Below, in pieces: positions 1 through 64,000 of a stretch of 64,000 bases of DNA (positions within the stretch are counted from its first letter, which is position 1; each line of letters begins with the position of its first letter). The stretch is from Marinobacter sp. Lineage in GTDB: Bacteria > Pseudomonadota > Gammaproteobacteria > Pseudomonadales > Oleiphilaceae. The notes beneath the pieces are model-generated. The model ran no database searches. It saw only the letters and a list, made by a program, of their open reading frames with translations, and had not been told where the DNA came from. The stretch covers positions 592 to 64,591 of the forward strand of contig JABURI010000152.1 of assembly GCA_014762755.1 (NCBI GenBank), written 5' to 3'. The position numbers were made by a program, and so were the translations under genes.

Positions 1-2
1 GC

Positions 3-245
3 ATCACGACTTTCAACAAGGCGGAGAACGTGCGGGACATCGTTCGCATGGCGCCCATCGAGCAGATCCTGCTGGAAACCGATGCGCCGTTCCTGACGCC
101 AGTACCCTACCGGGGCCGGGAAAATGCACCGTTCTACCTGCCCTTCGTGGCCGAGAAGATTGCTGAGGTCAAGGACTTGCCGCTGGATCAGGTTCTGGCG
201 CAAACCTACACCAACAGCCTCAGGACCTTCTTCCCCGAACGATGA
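3..245 (+). CDS. TatD-family DNase, C-terminal part (begins upstream of window)
   Basis: Frame is open from base 3: ITTFNKAENVR...ILLETDAPFLTPVPYRGRENAP, the typical TatD ETDAPxL / RGxxNxP end. Confidence 0.9.
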   Translation: MTTFNKAENVRDIVRMAPIEQILLETDAPFLTPVPYRGRENAPFYLPFVAEKIAEVKDLPLDQVLAQTYTNSLRTFFPER

Positions 246-1855
246 CCGCAACCGTCTTCCAGATCCTCGGTGGCCTGGCCCTGTTTCTGCTGGCCATGGA
301 GATGATGACCGATGGTCTGAAGAATGCCGCCGGACGCCATCTCCGACATCTGCTCGGAAGTTGGACCCGGACGCCCCTCCGGGGTCTGGCGGCGGGGTTC
401 CTGATCACTGGCATTGTGCAGTCCTCCGGTGCGGTCACCGTCGCCACCATCGGCTTCGTGAACGCCGGTCTGCTCGGGCTCTCCCAGTCCCTTGGGGTCA
501 TCTTCGGCTCGAATATCGGCACCACCATGACCGCCTGGCTGGTGAGTCTGGTGGGCTTTGGTTTCAATATCGAAGCCTTTGCGCTGCCCCTGCTGGTCCT
601 CGGCATGGCGCTCAAACTGGCCACCAATAACACCCGGAGTGAAGCACTGGGCCAGGCCCTGGCCGGCTTCGCCCTGTTCTTCCTGGGTCTGTCGATCCTG
701 AAAACGTCACTGGAATCGCTCACGGCGGGCATCGACAGCCAGACCCTGATCGACACCGGCTACGGATTGCCGATGTTCATTCTGATCGGTTTCCTGGCTA
801 CCGTGCTGACCCAGTCTTCAAGCGCCGCACTGGCCATTGTCCTCACTGCGGCCGCCGGCGGCCTGATCCCGTTGCACAGCGCCGCTGCGGCCGTGATCGG
901 GGCCAACCTGGGCTCCACCTCCACCGCGGCCCTGTCCGCCATCAAGGCCACGGCCAATGCCCGGCGCCTCGCCATTGGCCATATTCTGTTCAATGCCGCG
1001 ACGGGTGTCATTGCCCTACTCATTCTGCCGATCATGCTCTGGATCGTGGCGCTGATGGCCCGCTGGCTCGAACTGGATGCCAATATCGCGGTGTCGCTGG
1101 CCCTGTTCCACACTCTGTTCAATGTCCTCGGGGCAGTACTGATGCTGCCGTTCACACCCTATTTTGCCCGCTTTCTGGGGCGACTGTTCCGTAGCAAGGA
1201 AGAGGACAACGCAGAGCCCCGGCACCTGGACAACACCCTGGTGGCCACGCCGGAATTGGCCATTGCTGCCGTGGATGAGGAAATGAAACGACTGATGGGG
1301 CTGACCCGGGGTCTGCTCAGGGTCTGTCTTGACCGGGAAGATCTCAGGCCGGCCCAGATCCAGCCCAAAGCGGCTGCCTGCCAGAGCCTGAACACCGCTA
1401 TCGTGGACTATATCTCCCGGGTCAAGGCGGAAAAGATGCACCCCTCAGCCGTCGATGCGCTCACTCTCGGTATCCGTACCTGTCGGTACCTGACGGAGGC
1501 CACCGATCTTGCCGCGGAACTCCTGAAGCTCAAAGAGGCACGGCGCGCGCCCGAGATGGCGCGACTTGCGGCCCGGATGGAGCAATACATCGAGACCCTC
1601 AGAAACCTGGTGGCAGCAGACGAGCCTCAACCGGTCATGTTCCAGCAATCCGACACCCTGTATCACAAACTCAAATCGGAAATGCTGGCCATGATTGTCC
1701 GTCGGGAGATCGCAACCGACGTGGGCGAGCAGACACTGGATACGCTCAGTGCGATTCGCCGGCTGGCTGACCAGTGGCACAAGGCCCTGGCCTGGCAGCC
1801 CGTCGCCCGACTCATGAACGAGGATCAGGCCCCGGTGCCTGCAAACCCGCAGTAA
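242..1855 (+). CDS. Na/Pi cotransporter family protein with C-terminal PhoU-like helical region
   Basis: Two QSSG/QSSS repeats, each followed by GSNIGTT/GANLGST; many TM helices; ATGA overlap with the TatD stop. Confidence 0.9.
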   Translation: MTATVFQILGGLALFLLAMEMMTDGLKNAAGRHLRHLLGSWTRTPLRGLAAGFLITGIVQSSGAVTVATIGFVNAGLLGLSQSLGVIFGSNIGTTMTAWLVSLVGFGFNIEAFALPLLVLGMALKLATNNTRSEALGQALAGFALFFLGLSILKTSLESLTAGIDSQTLIDTGYGLPMFILIGFLATVLTQSSSAALAIVLTAAAGGLIPLHSAAAAVIGANLGSTSTAALSAIKATANARRLAIGHILFNAATGVIALLILPIMLWIVALMARWLELDANIAVSLALFHTLFNVLGAVLMLPFTPYFARFLGRLFRSKEEDNAEPRHLDNTLVATPELAIAAVDEEMKRLMGLTRGLLRVCLDREDLRPAQIQPKAAACQSLNTAIVDYISRVKAEKMHPSAVDALTLGIRTCRYLTEATDLAAELLKLKEARRAPEMARLAARMEQYIETLRNLVAADEPQPVMFQQSDTLYHKLKSEMLAMIVRREIATDVGEQTLDTLSAIRRLADQWHKALAWQPVARLMNEDQAPVPANPQ

Positions 1856-4104
1856 CGATTGCGCCCCTGTTGCTTGGCCCGATACATGGCCTGATCAGCC
1901 TGACGCAGTAGCTGATCGCCGTCCAGCTCCTGAGCCTGGGGATACAGGGTGTAACCGATACTGGCGGAAACCTGAACCAGGCTATCTGCGATCGGGACCG
2001 GCCGGGAGACTGCATGCAGCAGTCGGGCGAGCAGATTCTCCAGCACCGCCGGATCGCCGATATTAACGATGAGCGCTGCAAATTCATCACCGCCCAGGCG
2101 CGCAAGGGTGTCCTCTTCCCGCAACTCGGCCCGCATACGGCGGGCCACTTCCACCAACAGTTCGTCACCGGCCTTGTGGCCGTATGCGTCGTTAACGGGT
2201 TTGAACTGGTCCAGATCGATGTAGACCACCGCCAGCAGATCATCCTGGCGCCGGGCCTGGGCCATGACCTGGTTCATCCGGTCGGCAAAGAGAACCCGGT
2301 TGGGCAGATGGGTCAGCGCATCGTAATGCGCCATGGTGCGCAACTCTCTCTCCTGAGCCTTGAGTCGGGTGATGTCCGAGAAGATCCCCATGAAGTGGCT
2401 GATGGCACCCTGCTCGTCCCGAACGCCGCTGAGAGTCAGCGCCATGTTAAAGCGCTCTCCATCCCGACGCTTGCCAACAAATTCCCCGGACCAGAAGCCC
2501 GCCGACCTCGCACTGGAAAATACTCCGATGCCCTCTTCCAGGGGCAGCGGCGGCAAACGCCCAATCGCATCGGCACGGGCACGGCCGGTAATCTCCCGGT
2601 AAGCATCGTTGACATCGATGACCAGGCCGTGGAGATCCGTAATGAAAATGGCTTCCCGGGCATTGTCGAACACGCTGGCGGCCAGGCGCAGTCTCTGCTC
2701 GGCTTCCTTGCGCCGGGTGATGTCATACCAGGAGCATAATACGTAAGGCTGTGCGTCACCTTTCTCGTGCACCGGTGCCAGCGTCATGTCGACCCAGATT
2801 TGCGAACCGTCAGAACGAAGAAAGGCCCACTCCACCTGCGCGACTTCACCCTGACGTACCTGCCTCAGCAGCTTCTGCATCTTTTGTCGTGACACCTGAC
2901 CATCAGGCTGCAGCCCGGGCGAAAAGGTGGCGATATCCTTGCCCAGCAGCGATTGTGGACCGGAGAATCCCAGCAGCTCCACGGCCGCACGATTACCATC
3001 CACAAATTCTCCGTCCGCAAGCATCAACATGGGCTGAGGCCAACTGAGGATCAACCGCCGGAGCCGTAGCTGTTCATTCGCCAGTTCCCGCTTCTTCCTG
3101 CCGAGCCAGAACATGGCTCCGATCAACAACAACACCAGGATCACGATGGCAACCAGCCAGGCCCAGTATTGCCGGATCAGCTCCGCCCAGGTCAGAGTCG
3201 GCAACTGGTCATACGGCTCAATGCGCAGCTCACGGGCCACATACTCAACAGACTGGTAGTCGGCGGGTGGGGCGAACCCGGCGATACCCGCGCTCAATGC
3301 TGCCGGATAGTCCTCTTCAATGGCGAACAGGGCCGATGCCACCCGGCGGACAATATCACTGCCCACATGGGGCAAAGCGGCAACCGGCCATTCGGGATAC
3401 AGGCGCGTGGAGACAACATAGGGAAAACCGACCAGGTTCTGGCGATTGAGGACCCTTATCCGGTCTGCCAGCACGGGGTCCCTTTCAATCAATTCCTCGA
3501 GGATTCCGGTTCTCACGAAGCCGACCTCCGCGTCCCCGGTCAGCACTGACCGCAGGACCCGGTCATGGCTGCGCACCAGTTTGATCCGGTTGTCCCTGAA
3601 CACATCGACGCCCGCCTCTTTCAGTTCCAGTGCCTGAGCCTGGAACCCGCCGAGAAAGTGGCGCCCGGGCGAGGCGATGGTTGTGCCCTGAATATCCGCC
3701 AGACTGGTGATGTCGTCCTGGTTCGCTGTGGTGAAGATCACCCCGCCCAGACTGGCTGTGGCTACTTCGCCGTGTTTGCGCACCAGCGTAGCCAGCACGC
3801 CCGTCAAGCTGCGCTCACTCCGGATGACCATAAACCGGCTGGGGTTGGTGAGAAAGAAATCCAACTGGTTCGAGGCCAGGGCATGACTCATCTGCTCCTG
3901 CCCGAGCACCTGCAGTTGTACCGGGATTCCGATCCTGCCGGACAGGTAATCCGCCAGAGGCTGGTATCGCTCCTTTATGATGGCATCGGGGCGATAGGCA
4001 TAGACGCCAAACTTCAGCTCCTGGACACCCTGAGCCAATACACTCCCGGGAAAAGCCAGAGACAGGGCAGCAAAAGCCAGGCACCCGAGAAGCCACCTCT
4101 TCAC
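1825..4104 (-). CDS. Membrane-bound diguanylate cyclase: PhnD-like periplasmic binding domain, TM, 2 PAS, GGDEF
   Basis: Signal peptide; PBP-like region (YQPLADYLS...LYPEWP); one TM; PAS segments; YDALTHLPNR, DLDQFKPVND, RLGGDEF with RxxD (REED) upstream. Confidence 0.9.
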   Translation of the reverse strand: MKRWLLGCLAFAALSLAFPGSVLAQGVQELKFGVYAYRPDAIIKERYQPLADYLSGRIGIPVQLQVLGQEQMSHALASNQLDFFLTNPSRFMVIRSERSLTGVLATLVRKHGEVATASLGGVIFTTANQDDITSLADIQGTTIASPGRHFLGGFQAQALELKEAGVDVFRDNRIKLVRSHDRVLRSVLTGDAEVGFVRTGILEELIERDPVLADRIRVLNRQNLVGFPYVVSTRLYPEWPVAALPHVGSDIVRRVASALFAIEEDYPAALSAGIAGFAPPADYQSVEYVARELRIEPYDQLPTLTWAELIRQYWAWLVAIVILVLLLIGAMFWLGRKKRELANEQLRLRRLILSWPQPMLMLADGEFVDGNRAAVELLGFSGPQSLLGKDIATFSPGLQPDGQVSRQKMQKLLRQVRQGEVAQVEWAFLRSDGSQIWVDMTLAPVHEKGDAQPYVLCSWYDITRRKEAEQRLRLAASVFDNAREAIFITDLHGLVIDVNDAYREITGRARADAIGRLPPLPLEEGIGVFSSARSAGFWSGEFVGKRRDGERFNMALTLSGVRDEQGAISHFMGIFSDITRLKAQERELRTMAHYDALTHLPNRVLFADRMNQVMAQARRQDDLLAVVYIDLDQFKPVNDAYGHKAGDELLVEVARRMRAELREEDTLARLGGDEFAALIVNIGDPAVLENLLARLLHAVSRPVPIADSLVQVSASIGYTLYPQAQELDGDQLLRQADQAMYRAKQQGRNRYCGFAGTGA

Positions 4105-5060
4105 GCAACGCTCCTGGGCAGGAAATCACTGGTGCTGAAGCGGTCCACGAGGAGGGCGTGGGGAATCAGCCCCTCCGTTGCCAACATCTCGGACAGATCG
4201 CGGGCGACCCGCTCGATCCGGCCGTTTCTTGCCAGATAGCGCTGATTGGACGCCAGGTCCGGTAACATGACCGAGGCCAGCGCGGATCTGACGGTGGCCG
4301 GTGAGGTGCCCTGGCGGGTGGCAACCCGGTAAACGGAATCGTATGGGTTTCGGACCAGGTGACGAAGGCCGGCGAAATGCCCCTCCAGCAAAGCGCGGAC
4401 GGCGTCAGGCTCGCGGCCTGCGAATTGTCGGGTCACGACCAGCACGTCGAAAATGGTCTCGGGCAGTTGACTGCTGTCGAACAATCGCACACCACCCAGG
4501 CCCAGCAGCACCGAGGCTGTCGGCTCATAGCAGGCAACGGCATCCGCCTCGCCCCGCCGCCACGCGGCAACATGTTCATCCATGGGCAGATCAACAAGGG
4601 TGACGTCCTCCCTCGGGATGCCAGCGATCTTCAGAAGGTTCAGCAACAGCGTCCCGGAAACGCCCGACATTTCCACCCCGATCCGGCGTCCCCGTAGCTG
4701 GTCAAGGTTCTTGATGTCCGGCCTGACCACCAGCACATCGGCTCCGACCGACACATTCGTCACCCCGACCACCATTAACCTGGTACCCGCAATGTGGACC
4801 CGAATCGCCTCATCCAGGGTCAGAGCGGCACCATCAATGCCACCAGACTCCAATGACGCCATGGAGTCCAGCGCAGACGATCCCTTTTCAAGCGCCACAG
4901 CAGAGGGCAACCAGCCAAATTCCTCGGCGAGGTATATTGGCTCATAGCCAATCCAGGGATGAATCCCGAACCGGAGCGGTCGGGCGGTACCGCAACCACC
5001 GAGCCCCAGGGCGGCAAAACCGGCTGCCAGAGAAGCTCCGAGAAAGTGGCGGCGGTGCAT
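4101..5060 (-). CDS. NMT1/SsuA-like substrate-binding protein with twin-arginine signal
   Basis: MHRRHFL Tat motif followed by a possible lipobox (LGGC); PWIGYEP, SVGADVL, LRGRRIGVE, YEP motifs; 4-bp overlap with the cyclase start. Confidence 0.82.
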   Translation of the reverse strand: MHRRHFLGASLAAGFAALGLGGCGTARPLRFGIHPWIGYEPIYLAEEFGWLPSAVALEKGSSALDSMASLESGGIDGAALTLDEAIRVHIAGTRLMVVGVTNVSVGADVLVVRPDIKNLDQLRGRRIGVEMSGVSGTLLLNLLKIAGIPREDVTLVDLPMDEHVAAWRRGEADAVACYEPTASVLLGLGGVRLFDSSQLPETIFDVLVVTRQFAGREPDAVRALLEGHFAGLRHLVRNPYDSVYRVATRQGTSPATVRSALASVMLPDLASNQRYLARNGRIERVARDLSEMLATEGLIPHALLVDRFSTSDFLPRSVA

Positions 5061-5166
5061 CAGAAACTCCGGAACAAGGCGTTACGTTTTTTATATTCTT
5101 CTCGGCGATTATCTTACTGCGTGCGGTTACTGCGGTAAAACCGAATTGGCGGCGAGCGGAAAGTCG

Positions 5167-6075
5167 TTAGCCCAGGGAAAGGAACACACCCATCATAACG
5201 GGTGACAAGAACGAGAGCAGGAAGCCCGATGCGATGGCCACCGGCACACACACCAGACCACCGCTGCTGCGAATCACCGGCAGGGTAAAGTCCATCGCGG
5301 TCGCACCGCCATATCCGATCGCCATGGCTGGCCGGGAGGCAATCAGCAGGGGGATGACAGCAAGGGCAATGATTTCCCGGAGCACATCATTGAGAAAGGC
5401 CACGCCACCCCAGGCCGGGCCAAGGGCATCCCCGATGACGATGCCCGACAGGGAATACCAACCGAACCCCGACGCCAGGGCCAGCACATCGTGCCATGGC
5501 AGCCCGAGGACGGGAATCAGCAACACGCCGGCAAGCAGCGAGCTGACCATCACCGACAGTGCCATGCCCAGACCCTGCCGGTTCATCAGCAGCTTGTGCA
5601 GGGACAACCCGGCATTGCGCAACTGCAGGCCGATCAGGAACAGCAGGAGCATCAAGGCTCCAGTGGCCACCTGGTCGGTCATGGGCAGGACCGGCAACAG
5701 GAAATACCCCGCAACAAGACCGGCGACCACCGCCACCAACGGCTTCAGTCCGGCCAGGAACAGGCGCCGGTAACCAGGCCGCCCTCCGTTCTCGTCCTCC
5801 TCAACCCGCATCGGCAGCCAGCGGTGAAACAACCACAGGCCGGCCATGTTGGCGACGAACAGCACGACCACGAGGGCCGAGACCTGCACCGCCATGTTGC
5901 CCAACTGGGCCCCCAACCCCTCCATCTGGCCCAGACCCAGGCCCAGCAACGCCAGGATGAAGTACACCAGGGCCTCGACGGTGTAATGAATGACCGTCAT
6001 CACCCGGCGATTGGCCAGGGGAATGGCAAAACCGAGAAACAGCGGTGCCAGTATCAGCAGGGCTCCGGTGAGCAT
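5167..6075 (-). CDS. lysO: Lysine exporter, LysO/YbjE family
   Basis: ASGFGWYSLSG and GGATAMDFTLPVI motifs; hydrophobic throughout. Confidence 0.85.
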   Translation of the reverse strand: MLTGALLILAPLFLGFAIPLANRRVMTVIHYTVEALVYFILALLGLGLGQMEGLGAQLGNMAVQVSALVVVLFVANMAGLWLFHRWLPMRVEEDENGGRPGYRRLFLAGLKPLVAVVAGLVAGYFLLPVLPMTDQVATGALMLLLFLIGLQLRNAGLSLHKLLMNRQGLGMALSVMVSSLLAGVLLIPVLGLPWHDVLALASGFGWYSLSGIVIGDALGPAWGGVAFLNDVLREIIALAVIPLLIASRPAMAIGYGGATAMDFTLPVIRSSGGLVCVPVAIASGFLLSFLSPVMMGVFLSLG

Positions 6076-6144
6076 GGTGTCCTCAGGCTTGAATAACGGG
6101 GTAGTGTTCCGGGCGGAACGCCGGAATGTCTGAAATCATCGGGC

Positions 6145-6462
6145 TCAGTGCAGCACGTGGCCCGAGCGGTCCTGCACCAGCACCCAGGGCGCCACGACCA
6201 CGGCCCAGAGTTCGGCATTGCGGTCATACCAGGCCCTGGCGACGTCGGGGGCCACCTCGCCTACCTGGCCTTTCTGCATCCACTGCTCGAACTGGGCCTT
6301 GTTGTCGGCGGTGAGCTCGGCAGCGACCTCCAGTAAATCCAGCTCCGGTGCCACACGGACAACCTGACCCCGGGCATAGTAGGTCTGGAGTTCGTGCCAG
6401 TTGATTCGGGAGGTTTCGAGGTTGAGCTTGGCCTTGATGTCATCGCGGGAGGATTCAGCCAT
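6145..6462 (-). CDS. DUF2288-family protein
   Basis: AKLNLETSRINWHELQ...WAVVVAPWVLVQ. Start moved to ATG 6462 because the longer ORF only reads through the repeat element. Confidence 0.85.
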   Translation of the reverse strand: MAESSRDDIKAKLNLETSRINWHELQTYYARGQVVRVAPELDLLEVAAELTADNKAQFEQWMQKGQVGEVAPDVARAWYDRNAELWAVVVAPWVLVQDRSGHVLH

Positions 6463-6563
6463 GGGACCTTGTCTTCGTTCAACGGGTGGTTGGAAAGGGC
6501 GCCAGCTTACCTGAAATCGGGTCTTGAGGCACGGGAACGGACGATGGGCTGGTGACGGCGTTC

Positions 6564-6666
6564 GTGAAGATGGGGTCAGATCGGCTGATCTGACCCCGGG
6601 GGTGACGCCCAGGGCCGGAGATGGCCTCGGGGTCAGATGAAAGCTTTCATCTGACCCCATTTTCAC
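6564..6666. repeat. REP-like element with two GGGGTCAGA..TCTGACCCC palindromes
   Basis: 6572-6597 GGGGTCAGATCGGCTGATCTGACCCC; 6629-6658 perfect 30-bp GGGGTCAGATGAAAGCTTTCATCTGACCCC; flanked by GTGAAGAT / ATTTTCAC; same family as 13010-13188. Confidence 0.9.
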
Positions 6667-6669
6667 GCC

Positions 6670-9432
<2,763 letters not shown>

Positions 9433-9587
9433 GTGGTGCCTCCCTTGCAAAGGCTCAGCGATTTGAAGTCACCTCTAACTATTGCAGCTAATGGCAGGAC
9501 TTCAACCGATGGCCGGTGAATGTTCGGGATCATTTCCGTGAATATCAGACCAAGGTCGATGGTAAAAGTTGCAAGGCAAACCGGGGC

Positions 9588-11450
9588 TCAGGTTTGCCGC
9601 TCGCCATAGAGTTGTGCGTAGATACCTGCCCGGGCAATGAGGTCGTCGTGTCGCCCCTCCTCGATGATCCGGCCATCCTCGAACACACACGCCCGGTCCG
9701 CCTGTTTCACGGCACTGAGACGATGGGCGATGATCAGGGTGGTCCGCTGCCTGAGGAAATCCTCCAGATCCCGGTGTAACTGATATTCGGTTTCCGCATC
9801 CAGCGCCGAGGTGGCCTCATCGAGAATCACCAGCGACGGATCCGACAGCACCATGCGGGCAATGGCCAGGCGCTGGCGCTGCCCGCCGGACAAGCGGACA
9901 CCCTGCCGACCGATCACGGTATCGAGCTGCCCGGGCATGGCCGCCACCATGGTCTCAAGCTGGGCGATGCGCAACGCCTCCCACAACTCGGCATCCGGCT
10001 TGTCCCGACCAAGGGTGAGGTTCTGGCGCACGGTGTCATTGAACAGGGCCGGATGCTGTAGCACGGTTGCCACATGCTCCCGCAACCTCGGCAGCCCGAT
10101 CCGCTGCACGGGCACGTCGTTGATCAGCACCTCACCCTGCTGGGGTGTATACATACCCAGAATGACCTGCACCAGGGTGGATTTGCCACCGCCACTGGCA
10201 CCGACCACCGCCACTTTCTCGCCGGGTTCCAGATGCAGGTTGATCCCCCTCAGAACTTGGTCGTCACCGTAACCGAAATGAATGTCCCGCAGGGTCAGGC
10301 TCACCGTATGATGGCCGCGGAAAGGATCTTCCAACGCCGGATAGCGCGGTTCCTCCTTCAGTTCCAGCAAGCGGTTGATGCGCCCGAGGGCGGCGTTGGC
10401 GGCGAACCAGGCGTACTGCATGTTCAGCATTTCCTGCACCGGCGTGAGCATGAACCACAGGTACCCGAAAATGGCGAACATCATGCCGATGCTCAGGTCA
10501 CTGAGCAGGACCGTGACCATGGCGGCCGCCCGGAACACGTCGACACCGAACTGGAACAGGGCAAAGCTGGCTCGGCTGGCAGCATCACTGCGCCACTCGA
10601 ACCGGATGGCATGGTCCCGGACGATCCGTGCGCGGTCGATCAGCTGGCGCAGGTAATGCTTCTCCCTGTTCGCCGCCCGGAGCTGGTGGATGGCGTCCAG
10701 GGTTTCCGTCAGATCCCCCTGGAATTCCTCGTAGGCGCTGTTCTCCCGCCGCTTCAGCTCCTTGACCTGCTTGCCGATCAGGATGGTGGCGAAGATCACC
10801 AGCGGGTTGAACAGCAGGATCAGCAAAGCCAACTGCCAGTGAACCCAGAGCAGCACCACTGCCGTGCCCAACACCGTGAGGCTGGCCACCAGGAACCGGC
10901 TGATGGTGGTACCGAGAAACTGGTCCACGGTGTCCAGGTCGGTAATGAAATGACTGCTGATGGCCCCCGACCCGCGGGTTTCATACTCCGACATGGCCAC
11001 ACGCTGCAGGCGGCCCAGCAGCCGGGAACGCATGCGAAACACCACATCCTTGGACACCTTGGAGAATTCCCGGGACTGCAGGACATTGAAGAACAGGGCC
11101 GCAGACCGGAGCAACAAGGCCGCCAGAACCATCAGGGCGATATAGACCACCGGCTCCTGCCATCCGGAGGGCAGCATGGCATCCATGACCGGAAGCACCG
11201 GCCCTGCTTCATCCAGCAAGACTTCATCCACCAGTACCGGCAGCAGCAGAGGCACGGGCACGGCCATGACCGTGGCCAGGATCGCCAGCAGGTTGGCGCG
11301 CACCAGCCGAGGTTTGTGCTTGAGTGCCAGCAGGAAGATATCGCGCCAGCGGTAGGGCTGATGCGCCACGGCGAAATCAGCCGACGGTTGCCGTTCGTTG
11401 TGTTGCAAGACTCCTCCAGACCCGGGAAACCTGTCCTTCAATACGGACAC
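9588..11450 (-). CDS. Fused ABC exporter (permease + ATPase)
   Basis: N-terminal TM domain; GASGGGKS, LSGGQRQR, ILDEATSALD, IAHRLS. Start codon uncertain. Confidence 0.93.
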   Translation of the reverse strand: MSVLKDRFPGSGGVLQHNERQPSADFAVAHQPYRWRDIFLLALKHKPRLVRANLLAILATVMAVPVPLLLPVLVDEVLLDEAGPVLPVMDAMLPSGWQEPVVYIALMVLAALLLRSAALFFNVLQSREFSKVSKDVVFRMRSRLLGRLQRVAMSEYETRGSGAISSHFITDLDTVDQFLGTTISRFLVASLTVLGTAVVLLWVHWQLALLILLFNPLVIFATILIGKQVKELKRRENSAYEEFQGDLTETLDAIHQLRAANREKHYLRQLIDRARIVRDHAIRFEWRSDAASRASFALFQFGVDVFRAAAMVTVLLSDLSIGMMFAIFGYLWFMLTPVQEMLNMQYAWFAANAALGRINRLLELKEEPRYPALEDPFRGHHTVSLTLRDIHFGYGDDQVLRGINLHLEPGEKVAVVGASGGGKSTLVQVILGMYTPQQGEVLINDVPVQRIGLPRLREHVATVLQHPALFNDTVRQNLTLGRDKPDAELWEALRIAQLETMVAAMPGQLDTVIGRQGVRLSGGQRQRLAIARMVLSDPSLVILDEATSALDAETEYQLHRDLEDFLRQRTTLIIAHRLSAVKQADRACVFEDGRIIEEGRHDDLIARAGIYAQLYGERQT

Positions 11451-11551
11451 ACGCTGTCTTCAGTCTACCTGTTAACCAGGTAGCTGCGCGGCCCTTTCAG
11501 TTCTGTCATCATGATCCGCCTGACTCTGACGGACCAGGAACCCGACCCGCT

Positions 11552-13006
11552 GTGAAACACGACTGTCACTACCACCCCGGCGACCCAGCCAAATGGCATT
11601 GCGGCGAATGCCAGCTCCACTACTGCAGCCGCTGCATGCCCGATGCCGACACCCGCCACCGCAAAGCGCTCTGCCCCCATTGCAGCAAGGCCATGCGTTA
11701 CCTCGGCGCAGCCACCGAGGCGATCCCGTTCTGGAACCGGATCGGTGCCTTCTTCCGCTACCCGTTCCACAGCGACCCGCTGATTGTCATCGCCATCTGT
11801 ACCCTGGTCCCGGTGATCGCCCCGGCAAACCTGATCGGCATCCTGATCTGGATCGTGCTGGCGCTGGCTCTGTTCAAGTATACCTATGCGGTGATCAACC
11901 ACACCGCCGAAGGTCACCTGAAACCGCCACCGGTGGCGGTGGCCTTTACCGGCAGCGGTTTCGATATTGTGATTCTGCAATTGCTGGTCTTTGTGGTCAT
12001 GGGCGGCCTGGTGGGCGCCGCCGCCATGGTGGGCGGCCCCCTGCTGGGCATGCTGGCCATCGCCTTTGTGGTGCTGGCCCTGCCCGCCAGCATCATGGTG
12101 CTGGCCATGGAGCGCTCGGTGGGCGCGGCGGTCAACCCCATGAACCTGGCCCAGATCATCGCCCGCATCGGCACGCCCTATTTCCTGCTTTACGGCTACC
12201 TGATCCTGCTGACCCTGGCCTCCGGCGCCGCCCAGGACTTTGCACTGAACCACTTCCCCTTGTGGTTCTCCCAGCCCCTGGCCGGCTTCCTGAACAGTAC
12301 CTTCACCCTCATCCTGTTCCACATGCTGGGTTACCTGCTGTTCCAGTACCAGGAAGAACTGGGGTTCGCGGCGGATGTGCAGGATGGTGAGGCCTTTGCC
12401 CAGACCCGGAACCGCGACCGCAGTGCACGGTTCGATGCCGATATCGACATGAACCTGAAGGACGGCAATTACGATCGCGTGCAGTCCATGTTGAAGGAAG
12501 CCCTGAAGCGGGACCCGGACAATGCCCTGAGAATCGGCCAGTTGTTCAAACTGCTGATGGCCCGGCGGGATGTGCCCGAACTGCAGCGGCACCATGGCCG
12601 GATTCTCAACTGGCTGGCGAACTGCAACGACGGCGAAGCCATCGCGGAACTGGTCAGCCTTCTGCAGGCATCCGAACCCACCTTCCGACTGGAGGATCCG
12701 GAACTGAGTGTGCGCTGTGCCAGTGCCATGTACCACCGTGGTCGGTTCAAGCCGGCCCTGCGCCTGCTTCAGGATTTCCACAAGCGTTTCCCGGACAGCG
12801 ACCAGCTGGCGCCGGCGTATCTGCTGGTGGCGCAGATCCTTGCCAACGGACTGCAACAATGGGAGAAGGCCTCCGCCTTCCTGACATTCATTCAGAAAAA
12901 ATGTCCGAACCACCCGCTGCACGGGCAGATCGGCACGTATCTGGCACAGGCGGAGAGACGGGAGCCTTTGAAGGGGCCCAAAGCGAACTTTGCAGTGGCG
13001 GAGTGA
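11552..13006 (+). CDS. Membrane protein with N-terminal B-box-like Cys/His finger, DUF4013-like TM region and C-terminal TPR-like helices
   Basis: GTG 11552: CHYHP..WHCGEC..YCSRC..CPHC; about 6 TM helices; helical tail with DFHKRFPDS/APAYLL. Confidence 0.75.
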   Translation: MKHDCHYHPGDPAKWHCGECQLHYCSRCMPDADTRHRKALCPHCSKAMRYLGAATEAIPFWNRIGAFFRYPFHSDPLIVIAICTLVPVIAPANLIGILIWIVLALALFKYTYAVINHTAEGHLKPPPVAVAFTGSGFDIVILQLLVFVVMGGLVGAAAMVGGPLLGMLAIAFVVLALPASIMVLAMERSVGAAVNPMNLAQIIARIGTPYFLLYGYLILLTLASGAAQDFALNHFPLWFSQPLAGFLNSTFTLILFHMLGYLLFQYQEELGFAADVQDGEAFAQTRNRDRSARFDADIDMNLKDGNYDRVQSMLKEALKRDPDNALRIGQLFKLLMARRDVPELQRHHGRILNWLANCNDGEAIAELVSLLQASEPTFRLEDPELSVRCASAMYHRGRFKPALRLLQDFHKRFPDSDQLAPAYLLVAQILANGLQQWEKASAFLTFIQKKCPNHPLHGQIGTYLAQAERREPLKGPKANFAVAE

Positions 13007-13009
13007 AGC

Positions 13010-13188
13010 GTGAAGGTGGGGTCAGATGAAAGCGTTCAACTGACCCCGGGTTTGCGGGGAGCTGAAGAAGTTGGCCTGAAGATGGGGTCAGATGAAGGCT
13101 TTCATCTGACCCCTGGGTTCGCGGGGATCTGACGAGGCTGGTCTGAAGTTGGGGTCAGAAGAAAGCTTTCTTCTGACCCCGTTTTCAC
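13010..13188. repeat. Three-unit REP/BIME-like tandem of 30-bp palindromes
   Basis: Palindromes at 13018-13047, 13084-13113 and 13151-13180, separated by 36- and 37-bp linkers that resemble each other; lies between convergent genes. Confidence 0.9.
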
Positions 13189-13203
13189 CGCCGCCCTGCC
13201 CGC

Positions 13204-14646
13204 TCAGGTCAACAGCTGCCGATAATGCCGAGCCTTGGGCTCCATCTGCCGCTTCTCGAACTCACTCACCAGCAGCCGGCAGGCCTCCGAGGCCAACACC
13301 TCATCCCCCGTGGCCCGCAGGCGCTCGAAGGCTTTCTCTGCAGCCTTGAAGTTCTGCTGTTTCAGGCTGGTGAACAGTACCCGGTTGTGATCCTCGGCCG
13401 TCAGTGGCTGGTGATGCTCGCCCTTGCTGAGATACTCCTCCCAGATTTCAACCATCTGCTCCGGCTGTCGACGGCTGAGGGCGTCCTCCATCAGGTCCCG
13501 CGTCCGGGCCCGGTATTCCGGCAGGTCCGGCCTCAGTTTGGCCAGCTGATACAGGTGTTCCAGCAGGATCGGCCGGTCCGGGTAGTGTTGACGAAGGGCC
13601 TCGAACTGCCGGCGAGCCAGGTCAAATTCCATCCGGCCCAGGCTCGCCATGGCCTGGGCGTAACTGGTGGTAAACCGGGCATCCTCTTCGGCCTCCTCTG
13701 GCTCGAAGAATTCCTCCCGCACCTGCAGCCAGCTGCGCCCGAACAACCACACCAGGCCGGCCCCGGCCACCAGGCCGCCGGCGTGAGCCATGTAGGCAAT
13801 GCCCGTCGCGCCGGCGAACCAGTAATCATAGATTTCCTTGCCAAGCCACACCGGCAACATGGCCAGCGCCGGCGCCCGGAAATAGTTGAAGTACACGCCC
13901 AGGAAAAAGAAGAACCGGATCTTCTGCAGGCCGTAGATGGCCACATACATGCCCATCAGGCCGGAAATCGAGCCCGAGGCCCCCACCAGAGGGAGCGGGC
14001 TACCCGCGGAAAAGGCGGTGAATACCAGACCGGAAATGGCGCCGCAAACCAGGTAGGCGATCAGGAACCGCCCGGGACCCAGCGCCTTCTCCACCGTAAA
14101 ACCGAGCAAAAACAGGAACAGTAGGTTGCCGATGATGTGGCCCCAGCCTCCGTGCAGGAACTGGTAGGTGATCAAGGTATAGGGTTTGAGGTCGGCGGGC
14201 ACCAGGCCCAGCTGCTGGGCGCTGAGCTGGCTGATGAAGTCCTGTTCGATGGTGGACCGCTGATCCAGCCAATAAGCCCGCTCTGCCGGTGCCCAGAGAA
14301 TATCGCGGTTCTCGAGCAGATAGCGGTAGAACTCACGATCCATCATCAGGCTGATGGCAATCCAGAAGTCGGCGTTCTCCTCTCGCAGCTGCTGGAATTC
14401 CTGCAGGTCATAGACCCGCTGCTCCTCGCCCCGGAACTGGATTTGCCGTTGCAGGTAATCCTCATAGACAGGGGCTTCCAGCTCCTGGAGATCGTGGGAG
14501 AGATACTGCTCAACCGCCTGTTCGATCTTGCGGTTGTCGCCGCCCTGGTAGAACAGGAAGACCAGCAGGCAGGCGAACATCAGCCCCAGGGTAACCAGGG
14601 GCGGGCGTTTCCAGTTAACGGCGTTCTCGGCGGGGATAATCAGCAT
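13204..14646 (-). CDS. Rhomboid-family intramembrane serine protease with C-terminal TPR-like domain
   Basis: FLHGGWGHIIGN, catalytic GASG, AHAGG. Confidence 0.92.
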   Translation of the reverse strand: MLIIPAENAVNWKRPPLVTLGLMFACLLVFLFYQGGDNRKIEQAVEQYLSHDLQELEAPVYEDYLQRQIQFRGEEQRVYDLQEFQQLREENADFWIAISLMMDREFYRYLLENRDILWAPAERAYWLDQRSTIEQDFISQLSAQQLGLVPADLKPYTLITYQFLHGGWGHIIGNLLFLFLLGFTVEKALGPGRFLIAYLVCGAISGLVFTAFSAGSPLPLVGASGSISGLMGMYVAIYGLQKIRFFFFLGVYFNYFRAPALAMLPVWLGKEIYDYWFAGATGIAYMAHAGGLVAGAGLVWLFGRSWLQVREEFFEPEEAEEDARFTTSYAQAMASLGRMEFDLARRQFEALRQHYPDRPILLEHLYQLAKLRPDLPEYRARTRDLMEDALSRRQPEQMVEIWEEYLSKGEHHQPLTAEDHNRVLFTSLKQQNFKAAEKAFERLRATGDEVLASEACRLLVSEFEKRQMEPKARHYRQLLT

Positions 14647-14962
14647 CGGCGGTCACAATTCATCATATTCTGTCCCTGAAAACCTGCTTTTTTACCACAG
14701 CCCTGCCCGCATTTCCCGGTGTAATGGGTCTTATGGCGACGGTTACCACGGCTTAACCCGAGAAATGTGGACAGCCCCACAGATAGCGGGGCCGGTGCGA
14801 GACACTGTCACACCTGAGTCATATAAATGACATTAAATCGGTGGCAGCCAGAGGACGCACCGCGTCCTATCGACCTTTCGCCAATTGCCGTTATTCCTGC
14901 CACCACCAATAGTGGGTGGGAATAACAAGAAAAACCGGATACTGGAAGCAAGGATACTGCAC

Positions 14963-15403
14963 ATGACCGTACTCGTTTTGGACACCCCGGAACTGCTGGC
15001 CAAAGCGGCGCTGGCATCAGGTTTTACGGCGGCGATGACCACCCCTGCGGGACAACGACCTCACCGACTGAAATTTCATTTCGGTTTCAACAAACATGCC
15101 CTCGATTGCGATGACCTGGCGATCATCCGCCAGCACGCCACCTATCTCCGCCAATACCCGGGGTTAAAGGTACGAATCCACGGCCATGCCGATAACTTTG
15201 GCACCGAAGACTACAACCGGTTCCTGTCCCGGTTGCGTGCCAGCACCATCGCCCGGATCCTGATCCGGGAAGGCGTGGGCGAAAACCAGATCCAGTTGGC
15301 GCACTGGGGATCAACCCGGCCACTGGCGACCCTGGAGGATCACGCCGCGAACCGGCGGGTCGAACTGGAATACCTGACCCAGGAAATGGCCCAGGCCCTC
15401 TGA
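14963..15403 (+). CDS. OmpA C-terminal-like (peptidoglycan-binding-type) domain protein
   Basis: FHFGFNK, IHGHAD..G..YN..LS..RA, NRRVE; ATG 14963 has AAGGA upstream; no signal peptide visible. Confidence 0.85.
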   Translation: MTVLVLDTPELLAKAALASGFTAAMTTPAGQRPHRLKFHFGFNKHALDCDDLAIIRQHATYLRQYPGLKVRIHGHADNFGTEDYNRFLSRLRASTIARILIREGVGENQIQLAHWGSTRPLATLEDHAANRRVELEYLTQEMAQAL

Positions 15404-15428
15404 TCCGGCAAGTCGGTGCCACAACAGA

Positions 15429-15452
15429 AAACGGGGGTCCTGGCCCCCGTTT
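15429..15452. terminator. Probable bidirectional intrinsic terminator
   Basis: AAACGGGGG-TCCTGG-CCCCCGTTT between convergent genes. Confidence 0.7.
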
Positions 15453-15465
15453 GCGCTGCAGCGGA

Positions 15466-15876
15466 TCAGCCGCCGTAGACCTGCCAGACGTTCCAGAACA
15501 GCAACAGCGCTGCGACCAGAATCGCCAACCAGGTCAGGAGGATGCCAAACATGCGGGCCGGGTGCGGTCCACCCCGGCCATTGATCATGCCCCAGGCATG
15601 CAGGATACGCCCTACCACCAGGGCCATACCGGTCCAGTACACAAAACCGCTGGGCACACCATTGAGTTCCGCCAGCCCGAGCATCAACAAACCCAGGGGC
15701 GCATATTCCACCAGGTTGGCATGGGCACGAACCGCGGCCTCGAAATCCCGGTCATCGGTGACGCCCAGGCCCTTGCGATACTTGAGCCGGAACCTCACCA
15801 CCTGGGCCGAAAGCACCAGCAGGAGCAAACCGATTACAGCGGCGTAGACACCGGTTACCGGGACAATCATGCTCAA
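15466..15876 (-). CDS. MAPEG-family membrane protein (YecN-like)
   Basis: VRAHANLVEYAP, GRILHAWG; start may be 15870. Confidence 0.88.
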   Translation of the reverse strand: MSMIVPVTGVYAAVIGLLLLVLSAQVVRFRLKYRKGLGVTDDRDFEAAVRAHANLVEYAPLGLLMLGLAELNGVPSGFVYWTGMALVVGRILHAWGMINGRGGPHPARMFGILLTWLAILVAALLLFWNVWQVYGG

Positions 15877-16115
15877 CCCTTCTTGATCTTGTTAACAATA
15901 GCCAGTAGCAGAACGGCGCCCACAGTCGCTGTTACCAGACGGCCCACGGCGCCGTGGGCCGACAATTGCAGCAGCCCGAACAGAAAACCGCCAATGAACG
16001 AGCCGACAATACCGATACCGATGTTGGCCAGTACGCCGAAGCCGCGCCCCTTCATGATCAGCCCGGCCAGCCAGCCGGCAACGCCACCAATAATCAGAAA
16101 GTAAATCAGGTTCAT
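15873..16115 (-). CDS. GlsB/YeaQ/YmgE (transglycosylase-associated) small membrane protein
   Basis: IIGGVAGWLA..GIVGSFIGG..ATVGAVLLL. Confidence 0.9.
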   Translation of the reverse strand: MNLIYFLIIGGVAGWLAGLIMKGRGFGVLANIGIGIVGSFIGGFLFGLLQLSAHGAVGRLVTATVGAVLLLAIVNKIKKG

Positions 16116-16188
16116 CTCTCGCCTCTCCCTGAGGATGCTTCAAGAAACGGTCAGTCCACGCAAAGACTGCCCTGTTTCCTGCGGTGCT

Positions 16189-16914
16189 TCAAGCACTTCC
16201 GACGCTGGAAGCAGGCGTGATGGCGGCAATGGCTTCAGCCATCCGGGACCGGCATTGTTCGATCAGCTCGGGCACATCCTCGGGTCTGAGATCAGCGGTT
16301 TCGATCGGGGGCAGGATGCGGATGGCGACCGGCTCCCGCCGGCCGGATATACCGCAGGTCTTGTCAGCGTACTCACTGGCACAGACCATGGTGATCGGTG
16401 CGCCGGAAGCAATCGCCGCATGGAAGGCGCCTTTCTTGAAACTGCCCAGGCCCTTGCCATGGCTGCGGGTGCCCTCGGGGAACACCCACAAACTCTTGCG
16501 GTCGTGGGCGATGGTATCGCCCACGACCTGCATCGCCGCCACGGCTTTCCTGGAACGGGAACGGTTCAGGATGACATTGCCCCCGAGCCAGAACACCTGG
16601 CCAAAGAAAGGCAGCCAGACCAGGGAGGACTTGCCGACCGTCACGGTTCTGGGAGGCAGCAGATCACCCATGACGAAAAGGTCGTCGTTGTGCTGGTGGT
16701 TGGCTATCACCACAGTGGGACGATCCTGCGGCATGTTTTCCCTGCCTTCAATCGGGCGCTCCATTCCCAGGAAAAAACGACCGACCCGCGCCACCGTCCA
16801 CCCCAGCAAACGGTTGTTATCCGGATTGAACGGGCGGGCAAGGTACAGGACCAGCGCGAACAGGCAGATCAGCGGCACGCTCAGCCACGCCAACAGCTTT
16901 CTTAAAACACCCAT
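16189..16914 (-). CDS. plsC: 1-acyl-sn-glycerol-3-phosphate acyltransferase
   Basis: NHQHNDD (HX4D), FPEGTRS, FKKGAF. Start uncertain (16914 or 16926). Confidence 0.9.
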   Translation of the reverse strand: MGVLRKLLAWLSVPLICLFALVLYLARPFNPDNNRLLGWTVARVGRFFLGMERPIEGRENMPQDRPTVVIANHQHNDDLFVMGDLLPPRTVTVGKSSLVWLPFFGQVFWLGGNVILNRSRSRKAVAAMQVVGDTIAHDRKSLWVFPEGTRSHGKGLGSFKKGAFHAAIASGAPITMVCASEYADKTCGISGRREPVAIRILPPIETADLRPEDVPELIEQCRSRMAEAIAAITPASSVGSA

Positions 16915-16965
16915 GAAAAACGACATCTCTGTTGCAGAAATCTGGCGCACAAGTGTACGCCAAGG

Positions 16966-17568
16966 TCACAGGCCTGCAACAGTATCAATTTGTTCCAGCC
17001 GGTTAACCGGGGCCGGGATCTGGCGCCGGGCGGTTACCACGTATCGCAGCGGGCCGCCGGCGTCCAGGCTCTCGAAGGGGTAGCAGGTCACCAGTAACAG
17101 CGTGTCCGAAGACAGGCGCTGGGTGTCGATCTGCTCCCGCCGACTGTCCACCACCCGGGATGCCTCAACCTGATAGTTCTGCCACTGGCCATCCTGCCCC
17201 TGCAGGCGAATACGGCTTCCGGGTTCCAGTTCATCAAGTTGCCGGAAGTGAGTGTCCCGATGGCCGGCGATGATGACTGGCCCGCGGCGCGATTCCACGC
17301 CAGTCACCCTGCCCGGGCCAAAGGCCAGACTCTCACCGTGGGTGCCCTCCAGCACGATCATGGATCGATCCAGATCCGGCAGCGCCATCCTGGCCACCGG
17401 CCAGGTATCCGCCCAGGGCCAGGGCCGGGTTTCGGTCTGCCGGGCCTGGCTCTCGGCCCACGCCAGGGCCAACAATTCCTGGGCGACCACGGCCTTGATG
17501 GGAATCCATAGCCCGAACACCAGCAGGGTCGCGGATGAACTGAGCAGCAGCAACAGAATCCGGCTCAC
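16966..17568 (-). CDS. Marine proteobacterial (class GN) sortase
   Basis: N-terminal TM; PWPWADTWPVAR, IAGHRDTHF, LVTCYPF, LRY; overlaps the upstream target gene by 4 bp. Confidence 0.93.
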   Translation of the reverse strand: MSRILLLLLSSSATLLVFGLWIPIKAVVAQELLALAWAESQARQTETRPWPWADTWPVARMALPDLDRSMIVLEGTHGESLAFGPGRVTGVESRRGPVIIAGHRDTHFRQLDELEPGSRIRLQGQDGQWQNYQVEASRVVDSRREQIDTQRLSSDTLLLVTCYPFESLDAGGPLRYVVTARRQIPAPVNRLEQIDTVAGL

Positions 17569-19685
17569 AGGACTACCCTCCCGCGCAGGAGCACGATCGC
17601 TGCGCTGAACATCAGACCCACCAGTCCCAGGGCTATCAGCAGCGGTGACAGAGTCGCCGTCTGAGGATATCGCAACATTCCGGCTGACGTTCCGGCGGGC
17701 AACAGGGTTGGCACACTGTCGGCGACTAGCAGATCGTCGCCGGGGCGCACCGGTTTGCTGTCCACCGCCACGAAACTGGTAAACGGCGACATCAGGCTGT
17801 GGGCCATCGCCAGCCGGACAATCTGATCCTCATCCGGCTGTTTGCCCTGAACTTTGGCCCGGTCCAGCAGGCTGTCAATCTTCGCGCGGGCCCAACGCCG
17901 GTGAAGTCCGGTACCCCCGGCAGCCTGCCCGAGGTCCAGCGTCCGTTGCCAACGCTTGCCATCCGGCGCCAGGCCGGATACCGCCATCTGTCCCTCCGGT
18001 GCCACGCCGCGAACAACCTGGATCAGCGGCTCACCCCGGAACAGGTCGCCCGGGCGTTCCGGGAAGACTTCTTGCCCGGCCACAGGCCATCGGGTCTGAA
18101 GCCCGGTCAGCACTAGTGCCTCCATGGCCGCGAACAGGGCCTCCAGCGGACCGCCGAGATCCGTAGGGTTACTCACGGCGGTGTAGGTACCCCGTCCCCA
18201 ACGGGCGGCCTCCCGCATGAAGTGCATATTGGGAGCCGAGCCTATCCCGACGGTAAACAGTCGCTGGTCGCCCAACTGCTCGCGAATCTGCCGGAACAGC
18301 CCCGCCTCGTTACTGACGGCTCCGTCGGTGATAAACACCACCTGCCGCACCCGCGCGGCATCATCCGTTGCCTCACTGCCGGCCCCGCCGAGCGCCAGCG
18401 ACAAGGCTGACGCCATTTCGGTGCCACCCTCGGCCTGCAGCCGGTCAACATATCGACGGGCCCGGGCCAGGTTATTGCCATTGGCCGCCACCGGCGCCAT
18501 GAACAGGGCATGGGGTTGGGAATTGAACTGGATGACATTGAACCGGTCTTCCCCCGAGAGGGTATCGAGACCCCGGCCGAGTGCCAGTCTCGCCTGACGT
18601 ATCGATTCGCCGGCCATGGAACCGGAGGTGTCGATCACAAAAATCAGGTCCCGGGGCAAAACCTGATCCGGCGTGACGCCCGGCAATATCATGGCCATCA
18701 GGAAGTCCTCACCGCCGAACTGTTCGTGGAAGACAGCCGCCACCGGCTCTCTCCCGCGAACCGGGCGCCAGCGCAGGACAAAATCCCGGTTCATCAGCAC
18801 TGCCCCTGCCGAGGGCGACACATGAACCTGCTGGCCATCGACTCTGGTTTCCAGGTCGTGGCCGGGACTGGTGACGTCCGCCAGCGGCAAGCCGGCATTG
18901 AGCGACACGCTGATCCGCACCCGGTGGCTGTCGGCGGCGACATCCTCCGGTTGCACCGTGAATGGACTGATCGCAGCGGCATCCGGCACTTCCCGGGTGG
19001 CGATGGCCCACCCCTTGTTCCAGGCAGAGGCTTCGCCGGACGGCCGCAGAGGCCCTGGCATGTATCGGGGGGTCAACGTGGTGGGCAGTCGCAACGAGAA
19101 CTGGCCGTCCCGGTAGTCCACCGGTTGCTGATAGCGCAACTCGATGGTGATGTCTTCCCCGGGCGGGATATTGGCTACCCGGGAAGTGAACAGATTGGGG
19201 CGCTGCTGCTCCACGGTCGCAGCCTGCCGACCGCTGTCCCGGGCCTCGGCGTACTCCTGGCGGGCCTGCTCTTTCGGGCGCACTTTGCCGGTAATCGTGC
19301 GCTCCCCCACCGTCATGGTCAGGGCATAAACACTGGCCTCCTCCGGCAGCGGGAACACGAAGACACCTTCGCGCCAGTCGTCACTGGTGTTGCGGAAACG
19401 CCGGGTGAGGCGGCTATCGGCAATCAGTCCGCTGACCGTGACATCAAAATCACTTTCAAGTACCAGCGCAGGCTCCTGCCAGTCCCCCCGGCCGTCAGTA
19501 AAATGCAGCAACCCCGGCTGGACTTCATCAGCCACGTTTGCCTCGGCGTACAGGGGCTGAACGAAAAGGAGCAACAGAAACGCCAGCCAGAGGGTCACGC
19601 CCTCCATGAACCGGCGCAGCCGGGCCCGGTTTGCAGGTTTGGCCGGCACTGAAAGTCTCAGCAGCGTTGTTGATAGCATCATCAC
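17565..19685 (-). CDS. Marine proteobacterial sortase target (VIT + vWA, C-terminal YPQTAT + TM + basic residues)
   Basis: VIT-like EGVFVFPLP..EQQRPNLFT; MIDAS DTSGSM, GGTEM, FITDG; tail RYPQTAT-LSPLLIALGLVGLMFSAAIVLL-RGR. Confidence 0.92.
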   Translation of the reverse strand: MMMLSTTLLRLSVPAKPANRARLRRFMEGVTLWLAFLLLLFVQPLYAEANVADEVQPGLLHFTDGRGDWQEPALVLESDFDVTVSGLIADSRLTRRFRNTSDDWREGVFVFPLPEEASVYALTMTVGERTITGKVRPKEQARQEYAEARDSGRQAATVEQQRPNLFTSRVANIPPGEDITIELRYQQPVDYRDGQFSLRLPTTLTPRYMPGPLRPSGEASAWNKGWAIATREVPDAAAISPFTVQPEDVAADSHRVRISVSLNAGLPLADVTSPGHDLETRVDGQQVHVSPSAGAVLMNRDFVLRWRPVRGREPVAAVFHEQFGGEDFLMAMILPGVTPDQVLPRDLIFVIDTSGSMAGESIRQARLALGRGLDTLSGEDRFNVIQFNSQPHALFMAPVAANGNNLARARRYVDRLQAEGGTEMASALSLALGGAGSEATDDAARVRQVVFITDGAVSNEAGLFRQIREQLGDQRLFTVGIGSAPNMHFMREAARWGRGTYTAVSNPTDLGGPLEALFAAMEALVLTGLQTRWPVAGQEVFPERPGDLFRGEPLIQVVRGVAPEGQMAVSGLAPDGKRWQRTLDLGQAAGGTGLHRRWARAKIDSLLDRAKVQGKQPDEDQIVRLAMAHSLMSPFTSFVAVDSKPVRPGDDLLVADSVPTLLPAGTSAGMLRYPQTATLSPLLIALGLVGLMFSAAIVLLRGRVVL

Positions 19686-19864
19686 AAGGTCCTTTCCTGA
19701 TCAAGTCCGTGGATGACTGCTATTTCACCAATCCGAAAGGTGCAGGCCGTGGCAGAGTGCGACAATACGCCGGCAAATAATGATCAATTGTGGCAACGGG
19801 ATCCTGGACCTTGTCCTGACCGGTTGCCATGGTTAAATAGGGACTCCATTCAGGCAACCGGTCG

Positions 19865-20572
19865 ATGACCATGAAGAAACACCTTGTGCTGATCGAAGAC
19901 GAACCCGCCATCCGGGACAATTACCGGGCCGCCTTCGAGCGCCGTGGCTACCGGGTCTCGGCCTACGGCGACCGGGCTTCGGCCTACCGGGCACTGCAGC
20001 AGGAATTGCCGGATCTTGCCATCATCGATGTCGGGCTCGGTGACGAGCCGGAGGGCGGCTTCCTGCTGTGCCAGGATCTTCGGCAACTGTCGATGACCCT
20101 GCCGATCATCTTCCTGACCGCCCGGGACAGCGACATCGACACCGTTCATGGCCTGCGCCTGGGGGCCGATGACTACGTCACCAAGGACATGAGCATCGAC
20201 CATCTGCTGGCCCGGATCACCGCACTACTGCGCCGGGCCGATGCGTGGGCTGAGGCGCTGCAGAAACCGGACGAACTGCTCCGACGCGGCCGTCTCGCCC
20301 TCAACGTGGACCGGATGACCGTGGCCTGGAACGACCGACCCATTGACCTGACCGTGACCGAATTCTGGATGCTGCACTCGCTGGTCCGCCACCCCGGTCA
20401 CGTCCGCAGCCGGGATCAGTTGATGGAAGCTGCGAGCACCGTGCTCGATGACAACACCGTGACCTCCCACATCAAGCGTATCCGCCGCAAATTCCAACAG
20501 GTGGACGACCGCTTCGACGGCATCCAGACCGCCTACGGTATGGGCTATCGCTGGAACGCCCATGAGGTCTGA
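19865..20572 (+). CDS. pdsR: OmpR-family response regulator of the proteobacterial dedicated sortase system
   Basis: IEDE..IRDNY, IIDVGLGDEPEGGF, FLTARD, TVTSHIKRIRRKF, YGMGYRW; divergent from the sortase target. Confidence 0.85.
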   Translation: MTMKKHLVLIEDEPAIRDNYRAAFERRGYRVSAYGDRASAYRALQQELPDLAIIDVGLGDEPEGGFLLCQDLRQLSMTLPIIFLTARDSDIDTVHGLRLGADDYVTKDMSIDHLLARITALLRRADAWAEALQKPDELLRRGRLALNVDRMTVAWNDRPIDLTVTEFWMLHSLVRHPGHVRSRDQLMEAASTVLDDNTVTSHIKRIRRKFQQVDDRFDGIQTAYGMGYRWNAHEV

Positions 20573-20575
20573 TCC

Positions 20576-22597
20576 TTGAGCCTCAAACGCCAGCTCCTTG
20601 TTGCCAGCCTGCTGATGCTACTCATTCCCTGGGCGGGCCTGAAATTCGTGCTCGAACTGGACACAGCGCTGCGGGAGCAGGCACTACAGCAACTGGACTC
20701 CCGCGCCGGTCAGTTGGCCGAGCTGGCCGGAGACCGGCTGCTGGGCGAACCGGCCATCCCCGCCGAAACGCCGGTGATCTACGTCGCGCCCCTGGCCCAA
20801 CCGTTCACACCCGACGGCTACGGTTCCGAATGGCCCGGCTACGATGACACTGAAGCTTCCCAGCCCTGGCAAGCGACCCGGACCGACGACGGCCTGCAAC
20901 TCCGGTGGCAGGCTGCCAGCAACGGCCAGTACCTTTATCTGTTGATACGACTGAGCGGGCGCCAGTCCAGCTTCTTCAGCCCCTCCGACCCCGGGCAGCC
21001 CCATGATTACCTGAAACTCTGGCTGCAGGCGCCGGCCACCGCCGTGGACCAGACACCGGCCCGACAGGCCTGGTTGATTCGTCCATCGGCGCCCGGCGAG
21101 CTCTATGCCCAGACCGATAGCCCGGAGCCCCGTCCGGACTACCGTATTAAAGGGGCATGGCAGGAGCACGGCGAAGGATGGCAGGTGGAGCTTCAGTTAC
21201 CGCAGCCACCGGAAAACAGTCGGCTGGGTTTTGCCGCGTACCGGGAGGGAGATGCCCCACTGGCAACCACGCTCGAACCGCTACCCATACTGGTCGGGAC
21301 AAGAGCAGCACTGGAACGCCGCCTCGAGCAACAACTCGATCCCGGCCAACAGGTCCGCATCGTCGAGCCGGCTGGCTGGGTGATTGCCGAAGCGCGCAAG
21401 CCCGGCAGTGACTCATCTCCGGCCTTCGACAGCCTGAGCCCCGTGCAGGTGCTGGAACAGATCAGTCTCAACATGTTGCGTTACCTGGTCCAGCTCTACC
21501 AGCCGGAGCCCGGGCTCCTCCCCGACCAGGCGCGCCAGCTGGACACCCGTTCCCTGCCGGAACAGGGGCTTTTCCAGCATCCGGACGACAGCCGCTGGCT
21601 GCTGGTCACCAAGCCGGTTTTCGGGGAACGGATCCTGATTCTGGAACAGTCCCTGGACCAGTTGCTGACGCTGTCCGGCTCCACCCTGGGTTCGGTGATT
21701 GCCCGCAGCACCCTGATCATCGTGGCCCTAACACTAGTGCTGCTCGGCTACGCCAGCTGGTTGTCCTGGCGCATTGCCCGCCTGCAGCGACTGGTGAGTG
21801 CCACCGTGGACGAGGACGGCCGGATCACCGGCACCCTGCCCTCGGCCGCCAGCCGCGATGAACTGGGCCAGCTGCAGGCACACTTCGCCCAGATGGTGGA
21901 ACGGCTGCACGGTTATAACCGCTACCTGGAGAGCTTTTCCCGGCGCCTGTCCCATGAGCTGAAGACTCCGGTTGCCATCGTGCGCTCGTCCCTGGAGAAC
22001 CTGGCCCACGCCCGATCCGAAGCGGAGCGTCAGCAGTATCTGGAACGCGCTTCAACCGCCACGGAACGGCTGCGCCAGATCCTCCACGGCATGAGCGAGG
22101 CGGCCCGGCTGGAACAGAGCTTCGACCAGGCCGACAAGGAACCCTTCGACCTGGCGGAAGTCGCAGCCGGCGCCACCGCCGCTTACCAGGGCCTCGACGA
22201 CGGGCACGAAATCCGGTACGTCGGCCCGGAACACGCCTGTCACCTGACCGGTTCCCCCGAGCATATGGTGCAACTGCTGGACAAGCTGGTTGACAACGCC
22301 CGGGACTTCACCCCCGAGCACGGGCTGATCGAGGTCGCCCTGATACAACACCCGGAATCTCTGGAACTGTCCGTATTCAACGAGGGCTCGGCCCTGCCCG
22401 AGGATGGCTCCGCCGACATCTTCGGCGCCTTCGTGTCCCATCGGGAGGGCAGCGGGGAGGGGCACCTGGGCCAGGGTCTGCTGATCGTGCGACTGATTGC
22501 CGAGTACCATGGTGGCCGGGTGGAATCGGCCAATGAGACCCATGGTCCCATTGACGGGGTGCGTTTCCGGGTTATCATCCCGGTCAAGCCCAGATAA
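20576..22597 (+). CDS. pdsS: Sensor histidine kinase of the dedicated sortase system
   Basis: TM, large periplasmic domain, TM/HAMP, RLSHELKTPVAIVRSSLEN, QLLDKLVDNARDF, HLGQGL. Confidence 0.82.
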   Translation: MSLKRQLLVASLLMLLIPWAGLKFVLELDTALREQALQQLDSRAGQLAELAGDRLLGEPAIPAETPVIYVAPLAQPFTPDGYGSEWPGYDDTEASQPWQATRTDDGLQLRWQAASNGQYLYLLIRLSGRQSSFFSPSDPGQPHDYLKLWLQAPATAVDQTPARQAWLIRPSAPGELYAQTDSPEPRPDYRIKGAWQEHGEGWQVELQLPQPPENSRLGFAAYREGDAPLATTLEPLPILVGTRAALERRLEQQLDPGQQVRIVEPAGWVIAEARKPGSDSSPAFDSLSPVQVLEQISLNMLRYLVQLYQPEPGLLPDQARQLDTRSLPEQGLFQHPDDSRWLLVTKPVFGERILILEQSLDQLLTLSGSTLGSVIARSTLIIVALTLVLLGYASWLSWRIARLQRLVSATVDEDGRITGTLPSAASRDELGQLQAHFAQMVERLHGYNRYLESFSRRLSHELKTPVAIVRSSLENLAHARSEAERQQYLERASTATERLRQILHGMSEAARLEQSFDQADKEPFDLAEVAAGATAAYQGLDDGHEIRYVGPEHACHLTGSPEHMVQLLDKLVDNARDFTPEHGLIEVALIQHPESLELSVFNEGSALPEDGSADIFGAFVSHREGSGEGHLGQGLLIVRLIAEYHGGRVESANETHGPIDGVRFRVIIPVKPR

Positions 22598-22611
22598 GCC
22601 CGGATTCTGCT

Positions 22612-23919
22612 GTGAGCACACGACTGGAACATCTCGACATCCATCCCCTGAGGGATGAGCTGTACAACGAACTCCACTCCCGCCCCTTCCAGGTGCTGCC
22701 GACGCCGGCAAGGGTGACCCAGATGGCGATCCTGACCACACCTGAGCAGCGCCGGGAGCAGTTCCGGCACCTGCAGGAGCTGCACCGCCTGCTCGGCTAC
22801 CCGGTTCCCGAAGAGGAAGTTGGCTGTTTCGAGCAGACCTTCGGCACCCTGAGAGTCCGGCGGGAAATGCACATGGAGTTCGCCTCCTATACCTTTACCA
22901 ACCTGGCTGACAGTGGCGCCGATCCCTTCACCGAAACCGGCATCACCCCGTTGCCGGAGGGCTGGCTGGAACAGCTCGTGGGCACAGTCATCGCGGCCTT
23001 CCACGTGGAGATCCTGCCGTCATCCGAGGATGCCGCCAGTGACCTGGCCTTTGTTCGCCAGCACTTTGAGGGCCTGCGTCTGGTTGGCAGCAGCCCCCAG
23101 GAAGGTGCGGCCCGGATCTGGGGCACGTTCAAGCTGCACAGCGACGGTTTTGGCCGGTTCATGGTGCAGAACCACCACATGTCCAACAGCCAGCTGGGCC
23201 GACTGACCCAACGGCTGATGGAGATCGAGACCTACCGATTGATGTCCCTGCTGGCTCTGCCCGTGGCCCGGGAAATCACGCCGTCACTGAATGATATGGA
23301 CCAGAAGCTGGCCATCATTACCCAGGCCCTGGCCGACAACCAGGACGTGGACGAACAGCAGCTACTGGGAGAACTGAGCCACATCGCCGCCCGGATCGAG
23401 GCATTTCGCGCCCACTCCACGTTCCGGTTTTCTGCCACTCGCGCCTATCACCGCCTGGTCCTGACCCGGCTGGAGGCACTGCGGGAAGACGAACTCTCCG
23501 GCCATCTGACCATGACCGAATTCATGACCCGGCGGCTGACCCCGGCGGTAAAAACCTGCGAGGCGGTCAGTGAGCGGCTGGAGGACCTGTCCCGGCGCGT
23601 CGACCGGGCCTCGGACATGATGCGCACCCGGGTGGAGCTGGCCATCCAGAGTCAGAACCAGCAGCTGCTCAGCTCCATGGACCGCCGTTCACGCATCCAG
23701 CTGATGATGCAGCACACGGTGGAAGGCTTCTCGGTCGTGGCCATCTCCTACTACCTGATCGGCCTGCTGAAACTGGGACTGGACGCGCTTTACGACAGTG
23801 GCGTCGAGTTCAACAAGACCCTGGTGCTGGGCATTGCCATCCCGGTGGTCATGGTCATGGTGTTCCTGGGCATCCGCATCGTCCATCACCACTTCATCAA
23901 GATGGCCAGGCGGCAGTAG
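22612..23919 (+). CDS. DUF3422-family membrane-anchored protein
   Basis: HPLR..LYNELHSRP, GRLTQRLMEIETYR, RRLTPAVKTC, QHTVEGFSVVAISYY, two C-terminal TMs. Confidence 0.85.
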   Translation: MSTRLEHLDIHPLRDELYNELHSRPFQVLPTPARVTQMAILTTPEQRREQFRHLQELHRLLGYPVPEEEVGCFEQTFGTLRVRREMHMEFASYTFTNLADSGADPFTETGITPLPEGWLEQLVGTVIAAFHVEILPSSEDAASDLAFVRQHFEGLRLVGSSPQEGAARIWGTFKLHSDGFGRFMVQNHHMSNSQLGRLTQRLMEIETYRLMSLLALPVAREITPSLNDMDQKLAIITQALADNQDVDEQQLLGELSHIAARIEAFRAHSTFRFSATRAYHRLVLTRLEALREDELSGHLTMTEFMTRRLTPAVKTCEAVSERLEDLSRRVDRASDMMRTRVELAIQSQNQQLLSSMDRRSRIQLMMQHTVEGFSVVAISYYLIGLLKLGLDALYDSGVEFNKTLVLGIAIPVVMVMVFLGIRIVHHHFIKMARRQ

Positions 23920-23924
23920 CCGGC

Positions 23925-24704
23925 TCAGCGGAACCGGCTGTCTCCGGCCACCTGCCGGAAAAACTGCTGGGCGGTACGCCCGTTGCGCACGCCTTTGCCG
24001 GTGGCGAAGCGGATGGCTTCCAGATGCAGGGCTTCCCGGTCCTGAACTTCGGGGAACAGGGCATCAATGGCCTCCAGATAGACATCCTTCGCGAACGGGT
24101 AGAACGACAGCTGCAAGCCGAACCGATCCGCCAGCGACACCTGCTCCTCGATCGCCTCCGCCGGATGCAGTTCGCCGTCCCGAACCTCGCTCTTCAGGTT
24201 GTCGCTCATGAACTCCGGCATCAGGTGCCGGCGATTGGAGGTGGCGTACACCCGGACGTTTTCCGGCGGCAGCTCCAGGGAGCCTTCCAGCACACTCTTC
24301 AGTGCCTTGTAGCCGGATTCGCCGACGTCAAAAGACAGGTCATCGCAGAAGATGACGAACCGGAACGGCAGATCACAGATATCGTCCACGATCTCCGGCA
24401 GGTTCACCAGATCGTCCTTGTCCACCTCGATCATGCGCAGCGCCCGGTCCCGATAGCGGTTCAGCAGGGCCTTGATCAGGGAGGACTTGCCGGTGCCCCG
24501 GGAGCCCCAGAGCAACGCGTTGTTGGAGGGCTCTCCGGCGAGGAAGCGTTCGGTATTGCGGGCCAGGGCCTGCTTCTGTCGATCAATGCCTTTGAGATCA
24601 TCCCAGGCGATCGGGTCCAGACGCCGGATCGCCCGCAGGCCGGAGCGATGGCGGCGCCAGACCGCCGCCGGGGCGTGTTGCCAGTCAAACTGCGTGGTAC
24701 TCAT
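23925..24704 (-). CDS. DUF815-family AAA+ ATPase
   Basis: LLWGSRGTGKSS, FCDDLSF, YATSNRRHLMPE, SLADRFG. Confidence 0.9.
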   Translation of the reverse strand: MSTTQFDWQHAPAAVWRRHRSGLRAIRRLDPIAWDDLKGIDRQKQALARNTERFLAGEPSNNALLWGSRGTGKSSLIKALLNRYRDRALRMIEVDKDDLVNLPEIVDDICDLPFRFVIFCDDLSFDVGESGYKALKSVLEGSLELPPENVRVYATSNRRHLMPEFMSDNLKSEVRDGELHPAEAIEEQVSLADRFGLQLSFYPFAKDVYLEAIDALFPEVQDREALHLEAIRFATGKGVRNGRTAQQFFRQVAGDSRFR

Positions 24705-24788
24705 AAACCTTCTTTCCTATTTCGTCCGGCGTCAGGCTGTGGAACACTGACCGCCAACCTTGATCCATAACAGGAGACTTTACCGCAA

Positions 24789-25232
24789 ATGGCCGTCAAA
24801 TCCGTCGCCCTTGTGGCGCACGACAACAAGAAAAAGGAACTGGTGGAGTGGGCAAAGGAGAACCGGACCCGCCTGGCGCCCCTGCGTCTCTATGCCACCG
24901 GCACCACCGGCCGGCTGCTTCGTGAAAGCCTGGGACGCGATGATCTGAACTCCCTGCTCAGCGGCCCGCTGGGTGGCGACCAGCAGATTGGCGCCAAGAT
25001 TGCCGAGGGTGAAATCGACCTGCTGGTGTTTTTCTGGGATCCGCTGGAACCCCAGCCCCACGACCCGGACATCAAGGCCCTGCTGCGCATTGCCGCGCTC
25101 TGGAACATCCCGGTGGCCTGTAACCGCGCCACCGCCGAGTTTGTGCTCACGTCCGCCTACATGACCGACGACCAACACCACCCGCAAAAGCCGGACTTTT
25201 CCGACTACACCGGACGCGAGGTCAATCCCTGA
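24789..25232 (+). CDS. mgsA: Methylglyoxal synthase
   Basis: ALVAHDNKK, ATGTTG, SGPLGGDQQIGA, PHDPDIKALLR. Confidence 0.97.
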   Translation: MAVKSVALVAHDNKKKELVEWAKENRTRLAPLRLYATGTTGRLLRESLGRDDLNSLLSGPLGGDQQIGAKIAEGEIDLLVFFWDPLEPQPHDPDIKALLRIAALWNIPVACNRATAEFVLTSAYMTDDQHHPQKPDFSDYTGREVNP

Positions 25233-25303
25233 GCCGGGCTTGAATTCGGGGATCGGGGCTACTATCTGTCTGATAACCAGACCCATTCTGTGAGGAGTTC
25301 CCG

Positions 25304-25741
25304 ATGTCTGATCCGCTCCAGATCAAGTGTCCCCATTGCCTGAGGACCAACCGCGTGCCAGCCGCCCGACTGGGCGACAAGCCCAACTGTGGTGCCTGCA
25401 AGAAACCCTTGCTGGCCGGCGACGTCGCCAACCTGGACGATGGCTCCATGGCCGGCTTTACCGGCCAGTCCGACCTGCCCGTGCTGGTCGACTTCTGGGC
25501 CAGCTGGTGCGGCCCGTGCAAGGCCATGGCGCCGGAGTTCGAACAGGCGGCCCGCAACTGGGCCGGACAAGTCGCCTTTGCCAAGCTCAACACCGAACAG
25601 GCGCCACAGGCATCCGGTCAGTGTGGCATCCGCAGCATTCCCACCCTGATCCTGTTCCGGGGCGGTCGCGAGATTGCCCGCAAGAGCGGCGCCATGCCCG
25701 CCGCCCAGCTCTCGGCCTGGCTGAACAGCGAACTGGGCTGA
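25304..25741 (+). CDS. trxC: Thioredoxin 2 with N-terminal Zn finger
   Basis: CPHC..NR..CGAC followed by [11 protein letters not shown] and IRSIPT. Confidence 0.93.
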
Positions 25742-25815
25742 ATAGAGGACGGGCGGCACTGGCCCCACGGCCGGCTGACCGGTGCTATGATGACCTCAAA
25801 AAGGAGGATAACGCC

Positions 25816-26787
<972 letters not shown>

Positions 26788-26794
26788 CTCAACC

Positions 26795-26824
26795 GGGCGC
26801 CACATCCCCGGCGCCCTTCTTTCT
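26795..26824 (+). terminator. Intrinsic terminator of cysK
   Basis: GGGCGCC-ACATCCCC-GGCGCCC followed by TTCTTTCT. Confidence 0.7.
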
Positions 26825-26969
26825 TCCCTGAAAACAGTCTGCACCTCAGTATATCGTCATTGTCGCAACCCCGTTCCAACCCTGCCCAAGCTTTCGACTT
26901 AAGCATTAAGTGTCGATAAAAGCGACTTATTCTTCTTGTGCATAAACTTAAGGATCACTAAACTGCGCC

Positions 26970-26983
26970 TTGACCTTAATCAA
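26970..26983. promoter_or_regulatory. FNR/ANR/DNR-type box 1
   Basis: TTGAC-CTTA-ATCAA versus consensus TTGAT-N4-ATCAA (one mismatch). Confidence 0.6.
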
Positions 26984-27110
26984 CTCAGCGAAAGAAAAGT
27001 CAGACAATTCCCCTCTCCTTAAATAGATGGCGAATAACTTGGTGTCCTCCGACTGGCGTACAGACCGGTCCGATTTTACGCATAAAAGCCTGCCAAATTC
27101 CGGTCAGGGT

Positions 27111-27124
27111 TTGACCGTTATCAA
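27111..27124. promoter_or_regulatory. FNR/ANR/DNR-type box 2
   Basis: TTGAC-CGTT-ATCAA, ending 55 bp before ATG 27180. Confidence 0.62.
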
Positions 27125-27179
27125 GACCTGACTTTCCGATCCGGATACAGCGTAAACCAGAAATTGCGAAGAGTAGATC

Positions 27180-28547
27180 ATGCCCGACAGAGCCATTAAC
27201 GAGGTGCTGGATGCTCCCAGTCACGATCGATCAGTGCCCTTGCTCTCGCTATCGGGTTTCGGGGTCGCTTTCGGTGAAAAAACAGTCCTCGCCGACATCA
27301 ATCTGGAATTGCCGGAATGCGGCGTTACGCTGTTGCTTGGGCCTAGCGGTACGGGCAAATCAACTCTGTTGAGAACACTCGCGGGGTTTAATGACGCCAA
27401 CCCTAACCTGAGAACCTGGGGGCGTGCCAGCTATCGTGGCAAGCCGCTCGACTCCACTGTCAAGCGTCCTGTCCTTGCTGCACAAAATGCCCGGCTGATG
27501 ATGGCCAGCATCCTGGAAAACATCGTTCATGATCTGCCCGGCAGAGGACACCTGTCTCCAAGGCAGCAGAGGGAACTCGCCGTAACCATGCTGGAATCCG
27601 CTGGCCTCCAGGAACTCGTCGACCGGATTGATGAGCCAGTCATACAGCTTGAGCTGGCCCAGCAACGTCACCTTGGCATCATGCGGCTGGCAGCAACCGG
27701 CGCCCCTCTGCTTCTAATCGATGAACCCTCGGCGAACATCAGCGAGGCAGACGCTGATCGAATACTCGAATTTATTGCTTCCAAAAGTGCCAGCCGCTCC
27801 GTTTTTCTGGCGGTGCATAACCAGATTCATGCTCGACAAATCGGCGGAGACGCAGTGTTGATAGCCGGTGGCATTGTCCAGGAAAAAGCACCGACAGACA
27901 CTTTCTTCTCGACACCGGTGACTGAGGCGGGAAGAGCATTCGTTCGTACCGGGTCGTGTTCGGTTCCTGCGCCAGACACGGACCCTGATGCACTGGACGC
28001 ATCAACCCCGCCCCCGGCAAAAACGCCCGCTGCCGCCCGAAATTTCGCGAACACCAACTTCGGGCCACGGGGGTTCCTCTGGCTCGAAAAAGGTCGGCTG
28101 GCCGGGATGCCAGGTCTGGGACTCTATGGCGACCTCGACGATGATTTGAAGGCGCTCCGGAACGTCGGAGTCACTACACTGATCAGCCTCACCGAAACAC
28201 CGCCTGACACAGCCAGAATGACCGGATTCGGAATCGAAAGCATCTGGTGCCCTTTCAGGGACGAGGCCGCTCCCGCCATCACTCAGGCAGTCGGTTTGTG
28301 CAAGCAGATCCAGGAGATCACCGGCAATGAAGGGATTGTTGCCATTCAGTGCTGCGCCGGTTTGGGGCGCACTGGAACCATCCTCGCTGCCTTTCTGATA
28401 TGGGAAGGCAGCGAGGCGTTGGATGCACTGGAGACAGTCCGCCAAATGGAGCCGGGCTGGGTGCAATCTGAAGTCCAGGCAAAGTTTCTGGAACGATATG
28501 CCCTGTTCTTAACCGGGCGAAACCACACAAGCAGACTAAAAAACTGA
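27180..28547 (+). CDS. ABC-type ATPase / CX5R (dual-specificity-like) phosphatase fusion, copy 1
   Basis: Walker A GPSGTGKS, Walker B LLLIDEP, H-loop VHN, degenerate signature LELAQQR; Pro-rich linker; PFRDEAAP loop and QCCAGLGRTGT P-loop. Confidence 0.85.
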   Translation: MPDRAINEVLDAPSHDRSVPLLSLSGFGVAFGEKTVLADINLELPECGVTLLLGPSGTGKSTLLRTLAGFNDANPNLRTWGRASYRGKPLDSTVKRPVLAAQNARLMMASILENIVHDLPGRGHLSPRQQRELAVTMLESAGLQELVDRIDEPVIQLELAQQRHLGIMRLAATGAPLLLIDEPSANISEADADRILEFIASKSASRSVFLAVHNQIHARQIGGDAVLIAGGIVQEKAPTDTFFSTPVTEAGRAFVRTGSCSVPAPDTDPDALDASTPPPAKTPAAARNFANTNFGPRGFLWLEKGRLAGMPGLGLYGDLDDDLKALRNVGVTTLISLTETPPDTARMTGFGIESIWCPFRDEAAPAITQAVGLCKQIQEITGNEGIVAIQCCAGLGRTGTILAAFLIWEGSEALDALETVRQMEPGWVQSEVQAKFLERYALFLTGRNHTSRLKN

Positions 28548-28583
28548 TCCAAATCAATTAAACCCAACTAAGCGGAGTTATTA

Positions 28584-28991
28584 ATGTCAAACCTCGATAA
28601 TACTATTCAGCAGGCCATTTCCACCATTCCGGAATGCCTGGCGGGGGGTTATGTGGATCTCAGCAGCGGGATGCTTCTTGGCATCAAGACTGTTGACTCC
28701 CATCCTCAGGAAGTTCTTGAAATGTTGGCCGCTGCAACGGCCGATCTTTTCCAGGGCCCAAACGTGGTAACAATTGAGAACATGTTCAAGAAGTCCCGAG
28801 GCCTGCCACTGGATGATTTCCACTACTTCCAGGAAATCATCGTCAATAGTGAGAACCTGATCCATATTTTCATGCGCACCAAAGAGAACCAGGACCATGT
28901 GGTTACATTTGTGTGTCGCAAATCCGCCAACCTGGGCATGGTTTTAACCAAAGCTCGCGCCGCCCTGCCTAAAGTGGAAGCAGCGCTGTAG
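28584..28991 (+). CDS. Roadblock/profilin-like small protein, type A copy 1
   Basis: IPECLAGGYVDLSSGMLL...EIIV....HIF...ANLGMV pattern; GGAG RBS; paralogue at 35292. Confidence 0.7.
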   Translation: MSNLDNTIQQAISTIPECLAGGYVDLSSGMLLGIKTVDSHPQEVLEMLAAATADLFQGPNVVTIENMFKKSRGLPLDDFHYFQEIIVNSENLIHIFMRTKENQDHVVTFVCRKSANLGMVLTKARAALPKVEAAL

Positions 28992-29059
28992 CCGTTACGT
29001 AGCGACAATTGACCCAAAGCATGAACTCGGGTTCACTGTCAGGGTTTGCAAACTAGAAG

Positions 29060-29461
29060 GTGAACACAATGGGTGATTTTGGTCAGCCACATCCGAAGGC
29101 CAGTGCCGCCCGCTCCATTCTCCGGGAACTCAATGCCTCCTCCTCGGAAATTGAAGCGTCCGCGACCATGACGACAGATGGCTACATCATTGGTGCTGTA
29201 CTGGGCACCACCACTGATGAAGATCGTTTTTCCGCCATGTGCGCTTCGTTGCTGGCTCTGGCTGAGCAGGCGGCCGACGAGATCGGTCGCGGTCAGATGA
29301 AGCAGTTATTGGTGGAGGGAACACAGGGGTTGATGCTTCTGATCCGGGCCGGCGACGACAAGGTACTGGCCCTGGCCGCCAAACCGACCGTCAACCTCGG
29401 TCGGGTATTCCTTGAAGCGCGTAAGTGTGCCGCCAAGATCGACCAGGTGATCAACGGTTAA
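29060..29461 (+). CDS. Roadblock/LC7 (MglB-like) protein, type B
   Basis: IEASATMTTDG, DEDRFSAMCASLLALA, EIGRGQMKQLLVEG..G, VNLGRVFLEAR; start may be ATG 29069. Confidence 0.88.
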   Translation: MNTMGDFGQPHPKASAARSILRELNASSSEIEASATMTTDGYIIGAVLGTTTDEDRFSAMCASLLALAEQAADEIGRGQMKQLLVEGTQGLMLLIRAGDDKVLALAAKPTVNLGRVFLEARKCAAKIDQVING

Positions 29462-29520
29462 GCTCTCTGGCTGACGTGAAATTGGCCGGCAAAAACTCCA
29501 GGGAGTGAAACTGCCTTGCC

Positions 29521-29538
29521 AGGGGGCAAAAGCCCCCT
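29521..29538. terminator. Hairpin between convergent genes
   Basis: AGGGGGC-AAAA-GCCCCCT. Confidence 0.55.
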
Positions 29539-29553
29539 CGCTTTCCATCGAGG

Positions 29554-32352
29554 CTATTCGGACAATTCCGGAAGCAGCTCCGGTTTTCCGAAATGGAAAC
29601 CCTGAAAATAATCCACGTTCATCTGCTGCAGTAACGTCGCAATATCTTCACTGTTCACAAACTCCGCAACGACCTTCGCATCGATCTTGTGAGCAAATTC
29701 AACGATGCTCTCTGTAATCAAACGACTCTTCTCGTCTTCCAGTATCCGCGAAATTATTGAGCCATCGATCTTGATAAAGTCCGGCTGAATTTCGATCAGA
29801 TAGGAATAGTTGGAATAGCCGCTGCCAAAATCATCGATTGCTATCTTCGAATTCCGGGCCCGAACCCCTTCGACAAACTGCTTGACCTTGGCATAGTCCT
29901 GAATGGATTCGGTTTCCGTGATCTCAAATATCAGGTTATGGCCACCGTGAAGCGAAAGCTGCTCCAGAATAAAAGCCGAGATGTCCGGATTTTCCATATC
30001 CTTGGCTGAGAGATTGACGCTGATGGAAAGATTCCGGGAAGACGCAAGGGAAATTGCCTCAGAGATCACCTTCCTGGTTATCTCCGGGTAATAGCGGGAC
30101 TGCTTCGCCAGGTCGAGAAATTGAAGGGGCGGAATGACCTCGCCATTGCGACCGATCATCCGTAACAGGGATTCGTATCGCTCCTCCACCACTCCGCCGC
30201 TTCCCGACACAATCGGTTGATAGAAACTGGTGAGTCGATTCTCCTGGAGAGCTTCTTTGATCTCATTCAGCCAGTAAATGTTCTCAGTGTGATCGAAATC
30301 TTCCTCGCTCAGATCCACCACCTTGTGGGCGATATTTTCCTGCTTGGCTTTTTGCAGTGCTGACTCAGCAAACGTTAACAGGCGCCCCTCTCCACGCCCG
30401 ATACCGAAGAAGAAATCCATGTCAAAGTATTCGCTATTGACAACAAGGGGTTTGCTCTGCAGCTGGGCTGCCAACTCCGAAATATAGCTACTGAAGTCGT
30501 TGTAGGTTATGGAACTATCCGGCAACAAGGCAAAGTGGGCACCATGAAGACGATAGACCGTAATACCTTCGATGGCACAGCGCTGCTCCAGTTCTGCAGC
30601 CAGCTCCACCAGGATGCGGTCTCCCATGGCAATACCGTAGTAGTCATTGAATGATTTGAAACTTCTGACATCCATCAGTGCTAGCTGCAAAGGTTGCAGG
30701 CGCTCGAGGTCCTCTATGAGCCTTGCCCGGCTCGGTAGCCCGGTCAGCTTGTCGGTTCGCTGCTGCGCCAGCTTGCTCTGGTTCAGGATGATCTCGGTAA
30801 TGTCGTTGCGGATGCTGATGAACTCCTCAATGTCACCCGCATGGTCCACGATCGGAACAATCGTGGTGTCGACGTAATAGAAGTCGCCATTTTTTTTGCG
30901 GTTCTTGATGGTGCCCTGCCAGACCTGCCGGTTCAAAATGGTGTCCCACATATCCCGGAACACACTCGCCGGCATGTCCGGGTGACGCAGGATCTGATGG
31001 GTCTTGCCGATCACTTCGTCTCTGGAATACCCGCTGATCAGTTCAAACAGATCATTGACATAGGTAATCCTGCCCTCCGGATCAGTCCTGGTCACGATAG
31101 CCGTCTGATCAAGGGCATGCTTGTACTGTTCCAGAAACTGGACCGAGTTGGTCAGATCCCTGGCTGTCGCATTTGCCAGATGCGTAAGGGAACGGAGTGT
31201 TGAGACCCGCGGGATCGATACTGACAAGTCTTTCGCAGGAAGCTTCGAGACATCACCCTTTTCAGAAAGGGTGACCAGCGTGGTAGTGATATTCAGCAGA
31301 CTGCAATCGGCCCCGGAAGTGAAATATTCGCCGTAAGTAAAGAACCCGGCGTTGGGACCCAATGAGCCAATAGCAGCAATCTCTGCCGAGATGATTGACG
31401 AGAGAAAGGATCTTCGCGCGGTGCACGAGTAGGTATACACTCCCTCGATCGGAAGTTGCCCGGCAAGCCGGTTGACGGTATTGCGAACGCCATCGGTAAT
31501 TGTTTCAACATCGGCTACCCCGAACCGAACACAGTCACCACACTCCAGCTTACCGGCGAATATCAATCCCCCGTCGTCAGTAATGCCCACCGGCGAGCGC
31601 GCCACCAGGAAATCCCCCTGGGTTCGCAGCAGAGGAAACTCCATAAGGGACCGCGGAATGTCCTGTGCAACATCTTCGCCAAGGTAATATTGATACACTT
31701 CCACCGCAGGCTGGTGATTCAGTTCGTATAGAACGTTACCCTTGGCACGAGTGACTTCAAGGGGTACGCCGATAGGCGTCCATTCGAGAACACAGTCGCT
31801 ATGGACTTCCAGTACCTCGCTTCGGAGAACCGCCAGCGCCACGCCTTCGTCATACAGACGATCACCTTCAATAACAAAAGTTCGCTCAAAACGGTTGTTA
31901 TCTCCGGCGTTCCCCCCGGCTATACACAACCCGGGCGCCGCAGCATTGAAGCCTTGGATGAAACTCTCCGGATTGTCCCGCAGACCGTTACCAAAAACGA
32001 GTGCAAGGCGGGCATCACTGTCTCGATATCGACGCCCCCAGGCCCATCCACTGGCATAGGACAAATCCGACGTATAGCCGGTCTCGACGGTCGTCGCCTC
32101 AAAACAGGAGAACGACAGCAAAATACGACCTTCCGACTGGCTACCGCCAAAAATCTCTCCACAGGTTGACGCCCCTGTTATTCGAAAATCCGGGAGCAAA
32201 TCATTGAGTATGCCCAGGAGCGTCCGGACATTGGTTTCGTCCTGGTCACCGGCAAATACCTGCACCAGGCCGGCCTGATCCGCGAGGCCGAGATCGCTGA
32301 CAAACTTCAACAATGATTCCTGATCCTGGCACAGGTGGTTATACAGTTTCAT
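29554..32352 (-). CDS. FIST - PAS - degenerate GGDEF - EAL c-di-GMP phosphodiesterase
   Basis: FIST N/C (GASTCGEI, AGGNAGD, YSCTARR, GFFTYGE); PAS (ISGYS..E.IGKTH.ILRHPDMP..F..MW.TI...W.G...N..K.G); YRLHGAHF replaces GGDEF; ESLLRM, EITETE, DDFGSGYS, KIDGS, AEFV, QGF. Confidence 0.9.
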   Translation of the reverse strand: MKLYNHLCQDQESLLKFVSDLGLADQAGLVQVFAGDQDETNVRTLLGILNDLLPDFRITGASTCGEIFGGSQSEGRILLSFSCFEATTVETGYTSDLSYASGWAWGRRYRDSDARLALVFGNGLRDNPESFIQGFNAAAPGLCIAGGNAGDNNRFERTFVIEGDRLYDEGVALAVLRSEVLEVHSDCVLEWTPIGVPLEVTRAKGNVLYELNHQPAVEVYQYYLGEDVAQDIPRSLMEFPLLRTQGDFLVARSPVGITDDGGLIFAGKLECGDCVRFGVADVETITDGVRNTVNRLAGQLPIEGVYTYSCTARRSFLSSIISAEIAAIGSLGPNAGFFTYGEYFTSGADCSLLNITTTLVTLSEKGDVSKLPAKDLSVSIPRVSTLRSLTHLANATARDLTNSVQFLEQYKHALDQTAIVTRTDPEGRITYVNDLFELISGYSRDEVIGKTHQILRHPDMPASVFRDMWDTILNRQVWQGTIKNRKKNGDFYYVDTTIVPIVDHAGDIEEFISIRNDITEIILNQSKLAQQRTDKLTGLPSRARLIEDLERLQPLQLALMDVRSFKSFNDYYGIAMGDRILVELAAELEQRCAIEGITVYRLHGAHFALLPDSSITYNDFSSYISELAAQLQSKPLVVNSEYFDMDFFFGIGRGEGRLLTFAESALQKAKQENIAHKVVDLSEEDFDHTENIYWLNEIKEALQENRLTSFYQPIVSGSGGVVEERYESLLRMIGRNGEVIPPLQFLDLAKQSRYYPEITRKVISEAISLASSRNLSISVNLSAKDMENPDISAFILEQLSLHGGHNLIFEITETESIQDYAKVKQFVEGVRARNSKIAIDDFGSGYSNYSYLIEIQPDFIKIDGSIISRILEDEKSRLITESIVEFAHKIDAKVVAEFVNSEDIATLLQQMNVDYFQGFHFGKPELLPELSE

Positions 32353-32714
32353 GTTGTCAGCGAAGCCTCGGTTGATAACGGGCGGGAATAAGGTAAGATT
32401 CCCAACCTAGGCAAATACCCATATTTAAAAAAAGGTTATTAAAACTGCCACTGAAATTTTAAGAACAAAATCAGAAAACACCAGCTCAAAACAAAGTTTT
32501 ACATTTGGCAACAAAATACGGCTTAACTGTTGCTAAACACGACATGTCGTATCTTGTGCGCCTGTTCAGGGCTACCTAGAGTATTGTGATGCTTCTGCAG
32601 CACGTTTTTCCAAAGATCCGCATCCGCGAGTAATTGCCCAGTTACTCAACCAGCCAACAACGACGTTGCTGGCCTGGGGCCGTCAAGAAAACTTTACCCG
32701 GACATTCATGGCGT

Positions 32715-33359
32715 ATGGATTCACAGACTCTCACTAACAAATCCCCGGATGCCTCTGTAGCAGCCGCCTATTTCAGTCCAGACGACTATCTGCTCAAGAC
32801 TCTGCAGCGGGCGGTCGCCAACAATCAGGACATTCACATAAGCACCGGGAACACTGGCAGCCTGACAATACTGAGTAGCCGCGGCGAGTATTTCACGGAT
32901 AGCCCGGACCTGCGCGCATTGCTCTGCCAGAGCCCGGATAACTGTCGCGTAAGGATCCTTGGCACCGGAGACCATCAGATCCCGCCGGAATCGAGAGTTG
33001 GGCGGAATATTGACGAGCTGATGTGGCAGGCTGCGTTCTACGTTTCTGATGGCCGGCTGATGGAAGGCTGCAACCAGGCCGACGTGATTCAACTGGATTG
33101 CTGGCCCAACCTGACGCGTCTGCCCCATACCCCCAACAGTTTCCGAATCCTGGCATTGCTTTCAAAACATCCCACCTCGGTGTTCTTTGCCTCCCGGTTA
33201 TTGAAAGTGCCCGCCAGCGAAATCTATCAGATCTACAGTGCAGCCAAGGCTGCAGGTCTCAGTCACGCCATAAACAGAAAGGCTGAAGAGCCCCGCCTGG
33301 AGCCTCATCGCAGCCAATCGTTGCTTTCGTCGCTGTTAAACAAGATTGGCAGGTTCTAG
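32715..33359 (+). CDS. GTPase-associated hypothetical protein (possible winged-helix-like C-terminus and amphipathic tail)
   Basis: ELMWQAA..GRL..LDCWPNLTRL core; ends SLLSSLLNKIGRF; 9 bp from the GTPase start. Start uncertain (TTG 32634 alternative). Confidence 0.65.
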   Translation: MDSQTLTNKSPDASVAAAYFSPDDYLLKTLQRAVANNQDIHISTGNTGSLTILSSRGEYFTDSPDLRALLCQSPDNCRVRILGTGDHQIPPESRVGRNIDELMWQAAFYVSDGRLMEGCNQADVIQLDCWPNLTRLPHTPNSFRILALLSKHPTSVFFASRLLKVPASEIYQIYSAAKAAGLSHAINRKAEEPRLEPHRSQSLLSSLLNKIGRF

Positions 33360-33368
33360 GAGAACGGA

Positions 33369-33902
33369 GTGGAACATAAAATTATCTTTACCGGCCCGGT
33401 CGGGGCTGGCAAAACCACTGCCATCGGCTCAATCAGCGACATTCCCGTTGTCAGTACTGAAAGCAATGCCAGTGACGAGGTGGCCAAACAAAAAGCGACG
33501 ACGACGGTTGCCATGGACTATGGCGTCATGAAGCTCGGAGACGGCCTGAAGGTTCACCTCTACGGCACGCCTGGGCAGGAACGCTTCAGTTTCATGTGGG
33601 ATATCCTCACCATTGGCGGCCTGGGCATCGTGATCCTGGTTGATAATGATCGCGAGGATCCGCTGGCCGACCTGGAATTCTATGTCCGTGCTTTCGAGAA
33701 GTTCATCAAAAAAAATGCTCTCGTCGTCGGTGTTACCCGCATGGACACGAAGCCCCGCCCGGGACTCTATTCCTACCATACCCGGCTCTCCGAGCTGGGT
33801 ATTCAGGCTCCTGTCTTTGAGGTGGATGCCCGCGAGCAAGTAGACGTCTCCATCATGCTTCAGGCGCTACTCGCCATGCTGGACCCGGGGGCGCAACGAT
33901 GA
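33369..33902 (+). CDS. Small Ras-like GTPase, MglA/CvnD (ATP_bind_1) type
   Basis: G1 GPVGAGKTT, G2 TTVAMDYG, G3 YGTPGQERF.FMW, G4-like TRMD, G5-like VDAR; GGAG RBS. Confidence 0.92.
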   Translation: MEHKIIFTGPVGAGKTTAIGSISDIPVVSTESNASDEVAKQKATTTVAMDYGVMKLGDGLKVHLYGTPGQERFSFMWDILTIGGLGIVILVDNDREDPLADLEFYVRAFEKFIKKNALVVGVTRMDTKPRPGLYSYHTRLSELGIQAPVFEVDAREQVDVSIMLQALLAMLDPGAQR

Positions 33903-35236
33903 CCCCGGGCGACTCGGCGGACTCCACCCCTCCGGTATTATCCCTGCGAGGGTTCGGCGTCGGCTTCGGAGAAAAGACCATCCTCGCCAGCCTCGACCTG
34001 GACATCCCCGACCGGCAGGTGGCCATCCTCCTCGGGCCGGCCGGAACCGGAAAATCAACGCTGCTCCGAACCTTGAGTGGTTATAACGATGCCAGCCCCA
34101 ACCTCAGGACCTGGGGCGAGGCAACCTATCTGGGCAATCCCATTTCCACCAGAGAGCGCCCGGCGCTTGTGGCCCAGAATACCCGCATGATGATGTCCAG
34201 CGTTCTGGAGAACATCATCCATGACCTCCCTGAGCGCCAGGGACTCTCCCCCCTGCAGCAACGGCAACTGGCAATACGTCTTCTGGACTCCGCCGGCCTG
34301 GAGGAACTCATTGAGCGAATCGATGAGCCGGTAGTCCACCTGGACCTTGCCCTGCAAAGGCACCTGGCCATCATGCGCATGGCGGCTACCGGCTCCAGAC
34401 TGTTAATGCTGGACGAACCAACCACCGGGCTCAGCGAGCCGGAGGCGAAGCGGCTATTGGGGTGCATCGCTGATGAAGGGCGAAAACGCTCGATCATTGT
34501 TGCCTTGCATAACCTGGGCCACGCGCGACAACTCGCGGGCAACATCCTCTTACTGGCAGGTGGCAACATTCAGGAAGTAACGCCCACCGAAGAGTTTCTG
34601 ATAAAGCCGGGCACCGATGCAGGGCGGGCGTTCATTCGATCCGGATCCTGTTCCTTGCCGGATCCCGATACGGATCCGGAAAGTCTTGATCCTGAGGCCC
34701 CCCGACCGGCTGTTATCCCGGCAAAGGCGAAACAGTATGTGAGCGACAGTTTCGGACCAAGGGGGTTCGTCTGGCTCCACAAAGGGTTATTGGCCGGCAC
34801 CCCCCGACCGGGCATCGTTCAGGATCTTGAGTATGACCTCAAGGCATTGCGCCGGGTCGGTGTAACAAACCTGATCACGCTGACCGAAACGCCACCTGAA
34901 GTCGAGGCGTTGAAAGCCTTCGGCATTGAAAACATCTGGTCCCCCTTTCCCGATATGGCACCTCCCACTGAGGCACAGGCGCTGGATCTCTGCGAAAAGA
35001 TCCACCAAATCAACAATGCCGGGGGCGTTGTGGCTGTGCACTGTCGCGCAGGCCTGGGAAGGACCGGAACCATCTTGGCCGCCTACCTAATCTGGGAGGG
35101 CGCCGAGGCACTGGAAGCATTGGAAGCAGCCCGGCGCATTGAACCGCGCTGGGTCCAGTCAGAAGCCCAGGCAGAGTTCCTGGAGCAATTCGCCCGGTTT
35201 CTTGCCGGGCGAAAACAGGCCGTACAGGTGTCTTGA
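33899..35236 (+). CDS. ABC-type ATPase / CX5R phosphatase fusion, copy 2
   Basis: GPAGTGKS, LLMLDEPTTGL, LHN, degenerate signature LDLALQR; LAGTPRPG, PFPDMAPP, HCRAGLGRTGT; ATGA overlap with the GTPase. Confidence 0.88.
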   Translation: MTPGDSADSTPPVLSLRGFGVGFGEKTILASLDLDIPDRQVAILLGPAGTGKSTLLRTLSGYNDASPNLRTWGEATYLGNPISTRERPALVAQNTRMMMSSVLENIIHDLPERQGLSPLQQRQLAIRLLDSAGLEELIERIDEPVVHLDLALQRHLAIMRMAATGSRLLMLDEPTTGLSEPEAKRLLGCIADEGRKRSIIVALHNLGHARQLAGNILLLAGGNIQEVTPTEEFLIKPGTDAGRAFIRSGSCSLPDPDTDPESLDPEAPRPAVIPAKAKQYVSDSFGPRGFVWLHKGLLAGTPRPGIVQDLEYDLKALRRVGVTNLITLTETPPEVEALKAFGIENIWSPFPDMAPPTEAQALDLCEKIHQINNAGGVVAVHCRAGLGRTGTILAAYLIWEGAEALEALEAARRIEPRWVQSEAQAEFLEQFARFLAGRKQAVQVS

Positions 35237-35291
35237 GATACAGCCACCAAATAAACGATAACAACACTATACAAGACAGGAGAATTCATCG

Positions 35292-35696
35292 ATGAGCCTT
35301 GAAGACGCCATTCAGAAGTCCATTACCGAGATCCCGGAGTGCCTTGCGGGGGGTTATGTGGATCTGACCAGCGGCATGCTGCTGGGTATTAAAACCGTCG
35401 ATTCCCACCCCCAGGAAGTTCTCGAAATGCTCGCGGCAGCCACAGCAGACCTGTTCCAGGGTCCCAACGTGGTGACCATCGAGAATATGTTCAAAAAAGC
35501 CCGCGGGCTTCCAATGGATGACTTCCACTACTTCCAGGAAATCATCGTTAACAGCGAAAACCTGATCCACATCTTCATGCGCAGCAAGGCAAATCAGGAA
35601 CACGTGGTAACCTTTGTTTGCCGCCGCACAGCAAACCTCGGCATGGTACTGACCAAGGCCCGTGCAGCATTGCCGAAAGTCGAGGCTGCTCTCTAG
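35292..35696 (+). CDS. Roadblock/profilin-like small protein, type A copy 2
   Basis: 119 of 134 residues identical to 28584-28991 by manual alignment; AGGAG RBS. Confidence 0.72.
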   Translation: MSLEDAIQKSITEIPECLAGGYVDLTSGMLLGIKTVDSHPQEVLEMLAAATADLFQGPNVVTIENMFKKARGLPMDDFHYFQEIIVNSENLIHIFMRSKANQEHVVTFVCRRTANLGMVLTKARAALPKVEAAL

Positions 35697-35727
35697 CAAA
35701 TCGGTATCTGGTTAACTGCCAGGTACA

Positions 35728-35755
35728 AAGCCAGTGCTGTCAGCAGCACTGGCTT
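35728..35755. promoter_or_regulatory. Perfect 12-bp intergenic stem-loop without U-tract
   Basis: AAGCCAGTGCTG-TCAG-CAGCACTGGCTT. Confidence 0.55.
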
Positions 35756-35785
35756 CCATGAATTTGCCGGAAGAGACACTGCTGT

Positions 35786-36646
35786 ATGTATACCATCGAA
35801 TATCAAGGCCAGAACTACCAATGCAGGGGTGACGAAACCATCCTGGAGGCCATGCTGAGGCATGGAGTCAAGTTTCCCTTCTCGTGTCGAAAGGGCTCTT
35901 GTCATGCCTGTATTCATGTTGCCCAAAAAGGACGTCTCTCGGAAGAATCCCAGAAAGGACTCGATAGCCAGAAAAAAGATGAGGGTTGCTTCCTACCATG
36001 TCTTTGCCGCCCTGTAGACGACATGGTGATTGCTGCTCGACCGAAGCGCACCGGAACCAGGAGCGCCACTTCGCCGGAGAAGAGCGAAAGTGACGTCGTC
36101 AGCCCGGATCCGGAGATGTGGCAGGCTCTCGGGGAAGGATCAGTGCTCACCGCGGTACTGGAAGATTTCTATGGAAGGGTGTACGACGATCCCCGCCTGG
36201 CACCGTTTTTTCATGGCGTAACCATGAGACGCGCAATCGAGAAACAGTACCTGTTCCTGCGACAGAAGTTCACAGGCGAGAAAGTCTACTTCGGTGACCG
36301 CCCTCGCAATGCCCATCACTGGATGGTGATCTCCAACGAGCTGTTTGACTACCGCGAATCCATTATGGTGGATTGCTTACGCCGTCAGGGTCTGCCTGAA
36401 CATCTGATTGCCCGTTGGCGGGCGTTGGAGAACAGCTTCCGCGGAGACATCGTCAAGGATAAAGCCTGGAACCGGAAAATCGGTGATATCGAAATCCCGG
36501 TTTCGGGCTTCGATGAGGTCACCCTTGACGTCGGCTCCCTTTGCGACAGCTGTGGCAACGAGATTGATGCCGGTGTCACGGTCCGCTATCACCTGAGGCT
36601 TGGTACCCTGTATTGTCCGGACTGCATGTACTCCATCGGGGAGTAA
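35786..36646 (+). CDS. 2Fe-2S ferredoxin - group I truncated hemoglobin - Cys4 finger fusion
   Basis: SCRKGSCHAC...LPC; LGEG..L.AVLEDFY.RVYDDPRLAPFF...Q..FL....G...Y.G....AH; CDSC...YCPDC. Confidence 0.82.
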   Translation: MYTIEYQGQNYQCRGDETILEAMLRHGVKFPFSCRKGSCHACIHVAQKGRLSEESQKGLDSQKKDEGCFLPCLCRPVDDMVIAARPKRTGTRSATSPEKSESDVVSPDPEMWQALGEGSVLTAVLEDFYGRVYDDPRLAPFFHGVTMRRAIEKQYLFLRQKFTGEKVYFGDRPRNAHHWMVISNELFDYRESIMVDCLRRQGLPEHLIARWRALENSFRGDIVKDKAWNRKIGDIEIPVSGFDEVTLDVGSLCDSCGNEIDAGVTVRYHLRLGTLYCPDCMYSIGE

Positions 36647-36766
36647 CAAAAGCGCTGCCGATATCAGATTCCGGTCCGTTATTGTAAACCAGCTCACACT
36701 GGTTACGTGATGACCGGTTTGGTGAGCTGGAGACCGTACAGTAACAGCCGTCGGACGTCAGTCCCG

Positions 36767-39697
36767 TCAGGGACTGACGTCAAATACTCCGTGCACCACT
36801 TCGTCACCATCAGCGTCCGTGATCACTGCGGTAATGACATGCTGGCCTGCCAATCCCTCAAAACTGAATCCGTACGCATCGCGCGGAGGCTTAGTAACCG
36901 TGCCCGCGAAATCCCAGGGGGCACGGTTTTCCACCTTGATCGGACTACCCAGCCGGTCCGGATCGTCCAGATAGAACGCCACTCTCTTCATGCCTTCAAT
37001 GTCAGGCACAAAGATGTACGCCTCGCCGCTCAAGCTTGAGCCGTCAAGGGGCACAGGATTACTTCGGTCCGCCGCCAGGGATACCGCAAGTGTGTATAAA
37101 GAGGGTTGGTCATAGACCAGACTGACCGGGACCGTCAGCTGCTCCCCCGTCTCCGCTTCAATCACGACAGCCGCCTGGTACTGGCCGGAGGAGAGCGCCG
37201 AGGCATCGGCGGTCAGGACTAGCGTTTCAGGTAGCACTCCGGTAGGGGACTCGACGCCCAGCCAGGCCGCCGTGCTGCGCGCGCTGTAGCTCGGGTTGCT
37301 GCCATCGGTCATCTGTATCAGGACATCCTGCTCGGCCAGTGACTGGGGCGGCGTTAGCCCGAACAAAACGCTGTCCGGGGTGGCATCCAGATTCGGGACG
37401 TCATTGGCCACCATGAATCCGGCCGACACCAGAACCTCAAGCCCCCCGGAAATCGTGAGGCGAGCGCCAAGTACGTGGCCACCGTCCGCCAACGCCCCGG
37501 TGTCATAGGGGTAAGCGGTATCATCGGCGGCGGTGCCGGCGAGATCGAACGGGGGCACATTCTCGGTCTTGGTGACAACGCCGGTACCGGTCGGATCGTC
37601 CATGTAAAAACGCACCTGGCTAACGTCGGTATCCGGACTGGTGAAAATGTATTGTTCACCCTGCAAGATGGTGCCTTCCAGGGGAACGGCTCCCGCCCGC
37701 TCGGGGCTGTTCGACACCCAGATTCCGTAACTGGAAGCGCCAACGCGCAACACCACCGGCACCCAGGTGGCGCTGTCCTCCCCGGCAGTGATCTGCAGGA
37801 TGCCACGGTACTCACCTACCGCCAAACTGGAGGCATCCGCCACTATCTCCACACTTGCCGGCGTCACTCCTGAGGCCTGTGACAGCGACAACCAGTCTGG
37901 AATCTGGGTAATTTCGAAGTCCAGTGCAGCGCCATCGCCACCGGTCACGTTCAGGCTTTCAGAAACTACGTCACCCGGCTCGGCCATTAGTGCAATCTGC
38001 CGAGGCTGCGCCAGCACCTCCGGCGCACAGCCATTCACGTCATACCGGACCCGATCTATCTGTAGCGGCACCGAACCATCGCCTTCAACTCCGAACACAT
38101 CCACATCAAGCGTGCCCGTGGCCGTTACTGAAAGATGAGCGAAATGGTGCAACGTATTGTTCCGGAATACCGTCCAGGCAGGCGGCTCGGACGTACGCCA
38201 GGGCGAGAAGTCGAGAGAGATATTGCTGAGCTTGCCACCGGGGGCAACCTTCAGCCAGCTCACACCATCCTCTGGGCCATAACAATGGCGATTGTCTGAC
38301 GTTGGCGTGTTCGTGGCAGGCACATTGACCAGCGGATAGGTTCGCTCATAGGACTGATCGTGGGCAGTGAGCACCACCTGGACACCTGCAGCTTCAAAGA
38401 TCGGCCCGAGCTGGCCTCGAAGTGGCAGGGCAGAGGAATGATTGGTGCCTTCTGAGAATGGGGCCGCGTGCAGATAAGGTACCAGCCAGCGCTGGCCACG
38501 GCCTTTGGCAGCTGCCAGATCGGCGCTCAGCCAGTCCAGCGCATCCTGTGGAAGTTGCTCGTACTCATTCAGTCCGAAGATCGATACAAAATGGACCTCA
38601 CCAGCATCAAAACTGTACATCCGACGACCATTCCAACCCTCGGGTGTCACAAAATAATTGACCCAAGTACCAAACCCCTCCCCCAATAGCACTTCATGGT
38701 TACCGTAGGTCGGCATCATCGGGCTTTGACTGGCGATTGCCGACATCTGGTCAAACCAGGCGGCAATAGAGCGCTCGAGGGTGACATAGCGCTTATCGGT
38801 ATTGAAATAGGCGTAGTCACCGCCCAAAAGCACCAACCGCGGATTGCGCCGGGCAATCTCGAGAATCACCTGCTCTGTTCCGGTGGCCAGCCCGTCAAGA
38901 CGACCGACCAGGCCGGTATCGGCAACAAAAACTGCATCAAAGTCCGCGGGCCCCGGTGCAGGTGCGGTATAACTCTCGTATACCCGACTCCAAACATTCG
39001 GGGCAAGCGCCGCACGAAACTCATAACGCGTATCAGCAAGCAGGCCCTCAAGGTTGACCAACAGATACTGACCATCAGCTGTGGAGTGACTGACGGTACC
39101 ACTGGCCTGCTCCCAGGCACTCTCACCAGCCCGACGGTAGCTCACCGTCGCCGGGGTTCCCGCAAGCGGCGAGAACCACATCACTGCCAGCGATCCGGAA
39201 GGATCGCCTTGCCAACCGGTGTGCAGCTGCCCTGCCTCACCGCCCGGCTCCGGTGGCGGCTGGTTGGCAATCTGCATCAGCCCTTGAAGGGTCTGTACCA
39301 CCGAACCACCCTGGTACAACTCGGCACTGACCCGGTAGTTGCCATCCACCAGGTTGCGGGTGTCGTAAGGGTAGGCCAGATCATCGGGGGTGGTGCCGGC
39401 AAAATCCCAGGGTATGCGGTTTTCAGTCTTGACGAGGGTCCCGTCCAGATAGAAACGTACCTGATCCGCCGCATTGGCATCGCCCACGAAGATATACACC
39501 TGGTCCTGTAACGGCGCCGTCTCAAGGCTCTGGGGCGAGCTTCGATCCGATGACAGCGACACCAGTAACTCGGCGGCAGATACACGCAGTGGTATAAGGG
39601 CCAGCACCAAAAACAGGATGAAGAACCATCCAGTAGCACACGTCAATGAACGGGCGTGGCGGGGGAAAGTAAAGATGCGCCGAACCATAACGACCAC
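36767..39697 (-). CDS. Secreted purple-acid-phosphatase-like metallophosphoesterase with repeated beta-rich domains
   Basis: Signal peptide ending VSA; FN3-like PAP N-domain; ADTG, GGDYAY, GNHE, YLH, AHDQSYER; three KxENxxP(W/F)D(F/L)AGT repeats; two BACON-like segments. Start may be ATG 39688. Confidence 0.8.
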   Translation of the reverse strand: MVVMVRRIFTFPRHARSLTCATGWFFILFLVLALIPLRVSAAELLVSLSSDRSSPQSLETAPLQDQVYIFVGDANAADQVRFYLDGTLVKTENRIPWDFAGTTPDDLAYPYDTRNLVDGNYRVSAELYQGGSVVQTLQGLMQIANQPPPEPGGEAGQLHTGWQGDPSGSLAVMWFSPLAGTPATVSYRRAGESAWEQASGTVSHSTADGQYLLVNLEGLLADTRYEFRAALAPNVWSRVYESYTAPAPGPADFDAVFVADTGLVGRLDGLATGTEQVILEIARRNPRLVLLGGDYAYFNTDKRYVTLERSIAAWFDQMSAIASQSPMMPTYGNHEVLLGEGFGTWVNYFVTPEGWNGRRMYSFDAGEVHFVSIFGLNEYEQLPQDALDWLSADLAAAKGRGQRWLVPYLHAAPFSEGTNHSSALPLRGQLGPIFEAAGVQVVLTAHDQSYERTYPLVNVPATNTPTSDNRHCYGPEDGVSWLKVAPGGKLSNISLDFSPWRTSEPPAWTVFRNNTLHHFAHLSVTATGTLDVDVFGVEGDGSVPLQIDRVRYDVNGCAPEVLAQPRQIALMAEPGDVVSESLNVTGGDGAALDFEITQIPDWLSLSQASGVTPASVEIVADASSLAVGEYRGILQITAGEDSATWVPVVLRVGASSYGIWVSNSPERAGAVPLEGTILQGEQYIFTSPDTDVSQVRFYMDDPTGTGVVTKTENVPPFDLAGTAADDTAYPYDTGALADGGHVLGARLTISGGLEVLVSAGFMVANDVPNLDATPDSVLFGLTPPQSLAEQDVLIQMTDGSNPSYSARSTAAWLGVESPTGVLPETLVLTADASALSSGQYQAAVVIEAETGEQLTVPVSLVYDQPSLYTLAVSLAADRSNPVPLDGSSLSGEAYIFVPDIEGMKRVAFYLDDPDRLGSPIKVENRAPWDFAGTVTKPPRDAYGFSFEGLAGQHVITAVITDADGDEVVHGVFDVSP

Positions 39698-39845
39698 CTC
39701 CCGGGGATAGGATCGGGGGACCGTAAAAGTTCAGCATATTCAGTGCCAGCTTTCTAAGCGCCTGAAAGATTTCCCGAAGTAAACTCATCGGGGATGCTGG
39801 CGGCATCGAGCTGTATAATTCTCCGACGCTTTTGATTTGCAGAAC

Positions 39846-39885
39846 GAAAAAAGGGGGACTCAGCCATCCCTGGCCGAGACCCTTT
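39846..39885 (-). terminator. Intrinsic terminator of the beta-barrel gene
   Basis: Minus strand CTCGGCCA-GGGA-TGGCTGAG, then TCCCCC and TTTTTT. Confidence 0.7.
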
Positions 39886-39890
39886 CACCA

Positions 39891-40469
39891 TTAGAACTGG
39901 TACTTCAGGCCGACCCGGCCGGTATCAAACTCCGGTCCGTCGTTGGTGACCTGCCCGTTGAAGTCATCCTCGTCCACATCCACGTTGTAGCGGTTGTACT
40001 CTGCAAACGCCGTCAACTGCGGCGTCACCCGGAAGTCCACACCGGCGCCGACAAAGGGACTGACCTCGTCGTAGGTCTCGCTTTCATCGAACGCATCCAC
40101 ATCCAGTGCGGAGACGAACGCACCCGCCTTGCCGTAGACCCCGAAGCTGTCAGTCAGCGGCAGCCGCCCGACGGCACTGAGCCCGGCGCCCTTGAGCTTG
40201 GCATCCACGTCGTCCTCGCCGAAGTTGCCGAAATCGATGTACTCCGCTTCCAGGGCAAAGAATGGTGTGAACTGGTAGCCCAGCGCAACACCCAGCAGAT
40301 CGTTCTCATCCTCGAACTCACCGCCGTGGGACTTGTAACCACCGTAACTACCGCTGATATAGGGGCCAGCCGGATCACGGCTGACGCTGTCCTGTGCCCA
40401 CACAGCTGGCGCTGTCGCAACCGCTGCAGTCAAAACCGTGGCATACGCAAAACGTGCTTTAAAGCTCAT
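39891..40469 (-). CDS. Outer-membrane beta-barrel protein (OmpA-transmembrane-like)
   Basis: Signal peptide AVWA; GYQFTPFFALEAEY; C-terminal VGLKYQF beta-signal. Confidence 0.88.
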   Translation of the reverse strand: MSFKARFAYATVLTAAVATAPAVWAQDSVSRDPAGPYISGSYGGYKSHGGEFEDENDLLGVALGYQFTPFFALEAEYIDFGNFGEDDVDAKLKGAGLSAVGRLPLTDSFGVYGKAGAFVSALDVDAFDESETYDEVSPFVGAGVDFRVTPQLTAFAEYNRYNVDVDEDDFNGQVTNDGPEFDTGRVGLKYQF

Positions 40470-40657
40470 AGCGCGTCTCCCTTTGAGGTTGGTTTCCTTT
40501 CGCCTTTCCAGGCAATCGCCTCGGATGTCTCGCGATTGCTTGGCACCACCGTATCGGGATTTGACGCAGCAGGGGGTTAAAACCGGACTAAGATTTATTC
40601 ACATTTGGTTCATGGGGGTCGGCAAAGCCCCCACCAACCAATTTGCCCAACAACGGA

Positions 40658-43600
40658 TCAATAAAGACTTCGCGGTATCCGGTACCCCGCCAGCAGCTGT
40701 TGCGTGAAGGGGTTGGTCGTGCTGGCGGCATGCAGGCGGTACTTCATTTCGCCATCGTCCACCCGAAACCTGACATCCACGGCATTACTGCTGACTCCTG
40801 TGATGTCTGCCTGGCCCAACATCCTGAACAGGGCCCAGGGGCCGCTCTCGGAGATGCTCCGTGGCGAGCGGTTGACCTGGACTGGTACCAACGTAATGCG
40901 GGTTTCCACGGCATCTCGCAGCGTGTTGGGCCATATCAGCGGAATGTTCTGGCGCGGGCCATGGGAGAACTCCACCAGCTGGCCATCGATATTCGCCACC
41001 GAGCGCCGTTTGTTGTTGCTCAGGTTCAGGGGTTCCAGGGCAAACTCCACGTCCAGCGTACCACTGCGGGTGAAGAACGCCTGTCGAATCTGCCGGGCCC
41101 GATCCAGCGCGGCGACCACATCCCGTCGTACCAGGCTGGCCCGGCGGGCGTCGCCCACATGCTCCGGATGGTCTTCGAGGAACAATCTCAGGTTGTCGTT
41201 GTAGAAGGTTTCCAGAATGCCATCCGGGGCGAAGAAACGCTCGAAATCCTGCAGTGCAGCGTCACGCCCTGCGCCCTGGGTGAACGGATAGTGCCGGGCC
41301 AGATTCTGCTGGAACGGCTGGTAAACCTCGCGATACCAGTCCCGCTCCAGCTGTGCCACGGCACTGTCCAGGACAACCCGCCAGCTTTCTGTGGCCAGGC
41401 GGTTGAGTATCCGGTTCAGGAGTGCCGGCTGATGGCCGGCCATGCGCTGCAGGGTAAAGATGGGGTCGGCCCCCTGCAGGCCCATACGGGCACGGGCGGC
41501 GCTCAGGGCAGCTTTGCCAGTATCCGGCGATTCCTGGATATTGCGCATGTATTCATGCAGCTCCGTCACCACCAGCATGACTTCCTCCAGGCCAGAGCGC
41601 TTTTCGCCCTGTTTGCGGGTGAGCTGGTTCAGGTCGCTGAACTGGCGCTCGATGTCCTGCAGCATGCGGTAATGGGGGGACTGCTCAAGCAATTTGCGTG
41701 CGGCTTCCGCTTCGCCTTCACCTACCGGTATCAGGCGGGTGTTTTCCCGCACCTGGGCCAGCAATCTGGCCAGCGGCTGGTGGCCACTGGTCAGGCTGTC
41801 GAGAATACGGACCCCGTGGTTCAGGTCCTCAAACCGATGGATATCCAGCCGGCTCAGCGCCGTGCGCCAGGCCTCGGCATAGTGCTCAGCGTACAGGGTC
41901 TGCAGACTGGCCAGCAGCTCGGCCTCATCGGCCTTGCTGAAATCAACATCATCCCGGCGGCCCAGCACCCAGGCGTCAACTAAGGCCAGTTCGGTGACCG
42001 ATCCGGATTCCCGCAGGAACCACTTTTCCAGACCTTCCCGGGTCAACAGTGCCGGAATCGAGAGCGGATCCTGTGCAGACGGCACATCCTCGGCAAGCGG
42101 TTCGCCATAACTGTCCAGGCGTGTGAACACCGTGGAGAACGCCGGGCCGGAGCTGCGGGCCAGTTCCAGCGGCGTCGGGAAATCACGGCTGGCCTCGTTC
42201 TCCAGCTCACGGTACACGCGGTCTGAGGTGCTGATACGGCCAAGCTCATGCTGTGCCCATTCGACACTGCTGCGGAAAGGCGCCAGAGCCATCGTGGCGG
42301 TGGAGTCGCCGTTAGCTGCCAGGTCCGAAAGGTCCGTGTGGGCCATGGCGTATTGCAGGTGCCCGTATAGACGATTCTGCACATCGCGCTGGCCGGGGAA
42401 CCGGGCCTGCCAGTACTCACGCATGTAACCGGACACAATGTCGGTACGGCGGCCGCTGGCATCGTACAGCATCCGGAGCACGCGCAGGTGTTCGAGCCGC
42501 TCTGTGCTGTTATCCGGCGCCTGTCCCATTTCTTCCATCACCCCGAACATCAGCGCAGGCAGATATTGATAGGCCAGCATGTTCAGGTAGGCCTTATCCA
42601 CTTCCGGGCCCACCTTGTGCCCCTGGTACAGCCCCATATCGGTGACCAGTGGCCACTCCTTGCGGTAATCGCCGAAGGCCAGGGTAGCGTCCCGCAGCTC
42701 ATCCAGCGGTTGCAGCAGATTACGGCCAGTGGTGTCCGGCTCGTAGCCAACCGGCTGCCAGTCATTGAGATAGCTTTTGACCCGACTTTCCACCTGGGCG
42801 GCCGCTTCGGCATTCTGAAGAAAATAATGCTGCCAGCCTGCTGTTATGCCCGCACCGGCGGCCAGGGCCACCACGGCGGCAACGGCGACCCGGCGATGAC
42901 GCTGGCGCACCACCCGCCGGTTATCACCGGCCAGGCCCGCCTCCGGATAGATGATCCCGGGGAACAGGCCCTTGGTGAACAGGCTCGCAGACTGGCCGCC
43001 GCGCTGGGCCGGTTGGATCGGGTCCGACATCTGGTAGTTCCGGGCGGCGGCCGAGACGAAGGCATCCTCAGGCACACCTTCCTGCAACACCGAGGTCAAG
43101 TAGGTGCCGCGTACCAGCGCCGGTGTGGAGAAGGCATCCGCCGACAGCAAATCGGTCAGGAACTGCTCCATGGCCGTCTTCAGGCCCGCCAACTGGCGGG
43201 TGAACGAATAGGCCGCTGCCCGTTCTTCGTTATCACGGGTGTTGGCCAGCACGTCCGGCAGGCGTTCAGTGAGCTCATCCACCATATCGGCGTAACGCTC
43301 GGCAAACTGTTCCAGCCACTGGTCCTGATCCTGCTGGCCGTCCAGCCGGAAGGTGAAACCCAGCGCCTTGTCTTTCTCGGCTTTGCTGAGGGTACGCACA
43401 AAGGGCGCAAAGCCATACATCAGGTCCATCTTGGTGAAGGTCACATACACCGGCAGGCGGGACCCCAACTGTTCCATCAGCTCCCGCAGGCGAGTGCGCA
43501 GGAGAATGGCGTGGGCTTCACGCTGTTGTTCGTTGGCGGCACTCAGGCGGGCAAGATCCACGGCCAGGACGACGCCGTTGAGCGGCCGCTGGGGGCGACT

Positions 43601-44251
43601 GCGCTCCAACCAGGTTATAAAGTGGTTCCAGAGCCGGCTCTGGATTTCGCCGGTGGCGCCCTCCCCCTGGTTCTGGCTCAGCAGTTCGCCATCCGGGTCG
43701 ATCAGGACACCGTTGTCGCCAATCCACCAGTCAAAACTGAACGGGTTACGGTCGCCACGGTTGTTACGGGTGACGTTGGTCAGGGTATAGGTTTGCCCGG
43801 CACGCTGAATCAGGCTGGTCTTACCGGCATCTTCCAGGCCCATGACCAGATACCAAGGCAGACGGTACAGGTCCTTGCGACCCGGCAGATTGCTTTTCAA
43901 CGCCTGCAGTTGTCGGTCCAGCAGCCGCTGTTGACGACGCTCCATGGGCAGAATCGGGTCTTCCTGCTCCCGCTGCTCCTCGGCTTTGGCCTTGTTCACC
44001 TTACCCAGGCGACGGGCCAGCATGGTGCCCCAGACAATGACCACCAGCAACACCACCCCCAGGGTAACCAGCGCACGCATCTGCCAGGCCATCAGGGGAT
44101 AGTCTCCGTTGATTTCCAGGCGTGGTCCCAGCCACCAGGTGGCCACCAGTAGGGCGACCATACCCAGAGCCAGGGTGACGGGAGCGGCACTGCGGATGTA
44201 GGGCAGCAGCCAACGACCAATGAGTAATCCTTTTCTCCACATGGTTTCCAT
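40658..44251 (-). CDS. tssM: T6SS membrane complex subunit TssM (IcmF/VasK)
   Basis: N-terminal TMs; YRLPWYLVMG..AGKTSLI, RPQRPLNGVV, RLPVYVTFTKMDL, GPWALFR. Confidence 0.95.
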   Translation of the reverse strand: METMWRKGLLIGRWLLPYIRSAAPVTLALGMVALLVATWWLGPRLEINGDYPLMAWQMRALVTLGVVLLVVIVWGTMLARRLGKVNKAKAEEQREQEDPILPMERRQQRLLDRQLQALKSNLPGRKDLYRLPWYLVMGLEDAGKTSLIQRAGQTYTLTNVTRNNRGDRNPFSFDWWIGDNGVLIDPDGELLSQNQGEGATGEIQSRLWNHFITWLERSRPQRPLNGVVLAVDLARLSAANEQQREAHAILLRTRLRELMEQLGSRLPVYVTFTKMDLMYGFAPFVRTLSKAEKDKALGFTFRLDGQQDQDQWLEQFAERYADMVDELTERLPDVLANTRDNEERAAAYSFTRQLAGLKTAMEQFLTDLLSADAFSTPALVRGTYLTSVLQEGVPEDAFVSAAARNYQMSDPIQPAQRGGQSASLFTKGLFPGIIYPEAGLAGDNRRVVRQRHRRVAVAAVVALAAGAGITAGWQHYFLQNAEAAAQVESRVKSYLNDWQPVGYEPDTTGRNLLQPLDELRDATLAFGDYRKEWPLVTDMGLYQGHKVGPEVDKAYLNMLAYQYLPALMFGVMEEMGQAPDNSTERLEHLRVLRMLYDASGRRTDIVSGYMREYWQARFPGQRDVQNRLYGHLQYAMAHTDLSDLAANGDSTATMALAPFRSSVEWAQHELGRISTSDRVYRELENEASRDFPTPLELARSSGPAFSTVFTRLDSYGEPLAEDVPSAQDPLSIPALLTREGLEKWFLRESGSVTELALVDAWVLGRRDDVDFSKADEAELLASLQTLYAEHYAEAWRTALSRLDIHRFEDLNHGVRILDSLTSGHQPLARLLAQVRENTRLIPVGEGEAEAARKLLEQSPHYRMLQDIERQFSDLNQLTRKQGEKRSGLEEVMLVVTELHEYMRNIQESPDTGKAALSAARARMGLQGADPIFTLQRMAGHQPALLNRILNRLATESWRVVLDSAVAQLERDWYREVYQPFQQNLARHYPFTQGAGRDAALQDFERFFAPDGILETFYNDNLRLFLEDHPEHVGDARRASLVRRDVVAALDRARQIRQAFFTRSGTLDVEFALEPLNLSNNKRRSVANIDGQLVEFSHGPRQNIPLIWPNTLRDAVETRITLVPVQVNRSPRSISESGPWALFRMLGQADITGVSSNAVDVRFRVDDGEMKYRLHAASTTNPFTQQLLAGYRIPRSLY

Positions 44252-44278
44252 TCCTGCGTTTGTTGCGTCTTGCGGGCG

Positions 44279-45727
44279 TTACGTCAGTCGTTCCAGTTGT
44301 TTGATAAGAGCCGGTTCCCAGTCATCGAGAACCCGCCCCTGGACCTGGTTTTTCAGATCCTGGATCTGTTCGGCCGCCAGGGCTTTAAGGCCGGTTTCCT
44401 TGAGCAGCCGGGCCGAGGCCAGGCGCCAGTAGAAGCGCTCCCGCGGCTCCCGGGCATCGGCCAGGCCCTCCTCCAGCAGTTTCATGGCCGGCGCCAGTTT
44501 GTTCTGCCGGACCAGCTCAAGAGCGCCGTCGAATGCCTGTTCCCAGGGGTTGGCACTTCCGCCTGTTCCTTTGCGGGCCGTGGGGGCTGTGTGCAACCAA
44601 TCCGCGCCATCGTCACTGAGAAACGGCGTGCCATCGTTGAAGGTGAGCTCGGCCAGTTGCGGCAGACGGTCGACAAACGCTTTCAGGGCTTCCCGGATGG
44701 CCTCCGCGCAAACGGTATTGCCGAGGGCCAGGGCCGCCCGGGCACTGAGCCAGTGGCCATCGAGCCAGAACGGGCTGACCGAAAGGCTTTGTTCAATGCG
44801 CTGCCACAGTTCAAGATCCGGTGTTTTCTCCAGAACTTCCCTGTACTCGGCCACCCGGTCTGCGCTGACGGCTGCCAGATCTGTGCGTTTGCCATTCCGG
44901 GTTGGTGGCAGGCTGGTGATACTTTGCCAGATGGCATACCGACGCATCCGGTAGCCCAGGGCGTTGTCCGGTTCGCTGCTGGTCAGCAGTTCGGCAACTT
45001 TGAGCAGGCTCTGTCGGGTCGCACGCTCGTTACTCGGGTCCAATGTCAGATTGCCCAGCGACGCGGTCGTGGTGTTGGAACTGGCGGAGCTGGAGGGCGA
45101 TGAGCTGGCCGTGCTCTCCTGTCGGTTTGTCGAGGTGCTTTCAGAAGCTTTCCGGGCCGCCGGGGCCTGGTCCGGCTTGGGCAGCTTCTCCACAGCCCGC
45201 TTCAGTTCGAACAGGGCGTCGTCAGGCAAGTCCCGGTCTTTGGCCTGGCCATCCAGTTTCTCAACCAGGTCCAGACAGAACTGGCGACCATCCCCGACGC
45301 TGGCGTCAAAGCTCAGGCTCTCTACCGCTTTGAGCGCCCGCTGCAGCATCTGGGTGAACAGCATCTTGCGAGCCCGCTGGCCCTTGGCGCCGGGATAGGG
45401 CCAGGCACTTTCCCACCAGTCGTCCAGCACCCGGTGCAGCAGGTAAAGCGACAGGGCAAACCGTTCACCATCGCCGCCGCGCTGCAGGCTGAGCATGACA
45501 AAACCCAGCACCTTGATGTCCTTGCTGCGATCCGCCAGCAGTTTCAGTGCTTCGCTTTCGACCTTATGCCAGTCGATGTCGTTGTGGGCCAGCGACCCTA
45601 CTTTCATGATCTCGTTTTCGAGAAACTCCAGTGTGCGGTCTTCGGCCAGGCTCTCGCCCACCCCGGTGTCTCCCGGAATCGAGGCCAGTACCTGATCAAC
45701 GTAAGGGTGCTGTTCGATCACCTGCAT
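44279..45727 (-). CDS. tssA: T6SS TssA (ImpA_N + VasJ-type)
   Basis: DW..VE.....LL...SKD, W...WP; IEQSLSVSPFWLDGH, LTFNDGTPF. Confidence 0.88.
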   Translation of the reverse strand: MQVIEQHPYVDQVLASIPGDTGVGESLAEDRTLEFLENEIMKVGSLAHNDIDWHKVESEALKLLADRSKDIKVLGFVMLSLQRGGDGERFALSLYLLHRVLDDWWESAWPYPGAKGQRARKMLFTQMLQRALKAVESLSFDASVGDGRQFCLDLVEKLDGQAKDRDLPDDALFELKRAVEKLPKPDQAPAARKASESTSTNRQESTASSSPSSSASSNTTTASLGNLTLDPSNERATRQSLLKVAELLTSSEPDNALGYRMRRYAIWQSITSLPPTRNGKRTDLAAVSADRVAEYREVLEKTPDLELWQRIEQSLSVSPFWLDGHWLSARAALALGNTVCAEAIREALKAFVDRLPQLAELTFNDGTPFLSDDGADWLHTAPTARKGTGGSANPWEQAFDGALELVRQNKLAPAMKLLEEGLADAREPRERFYWRLASARLLKETGLKALAAEQIQDLKNQVQGRVLDDWEPALIKQLERLT

Positions 45728-45738
45728 GCCATCACTCC

Positions 45739-46374
45739 CTACCAGCCACAGGCCTGGCGCAAAGGCTTGATCGCCTCCGCGAAGCCGTTGAGGTCAAACA
45801 GCAGGCCATCGAGTTCCCGAACGCCCGCCTGCAGGCGCACATCGGGCTGATCGACCACATCCAGTACGGTGCGGATAGCGGGCAGGCCGCGACCTGCGCT
45901 GACCACCAAACCTTCATCCCGAACCCGCCAATGTGCCCGCTGGGTCCCCAGAGTTACGTCGACTCGCTCGCGATCCAGAGGCTCCGGCAGCATGATGGCT
46001 AGCTCGGTGATGTTGTTGTGGCACTGCAGTGACAGCACCGGCCGTGGAGGTTGTACACCGAGCGCGGTCACCGTCACCAGATGACCGGCTGCGCTGCCGG
46101 TGTCGCGATAGACCACTCCGCCGGCGTCGTTCCCGCTGGCCTGGGCAAACACCCGGCGCCAGCGCTCCGACTGGTTCACCAATGCTGGATGCTGGCCGTC
46201 CTCGTACTGCGCCAACGGCGTACCGAACACCTCATCAAAACAGGCCAGACGTTCCAGCCGGTTCGCTTGTTCGGTGCAGGCCCGGGCTTCCGTCAGGCGG
46301 GTATCGGCCCAGCTGCTGGCACTCACCAGCAGAAGGACCATCAAGGGCAATCGGTTCAAGTCTTTCAGGGTCAT
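45739..46374 (-). CDS. vasI: T6SS-associated VasI/TagO protein
   Basis: Signal peptide; C....RLERLACFD, LQCHNNITEL, GRGLPAI, PLRQACGW; ATG 46374 overlaps the vasH stop. Confidence 0.82.
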   Translation of the reverse strand: MTLKDLNRLPLMVLLLVSASSWADTRLTEARACTEQANRLERLACFDEVFGTPLAQYEDGQHPALVNQSERWRRVFAQASGNDAGGVVYRDTGSAAGHLVTVTALGVQPPRPVLSLQCHNNITELAIMLPEPLDRERVDVTLGTQRAHWRVRDEGLVVSAGRGLPAIRTVLDVVDQPDVRLQAGVRELDGLLFDLNGFAEAIKPLRQACGW

Positions 46375-47945
46375 ACGTCGGTTACCTGATACTTCAGACA
46401 TTTATGGGCCAGTGTGCGTTTTGGCAGGCCCAGGCTTTCCGCCGCCTGGGCGCGATTGCCGCCATACTGGCGCAGGCGTTCGCGGATGATGGCGGCCTCA
46501 AAGGCCTGGGCGGCGGCTTTCAGGTCGCGGATATCATCGGCCGGAGGTACACCCGGAATGGTTTTAGCTTCCACGAAGGCCATGGTCGACTCCGGGGCGT
46601 CGGCAAACAGATCGTCCAGGTGCAGGACTTCCGGCTGAATGTCATCACCGGCCGGGGTCTGCAGACAGGCCAGTTCGATGATGTTGCGCAGTTCCCGGAC
46701 ATTACCCGGGAAGTTGTAGTCGGCCAGCGCACTCAGAGCGTGGCTGCTGATGCCCAGCGGGCCACTGCCCTCGCGCTCGGTGTAGAGCCGGATGAAGTGA
46801 CGGCTGAGCGCTTCCAGATCTTCACTGCGTTCCCGCAGGGGCAGTACGCGCAGGGGGAACTGGCTGAGGCGGTAGAACAGGTCCCGCCGGAACCGGCCAT
46901 CTTCAATGCCCTCCTGAAGCGGCTGATGGGTGGCCGCCACCAGGCGGAAATCCGAATGTTGCTCTTCCCGGGCACCCAATGGCCGGAACTGTCGGCTCTC
47001 CAGCACCCGCAACAATTTGGATTGCAGCGCCATGGGCATGTCGCCGATTTCATCCAGGAACAGAGTGCCGCCGTTGGCCTGGGCCAGCAGGCCCTCTTTG
47101 GCCTGGTCCGCGCCGGAGAAGGCGCCCTTGGTGTGGCCGAACAGTTCGCTCTCCAGCAAAGTGTCGGGGATGGCGGCACAGTTGACCACCACCAGAGGCC
47201 CACTGGCACGGTCCGACATGTCGTGGATGCCCCGGGCCACCACATCTTTGCCACAACCAGTTTCGCCCTGAATCAACACTGACAGCTGGCTGCCGGCCGC
47301 TCGCACCAACTGGGCCCGGAGGTGGGTCATGGCTTCGGAGTTGCCGACCAGAGTGGTGGCCAGCTGGTCACACTTCTGGCGCACGGCTTGGGCATCGCTG
47401 AGGTTGTCCAGAGAGCGTTTCAGCAGGCGCCTTTGCCAGACCTGATCACGGGTTTGCAACTGGCTGATCCATTGATGCATCAGTAGTTGTTTCAGGCCGG
47501 TGTACAGTGGCTGAGTGACGATGCCCCGCCACTCAGGATGGTCGCCGCACAACACGAGCATGCCGAGGGTGCGGCCATCTTCGCCTTTTAGTGGCTCCAG
47601 CCAGAAGCTTCTTGGGCGCCCGCTGAGCTCCATGAGATTCTGGAATCCGCCGTGATCGAGGCGATAGCTGGCTGCGCGGGTGAGTTCCCTTGGCTGGCCG
47701 GTTTGCAGTACGTGGGCGAAAGGATGGCTGAAGTCGTTGCAGTCGAACTCGCCCCCTGCGTCCAGTTTAGTGCAGTGCAGGGTCCGGCCGCTGAGATCGA
47801 GTTCGAGGGCCCAGCACTTGCTCAGTCCGAAGGCATTTTCGAGTTGCCGGGTGGCGGTGTTCAACAGCGCTGGCAGGGTGTCCTGTTTGATCAGGGCCAC
47901 CGCCAAGTCGATGCCGGTGTGCAGTTCCTTCTGCATCCGTCCCAT
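46371..47945 (-). CDS. vasH: Sigma-54 enhancer-binding protein, VasH/Sfa type
   Basis: GAF-like N-terminus (DFSHPFAHVL); GETGCGKD, ESELFGH.KGAFSGA, LFLDEIGD, FRRDLFYRL, FPGNVREL, C-terminal HTH; RBS before ATG 47945. Confidence 0.88.
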   Translation of the reverse strand: MGRMQKELHTGIDLAVALIKQDTLPALLNTATRQLENAFGLSKCWALELDLSGRTLHCTKLDAGGEFDCNDFSHPFAHVLQTGQPRELTRAASYRLDHGGFQNLMELSGRPRSFWLEPLKGEDGRTLGMLVLCGDHPEWRGIVTQPLYTGLKQLLMHQWISQLQTRDQVWQRRLLKRSLDNLSDAQAVRQKCDQLATTLVGNSEAMTHLRAQLVRAAGSQLSVLIQGETGCGKDVVARGIHDMSDRASGPLVVVNCAAIPDTLLESELFGHTKGAFSGADQAKEGLLAQANGGTLFLDEIGDMPMALQSKLLRVLESRQFRPLGAREEQHSDFRLVAATHQPLQEGIEDGRFRRDLFYRLSQFPLRVLPLRERSEDLEALSRHFIRLYTEREGSGPLGISSHALSALADYNFPGNVRELRNIIELACLQTPAGDDIQPEVLHLDDLFADAPESTMAFVEAKTIPGVPPADDIRDLKAAAQAFEAAIIRERLRQYGGNRAQAAESLGLPKRTLAHKCLKYQVTDV

Positions 47946-47982
47946 TGATATCGTTCCTTCTTTATGGAGATCGCCGCCCGCA

Positions 47983-48087
47983 CACCGTGGGGGATAGCTT
48001 TCCAAAACACGCTTTGAATACATCCCTGTACGCTCCGCTCCGCCATCCATGGCTCCGCAGGGTTTTGGAAAGCTATCCCCCACGGTG
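47983..48087. repeat. MITE/REP-like element with perfect 26-bp inverted arms and internal GGA hairpins
   Basis: CACCGTGGGGGATAGCTTTCCAAAAC (47983-48008) and its exact reverse complement (48062-48087); the core on the minus strand has GCCATGGATGGC and TACAGGGATGTA. Confidence 0.85.
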
Positions 48088-48112
48088 CGCTACGATTCAG
48101 TCAGCCTGAAAG

Positions 48113-50755
48113 TCAGGCGACTGTGCCCGTGAACTTGTTTTCAGTAACCCCAAGCGTCACCTTCGTCACCGGCTCCCTGGCCGCCAGTTTTTCCAGCAGC
48201 GCCAAAGACACCGGCGGCAACAGCTCGCCCTCGATGATCGACTCCAGCATCCGCGCGCCGTTTTCACTTCGGGTGGCGCGGCTGCGGATGGCTTCGACCA
48301 GGCCGTCTTCCAGTTCCACCTCGGTGTGGTAACGAGCTTGAATCTGGTCAGCCAGGCGCTGGAGTTTGTCGCCGACGATGCGGTTGAGGGTGTCTTCACC
48401 CAGCGGCAGGTAGGGCACCACTTCCATTCGTGCCAGCAACGCGGGTTTGAAGAAGTTGGCCAGTTCCGGGTACAGGGCTTCTTCGATCTTCTCCGGCGCT
48501 TCGGCGTGGTGGACGATGGTCTGGTAGCCGAGGTTGGAGGTCAGGAAGAAGACGACATTTTTGCAGTCGATCAAGCGGCCTTCGCCGTCTGCCAGTTCGC
48601 CTTTGTCGAAGGCTTGATAGAACAGGTTCAGCACTTCCGGGTGGGCTTTTTCGACTTCGTCGAGCAGCACCACGGAATAGGGTTTCTGGCGGATGGCTTC
48701 GGTGAGAATGCCACCTTCGCCGAAGCCTACATAGCCCGGAGGCGAGCCGATCAGGCGGGAGACGGTGTGTTTTTCCTGGTATTCGGACATGTTGATGGTG
48801 GTGAGGAACTGCCGGCCGCCATAGAGCAGTTCGGCCAGTTGCACCACGGTTTCGGTTTTACCCACCCCACTGGGGCCCACCAGCAGGAAGGCGCCCATGG
48901 GTCGGCCGGGGCGGCGCAGGTCGGCGCGGGCGGTGAGCAGGTGCTGGTGCAGGCAGTCAATGGCGGTGTCCTGGCCTTTGATGTGGGCCTGCAGGAAGGC
49001 CGGCAAGTGAGTGATTTTTTCCAGCTCGTCAGTGGTCATGCGGTTAACCGGGATGCCAGTCCAGTCAGCGATCACTTCAGCCACCTGGCGCGCGTCCACC
49101 CGAGCATGCACCAACGGTTCATCCGCTTGCAGTTCGGCCAGTTCCTGTTCGATGGCGGCGGCTTCGCTTTTGAGGTCCGGGCGTTCTTCGTGATCGCTCT
49201 CGGCCAACTCAACAGCAGCGTCATAGTCGGTCTCACCTTCAGCCTCACCCATCAGCAGCTGTTCGCGGATCTCGACCAGTCGGGCAACAAGTTCGCGCTG
49301 GTCGTTCCAGCTTTGTTCCAGCGTTTCGGATTCGGCCGTCAGGTCAGCAATTTTCTGCTCCAGGGCCTGTTCCCGCTCGGCATCCACGTTCTGGCCAAGC
49401 GAGTGCTCCCGGCTCAAAAGCTCCTGCTCCATGGCCAGCAGGTGCAGCTTGCTGCGGACGTGACTCAGGCGCCTTGGTGGCGTGCTCAGGTTCAGGCTGA
49501 CCCGGGCGCAGGCGGTATCCAGTACGTCGATGGCTTTGTCCGGTAGCTGGCGACCGGCCAGGTAACGGGCGGACATTTCAGCGGCGGCTTTCAGGGCGCT
49601 GTCGGCGATCAGCACCTGGTGGTCTTTTTCGTAGATGGTGCGCAGGCCACGGAGGATGTGTACGGCTTCGCCTGGAGTTGGCTCGTCCAGTGCGACCGGT
49701 TGGAAACGACGGCTGAAGGCCGGGTCCTTTTCGAAGTATTTCTTGTATTCGCGCCAGGTGGTCGCTGCGATCGTGCGCAGCTCACCCCGGGCCAGGGCTG
49801 GTTTCAGCAGGTTGGCGGCATCAGAGCCGCCTTCACTGTTGCCCGCGCCGATCAGGGTGTGGGCTTCGTCGATGAACAGGATGATCGGGGTCGGCGAACC
49901 TTTCACGGCTTCGATCACGCCCTTCAGGCGTTTTTCAAACTCGCCCTTCACCGAGGCACCGGCCTGCAGGGCGCCCATGTCCAGGGTCCAGAGTTCGACG
50001 TTTTTCAGGCGGTCCGGCACGTCACCGTTAACGATGCGCAGGGCCAGGCCTTCCACCACGGCGCTTTTGCCCACTCCAGCGTCGCCCACCACGATGGGGT
50101 TGTTCTTGCGGCGACGGCAGAGGATATCGATCATCCGATCGATCTCGGCATCGCGACACACCACGGGGTCCAGTTTGTCTTCCCGGGCCAGCTTAGTGAA
50201 GTCGGTGGCGTAACGTTTGAGCGGGTCCATATCGGCTTCAACCGCTGGCTTGGCACCACCGCTTTCCATCAGCTGCGGACGCTCCACAGAACCCTCGGTT
50301 ACCCGATCAAACTGCTTGCGCAGCTGTTCCCGGTTGATGTCCACCAGCGCCTGCGCCACCCGGGGCATCAGGTAACGGTCGGCGTTCATCAGTAAGGCCA
50401 GGAACACCGCGCCGGAACGCAGTTCGGTATGACCAAGTTCGGTGGAGGCCAGCAGCCAGCCGTCCTGCATCAGTTCTACCAGCAGCGGCGAGAACGACGG
50501 ATACGGTTCGGCGGTCTGAGGTTCGCCGTTCAGGCTGTCACCCACCACGGGTTGCAGTTGCTGGTGGGTGATGCCGGTGTGTTCCAGGATCTGGCGCACA
50601 TCCGAGAAGGGCGTTTCCAGCAGTTTGAACAGCAGGTGCGCCGGGGTAATCTCGGCGCCCTGACGGCTGATGCACAGGGCCGCGGAGGCTTCCAATGCCT
50701 GGCGTGAAATGTCGTTGAGGCGCCCGATCAGCGCCGGCAGTTCTACCCGAATCAC
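48113..50755 (-). CDS. tssH: T6SS ATPase ClpV
   Basis: RRRKNNPIVVGDAGVGKS, LFIDEAH, GPSGVGKTE, LLDEVEKAH; GTG 50755 with AAGGA RBS. Confidence 0.96.
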   Translation of the reverse strand: MIRVELPALIGRLNDISRQALEASAALCISRQGAEITPAHLLFKLLETPFSDVRQILEHTGITHQQLQPVVGDSLNGEPQTAEPYPSFSPLLVELMQDGWLLASTELGHTELRSGAVFLALLMNADRYLMPRVAQALVDINREQLRKQFDRVTEGSVERPQLMESGGAKPAVEADMDPLKRYATDFTKLAREDKLDPVVCRDAEIDRMIDILCRRRKNNPIVVGDAGVGKSAVVEGLALRIVNGDVPDRLKNVELWTLDMGALQAGASVKGEFEKRLKGVIEAVKGSPTPIILFIDEAHTLIGAGNSEGGSDAANLLKPALARGELRTIAATTWREYKKYFEKDPAFSRRFQPVALDEPTPGEAVHILRGLRTIYEKDHQVLIADSALKAAAEMSARYLAGRQLPDKAIDVLDTACARVSLNLSTPPRRLSHVRSKLHLLAMEQELLSREHSLGQNVDAEREQALEQKIADLTAESETLEQSWNDQRELVARLVEIREQLLMGEAEGETDYDAAVELAESDHEERPDLKSEAAAIEQELAELQADEPLVHARVDARQVAEVIADWTGIPVNRMTTDELEKITHLPAFLQAHIKGQDTAIDCLHQHLLTARADLRRPGRPMGAFLLVGPSGVGKTETVVQLAELLYGGRQFLTTINMSEYQEKHTVSRLIGSPPGYVGFGEGGILTEAIRQKPYSVVLLDEVEKAHPEVLNLFYQAFDKGELADGEGRLIDCKNVVFFLTSNLGYQTIVHHAEAPEKIEEALYPELANFFKPALLARMEVVPYLPLGEDTLNRIVGDKLQRLADQIQARYHTEVELEDGLVEAIRSRATRSENGARMLESIIEGELLPPVSLALLEKLAAREPVTKVTLGVTENKFTGTVA

Positions 50756-50765
50756 AGTGATGTCC

Positions 50766-51587
50766 TTATTTCGGTAGTTGTTCCAGAACGCTGAGTACAT
50801 CCCTGATGCGTTCGTTCAGCGCCATGTTGTAGAGCGAATAGACCCCGGCCATGGCCACCACAAACAGACCACCGATACCCCAGAGCGGCAGTCCACTGCG
50901 CAGGCGGTTGCGGGCCGGCATCAGGTTTTCCGTGGCATCCGCCAGCGGTTGGCTGTCCCGGTCACCACGCAGTTCCCGGAGCTGATCATAGAGTCCGCGT
51001 ACCACCTGTTCGTATTCATCCCGGCCGTTTTCCATAACCTTGTAGCGGCCTTCAAATCCCAGGCTCAGGCACAGGTGGATGAACTCCAGCATGTCCCGGA
51101 AACGGGTCGGCTCCTTTTCCATGCGAGCCAGGATGGCGAACACCTTTTCACCGCCCCAGGTCTCGTTGTGGAAACGGCTGAGCAGCGAGTGTTGGGACCA
51201 GATACTGTGAGCCCCCCAGTCCGTGCCCAGCACGGCCTCATCAATAAAGGCACAGAGCACGTAGCGGTAGGCCACGACCGTGGGACGCTCGTAGCCCTGT
51301 TCCACCAGTTCCCGGTCCACGGCGGCCACTTCGTCCACCACCTGCTGGTACAGAGTTTCCACATCACGGAAATCCGCCAGCCGCCGTACCCGGATCACCA
51401 ACCCCAGCAACGGCGTGGCGGCGTCGATCAGCCGGTTGTCCTCGAGGCCGCGAAGCTGGAAGCTGCTGTCACCGGATCCGACCTGCGACTGTCCGGTGCC
51501 GTTATCGGCAAACAAAAGCTCGCTGAATGCACGATCACCCGAATCCCGGGTGCTGTCCGGTCTGTCCATTACCGGTGCATCTGCCAT
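50766..51587 (-). CDS. tssL: T6SS TssL (DotU)
   Basis: RYVLCAFIDEAV, SLLSRFHNETWGGEKVF, LGFEGRY, C-terminal TM. Confidence 0.95.
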   Translation of the reverse strand: MADAPVMDRPDSTRDSGDRAFSELLFADNGTGQSQVGSGDSSFQLRGLEDNRLIDAATPLLGLVIRVRRLADFRDVETLYQQVVDEVAAVDRELVEQGYERPTVVAYRYVLCAFIDEAVLGTDWGAHSIWSQHSLLSRFHNETWGGEKVFAILARMEKEPTRFRDMLEFIHLCLSLGFEGRYKVMENGRDEYEQVVRGLYDQLRELRGDRDSQPLADATENLMPARNRLRSGLPLWGIGGLFVVAMAGVYSLYNMALNERIRDVLSVLEQLPK

Positions 51588-51590
51588 GAG

Positions 51591-52925
51591 TTAGCTCCTG
51601 ATCGCCCAGAATTGCATTTCCAGCCCCGGGAAGCTGCCCGCCACGTGGAAGGCAAAACCACTGGCGTTGTCCAGCATCTGCCAGGCCTGGCTTTGATCGT
51701 CCAGCCGGAAGTACACGAACCCGGCATGATAGGGCAGCTGACGCGGGGCCACCGGCAGCGCTGAAAGTGGAATACCCGGTAGCTGCAGGCTGATGAGATC
51801 CCGAATATTCTCCACGGAGGCCACCTTGCACTGCTGAACGAACTGCTTGCGCAGATCGTCGAGCGGCATATCGGCTTTTACGGCCAGAATGAACTCGGCA
51901 CTGGTCATCAGCTGGCCATCCTGCACCGGCGCAACCGTGAGGCCGTATTGGCGTTGCTGTAGCGCAATGGACAAGGCCCGAGGCTCCAGCACGGTGCTCA
52001 GGGCCTGCCGTAAAATCTGCATCAGCGGGCTGAAACAACCTTCCGGAAGATCGTGGTCGTAAGGGGTGAACTCCCTTGGCAGCCGGCTTTCATCAGTAAA
52101 GGTCACCAGCTCGCCGCACAGTTCCAGAAGCGCCTCGTACAAGCGCTCCGGGTGCAGCTGCCGCAGCCGCGCAAGGTGCATGAAGCTGGGATGCGCCCGG
52201 TTCAGCATCTGTAACAGCATGAAATCCGACACATCGGCCACACCACCCTGGCCCGGTGCGCCCACCCGTTCGGCAATGTTGCGGGCCCGTTCCTGCATCA
52301 AGCCCGCCATTTCACCGACAAAACGCTGCAGCCGGGGCGCCGAACGCACGCTGAGCATGGTCGGCAGGAAGTTCGGGTCCATCACCAGGCTGCCATCGGG
52401 GCGCTTTTCCAGGATCCGGCCAACCGCCAGTGCGGCGTAGGCACTTCGGTCTTCCCGCTCCAGCATCAGGCGGGGAGCCACCCGTGCCACGTCGATGGTG
52501 TGGGCATCGCCGTCGATGGAGTGCAGATCACGGACTTCCACCTTCTGCGCCAGGAACCGGCCGGCCACCGGCGCCTCCGGCCATTCGACTTCGGCCAGGC
52601 TGTCGCTGCCCAGGGGCAGCGCCAGATAGACCACCTGGTTGGTCACCGAGGCGTCAGTGATTTCCAGCGGCTCCGGCATCACATCGTCTTGGGGCAGGTT
52701 GAACCGGGTACCGTCAGGAAACAGTCCCGAGGCCCGGACCAACCCCACCCGGCCGAAGCTCAGGTACTCCGCGTTCAGCTCCAGATCGCTGAATCCAAAA
52801 AGATAATCGGAAACTGCCAGGACCCGCTCGTTGATCTGGTGTTCCAGATAGCGTTGCTGTTGCTGGAAGTGCTGGGGTTTGATGAACAGCCCATCACTCC
52901 AGACCACTCGATTCGTGACTGCCAT
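51591..52925 (-). CDS. tssK: T6SS baseplate TssK
   Basis: VVWSDGLFIKPQHFQQQ, LPGIPL..LPVAPRQLPYHAG, FWAIRS. Confidence 0.96.
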   Translation of the reverse strand: MAVTNRVVWSDGLFIKPQHFQQQQRYLEHQINERVLAVSDYLFGFSDLELNAEYLSFGRVGLVRASGLFPDGTRFNLPQDDVMPEPLEITDASVTNQVVYLALPLGSDSLAEVEWPEAPVAGRFLAQKVEVRDLHSIDGDAHTIDVARVAPRLMLEREDRSAYAALAVGRILEKRPDGSLVMDPNFLPTMLSVRSAPRLQRFVGEMAGLMQERARNIAERVGAPGQGGVADVSDFMLLQMLNRAHPSFMHLARLRQLHPERLYEALLELCGELVTFTDESRLPREFTPYDHDLPEGCFSPLMQILRQALSTVLEPRALSIALQQRQYGLTVAPVQDGQLMTSAEFILAVKADMPLDDLRKQFVQQCKVASVENIRDLISLQLPGIPLSALPVAPRQLPYHAGFVYFRLDDQSQAWQMLDNASGFAFHVAGSFPGLEMQFWAIRS

Positions 52926-53458
52926 CAGCTTTCATCCGACCGTCTGAGTTGCACTTCGCGCTCGCGCAGGTTTACCAGCAGGTGATAGCGCCCGCCGATC
53001 GGGTCCACCTTCACTACCTTTTTCCACTGGGACAGATTCGGGTAGGCATAGAAGGCAATCACTCCGATGTAGCGGGTGTCTTCGCTGATCTCGAACGGTT
53101 CTACATACCTGAACTGGCCGGGCACCAGGCTGTAATCGCTGTGGCCCACGTAGTTCTGGCCCAGGGAGTCCTCCAGGTTGGTCAGCAGCTGGTCGAAGTC
53201 CCCCGCCATTAACAGGGAACTGTCACGCAGCTCGATTACCTGAAAGGCGATGGGTGTAGGTGCCAGAGACTGGTTGGGATTCACACCGGGCTCCGCGAGC
53301 ATCGTCAGGTCCACCCGGCTGGGCAGGTCTTCCGGGTACCCCACCGGGATATCGGGATCCCAGAGTACTTTGGCGGTCTTGGTCACCGCGTTGTAGGGGG
53401 TGCTACACCCCGCCAGCATCAAAGCAACAACCAGCAAGCTCCATTTGCAGGTCTTCAC
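52925..53458 (-). CDS. tssJ: T6SS lipoprotein TssJ
   Basis: Lipobox LAGC; NPN....P....V.EL; RYIGVIA.Y....WK. Confidence 0.9.
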   Translation of the reverse strand: MKTCKWSLLVVALMLAGCSTPYNAVTKTAKVLWDPDIPVGYPEDLPSRVDLTMLAEPGVNPNQSLAPTPIAFQVIELRDSSLLMAGDFDQLLTNLEDSLGQNYVGHSDYSLVPGQFRYVEPFEISEDTRYIGVIAFYAYPNLSQWKKVVKVDPIGGRYHLLVNLREREVQLRRSDES

Positions 53459-54783
53459 AACAGTCTCTCCCTCTGTAAGTGGCGCAAGTGTTGGTCGTAA
53501 GCCTGGTCGAACACCTCTTGAAACAGGCGCTCGAAACCCTGCTGACGACTGGATTTCAATTCACGGTAATAGTGTTGGTACATATCCCAGGCCCAATGCC
53601 CTTCGTCTTCGTTATCCTGCAGGCCACGGCGATAACCATGGAACCGGCGCAGCAGCGCTTCCGGTGAGAACGCGTGCAAAATGGCCTCCAACGCCTCACG
53701 AATGGCTTCCCGGGTGGCCTGCTGATGGTGGTTCAGGCTTTCCAGGCTCTCCCGGACTGCTGCAGGGGCCGACAGATGCACCGGACTGCGCTGGGCGGCA
53801 AACAGGGTCTGGATGGTGTCCGGATAATCATTAGCCAGACGCAACGGGTTATCCTCGATGGGCTGCAAACGTGTGCGCAGCGCCTGATGGCGACTGTCTT
53901 CACCCTGATGCAGCGCCAGCAAACCCTCAACCGTCGCCTTGAGGGTTTGCCCGGCTTCTTCCAGAAACAGGCGCATCTGGTCGCTGTCGGCAAAATCAAC
54001 ATCAGCGCCCAGGCCCCGAAGCAGCGGCGCACCACTGATGTGCTGTCGACTGACCTCCTGCGGATTTCGTGTGCTTTCGGACATTCCCTGTCGTTCCTTT
54101 TCGTCGCGTTGTGGAGTCACCGGCGGGCCCATGGCCACGTCCCGATTGTCGCGATATTCATCGCTGACGTCGGCCGAACGGGCAAACCACGCCCGGTCAC
54201 TGGCCAGCAGCTCCGGCGCTTCCTCCTCCGCGCGGGCCGGCTTTTGCTGCCAGTGCGCCAGCGGGTCGCGACTGACCGGATCGCCTGCGGCCGGTTGCAG
54301 CCCTTCCAGGGGTTCGTGGCCTACAGACTGGTTCTGCTCATTGGTGGCATGCCGCAACTCACTTTCCGGAGCGTCCACCAGGCTGTGATGCTGCAGTACG
54401 TCGTCTTCCGTTTCACCCATGACCGCCGGCACGGCGGACAGTTCGGCCCGTATCTGGTAGCGGCCAATGGTCACGCTGTCGCCATGACTCAGTCGGGCGC
54501 GGCGACCGCGCCCCACTGGCTGGCTGTTGCTGTTGATGTAGGTGCGGCCGCTGCGGTCAATCAGGCAGTAACCACCATCCAGGTAGCGCACCTCGGCGTG
54601 GCCGGCCACGACACCGGTGCGATGAGGCGAAAGCTGCCAGCTGTCGCTGGCCGCGGTACCGATGGAGCCACCACGGGGCCCGAAGCTGTGCTTTATGCTG
54701 ACGCCACCACCGGTTTCCGTCGGGTTGGTGATCACCAATGTCAGTTCTGCTGTTTGCTGTGCCACGTCTCCGGCTCCCTGCAC
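53455..54783 (-). CDS. tagH: T6SS FHA-domain protein TagH
   Basis: FHA-like N-terminus (GGSIG..W.L..HAEV..LIDRS), IEDNPLR, FSPEALLRRF, WAWDMY, F..AY. Confidence 0.88.
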   Translation of the reverse strand: MQGAGDVAQQTAELTLVITNPTETGGGVSIKHSFGPRGGSIGTAASDSWQLSPHRTGVVAGHAEVRYLDGGYCLIDRSGRTYINSNSQPVGRGRRARLSHGDSVTIGRYQIRAELSAVPAVMGETEDDVLQHHSLVDAPESELRHATNEQNQSVGHEPLEGLQPAAGDPVSRDPLAHWQQKPARAEEEAPELLASDRAWFARSADVSDEYRDNRDVAMGPPVTPQRDEKERQGMSESTRNPQEVSRQHISGAPLLRGLGADVDFADSDQMRLFLEEAGQTLKATVEGLLALHQGEDSRHQALRTRLQPIEDNPLRLANDYPDTIQTLFAAQRSPVHLSAPAAVRESLESLNHHQQATREAIREALEAILHAFSPEALLRRFHGYRRGLQDNEDEGHWAWDMYQHYYRELKSSRQQGFERLFQEVFDQAYDQHLRHLQRERLL

Positions 54784-55799
54784 TAACGTCTGATCTGTAT
54801 TCGCACTGCCGGGCGTTCACGGGCCCGTTCCGGTGTCACGAAGGAATTCCAGCCCAGGCGAACATCCTCGCCGAGCTGTATCGGACGAATATCCCTGGGC
54901 CGCATTTGCAGCTCCAGGTCGTAAGCCAGCTGTTCTCGGGTGGCGAACTCCAGCAATTTGACCAGGCGCCGGTGGTCCCGGCCATTGGGCAGGAAGTCCG
55001 CGAATCGCTGCCGGGTCAGATTGCGCAGCCGGAGTATGAACTTGCCACTGCGATCCCGGATGCGGGAACCCATCAGGGTGTCATGGCCCAGGTTAGCGTT
55101 GGCGCCGCCCAGGGAGGTCTGCTGATGGCGGGCAATGTCCACTTTGCGCAGCACCCACTGTTCGATGCTGACGTTGTCCAGATCAAAACAGTGCGCGACG
55201 ATGCCGCTGACCACTTCCGGCGACCGGCTTCGGCCGGCCATCAGACCGGCGTAGGCGAGCATTTTGGACCAGTGCACCGGCGTCGCCTGCCGCAACCGAC
55301 CGTCACCCAGTCCGGTCAGGGCAAAGACCAGCTCCGAAAAGCCATCGCTGGCCCCGGGCTGAAAGCGGATGTAATACCGGTACTTGCGCCAGGCACGGTG
55401 GAACAGGGTCACCAACCGGTGGTTGAAGAAATCCAGAAAATGCCGGCGTACGCCAAGGTCCTGCCCGGCTTCCCAGGCCAGATCCTCCAGATAGTACCCC
55501 GGCAGCGGCGACTGCGCCCCGTGCAGGCCAAGGAAGCTGACCTCCATCTGGTAAGGCGCGTGTTCATGCTCCGGCAAAAGCGCTGACACCACATCACTGC
55601 CGGGAAACCCCAGGCCGGCCGAGGCCGAGAACCGGATGCGCTCCCGGCGAGGTTCGTCGTACCCCGCACGCTCCAGATCGTCACCGTGATGCCGGTGAAT
55701 CAGATCCACCAACTGGAAAAAACTGTATCGCCGCGCATTGCCCAGAACGGGTTCCAGCCCGACTACATCAGCGGCTGCTGACCTTGCTGTAACGTCCAT
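54783..55799 (-). CDS. tssG: T6SS baseplate TssG
   Basis: YSFFQLV, LGFPGSD, FLGLHG..SPLP.YY, FLDFFNHRL...WRKYR. Confidence 0.95.
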   Translation of the reverse strand: MDVTARSAAADVVGLEPVLGNARRYSFFQLVDLIHRHHGDDLERAGYDEPRRERIRFSASAGLGFPGSDVVSALLPEHEHAPYQMEVSFLGLHGAQSPLPGYYLEDLAWEAGQDLGVRRHFLDFFNHRLVTLFHRAWRKYRYYIRFQPGASDGFSELVFALTGLGDGRLRQATPVHWSKMLAYAGLMAGRSRSPEVVSGIVAHCFDLDNVSIEQWVLRKVDIARHQQTSLGGANANLGHDTLMGSRIRDRSGKFILRLRNLTRQRFADFLPNGRDHRRLVKLLEFATREQLAYDLELQMRPRDIRPIQLGEDVRLGWNSFVTPERARERPAVRIQIRR

Positions 55800-57535
55800 G
55801 TGTACCGTTCCTGATTGTTCGTATTCACCACTTCCAGCTGGTGAAAGGCATTGATACTCGCGTATAGCGCAAAAAACTGGCTCAGCACCGTACCGAACAG
55901 GTAGAGGTCGCCCTCACTGGCAAACCCCTGCTGATCCAGCTGCAGCTGTGACCGGATACCGCGCACCGGTAGCCCGCGGATCATCCGGTCGACCGGTGTG
56001 GTGCTGATACCGCTGATGCCCGCCAGCCGTTGCCGGGAGACCCGCTCTGCCTGGCGGTCCACCAGGGCCCTGAAGTCATACACCCGCAGCACGGTGCGCA
56101 GGGCGTCGACATCCAGCATCGACTGATAGTTCAGTGACAGGTTGGAAATCAGTGTCCACAACAGGCTGCCATCCAGCGTCGGCCGCAAGGTGGCAGTCGG
56201 TCGTGTGATATTGCTGAAAGCCGCAAACGCCGGCGTTGTCTCGGTGGCCATACAAACCTCACCCACAGCCAGCTGCTGCGGCAACTGACGATTGGTGCAG
56301 GTGAGCGTGAGAGATACCGCTTCCTGGCGGTTCAGGCACTCGGTTTCATCACCGCGAACAAATGAGATGTAGTGATCAAAACCATCGCCGCGCACACTCT
56401 CCCGGGTGCGAACCCGGTAGTACAGCGCGGTGCGGCCGCAATCCCGCTCCACTTCATGCTGAAAACTCTCGAATGCCGTATAGATGCGCGGCTCGCCCCG
56501 ACCGGAGCGCCCCTCGAGCCAGCCCTCGACCTGCTCGATGCTGAACACCTCGAAGTGTTCCGGGCAACGACTGGACGGTGAGATGCGGTATTCGGTCTGG
56601 CGACCGTTCAGATCCACCGGCTCGCCTTCGTGGCTGAACAGGTTTACCGCCGGGGTGCAGTAAAGCTGCAGGGAATCCCGGGTCACCCGGTTGTCCGGCG
56701 GCAGAATCCGGCTGAAATGGAAACGCAGGCTGATCTCATCGGCCTGCACCGCGGGCAACCGGGACTTCAGACCGGTAACGTCCACAAACCGGAAGGCCTC
56801 CGGAAAGCTCAGGTACTCCTGGATAATCCGGTAGCCGGCATAGGCGTTCCTGGGATAAGGCAGAATCGCTTCGTCTGCCGCAAAGCCGACCGGCTGCAAC
56901 GAAGATGGAGGCAGGCTGAGCACACGGTCGCCCACCACGAGCTCCATGCGGCTGAGGTAATGATTCAGCCACAGATACAGGGTCTCCGCCGTGTGGTTGT
57001 CACCCCCCAGGTAGAAACGCAGATTCTCCAGGCCTATGCCATTCAGCGGCTGGTCGGTGTGCAAAGCCAGATCCACGGTCACGGAAGAGACTTCCCGCGA
57101 GTGCTCGGCATGGGCTTCAGCCACGCTGATGGGAAACACTTCCACCGCCCGGCAGGTGCGGAACCGGCACTGGGTCTGGCGGCTGGCGTCGCTCAGCGGA
57201 CGACTCTTGATCTCGGTAAGGCGATCCACCATCTGGCGCTCGCTGATGGCATGCAGTTGCGGATCAAAGCGCATGATCGTGCAGCTGGGCACCGGCCGGA
57301 GGTAGTTGGGCCAGAGCATGTTCAGCAACGAGTGGGTCAGCTCGGGAAACTCGTCCTCGACTTTTTCCCGCAGCTTGCCGGTCAGGAAGGCAAAACCTTC
57401 CAGCAGGCGCTCTACATCCGGGTCGGTGCTCTGTTCCGACAAGAAGCGGGTGAGCTGTGGGTGTGCCTCGGCAAACTCCCTGCCCTGCAACCGCAAAAAA
57501 CTCAGCTCATCCCTGTAAAAGCGATTCAGTTTCAT
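55763..57535 (-). CDS. tssF: T6SS baseplate TssF
   Basis: EL.FLR..GREFA..HP, DPDVERLLEGFAFL, CTPAVNLF, W.LISNLSLNY, YASINAF. Confidence 0.96.
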   Translation of the reverse strand: MKLNRFYRDELSFLRLQGREFAEAHPQLTRFLSEQSTDPDVERLLEGFAFLTGKLREKVEDEFPELTHSLLNMLWPNYLRPVPSCTIMRFDPQLHAISERQMVDRLTEIKSRPLSDASRQTQCRFRTCRAVEVFPISVAEAHAEHSREVSSVTVDLALHTDQPLNGIGLENLRFYLGGDNHTAETLYLWLNHYLSRMELVVGDRVLSLPPSSLQPVGFAADEAILPYPRNAYAGYRIIQEYLSFPEAFRFVDVTGLKSRLPAVQADEISLRFHFSRILPPDNRVTRDSLQLYCTPAVNLFSHEGEPVDLNGRQTEYRISPSSRCPEHFEVFSIEQVEGWLEGRSGRGEPRIYTAFESFQHEVERDCGRTALYYRVRTRESVRGDGFDHYISFVRGDETECLNRQEAVSLTLTCTNRQLPQQLAVGEVCMATETTPAFAAFSNITRPTATLRPTLDGSLLWTLISNLSLNYQSMLDVDALRTVLRVYDFRALVDRQAERVSRQRLAGISGISTTPVDRMIRGLPVRGIRSQLQLDQQGFASEGDLYLFGTVLSQFFALYASINAFHQLEVVNTNNQERYTWTLQQGQQPLM

Positions 57536-57577
57536 GACCACTGCACCAATGTCGCCACCTCCTCCTATCCCTGCCGT

Positions 57578-58015
57578 CTAAATCACGCGGTAATACCGCT
57601 TGTCATCCAAAACCAGGTCTATCGTCGTCCGATCGTCGCTTCCCGCAACCTTCAGATAGACCGTCACCTGGAACTTCAACTGCAACGGGTTCGGGCCCGG
57701 TGGCATGGCCACCACATCCACCCGTTTAACCCGAGGCTCAAACTTCTCGATGCACTGACGGATCGCCCCGCGAATCTGGATGCTCAGATCATGGGTACCC
57801 AGGGTGGCGTCATTGAAATCCAGCAGCCCCAGATCCGGTGCGCTGCTGCTGTTGCCCGGATGAGCATTCAGCAAGCGCACCAGGTGGCGCTTGATGGATT
57901 CCTCCACATGGGTCAGTTCAGCCATGCCTTGTCCCGCCGGGGCGGCCGCCTGCTCGAGCCGTTCAAACAGACTGCCGGTGTTGCGAGCGCCGTCAGTGCC
58001 GGTGCCGCCGAACAC
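57578..58015 (-). CDS. tssE: T6SS baseplate TssE (gp25-like)
   Basis: SLFERL, SIKRHL.RLLN, DLGLLDFN, FEPRV. Confidence 0.92.
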   Translation of the reverse strand: MFGGTGTDGARNTGSLFERLEQAAAPAGQGMAELTHVEESIKRHLVRLLNAHPGNSSSAPDLGLLDFNDATLGTHDLSIQIRGAIRQCIEKFEPRVKRVDVVAMPPGPNPLQLKFQVTVYLKVAGSDDRTTIDLVLDDKRYYRVI

Positions 58016-58018
58016 GGA

Positions 58019-59500
58019 TTAATCCTTGTCCAGGCGGCCAACCAGCGAGAGTTCAAAGTTGGCACCCATGTACTTGAAGTGGGGGCGCACCGCCAGGGAC
58101 ACCTGGTACCAGCCCGGATCGCCTTCCACATCGGAGACTTCAACCTTCGCGGCACGCAGAGGGCGACGGCTACGGACGTCTGCGGGCGGGTTTTCCTGGT
58201 CCGCCACGTACTGGCGAATCCAGGTATTCAGCTCCCGCTCCAGATCCTGCCGCTCCTTCCAGGAACCTATCTGCTCCCGCTGCAGCACCTTGATGTAGTG
58301 CGCCAGGCGGTTCACGATCATCATGTACGGCAACTGGGTGCCCAGCTTGTAGTTGGTCTCCGCCTCCTTGCCTTCCCTGGTGTTCGGGAACTGCTTGGGC
58401 TTCTGCACCGAGTTGGCAGAGAAGAACGCGGCATTGTCACTGCCCTTGCGCATGGTCAGAGCGATGAAACCCTCTTCTGCCAGTTCGTATTCCCGGCGGT
58501 CGGTGATCAGCACCTCAGTCGGAATCTTGGCTTCCAGCTGACCGAAGGATTCAAAGGTGTGCACCGGCAGATCTTCCACCGCACCACCGCTCTGGGGACC
58601 GATGATGTTCGGGCACCAGCGATACCTGGCGAAGCTCTCGGTCAGACGGGTGGCCAGCAAATAGGAAGTGTTACCCCACAGGTAGTGCTCGTGGTCACCG
58701 GAGACGTCTTCCTTGTAATTGAAGCTGCGCACCGGGTTTTCGGTGGGATCGTAAGGTACCCGCAGCAGGAAACGCGGCGCCGTCAGGCCCAAGTAACGAG
58801 CATCTTCGGATTCTCGCAGGGAGCGCCACTTGGCGTATTTCGGGCCCTCGAAAACCGCGCTCAGCTCCTTGATCGCTGGCAGCTCCTGGTAACTGTCGAC
58901 GCCAAAGAAAGACGGTGCAACCGAGGACAGGAAAGGCGCGTGGGACATGGCGCCGACAGAGGCCACATACTGCAGCAGTTTCATATCCGGCGTCGACGGA
59001 CTGAAGGCGTAATTGCCAACGATGGCACCCACCGGCTCACCACCGAACTGGCCATACTCGGCGGCGTAGATGTGCTTGTAGAAGCCGGTCTGGGTAACGT
59101 CCGGGGCGAACTCGAAGTCTTCCAGCAGTTCGGTCTTGGTGGCATGCAGGATATCCACCTTGATGTTTTCGCGGAAATCGGTGCGATCCACCATCAGTTT
59201 CAGGCCGCGCCAGGACGATTCCAGTTCCTGCAGCCTGGGTGCGTGCAGGATCTCATCCATCTGGGCGCTGATTTTACGATCCAGCTCGACCACCATCTGG
59301 TCTACCAGGGCCTTGTTGACCGGCTGGCCTTTTTCATCGCTCTTCAGCAGGTTGGCAATAAACGTGGCCACCCCTTTGCGGGCCACATCGTAGCCTTCAT
59401 CGGCCGGCGCCATGCGACTATTGGCCATGACCTGATCCAGCAAGGATCCTTCGGCAACGGAATCGGAGACAGCAGATTGCTGCACAGCAGTATCAGACAT
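58019..59500 (-). CDS. tssC: T6SS sheath large subunit TssC (VipB)
   Basis: LESSWRGL, EYGQFGGEP, RFLLR.PY, GPQSGGAVEDLP, RLAHYIKV, RPHFKY. Confidence 0.97.
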   Translation of the reverse strand: MSDTAVQQSAVSDSVAEGSLLDQVMANSRMAPADEGYDVARKGVATFIANLLKSDEKGQPVNKALVDQMVVELDRKISAQMDEILHAPRLQELESSWRGLKLMVDRTDFRENIKVDILHATKTELLEDFEFAPDVTQTGFYKHIYAAEYGQFGGEPVGAIVGNYAFSPSTPDMKLLQYVASVGAMSHAPFLSSVAPSFFGVDSYQELPAIKELSAVFEGPKYAKWRSLRESEDARYLGLTAPRFLLRVPYDPTENPVRSFNYKEDVSGDHEHYLWGNTSYLLATRLTESFARYRWCPNIIGPQSGGAVEDLPVHTFESFGQLEAKIPTEVLITDRREYELAEEGFIALTMRKGSDNAAFFSANSVQKPKQFPNTREGKEAETNYKLGTQLPYMMIVNRLAHYIKVLQREQIGSWKERQDLERELNTWIRQYVADQENPPADVRSRRPLRAAKVEVSDVEGDPGWYQVSLAVRPHFKYMGANFELSLVGRLDKD

Positions 59501-59564
59501 ACCACATCCCTTCAGTACGTGATTGATATTCGGAATTGTTCGCCGCGTTGCGACGTGAGAGCGA

Positions 59565-60059
59565 TTACTCGCCGTCGGTGGCCAGTTCCAGTTCAGCCAG
59601 CAGCTTGTCTCGGGCCTGGTCGTCGTCGAGCAGCTCCTGCAACTTCGAACGGAAGGACGGGACGTTACCCAGCGGTCCCTTCAGGGCAACCAAGGCTTCG
59701 CGCAGTTCGATCAACTTTTTCAGCTCGGGCACCTGGCGGGCGATGCTGTCCGGGGAGAAATCCTCAAGCCCCTGGAACGCCAGATTGACCGGCAGGTCAT
59801 CAGAGCCATCCTCAAGCTTGTTGGACACAGTCGTGGAAAGGGTCAGGCCGGATTCCTTCATGACCGAGCGGAAGTTGTTCGTGTCGACGGAAATGGCCTT
59901 GCGGTCTTCGATGGGGGTTTCTTCAGCATGACCCTTGAAATCGCCGACCACGAACATCTTCAGCGGCAGTTCGGTTTCGGCCTGCTGATCGCCGGTGGCG
60001 GGGACATACTTTATATTGATGCGCTCTTTAGGCGCGACGGAACCGTCTTTAGAAGACAT
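59565..60059 (-). CDS. tssB: T6SS sheath small subunit TssB (VipA)
   Basis: GSVAPKERINI, ELPLK..VVGDF, DFSPD.IA.QVPEL, LKGPLGN.P.FR. Confidence 0.96.
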   Translation of the reverse strand: MSSKDGSVAPKERINIKYVPATGDQQAETELPLKMFVVGDFKGHAEETPIEDRKAISVDTNNFRSVMKESGLTLSTTVSNKLEDGSDDLPVNLAFQGLEDFSPDSIARQVPELKKLIELREALVALKGPLGNVPSFRSKLQELLDDDQARDKLLAELELATDGE

Positions 60060-60342
60060 GATGGCGTGCTCCCTGTGCAAATCATTTGCAGTTGTTCAAT
60101 CCCTTGTACCTGCCCTCCTGGCAAGCAACGGCCGAAACTGTACACAGGTGCCCCCGCAGACTCAAGCCAAATCTGGCCCCCTATCGTCAACAATGTGACT
60201 TGGGCAAAGTTTTGCCAAACCCGGCCGGAATGTCGTTGATTACTTTGGCAACGGACAGTCAGGTCAATGACGCCCCCTGCCCCACTGTCTATACTCCCAG
60301 CATCCACCTCAGGACAGAACCATCAACACCAAGGAGCATCCC

Positions 60343-60603
60343 ATGAGTGACCTGAAAGCCAAATTCGACGACGCAGTGAACTACATCCAGACCGCCGAAG
60401 GCGATTTCAAACCTTCCAACGAGATGAAACTGGAGTTTTACGCCCTGTACAAGCAGGCCACCGAGGGCGACGTCTCGGGCAAGCGCCCGGGCATGATGGA
60501 TTTTGTCGGTCGTGCCAAGTATGACGCCTGGGACAAGCTCAAGGGCATGTCCAAGGACGATGCCATGCAGCAGTACGTGGACAAGCTGGAAGCGCTGAAA
60601 TAA
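60343..60603 (+). CDS. Acyl-CoA-binding protein
   Basis: LEFYALYKQATEGD, AKYDAW..LKGMSK..AM..Y; AAGGAG RBS. Confidence 0.93.
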   Translation: MSDLKAKFDDAVNYIQTAEGDFKPSNEMKLEFYALYKQATEGDVSGKRPGMMDFVGRAKYDAWDKLKGMSKDDAMQQYVDKLEALK

Positions 60604-60621
60604 TCGCCCGTTCAGGGACCT

Positions 60622-60642
60622 GGGGCGATTTGTAATCGCCCC
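60622..60642 (+). terminator. Probable terminator hairpin after ACBP
   Basis: GGGGCGATT-TGT-AATCGCCCC; weak U-tract. Confidence 0.5.
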
Positions 60643-60740
60643 TTAACAAACCGTAAAAGGAAAATTTTGCGACCTTCAAACGATTGTCATAAGATGCGGC
60701 CAACATAACAAGAACGATCCCAAGCGGAAGAGTTTTACCC

Positions 60741-61052
60741 ATGACAATCACCCAGGCACTGGAGCAATCCCAGCCGGACCTCGTCCGTCGTCTGACCGCT
60801 GCCATCCGGGAGCAGCAGCTCAACCAACGCGCAGAACAAACCTACCTGCACTGGATTACCCGTTTCGTACTGTTCCACGATTCCAAGGACCCCGAGGCTC
60901 TGGAAACCGAGGATCAGCAGCAGTTTCTGTGCTACCTCAGCGAGGGTATGCGGGTTTCCCGGGCACGCCTGAACCAGGCCAGGCAGGCGCTGGCATTTTT
61001 CTATGAAAAGGTTCTCGGCAAATCCGAAATGAGTGGCGTAGCCGCGGCCTGA
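60741..61052 (+). CDS. Stand-alone tyrosine-recombinase N-terminal (SAM-like, integron-integrase-type) domain
   Basis: IR.....RAEQTYLHWITRFVLFH...P......FL.YL.....VS....NQA..ALAFFYEKVL; stops before any catalytic domain. Confidence 0.75.
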   Translation: MTITQALEQSQPDLVRRLTAAIREQQLNQRAEQTYLHWITRFVLFHDSKDPEALETEDQQQFLCYLSEGMRVSRARLNQARQALAFFYEKVLGKSEMSGVAAA

Positions 61053-61063
61053 CAGGTCGCCCC

Positions 61064-61513
61064 TCAGCGTTCGATCAGGTTGGTGTTGAGGGTATCGTAG
61101 GTGCGGTTTTCCGGTGGCCGGATCACGTAGTTGTTGCTGTGGGTCTGGCCCGGTACGGACTTGGGATTGCTGAAGCGGATATTCACCGGAATCTCCGAGC
61201 GCCCCAGGTCCGTTCGCTCATCCCGCGGCTGAAGGGCCAGCGGGTCCAGGTAGAAATCGTCGTCGGACCGCGGCTTGACCGCCACACCCTCGGCGGGCGC
61301 TGCCAGTCCACCCTCGACAACCGTGTTGGCCAGGGCATCTTCCTCAATGGAACGCAGGGGAATGGTGTCGATGGTGGAGCGCTCCTCGTAGATGAACGCC
61401 TCGCCCTTATCTCCGGGAGCCTCACCGTCAGATTGACTCAAAGCGGCACCCGATGCTGCGGCCAGAACCAGAAATCCCGCCAGCAGCGCAATCCCTCGTT
61501 CAAAAACGTGCAT
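61064..61513 (-). CDS. Hypothetical secreted protein
   Basis: Signal-like N-terminus and acidic, low-structure body; GGAG before ATG 61513. Confidence 0.6.
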   Translation of the reverse strand: MHVFERGIALLAGFLVLAAASGAALSQSDGEAPGDKGEAFIYEERSTIDTIPLRSIEEDALANTVVEGGLAAPAEGVAVKPRSDDDFYLDPLALQPRDERTDLGRSEIPVNIRFSNPKSVPGQTHSNNYVIRPPENRTYDTLNTNLIER

Positions 61514-61647
61514 CTCCAACTTGTGAAAAACCATCTCCGCATCCCCGGTCGACTATCCTGTCCCGGCCACATAATGTGACAATTTTTGAACAGTCTAGCG
61601 ACATATCACCAAAGATGTTGGATCAGACGACGGGAATGTGACGTTTT

Positions 61648-62163
61648 TCACTTGTCTCCAGGGGCCGATCCGTAGTGGATCGCGGTGATGAACACCGATT
61701 TGAATCCCTCCGGCGTCCGCACGCTGACTTCATCATCCAGATGCTTGCCAATCAGCGCCCTTGCCATGGGTGAATTGATGCTGAGATAGCCTTTGCTCAG
61801 ATCAAACTCGTCCGCGCCTACCAGCCGGAAGGTCTGCTCCTTGCCGTCCTCGTCCTCGATGGTCACCCAGGCACCAAAAAAGACCTTGTCCCGCTGCTCC
61901 GGCAGGCGATCCACCACCGTCACTTCCTCCAGGCGCTTGCTGAGAAAGCGAACTCGCCGGTCGATCTCGCGCAACTGCTTCTTGCCGTAGATATACTCGG
62001 CGTTTTCCGAACGGTCGCCGAGCGCAGCCGCCTCACGCACCGCCTGGGTCACCTGCGGGCGCTTTTCCTTCCACAGGTATTGCAACTCTTTGCGAAGCGC
62101 CTGCTCGCCTTCCGGCGTGATATAGCGCGGCCTCGGGCCGCCGTTACCGGATGCCTGACTCAT
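61648..62163 (-). CDS. greB: Transcription elongation factor GreB
   Basis: YITPEG, LGDRSENAEYIYGKKQLREIDRRVRFL, VFFGAWV, SPMARAL. Confidence 0.95.
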   Translation of the reverse strand: MSQASGNGGPRPRYITPEGEQALRKELQYLWKEKRPQVTQAVREAAALGDRSENAEYIYGKKQLREIDRRVRFLSKRLEEVTVVDRLPEQRDKVFFGAWVTIEDEDGKEQTFRLVGADEFDLSKGYLSINSPMARALIGKHLDDEVSVRTPEGFKSVFITAIHYGSAPGDK

Positions 62164-62206
62164 TTCCGTGTGATTCCTCTATCTCGCTGGCCCGGGAAGC
62201 GGCCAT

Positions 62207-62231
62207 AAAAAAACCCCGTAAAAACGGGGTT
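62207..62231 (-). terminator. Intrinsic terminator about 45 bp upstream of greB, same strand
   Basis: Minus strand AACCCCGT-TTTT-ACGGGG followed by seven T. Confidence 0.75.
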
Positions 62232-62460
62232 AAGGCTAGCGCTGTGCTGGAGGGAGAAGCAAGCGGTTGCTACCGCTCCTTCCTGTCTACAATGCCCATT
62301 CTCCACACATCACATTACCCTGCTGTGGCCAGCGAATTACCTTTTGGACAGGGTTTGACCAACCCTGAATTAGGTTGCACAGCCTAGATGAACGGCGTTA
62401 GCGTTCTGGTAATAACGTTTTCTATCGACTGGATAATTGGATACTGACGGAGATCCGACC

Positions 62461-62742
62461 ATGAACACAGAAAAACTCATGCAGCTGGCGCTCAATGGCG
62501 TTGATACGCTGGGCTACCGGCTGGATCAGCTGGGCGTGACCAGCAAGATCAATCGCCACAACCTGGCTGCTTTCCTGTTTGCCGAGCAGAAACACTGGGA
62601 AGGCGAGTGGGACAGCATCCAGGCAAAAGTGGACCGCCGTCGTTCACAGTTCGAACACCTGGCGCATACGGTCGAAACCCGGGCGGATGCCGTGTTCGGT
62701 CCGGTCCGTGACCGTTTCAACCGGTTCCGCGCCAACCAGTAA
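62461..62742 (+). CDS. Small helical hypothetical protein
   Basis: GGAG RBS before ATG 62461; host-like codons; coiled-coil-like; ends adjacent to the convergent kinase stop. Confidence 0.65.
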   Translation: MNTEKLMQLALNGVDTLGYRLDQLGVTSKINRHNLAAFLFAEQKHWEGEWDSIQAKVDRRRSQFEHLAHTVETRADAVFGPVRDRFNRFRANQ

Positions 62743-63999
62743 TCAGTGGCCGGAGGTCTCGGCCGGTGCCTTGGACTCCGAGCCGGCCGCTTCCCCCGAT
62801 TCTGCCTGGGTTGCCTTGATCCGTTTGCGGGCAGCCGTGAACGCCGGCATCCGGACCGTAACGGTCAGCCCAGGTGCCTCTTCTCCGGGGTAGGTGTCGC
62901 TCAAAACAATCTGTCCCTTATGGATTTCTGCTACTGCGCTGACCAGACTCAGCCCCAGCCCATTACCGGGCAGTGACCGGCTCTTACCCACGCGGTAAAA
63001 ACGCTGGAAGACCTGATCCTTTTCATCGTCGGGAATGCCGATGCCGCTGTCCTGAACCTCGAAGATTGCCTCGTTCCCATCGCGCCTGACCACAATCCCG
63101 ATCCGGCCTTTTTCCGGCGTGTACTTGATGGCGTTATCAATCAGGTTGCTGATCATCTGGAACAGCAGATCCCGGTCTCCCTCGATCATCACACCCTTGG
63201 CCAGGGATTGCTCGAACTGCTGCTCTTTGTCTTCCGCCAGCGCCTCGTAGAGTTCGCAGGCATCGGACACCAGCTCGTCCAGGGAAACCACTTTCATGTC
63301 GGCGGCATTGCCCCGGGTCTCCAGACGGGCGATACGCAGCAATGCGTTGAAGGTGGCCAGTAACTGGTCCGCCTCGGCAACCGCCTGGCCGACATGCTCC
63401 CGGGCTTCCTCGTCGTTCACCGTGATCAGGGTGTTTTCCAGCTGGTTGCGAAGTCGGGTCAGGGGCGTGCGCAAGTCATGGGCTATGCTGTCGGAGACAT
63501 GGCGAATACCTTCCATCAGGTACACGATCCGATCCAGCATCTGGTTGAGGTTTTCTGCCAGCTGGTCGAAATCATCGTCCGTGCCCCGGGTGGGGATGCG
63601 CAGGGAGAGGTGGCCGTTCATGATCCGCCGGGAGGTGTTATTGATCACCTCGATCCGCCGGGTGGTGCTGCGGCTCATCAGGAAACCACCAAGCAGGGCC
63701 AGAGCCAGGGTAATGCCCATGCCCCAGTTGATGGCGGTTTCGATCACCCGCTTGAGATTAGTGAGCTCATCCACATCCCGGCCCACCAGCAGGCGCAAAC
63801 CGCCCTGGACCTCGAAAATCCGGGCACGGGCCAGGCGTTCAGGCCCGGTCCAGCCCACGGACTCGTTCAGGGTAAAATTGATCCAGCCGCTCTCTGATCG
63901 GCTCCCTTCCGGCCAGGCCTCAATATTGCCGGCCAGCTTGAGGAAGTCGTCGGTGGTCAGCAGGTAGATGGATTTGGCGTTGGGGTCCCGGGCCACCCG
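62743..63999 (-). CDS. Sensor histidine kinase (TM-HAMP-HisKA-HATPase), 5' end outside window
   Basis: IAHDLRTPLTRL, NLIDNAIKY, DSGIGI, FQRFYR, GNGLGL. Confidence 0.93.
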   Translation of the reverse strand, partial: RVARDPNAKSIYLLTTDDFLKLAGNIEAWPEGSRSESGWINFTLNESVGWTGPERLARARIFEVQGGLRLLVGRDVDELTNLKRVIETAINWGMGITLALALLGGFLMSRSTTRRIEVINNTSRRIMNGHLSLRIPTRGTDDDFDQLAENLNQMLDRIVYLMEGIRHVSDSIAHDLRTPLTRLRNQLENTLITVNDEEAREHVGQAVAEADQLLATFNALLRIARLETRGNAADMKVVSLDELVSDACELYEALAEDKEQQFEQSLAKGVMIEGDRDLLFQMISNLIDNAIKYTPEKGRIGIVVRRDGNEAIFEVQDSGIGIPDDEKDQVFQRFYRVGKSRSLPGNGLGLSLVSAVAEIHKGQIVLSDTYPGEEAPGLTVTVRMPAFTAARKRIKATQAESGEAAGSESKAPAETSGH

Positions 64000-64000
64000 C

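Follow-up and report, generated by a model that had tools for sequence, protein, structure and literature searches.

Does the haem protein encoded beside a small Ras-like GTPase bring a gas signal to that GTPase, and what do the genes around the two contribute? The question is raised by nine genes in the window, by which we mean the whole 64,000-nucleotide stretch of Marinobacter sp. DNA analysed here. A preliminary description had read them as two operons and a FIST gene, together forming a soluble switch linked to O2 or NO. All nine genes were found at their claimed places in a check that recovered every open reading frame. We infer two operons from the spacing and the conserved gene order, and in this Marinobacter-like genome the gene set lies in two parts:

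26970..26983, no strand: distal FNR/ANR/DNR-type box, TTGAC-N4-ATCAA, 196 nt before fusion A
27102..27133, no strand: inverted repeat holding the proximal FNR-like site (27111-27124)
27180..28547, + strand: fusion A, ABC-like ATPase / DSP-type phosphatase, 455 aa
28584..28991, + strand: roadblock A copy 1, 135 aa, roadblock fold with an inserted helix
29060..29461, + strand: roadblock B, MglB-type, 133 aa (PF03259, E 8.6e-13)
29522..29537, no strand: short GC hairpin, probable terminator between the convergent roadblock B and FIST genes (sequence, fold)
29554..32352, - strand: FIST-PAS-GGDEF(degenerate)-EAL protein, 932 aa (Pfam domains)
32715..33359, + strand: Group 3 MglA partner protein, short form, 214 aa (profile match to the partner at locus L161)
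33369..33902, + strand: small Ras-like GTPase, Group 3 MglA type, 177 aa (motifs)
33899..35236, + strand: fusion B, ABC-like ATPase / DSP-type phosphatase, 445 aa (Pfam, motifs)
35292..35696, + strand: roadblock A copy 2, 134 aa (predicted fold)
35728..35755, + strand: 12-bp hairpin ahead of the globin gene (stem kept in L001, L002 and L208)
35786..36646, + strand: 2Fe-2S ferredoxin / group I truncated globin / Cys4 protein, 286 aa (domains, residues)

None of the nine genes encodes a permease, and the highest 19-residue hydropathy is at most 1.45 in eight of the proteins and 2.0 in a strand of the GTPase, which bears out the reading of the module as soluble. All seven genes tested by dN/dS are under purifying selection, and the GTPase and fusion B genes overlap by ATGA. 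Scans for sigma-70 promoters and terminators gave scores not above those of shuffled sequence.

To which class does the GTPase belong? The Myxococcus MglA/MglB polarity system had been cited as background, but the nearest known class is Group 3 MglA, catalogued computationally by Wuichet and Sogaard-Andersen in 2014 (PMC4316618). The GTPase, present as a single copy in the genome, carries GPVGAGKT, TTT (no Arg finger), GTPGQ, a G4 of TRMD without Lys, and DAR; the marks of Group 1 MglA, an intrinsic Arg finger and TVPGQ, are absent. T45 and T46 are invariant; of 55 aligned sequences, GTPGQ is found in 44 and GAPGQ in 11, and G5 is DAR in 36, DGR in 12 and DPR in 6. The partner matches its 365-aa counterpart at L161, a GTPase locus that has no fusion (profile probability 99.2, E 8.4e-20), and is a short form without the receiver-like N-terminal ~130 aa of the long form; its start ATG is kept in L001 and L002. 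Its C-terminal part is weakly winged-helix-like (VIA Z 3-6 to winged-helix chains), with no Foldseek match at E<=0.001 and no useful match of its profile to PDB sequences. A SEA/GATOR1-like reading of the partner was rejected, the best VIA Z of 6.0 being taken as a common winged-helix arrangement. By motifs and neighbours, the GTPase, the partner and roadblock B are assigned to a Group 3 MglA system. Such systems occur in many beta- and gammaproteobacteria, and we found no publication that names what signal they receive or what they act on. In the subtype seen here, the haem protein, which has an electron feed of its own, is a candidate for the input, and the transporter-derived ATP-binding domain joined to a phosphatase is one for the relay; the small soluble proteins can be purified from harmless marine bacteria.

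Pfam finds ABC_tran and DSP/PTP domains in both fusions. Fusion B keeps Walker A, the Q-loop, the DE of Walker B and the H-loop, with HCRAGLGR and DMAPP intact, and fusion A keeps the catalytic C, R and D among diverged neighbours (QCCAGLGR, DEAAP). Across 59 aligned rows the ABC residues K52, Q93, D172, E173 and H204 are invariant, as are C382 and R388 of the phosphatase CX5R loop and the general acid D352. The LSGGQ signature is present in 0 of 24 rows of one alignment, and the 12 commonest variants at its position among the 59 rows follow LxLxxQ. No cognate permease was identified among the recurring neighbours of the fusion. These features mark the fusion as a signature-less, transporter-less ABC-type ATPase joined to a predicted phosphatase. 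The labels 'putative toxin', 'BtuD' and 'ABC transporter' on homologues were set aside as domain-based, there being no signature motif and no permease. If the assignment is true, signalling by an ABC domain and the tie of a roadblock to a phosphatase would both be new roles for known folds.

Fusion B has at least 1400 relatives at E<=1e-60. The two fusions are 60% identical, and fusion A has a dN/dS of about 0.15 against L001. In the fusion tree the copies are not sisters; A joins single-copy relatives with weak support (0.66). A simple recent tandem duplication was rejected on this identity and tree position, which leave both an old duplication and the acquisition of a second copy.

Are all three roadblocks regulators of the GTPase, as had been suggested? 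All have the roadblock fold, and roadblock B is canonically MglB-like: Pfam assigns it to Robl_LC7, its D40 and G41 are invariant in 47 rows, and no other gene of the locus is MglB-type; it lies 4 kb away from the GTPase. It is probably a GAP. Roadblock A, in contrast, is tied to the phosphatase, because it is fused to one in 15 of 35 longer homologues; an Arf/MglA-like GTPase is fused to it in two of the 35 and DUF4388 in three. It has no Pfam or NCBIfam match, and its profile had no useful match among PDB sequences. Its predicted model (pLDDT 91) has the roadblock fold, with Foldseek E-values of 1.6e-8 to 3kye and 2.8e-7 to MglB 3t1r (probability 1.0, TM 0.70 to 3kye and MglB) and the MglB structures 3t1r and 6hjm among the top matches. 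The profiles of A and B match with probability 75.6 across 51 columns. Copies 1 and 2 of roadblock A are 88% identical, copy 1 has a dN/dS of about 0, and 2465 relatives were found; it is a very conserved protein. One orphan roadblock lies elsewhere on contig C268.

How widely is this arrangement kept? Metagenome loci were ranked by their similarity to the window fusion and the best 80 of 397 were used, a choice that over-represents close kin. Within these 80 the order partner-GTPase-fusion-A-B-globin is conserved. The GTPase lies upstream of the fusion in 56 of 69 loci and the partner in 48 of 59; roadblock A follows the fusion within 600 bp in 61 of 66, and roadblock B is downstream in 37 of 47. 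The globin had been claimed as a conserved neighbour and is downstream in 30 of 36 loci in this lineage. Marinobacter-type loci have the five core genes in 12 of 12 cases and the globin in 9, and among 190 genomes of the genus 12 have the system. When 400 genomes were sampled evenly across the phylum (four fusion candidates scored per genome, with a roadblock A search as a check), the fusion was found in six, including G278 by a later search, and beside a GTPase in two. One of five fusion-bearing genomes tested from this sample has the window globin family, on another contig, and four are without it. The GTPase family is in 49 of the 400, mostly without the fusion. A distant sister family, f62 (24 loci), has different O2 binders beside GTPase or roadblock genes: ODP in seven loci, protoglobin in three and a double globin in two, nine loci altogether; metallophosphoesterase is found in 14, an ABC1-type atypical kinase in three and a T2SSE/PilB-type ATPase in seven. 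The ABC1-type kinase, metallophosphoesterase, ODP or globins of f62 stand beside roadblock A-like genes.

What kind of haem protein would supply the signal? The globin protein has Fer2 and Bac_globin domains by Pfam and a C-terminal CxxC...CxxC (Cys4, zinc-ribbon-like) domain, and its best PDB sequence matches are cyanoglobin, THB1 and HbN. The group I truncated haemoglobin marks HisF8, TyrB10 and PheCD1 are present. Among 108 homologues HisF8 is found in 107, TyrB10 in 105, LysE10 in 104 and the four Cys in 104-107. LysE10 is the sixth ligand in Chlamydomonas THB1, THB2 and THB4, and does not by itself guarantee hexacoordination (PMC7082302). The window globin is a short form without the FAD and NAD domains of many relatives. 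The reductase part shows 22 gain or loss changes on the tree, while the globin and Cys4 domains stay joined, a pattern that fits a sensor. The stem of the hairpin before the globin gene is kept, with changed sequence, in L001, L002 and L208, and this hairpin may curb read-through or make the mRNA upstream of it more stable.

Is operon A also controlled by O2 or NO? It had been placed behind two FNR-type boxes, and both sites exist, at 26970 and 27111. Matches to the FNR consensus with up to two mismatches number 20 in the whole window against 14.9 +/- 3.9 by chance, which is not above chance. Exact TTGAY-N4-RTCAA occurs in 26 copies in the whole 3.4-Mb genome, with a background of 0.33% of random 520-bp windows. 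The distal box is kept in close relatives: a perfect TTGAT-N4-ATCAA with other spacers stands in the same place in L001, L002 and L208. Six of the 12 Marinobacter-type loci have an exact box upstream (these three, L200, L203 and L206) and the other six have none; it was found in 0 of 42 distant loci, nine of which have a one-mismatch box. The proximal site did not survive as a conserved FNR box, its left half being TTGAA in L001 and L002 with the flanking repeat retained. The inverted repeat is more likely a longer operator or a leader hairpin than a second FNR box; its folding z of -1.45 is not significant. The same FNR-type box also precedes a NarK-family gene, a hemerythrin and a cytochrome c/COX1-family pair, which we take to be norCB, in this genome.

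We give about an even chance to the reading that the locus is a Group 3 MglA system to which the fusion, a dedicated roadblock and a haem globin have been added, acting as a cytoplasmic O2/NO-responsive switch. From the earlier proposal of such a switch this keeps the globin neighbour and the FNR-type box of half the Marinobacter-type loci, and gives up the FIST gene, NosP and roadblock A as an MglB. Against it count the scarcity of the fusion and of this globin in the 400-genome sample, the lack of exact boxes in the 42 distant loci, the NO dioxygenase-like long form of the globin and the conserved hairpin ahead of the globin gene. The 2Fe-2S domain would keep the globin haem ferrous, with electrons from the built-in FAD/NAD domains in long forms or from an outside reductase here. 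O2 or NO would displace the distal LysE10 and alter the globin/Cys4 surface; this change, together with ATP on the signature-less ABC domain, would gate the phosphatase. Roadblock A may be an adaptor or substrate of the phosphatase, coupling it to roadblock B, and the state of the GTPase would act through the winged-helix-like partner, as output or GEF. The FNR-type box lies ahead of the part that holds the sole MglB gene of the locus, so that scarce O2, or NO, would increase the supply of GAP and phosphatase and move the GTPase towards GDP. The split layout thus predicts a probable GAP under FNR-type control and a GTPase that is not.

A bolder version, which we regard as doubtful, makes the fusion a bifunctional kinase/phosphatase on roadblock A, with the ABC domain phosphorylating and the CX5R domain removing the phosphate, under a self-reducing hexacoordinate globin. 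Candidate phosphosites in roadblock A are S38, T51 and S88 (invariant) and Y80 and T121 (near-invariant). If true, a haem gas sensor would drive cyclic phosphorylation of a GAP complex, giving proteobacteria a three-tier G-protein pathway of eukaryote-like design, and f62 would embody this logic a second time.

Is the globin instead an enzyme? There is a modest chance that it is a detoxifying NO dioxygenase, co-regulated with the GTPase module or an output of it. TyrB10/GlnE11 match the pattern of group I globins, GlbN of M. tuberculosis is a highly active NO dioxygenase (PMC7082302), and NarK-, NnrS- and nor-type genes are present in the host. The long form also resembles a self-sufficient NO dioxygenase, with ferredoxin, FAD, NAD and globin domains in 47 of 108 homologues, all 47 with an RxY/FS-type FAD motif. 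However, the NAD domain is absent in 55 of the 108, the window copy included, the Cys4 tail is nearly always kept, and reductase-less ODP and protoglobin fill the same place in f62. Alternatively, though we think it unlikely, the fusion and roadblock A may be an independent two-gene sensor of ATP or a phosphorylated metabolite, with a small molecule as the substrate of the phosphatase, and may join GTPase operons only in some cases. This pair is the part present twice here, and no GTPase accompanies it within about 7 kb in G193, G318 or G372, or within 1.5 kb in G181; the nearest models are PstB for the ABC domain, by NCBIfam and far below cut-off, and PTP-SAK and Tc-R-P for the phosphatase. 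Against independence, the GTPase is directly upstream in those 56 of 69 loci from the best 80 of 397 and overlaps fusion B by ATGA here, and roadblock A is also fused to GTPases.

A pilus or motility polarity switch on the lines of Myxococcus MglAB, in which the additional genes play a minor modulating role, is improbable. An orphan mglB mutation in Snodgrassella (Group 3 MglA) altered soft-agar colony-edge motility and gut colonisation (PMC11112851), and f62 has its T2SSE/PilB-type ATPase in 7 of 24 loci; but the GTPase has neither Arg finger nor TVPGQ, no pilus gene recurs among the gene clusters identified around the fusion, and few genomes of the genus (12 of 190) have the system. It is very improbable that the FIST phosphodiesterase is an integral NO/haem-sensing output. 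Described as FIST-PAS-EAL, the protein has FIST, FIST_C, PAS, GGDEF and EAL domains by Pfam, so that the description was right but incomplete, a degenerate GGDEF (HGAHF) also being there. With the EAL motifs ESL, DDFGSG, KIDG, EFV and QG it is a probable c-di-GMP phosphodiesterase. Its gene lies between both parts in the window, L001 and L208, with a dN/dS of 0.11, and non-FIST GGDEF-EAL genes downstream in 5 of 28 long loci suggest that a loose c-di-GMP link recurs. Nevertheless, only 2 of 25 long loci have FIST; the two are near-identical relatives, and one of them keeps just a remnant. Over all loci, the gene is intact in L001 and L208, a deletion remnant in L002 with the module intact, and absent from the others. 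It is a local add-on, an optional neighbour, and not part of the module as first proposed. Nor is it a NosP by NCBIfam model NF041558 (51.4 bits against a cut-off of 450), and it is fused to PAS-GGDEF-EAL, unlike the stand-alone NosP beside a kinase. The haem ligand of NosP is a C-terminal His; the first 370 residues of the FIST protein have His only at 6, 184 and 213. The FIST domain had no relative among PDB sequences.

How does the locus compare with known systems? With Group 3 MglA it shares the absence of a G2 Arg, GTPGQ, a G4 without Lys, DAR, an upstream conserved protein (here only weakly winged-helix-like in its C-terminal part), a coupled DG-pair MglB and the order partner-GTPase-...-MglB (PMC4316618). 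It differs in the additional fusion, roadblock A and ferredoxin-globin, in the split set and in a partner without the receiver-like N-terminus. The main text of that catalogue has neither 'phosphatase' nor 'globin', and its supplement, one file aside, no match to six terms. We found no published description of the fusion, roadblock A and globin cassette, and a review of the rhodanese-phosphatase superfamily may cover the fusion architecture. Myxococcus and Thermus MglA-MglB (Group 1) share the roadblock fold and a Ras-like GTPase, but here the GTPase has no Arg finger and no TVPGQ, and the locus encodes no receiver-domain regulator. V. cholerae CdpA also joins FIST-FIST_C to EAL; the protein here differs from CdpA and NosP in an extra PAS and in failing the NosP model (PMC8846402). 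Flavohaemoglobin and group I truncated haemoglobins (THB1, GlbN) share HisF8/TyrB10, and the FAD/NAD reductase in long relatives, whereas the globin here has a 2/2 fold, an N-terminal 2Fe-2S domain, a C-terminal Cys4 and a reductase that is often absent. Actinobacterial conservons or AGPS (CvnA-D, MfpB/C/D) resemble this locus in a similar GTPase class, a roadblock and a small accessory protein; MfpC is reported as a GEF, and conservons have optional accessories including cytochrome P450 (PMC13343842, PMC11343762). They belong to a different phylum. Where they have a histidine kinase, the present locus has a phosphatase fusion together with a second family of roadblocks; Pfam and NCBIfam showed no HATPase or kinase domain in the nine proteins. 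By analogy only, the phosphatase may take the place of the conservon kinase. HGbRL of Methylacidiphilum infernorum also links a globin to a roadblock, with LysE10 hexacoordination and a proposed signal relay (PMC4476040). It is a 3/3 globin fused to the roadblock and not in a GTPase operon. In the operon described here, the globin has a gene of its own, which encodes a 2/2 group I protein that also carries 2Fe-2S and Cys4 domains.

All nine open reading frames of the preliminary description are found where it placed them, the ATGA overlap that it reported between the GTPase and fusion B is seen at 33899-33902, and its domains are borne out by Pfam and NCBIfam, with three additions. The region has a GC content of 54%, lower than the genome (59%) and the flanks (60-63%). 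The GTPase, partner and globin genes are single-copy in the assembly, which is 82% complete. For seven genes compared with the related locus L001, dN/dS is 0-0.15 by a rough count; fusion A is the fastest, and some changes in it adjoin the catalytic Cys and Asp. Elsewhere in the genome is an orphan roadblock (G000:C268:9859-10233; E 2.5e-14 to the roadblock B profile), and small ORFs whose N-termini look similar lie 3' of the operon in L010, L201, L202 and L205. Convergent with the globin gene is a gene for a 976-aa purple-acid-phosphatase/metallophosphoesterase with BACON and Ig-like domains (36767-39697, minus strand), which is found in L001 and L002 and is absent from the same place in L208. 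The 1197-aa protein encoded beyond it (40658-44251, minus strand) resembles a type VI secretion TssM/IcmF.

The ABC domain of the fusion retains Walker A, the Q-loop, the DE of Walker B and the H-loop. Its LSGGQ position reads LxLxxQ and there is no permease among the identified neighbours of the fusion, which suggests, given established ABC biochemistry, ATP binding with impaired dimer-type hydrolysis. The CX5R motif and acid Asp of the phosphatase are kept in 59/59 rows. Roadblock A has no family match in Pfam or NCBIfam; it is modelled as a roadblock fold with an extra helix, and its mean column identity is 75%, compared with 62% for the GTPase. Among 35 longer roadblock A proteins, 15 carry the same phosphatase type in the chain, two an Arf/MglA-like GTPase and three DUF4388. 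Roadblock A is therefore tied to the phosphatase first and to GTPase modules second. Single-chain roadblock A fusions to DSP phosphatase, Arf/MglA-like GTPase, DUF4388 or receiver domains include the homologues P0244-P0259, P0265, P0266, P0246 and P0271; one of those with DSP phosphatase is named from Cognatiyoonia and one has a Dynamin_N-type domain.

Among 7999 candidates, at least 1400 are related to the fusion at E<=1e-60; roadblock A has 2465 relatives. Homologues in these searches include some named from M. orientalis, M. guineae and M. salinus. The survey covered 90 loci, of which 80 were the best of 397 matches in metagenomes and 10 came from genomes; this sample is biased towards close kin, and each gene was scored only where the flank was long enough. 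Roadblock A lies no more than 600 bp downstream of the fusion in 61 of 66 loci, and three of the other five have it slightly further off or upstream. Roadblock B is downstream in 37/47, the GTPase upstream in 56/69 and the partner in 48/59. The commonest arrangement is a single operon of partner, GTPase, fusion, roadblock A, roadblock B and ferredoxin-globin. In the window, L001, L002 and L208 the set is split in two: one part holds the fusion and roadblocks A and B and the other all but roadblock B. The two fusion copies are 60% identical and are non-sisters in the tree, with weak support. Twelve of 190 other genomes of the genus carry roadblock A. In a wide-flank set of 10 of these and the loci L001 and L002, the five core genes are present in 12/12 and the globin in 9/12. 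In L210 (5974-7727) the fusion is followed by a 135-aa gene; megaplasmids of Ralstonia solanacearum also have the pair (7 records, 40% identity), annotated there as ABC transporter-like or hypothetical.

The globin had been proposed as a conserved neighbour. This holds in 30 of 36 surveyed loci, but in 400 genomes sampled evenly across the phylum the globin family was found in only one of five fusion genomes tested, on a separate contig, and the link is therefore confined to one broad lineage. Among solved structures, group I truncated globins come closest to the globin in sequence, and the protein ends in CxxC...CxxC. We aligned 108 globin-Cys4 sequences (72 full-length matches from 150 listed and 36 from loci), with residue positions set by a cyanoglobin alignment. 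HisF8 is present in 107, TyrB10 in 105 and LysE10 in 104; the four Cys are each found in 104-107. In the Chlamydomonas globins THB1/2/4, but not in ferrous THB10/11, LysE10 supplies the sixth ligand of the haem, according to the available text of PMC7082302. The 2Fe-2S, FAD and NAD domains occur together in 47/108, and the copy in the window has 2Fe-2S only. Presence of the NAD domain requires 22 changes on the tree, compared with 36 with shuffled labels; some of the short proteins may come from incomplete gene calls. A hairpin 5' of the globin gene (35728-35755) is kept, with a stem sequence altered in L001 and slightly in L002 and L208. Long proteins with 6-12 tandem truncated-globin profile matches were also seen (P0276, P0277, P0316, P0358).

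The GTPase lacks the Arg finger, has GTPGQ and DAR motifs, and has a G4 motif without Lys; such motifs are assigned to MglA Groups 2/3 in the accessible part of PMC4316618. For the Group 3 systems of beta/gamma-proteobacteria, that part lists an uncharacterised protein predicted to contain receiver and winged-helix parts, together with an MglA and one or two MglB. The GTPase core thus belongs to an already known class. The partner gives a match to its 365-aa counterpart in a locus that lacks the fusion (probability 99.2); the N-terminal third of that counterpart is absent from the window's partner, whose C-terminal part is only weakly winged-helix-like (Z 3-6). Roadblock B has the DG pair.

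A sister set of 24 loci, mostly one distant family (f62), has related GTPases with several roadblocks, including A-like ones in 17/24:

L156-L183 (for example L160:3293-9027, L176 and L157): sister cassette of GTPase, roadblocks, metallophosphoesterase, ODP di-iron protein, protoglobin or double globin, and sometimes ABC1 kinase

No ABC-phosphatase fusion is present in these loci. By labels taken from Pfam scans of one or two proteins in each cluster, 14 of the 24 have a metallophosphoesterase, 7 an ODP, 3 an ABC1 atypical kinase, 3 a protoglobin and 2 a double globin. At least one O2 binder occurs in nine, 8/14 with the phosphoesterase and 1/10 without; the genomes are kin, so these are one independent case, not nine. 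A glyoxalase-like/DUF2621 protein adjoins the module in both families (L065:7623-8261, L102:6128-6784, L156:1720-2355), and CxxCxxCC proteins recur (L004, L064).

What does the globin module do? There is, in our estimate, an even chance that it acts as an O2/NO sensor system. The ferrous globin would take up O2 or NO, and its ligation would gate the phosphatase of the ATP-bound fusion. Roadblock A would link the phosphatase to an MglB-type GAP, and the GTPase output would run via the partner, which could be a GEF by analogy with MfpC (available text of PMC11343762). Alternatively, the globin might be an NO-detoxifying protein co-regulated with the module, which we consider unlikely. Exact TTGAY-N4-RTCAA boxes number 26 in the whole genome, and also precede a NarK-family gene, a cytochrome c/COX1-family pair that we read as norCB, and hemerythrin; Crp/FNR-type HTH genes are present. 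Of the two FNR-type boxes described before fusion A, the distal (26970) matches the consensus perfectly in L001, L002 and L208, but the proximal (27111) is not kept. Exact boxes lie upstream of the single-operon relatives L200 (94 nt), L206 (168 nt) and L203 (481 nt, within a shared divergent region). None was found in six other genus-level loci (background 0.33% in random 520-bp windows), upstream in 42 distant loci or before operon B. L079 has a divergent Crp/FNR-family gene (7582-8355) upstream of the operon with a one-mismatch box between the two; L084 shares this box.

The fusion and roadblock A might also form an autonomous unit, a reading that we regard as distinctly improbable. In the even sample of the phylum the GTPase family is in 49 genomes and the fusion in 6/400; roadblock A adjoins all six and the GTPase is beside only two, which makes fusion and roadblock A the tightest unit. 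A polarity switch is very improbable. The literature searched yielded a single experimental study of a Group 3 organism, Snodgrassella, which links mutation of an orphan mglB to soft-agar motility and colonisation (accessible part of PMC11112851). That FIST is an integral output of the system is scarcely credible: its proposed conservation as a neighbour failed, with 2/25 long loci. Other GGDEF-EAL genes lie 3' of the operon in 5/28 long loci. In L002 (7824-8453) the FIST gene is reduced to short remnants and both module parts are intact. The FIST protein, with a degenerate GGDEF domain (HGAHF) ahead of an EAL domain whose main motifs are present, fails the NosP model; its domain architecture is like that of V. 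cholerae CdpA, as far as the available text of PMC8846402 describes it.

The words "phosphatase" and "globin" do not appear in the main text on Group 3 MglA (PMC4316618). The literature searched, which covered few subscription journals, yielded no account of the fusion/roadblock A/globin subtype, and Table S2 of PMC4316618 could list such neighbours. As far as that literature goes, what is new here is the fusion/roadblock A/globin cassette added to a known GTPase core. HGbRL, a proposed sensor, likewise combines globin and roadblock, there in one chain, and likewise has LysE10, which is its sixth haem ligand (available text of PMC4476040).

Follow-up and report, generated by a model that had tools for sequence, protein, structure and literature searches.

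The ABC-phosphatase fusion gene at 33899..35236 (forward strand) in a 64,000-nucleotide stretch of Marinobacter sp. DNA (the window) and the gene for a predicted Roadblock-fold protein behind it are, on the reading toward which we lean, a fixed two-gene module that acts not in transport but as the phosphatase arm, gated by nucleotide, of a GTPase switch of the Ras-like Group 3 MglA type. Hardly any outputs are known for prokaryotic Ras-like GTPase/Roadblock modules beyond Myxococcus and the Streptomyces conservon; the cassette described here supplies a defined enzymatic one, a Cys phosphatase, together with a testable partner set.

The fusion is a 445-aa open reading frame with Pfam matches to ABC_tran and to PF22785, PF22784 and DSPc, and it is the second of two copies in the window. 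The N-terminal ABC-type ATPase domain (residues 12-250, 33932..34648, +) was recognised by Pfam, Foldseek and NCBIfam, with ABC_tran at residues 31-176 (E 1.9e-14, 54.9 bits, cut-off 25). A Pro/Asp-rich linker including SLPDPDTDPESLDPEAPRP (residues 251-285, 34649..34753, +), in which pLDDT falls to 64-88, leads to a DUSP23-like Cys phosphatase domain (residues 286-445, 34754..35233, +) assigned by Pfam and by phmmer against the PDB. Residues 287-429 match Cys-phosphatase families, namely PF22785 (1.9e-19, 70.6 bits, cut-off 27), PF22784 (5e-17, 62.8 bits, cut-off 27), DSPc (39.4 bits, cut-off 33.5) and Y_phosphatase (30.8 bits, cut-off 20.9). The original prediction, made by eye, had described such a linker joined to a domain with PFPDMAPP and HCRAGLGRTG, and all of these are present in the translation, along with GPAGTGKST, LLMLDEPT, VALHNLGHA, VHLDLALQRH, RTLSGYNDASPNLR and EEFLIKPGTDAGRAFIRSG; the searches per domain that it had proposed returned ABC_tran and the Cys-phosphatase families, and Foldseek gave the ABC ATPase PstB for the ABC domain. 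The AlphaFold2 model of the fusion has a pLDDT of 89.5 and a pTM of 0.68, with an uncertain inter-domain arrangement, and the protein has no membrane segment (maximum Kyte-Doolittle(19) of 1.03). The identical Pfam pair occurs in 120/120 of the best homologues, which are 434-463 aa long. Copy 1 (455 aa, 27180..28547, +; open reading frame and Pfam) is 60% identical to copy 2, and in it Q replaces H just before the catalytic Cys of the P-loop (QC for HC). Databases name homologues of the fusion 'ABC transporter', 'vitamin B12 import ATP-binding protein BtuD' or 'phosphatase domain-containing putative toxin'. These names are probably misleading for the family, and the 'toxin' name found no support in a secretion domain, leader or secretion neighbours.

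The ABC domain combines intact and lost motifs. Walker A (GPAGTGKST, residues 46-54, 34034..34060, +), the end of Walker B with the catalytic Glu (D172-E173-P174, 34412..34420, +) and the H-loop His204 (34508..34510, +), which had been predicted to be intact, proved invariant in a 32-sequence alignment at G46, G49, G51, K52, S53, D172, E173, P174 and H204, and Q93 of the Q-loop is conserved in at least 90% of these sequences. The LSGGQ signature motif completes the partner's ATP site in ABC dimers. At its position (residues 148-155, 34340..34363, +) the fusion carries LDLALQRH for LSGGQQQR, and the HMMER alignment to the solved ABC ATPase 4u00 sets 'hLDLALqrh' opposite 'qLSGGQQQRV'; copy 1 reads IQLELAQQRH. 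The predicted replacement of LSGGQ by LDLAL (LELAQ in copy 1) is thus confirmed, and it extends to the family: [LM]S.G[QE] was found at this position in 0/27 ABC-phosphatase ATPase domains vs 21/21 controls, comprising 12/12 other ABC domains of the same genome and 9/9 PstB proteins of relatives. This loss goes beyond chance. The D-loop SALD is likewise replaced by TGL-x (DEPTTGLS in the window fusion), the fusion relatives having [TS]-x-[LMI]-x where the controls have S-x-LD. Judged from these alignments, the in-trans motifs (signature and D-loop) have been lost family-wide and the in-cis residues for ATP binding and hydrolysis are invariant. That the catalytic Glu and His are kept would be compatible, too, with an active ATPase that remains able to dimerise.

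The phosphatase domain keeps all its catalytic residues throughout the family. The HCX5R motif defines Cys-based phosphatases, and in the 32-sequence alignment C382, G385, G387 and R388 of the phosphate-binding loop (HCRAGLGRTG, C382-X5-R388, 35042..35062, +), T389 and the general acid Asp352 in the acid loop PFPDMAPP (34952..34954, +) are invariant. Searches against the PDB gave the dual-specificity phosphatase family protein 25xa_A (2.3e-20) and DUSP23 (2img, 2.6e-15), and E-values to DUSP23-type and small dual-specificity phosphatase structures span 2.3e-20 to 1e-12. The domain shares with DUSP23/VHZ and small prokaryotic members (2img, 4erc, 25xa, 5z5a) the HCxxGxGRTG loop, a length of about 150 aa and an Asp in a P-x-x-D-x-x-P acid loop about 30 residues upstream of the P-loop. 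Unlike these enzymes, it sits behind an ABC ATPase and is flanked by the family-specific segments FGPRGF-x-WL before and RWVQSE-x-Q-x-x-FL after it.

The closest companion of the fusion is Y134 (35292..35696, +), a 134-aa protein of Roadblock/LC7 fold according to its predicted model and Foldseek. By tblastn, a Y134-type gene lies directly downstream of the fusion in 27/28 loci and within the locus in 28/28, and among about 300 sampled genomes of the class both families are confined to five shared ones, in equal copy numbers; copy 1 has its own partner, Y135 (28584..28991, +), 87% identical to Y134. Y134 has no Pfam or NCBIfam match, the Robl_LC7 model included. Its model (pLDDT 87.9) matches solved proteins of the Roadblock/LC7 fold (alpha-beta-beta-alpha-beta-beta-beta-alpha), and the top Foldseek matches are the Roadblock/LC7 protein 3kye, MglB (1j3w/3t1r) and LAMTOR; all 25 matches listed (ranks 1-44, similar chains omitted) are Roadblock, MglB, MglC or LAMTOR proteins, with E 3.7e-07 and weaker. 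The assignment rests on the model and Foldseek because a profile-profile comparison with the second Roadblock family of the cassette matched only the C-terminal 33 columns (probability 74%). The ESM Atlas returned unnamed clusters for Y134 and a Roadblock cluster with a score of 0.89, taken as a lead only. Y134 is a predicted Roadblock/LC7 (MglB-like) protein. In six loci the fusion and Y134 are kept without an adjacent GTPase, so the Roadblock protein is more likely than the GTPase to be the direct partner of the fusion. The Y134-type gene had been missed by the original prediction, and its link to the fusion is tighter than that of the GTPase.

The GTPase gene (33369..33902, +) encodes a Ras-like small GTPase of the MglA Group 3 type, with Pfam matches to ATP_bind_1, Roc and Ras, the motifs GVTRMD and VDAR, and profile matches to Rab/Ras structures in the PDB. 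Its stop overlaps the fusion start by 4 nt (ATGA), and a GTPase gene is directly upstream of the fusion in 19/27 loci; in seven or eight of the 27 loci no GTPase is adjacent, which makes the link a non-obligatory one. The GTPase family is present in all 5 fusion-bearing genomes vs 45/301 genomes overall. At the operon head lies X241 (32634..33359, +; likely true start ATG 32715, giving 214 aa), a conserved protein with a homologue upstream of the GTPase in 12/28 loci, no Pfam or NCBIfam match, no PDB profile match at E <= 1 and unnamed clusters in the ESM Atlas. A second-type Roadblock/LC7 (MglB-like) protein (29060..29461, +; Pfam Robl_LC7, 8.6e-13) has homologues in 16/28 loci, and a 2Fe-2S ferredoxin plus truncated-globin protein (35786..36646, +; Pfam Fer2 and Bac_globin), the last gene of the second of two blocks in the window, has cassette homologues in 15/28. 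These tblastn partner counts over 27-28 loci are floors because several loci are cut by contig ends. The frequent operon order is X241, GTPase, ABC-phosphatase, Roadblock, Roadblock, ferredoxin/globin.

This arrangement resembles the Group 3 MglA systems, beta/gamma-proteobacterial small-GTPase systems (Wuichet & Sogaard-Andersen 2015, PMC4316618) that, in the accessible part of that source, comprise a conserved protein, a Ras-like GTPase and one or two Roadblock/MglB genes. The coupled Roadblock gene(s) and the upstream conserved protein find counterparts in the Robl_LC7 protein at 29060-29461, Y134 and X241, and the GTPase, assigned by motif description, has the deviant G4 (GVTRMD) and the 'DAR' G5 (VDAR) of the group. 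By position, X241 would correspond to the 'DUF' of Group 3 systems, which is described there as REC-like plus winged-helix, a description that would apply to X241 if the two are the same. Unlike the window cassette, no phosphatase or ABC gene appears in the accessible published text or Supplementary file 3 of PMC4316618, in which the word 'phosphatase' has 0 occurrences. No two-gene gap between MglA and MglB is present in 43/44 Group 3 rows of that file, and Pnap_0367 ('<MglB--<MglA<DUF') is the only one of the 44 with the gap expected from the fusion cassette. The cassette also differs from Group 3 overall in frequency, the GTPase family occurring in 45/301 genomes of the class and the ABC-phosphatase/Y134 pair in 5. 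The actinobacterial conservon (CvnA kinase-like, CvnB Roadblock, CvnC, CvnD GTPase) similarly unites a PF03029 GTPase, a Roadblock protein, a small protein and an ATP-binding signalling enzyme, and the best structural match of Y134 is the Streptomyces protein 3kye. Unlike the conservon, the ATP-binding enzyme is the ABC-phosphatase fusion and not a histidine-kinase-like membrane protein, and Pfam found no DUF742 match in the window cassette. A literature search, with subscription journals outside its coverage, found no description of an ABC-phosphatase fusion with MglA/Roadblock genes, and the first 300,000 characters of PMC3482391 contain no 'Tc-R-P', 'DSP' or 'tyrosine phosphatase'.

Natural variants bear on the role of the ABC domain. 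In the single chain P0124, a dynamin-like GTPase domain is joined to the same phosphatase (47% identical) and a Y134 domain (69% identical); since the GTPase domain stands in the place of the ABC domain, the latter is suggested to be an exchangeable nucleotide switch. The adjacent or overlapping GTPase gene and this exchange together fit a nucleotide-switch role. The phosphatase subfamily is joined to ABC domains in 25/31 odd-length representatives, two Walker B motifs were found in 7/18 odd-length representatives and a canonical LSGGQ in none, and the odd-length ABC-phosphatase P0170 also carries a protein kinase domain. With 207 representative clusters of the phosphatase domain at E <= 1e-30, mostly joined to ABC domains, the family is not a small one. 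P0270, a candidate fusion of GTPase, ABC and phosphatase, was rejected since its ABC part is garbled, with no Walker B and frameshift-like stretches.

The resemblance of the ABC domain to PstB raises the reading that the fusion is an orphan PstB-derived transporter subunit docking on a permease encoded elsewhere (e.g. PstCA), with the phosphatase as an add-on tied to phosphate metabolism, which we regard as very improbable. PstB (TIGR00972) is the best NCBIfam family of both window copies (101.1 and 110.6 bits) and of 17/19 fusion relatives, E. coli PstB is the best Foldseek match (9k3s_C, E 3.3e-18; 9k3x_C, TM 0.87), and a large purple-acid-phosphatase-like gene adjoins the second block. The scores of the 19 relatives (65-130 bits) and of the window copies are, however, far below the curated cut-off of 343.2 bits, and ordinary non-PstB ABC ATPases reach 150-240 bits on the same model. 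In a tree built from fixed domain cuts, which left out PstB_L098 and PstB_L104 (wrong ORFs), L082 (in-frame TGA) and L105-L107 (not true PstB), the fusion clade (support 97/91) and the PstB clade (100/99) are each recovered, the fork joining them is open, and an AU test did not reject a joint clade (p 0.28). PstB ancestry is thus suggested: of the PstB-like character noted by eye and the phylogeny proposed to examine it, the best family, the best structural match and a tolerated joint clade speak for the idea, but the scores stay far under the cut-off and the tree gives no supported sister relation to PstB. The ABC domain is like PstB in fold (TM 0.84-0.87 to 9k3s/9k3x) and shares 25% identity across 250 residues with the PstB of the genus itself, a stretch that takes in LR.L...ND after Walker A; unlike PstB, the fusion lacks the MSGGQ signature, the SALD D-loop and pstSCA neighbours. 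No ABC permease or binding-protein gene was found in the window block around the fusion (ORFs, Pfam, NCBIfam), as had been predicted, and no such Pfam family among 122 ORFs (<=3.2 kb) of 22 listed loci, a sample from a profile search of genome contigs (5 of 64 parts); homologues sitting usually beside permeases would have spoken against a regulatory role, and none of these loci has one. A place for the ABC domain outside any transporter is therefore supported in outline; the loss of motifs needed for a closed dimer, and the variants in which a GTPase domain takes the place of the ABC domain or one soluble chain carries the ABC domain twice, further oppose the transporter reading. The permease-less soluble ABC domains PhnK/PhnL of the C-P lyase complex (PDB 7z15-7z18), which act on a cytoplasmic enzyme, offer a likeness, and PhnK, by docking on a soluble enzyme, sets a precedent for the proposed role. 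They are among the Foldseek matches of the ABC domain (ranks 10, 13, 34 and 35). PhnK/PhnL retain functional dimer interfaces, and they are not known to be joined in one chain with their enzyme or to have GTPase or Roadblock partners.

The phosphatase admits other readings. With the same architecture and partners, its substrate could be a non-protein one, whether phospholipid, nucleotide, alarmone or a compound of inositol- or polyphosphate type, that the ABC domain delivers or senses, which we hold to be a minority possibility. Lipids, nucleotides and carbohydrates are among the substrates open to Cys phosphatases of this fold, those with HCxxGxGRT loops include PTEN, PTPMT1 and Siw14-type enzymes, and relatives of the fusion show weak extra Pfam matches to PTP-like phytase and an NAD-kinase-associated PTP family; yet the closest solved relatives by sequence are the small protein-type dual-specificity phosphatases 25xa_A and DUSP23, and the Ser/Thr/Tyr protein kinase domain in the P0170 chain points to protein phosphorylation. 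An anti-phage or conflict system, in which the ABC-type NTPase senses an invader and releases an effector phosphatase under regulation by the GTPase and Roadblock proteins, seems improbable to us. It would agree with the sporadic distribution (5/300 genomes of the class, 3/61 of the genus) and the low-GC stretch at 26-40 kb in which the cassette lies, a combination characteristic of defence or conflict islands as well, and with the weak matches (20-39 bits) that PADLOC gave between the ATPase and mad3/mad8/AriA and the best Pfam phosphatase models named after toxin and 'Swiss Army Knife' proteins. Those PADLOC matches are short and generic P-loop/ABC, with none for the five partner proteins; Y134 keeps 59-78% identity between classes, whereas conflict genes evolve fast; signalling and redox proteins make up the companions (ferredoxin-globin, PAS-GGDEF-EAL, protein kinase fusion); and no nuclease, protease, TIR or other usual effector occurs in the cassette across the 22 listed loci. 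We give scarcely any credence to a secreted polymorphic-toxin-type or type VI effector phosphatase, despite the NCBI name of homologues, PF22785 as the best Pfam match and TssM/IcmF at 40658-44251, 5 kb away. The N-terminus is an ABC domain with no trafficking or secretion domain by Pfam and model, there is no hydrophobic leader, the best 120 homologues share one architecture and not an exchangeable C-terminal cassette, no VgrG, PAAR, Hcp or other secretion family is present among the 122 ORFs of the 22 listed loci, and the constant neighbour Y134 is unlike variable immunity genes.

For the phosphatase arm of a Ras-like GTPase switch, the following mechanism is proposed. ATP binding to the ABC domain, perhaps with slow hydrolysis, would work as a switch and not as a motor, and the surface that normally bears LSGGQ would be re-used for a new contact. 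Y134, by itself or paired in a heterodimer with the second Roadblock protein, would serve as regulator or scaffold of both the ATPase and the GTPase, as MglB serves MglA. Which nucleotide is bound would decide how active the phosphatase is towards a phosphoprotein, or whether it is targeted to one. Of the predicted role of the ABC domain as a nucleotide-sensing or GTPase-docking regulator of the phosphatase, the outline gains partial support here, from the lack of transporter families among the 122 ORFs and from the lost in-trans motifs and kept in-cis residues. If true, this would show clearly that an ABC ATPase domain, once its closed-dimer motifs are lost, can be put to new use as a soluble regulatory switch, and the Roadblock protein inherited strictly with it may represent a new type of ABC-domain regulator. 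A bolder version, which we offer tentatively and think unlikely in full, sees in the ABC ATPase domain a converted, G-protein-like switch that has a Roadblock regulator of its own: by docking on the face without LSGGQ and D-loop, Y134 would set the ATP state of the monomer as MglB does for MglA, gating the phosphatase, and with the GTPase, the second Roadblock protein and the ferredoxin-globin sensor would form a two-nucleotide (ATP + GTP) device. Such an ATP/GTP signalling device would be of a kind not described in bacteria.

Other features of the cassette are more loosely attached. For window positions 32600-36700 the listed sequencing runs comprised seven DNA rows from three studies and no RNA run, and a promoter/terminator scan gave fewer sites than shuffles, the promoter-like site at 32372-32399 before X241 not being significant. 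A FIST-PAS-GGDEF-EAL protein (29554..32352, -; Pfam) lies between the two blocks, and PAS-GGDEF-EAL relatives stand beside the cassette in 4/28 loci (L009, L108, L109 and L110); it is possibly a looser associate, and such proteins in some loci may suggest a c-di-GMP link. The ferredoxin-globin protein may similarly suggest a redox or gas input. A globin-Roadblock domain fusion, HGbRL, exists (PMC4476040), and FAD/NAD domains are inserted in the ferredoxin-globin proteins of L004 and L005.

The fusion of an ABC ATPase with a Cys phosphatase is a 445-aa protein encoded on the plus strand at 33899..35236, in which Pfam placed ABC_tran at residues 31–176 and the Cys-phosphatase families PF22785, PF22784, DSPc and Y_phosphatase, all above cut-off, at residues 287–429. 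All sequence strings quoted in the original prediction were recovered from its translation. Alignment of 32 family members showed that the Walker A residues G46, G49, G51, K52 and S53, the Walker B residues D172-E173-P174 and H204 were invariant, in agreement with the intact Walker A, Walker B (DEP) and H-loop originally described, and Q93 was kept in at least 90% of the sequences. The acid-loop D352 and the phosphatase residues C382, G385, G387 and R388 were equally invariant. The paralogous fusion at 27180..28547 (copy 1) is 60% identical and carries QCC instead of HCR in the phosphatase loop, Q replacing the H before the catalytic Cys. No membrane-like segment was found in the fusion (maximum Kyte-Doolittle(19) value 1.03), and its AlphaFold2 model displayed a per-residue pLDDT of 89.5, with 64–88 in the linker and a less certain domain arrangement (pTM 0.68).

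The ABC signature motif LSGGQ had been proposed to be replaced by LDLAL, and by LELAQ in copy 1, and both replacements were confirmed with controls. When the region 20–35 residues upstream of Walker B was searched for the pattern [LM]S.G[QE], it was present in all 12 other ABC domains of the same genome and all nine PstB proteins (the ATPase of the phosphate ABC importer) of relatives, versus none of the 27 family ATPase domains; the sole family match, VSFGE in the database protein P0089, lies elsewhere near the N-terminus. HMMER aligned 'hLDLALqrh' opposite 'qLSGGQQQRV' of a solved amino-acid ABC ATPase, and the D-loop S-x-LD of the controls has become TGL-x in the family. Where the signature used to be, fusions of the gamma-proteobacterial clade share a novel conserved motif, L-x-L-[AG]-x-QRH.

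The 26–40 kb block encodes a cysteine synthase, the two fusion copies, three small Roadblock-type genes, a FIST-PAS-GGDEF-EAL protein, a conserved protein with no family match that heads the second cassette block (X241), a small GTPase, a ferredoxin-globin, a large metallophosphatase, an OmpA-like barrel and TssM, and contains no permease or binding-protein gene, as had been predicted. Whether homologues usually sit with permeases was checked in 22 fusion-bearing loci sampled from a genome-collection scan, in which at least 22 exist; Pfam detected no ABC membrane, permease or binding-protein family among the 122 ORFs located up to 3.2 kb from the fusion, and MFS genes lie near it at L018, L020 and L024 only.

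The PstB-like look noted originally was partly upheld. PstB (TIGR00972) is the top NCBIfam family for both window copies, yet at 101 and 111 bits against a cut-off of 343, and for 17 of 19 relatives (exceptions L016 and L020); ordinary non-PstB ABC ATPases score 150–240 bits on the same model. E. coli PstB is also the top Foldseek match of the fusion model (E 3.3e-18, TM 0.84–0.87 on the target), whereas in a single-sequence PDB search an amino-acid ABC ATPase (4.3e-18) surpassed PstB (1.6e-15), and BLASTP against the PstB of the genus gave 25% identity over 250 residues. Maximum-likelihood analysis of 48 ATPase domains, 27 from fusions, nine from PstB and 12 from other ABC proteins of the window's genome, gave a fusion clade (97/91) and a PstB clade (100/99) joined by an open fork; the nearest row (92/62) is one of the genome's ordinary ABC domains, with LSGGQ in place. 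Since the scores fall so far below the cut-off, the fork is open and the AU test did not reject a joint PstB and fusion clade (p 0.28), PstB ancestry of the ABC domain is a reasonable lead only. The genome of the window, whose assembly is 82% complete, contains no PstB above the family cut-off (best 242.5 bits), and 11 of the 13 genomes in the relatives' set do; an ABC ATPase gene that contains a single in-frame TGA (G000:C167:1269-2060) was excluded from the analyses.

The most constant companion of the fusion is Y134, a 134-aa protein encoded directly 3' of it (35292-35696). In a tblastn census with the window proteins, covering the 22 sampled loci and six further genomes from a whole-genome search, a Y134 homologue lay within the locus in 28/28 and directly 3' of the fusion in 27/28, the clostridial L024 having two copies 3 kb upstream instead. 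Identity of these homologues to the window copy is 59–78%, even in loci whose fusion shares no more than 29–40% with that of the window. The GTPase was directly upstream of the fusion in 19 of the 27 loci having upstream DNA, and the loci also held a second Roadblock type (16/28), ferredoxin-globin (15/28), X241 (12/28) and a PAS-GGDEF-EAL protein (4/28); these counts are floors because several loci end at contig borders.

A single complete cassette, X241, GTPase, fusion, Y134-type gene, Roadblock and ferredoxin-globin, was found in G358, a genome of the same genus. Block 1 of the window contains the fusion, Y135 (28584-28991) and Roadblock without GTPase and X241, and block 2 contains X241, GTPase, fusion, Y134 and ferredoxin-globin without the second Roadblock type, the GTPase stop overlapping the fusion start (ATGA). 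The window looks like a partial duplication of the cassette with complementary losses, in which the fusion copies share 60% identity versus 87% for their Roadblock partners. L015 carries a 94-aa C-terminal fusion fragment and a second, identical Y134 gene after the first copy (L015:3396-4172), a local duplication or assembly repeat. The fusion of an Acinetobacter MAG (L019:7001-8511) consists of two ORFs, a 325-aa ABC part and a 145-aa phosphatase part, which is a split gene or frameshift, followed by Y134, ferredoxin-globin and a Roadblock gene. The partner at L004:9301-10911 and L005:9455-11017 has FAD-/NAD-binding oxidoreductase domains between ferredoxin and globin, resembling flavohaemoglobin with a different domain order. 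In an Ideonella MAG, a protein kinase domain fused to a cyclic-nucleotide-binding domain is encoded 2 kb upstream of the paired GTPase and fusion genes (L016:3892-4914).

Y134 matched no Pfam or NCBIfam model. Its structural model (pLDDT 87.9) has the order alpha-beta-beta-alpha-beta-beta-beta-alpha, and all 25 Foldseek matches listed were Roadblock/LC7, MglB, MglC or LAMTOR chains (best E 3.7e-07). The profile of the GTPase (33369..33902) matches Rab/Ras structures, and its motifs GVTRMD and VDAR correspond to the deviant G4 and 'DAR' G5 that the available part of Wuichet and Sogaard-Andersen (PMC4316618) describes for MglA Groups 2 and 3. According to that part, Group 3 systems comprise an MglA homologue, one or two MglB homologues and an unknown protein with a REC-like N-terminus and a winged-helix C-terminus by Phyre2; the word 'phosphatase' does not occur in this text. 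MglB comes right after MglA in almost all of the 44 Group 3 rows of its Supplementary file 3, and Pnap_0367 alone has the two-gene gap expected of this cassette.

The fusion was found in 5/300 and Y134 in 5/301 genomes of the class sample, and these are the same five (G000, the window's own, G108, G152, G246 and G288), with the two genes adjacent and in equal copy number. The GTPase family occurs in 45/301, including all five, and the fusion in 3/61 sampled genomes of the genus. The whole cassette lies between cysK (25327-26787) and the OmpA-like gene with TssM, within a low-GC stretch (0.53–0.59 at 26000-40000 versus 0.61–0.64 on both flanks) consistent with acquired DNA. Considering this rarity relative to the GTPase and the low GC, the fusion–Y134 pair is a rare, probably mobile accessory of a GTPase system that is itself more widespread.

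Longer proteins containing Y134 revealed natural variants. The 610-aa P0124 combines a Dynamin_N-type GTPase domain (residues 23–165, 43 bits), a middle of the same phosphatase subfamily (47% identical, flanking FGP..F.WL and W.Q.E.Q..FL included) and a C-terminal Y134 domain (69% identical); its predicted domains show phosphatase and Roadblock joined in one chain, with an exchangeable N-terminal NTPase class. P0123 joins a PAS domain to Y134. The phosphatase domain, used as query in an exhaustive search, recovered 207 representative clusters (E <= 1e-30), and ABC_tran precedes the phosphatase in 25 of the 31 representatives chosen for unusual length, among them the 1456-aa P0170, an N-terminal Ser/Thr/Tyr protein kinase joined to ABC and phosphatase in a single polypeptide. 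In seven of 18 inspected representatives (P0153, P0179, P0190, P0216, P0238, P0152 and P0209; 755–1903 aa), Walker B occurs twice ahead of the phosphatase, at a spacing of about 300 residues, which indicates putative tandem ABC domains within a single soluble polypeptide; these proteins have large unknown N-terminal regions. None of the 18 has canonical LSGGQ, and two have LS[PL]GE; thus the degenerate signature extends to the ABC-phosphatase assemblage at large. The 603-aa P0262 contains four tandem domains of this phosphatase type.

Since the residues for ATP binding and hydrolysis in cis are kept and those acting in trans are lost, the ABC domain would work as a nucleotide switch rather than closing a dimer. 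The motif L-x-L-[AG]-x-QRH suggests that the former signature site makes a new contact; the Roadblock protein, being strictly co-inherited, would be the prime candidate either for this contact or as a scaffold between fusion and GTPase, on the model of MglB–MglA and Ragulator–Rag, both returned by Foldseek. Output would come from the phosphatase, whose substrate would most likely be a phosphoprotein, because small dual-specificity phosphatases are its nearest relatives of solved structure and one relative is fused to a kinase; the same architecture is compatible with a non-protein substrate, which seems unlikely but deserves consideration. Ferredoxin-globin may provide redox or gas input, and a globin fused to a Roadblock domain exists in HGbRL, according to the accessible part of PMC4476040. 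This outline as a whole is proposed with moderate confidence.

Considerably more assurance attaches to a narrower claim, in which the system is a module for signalling in the cytoplasm rather than a transporter, toxin or defence effector. A defence or conflict system is conceivable because the distribution is sporadic and island-like and PADLOC gave generic matches, but the strongly conserved partner Y134 and the signalling companions make it improbable. The defining features of an orphan transporter ATPase and of a secreted toxin are lacking, and either role appears very remote. Public databases contain the domain pair under automatic names ('ATP-binding cassette domain-containing protein', 'atypical dual specificity phosphatase', 'putative toxin', 'ABC transporter', 'BtuD'), and no description of it or its MglA/Roadblock link was found in the full-text literature, most subscription journals being outside coverage. 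The Ras-like GTPase/Roadblock module is known; the ABC-phosphatase enzyme with its dedicated Roadblock partner is undescribed.

The TssM/IcmF type VI secretion gene (40658-44251, minus strand) is 5 kb from the cassette, and secretion genes are absent near the fusion family in the 22 other sampled loci. Directly after block 2, a 976-aa protein with purple-acid-phosphatase N, metallophosphatase and Ig/BACON-like domains is encoded on the minus strand (36767-39697), and the gene immediately before the fusion in clostridial L024 encodes a 249-aa metallophosphatase, a recurrence that may be coincidence.
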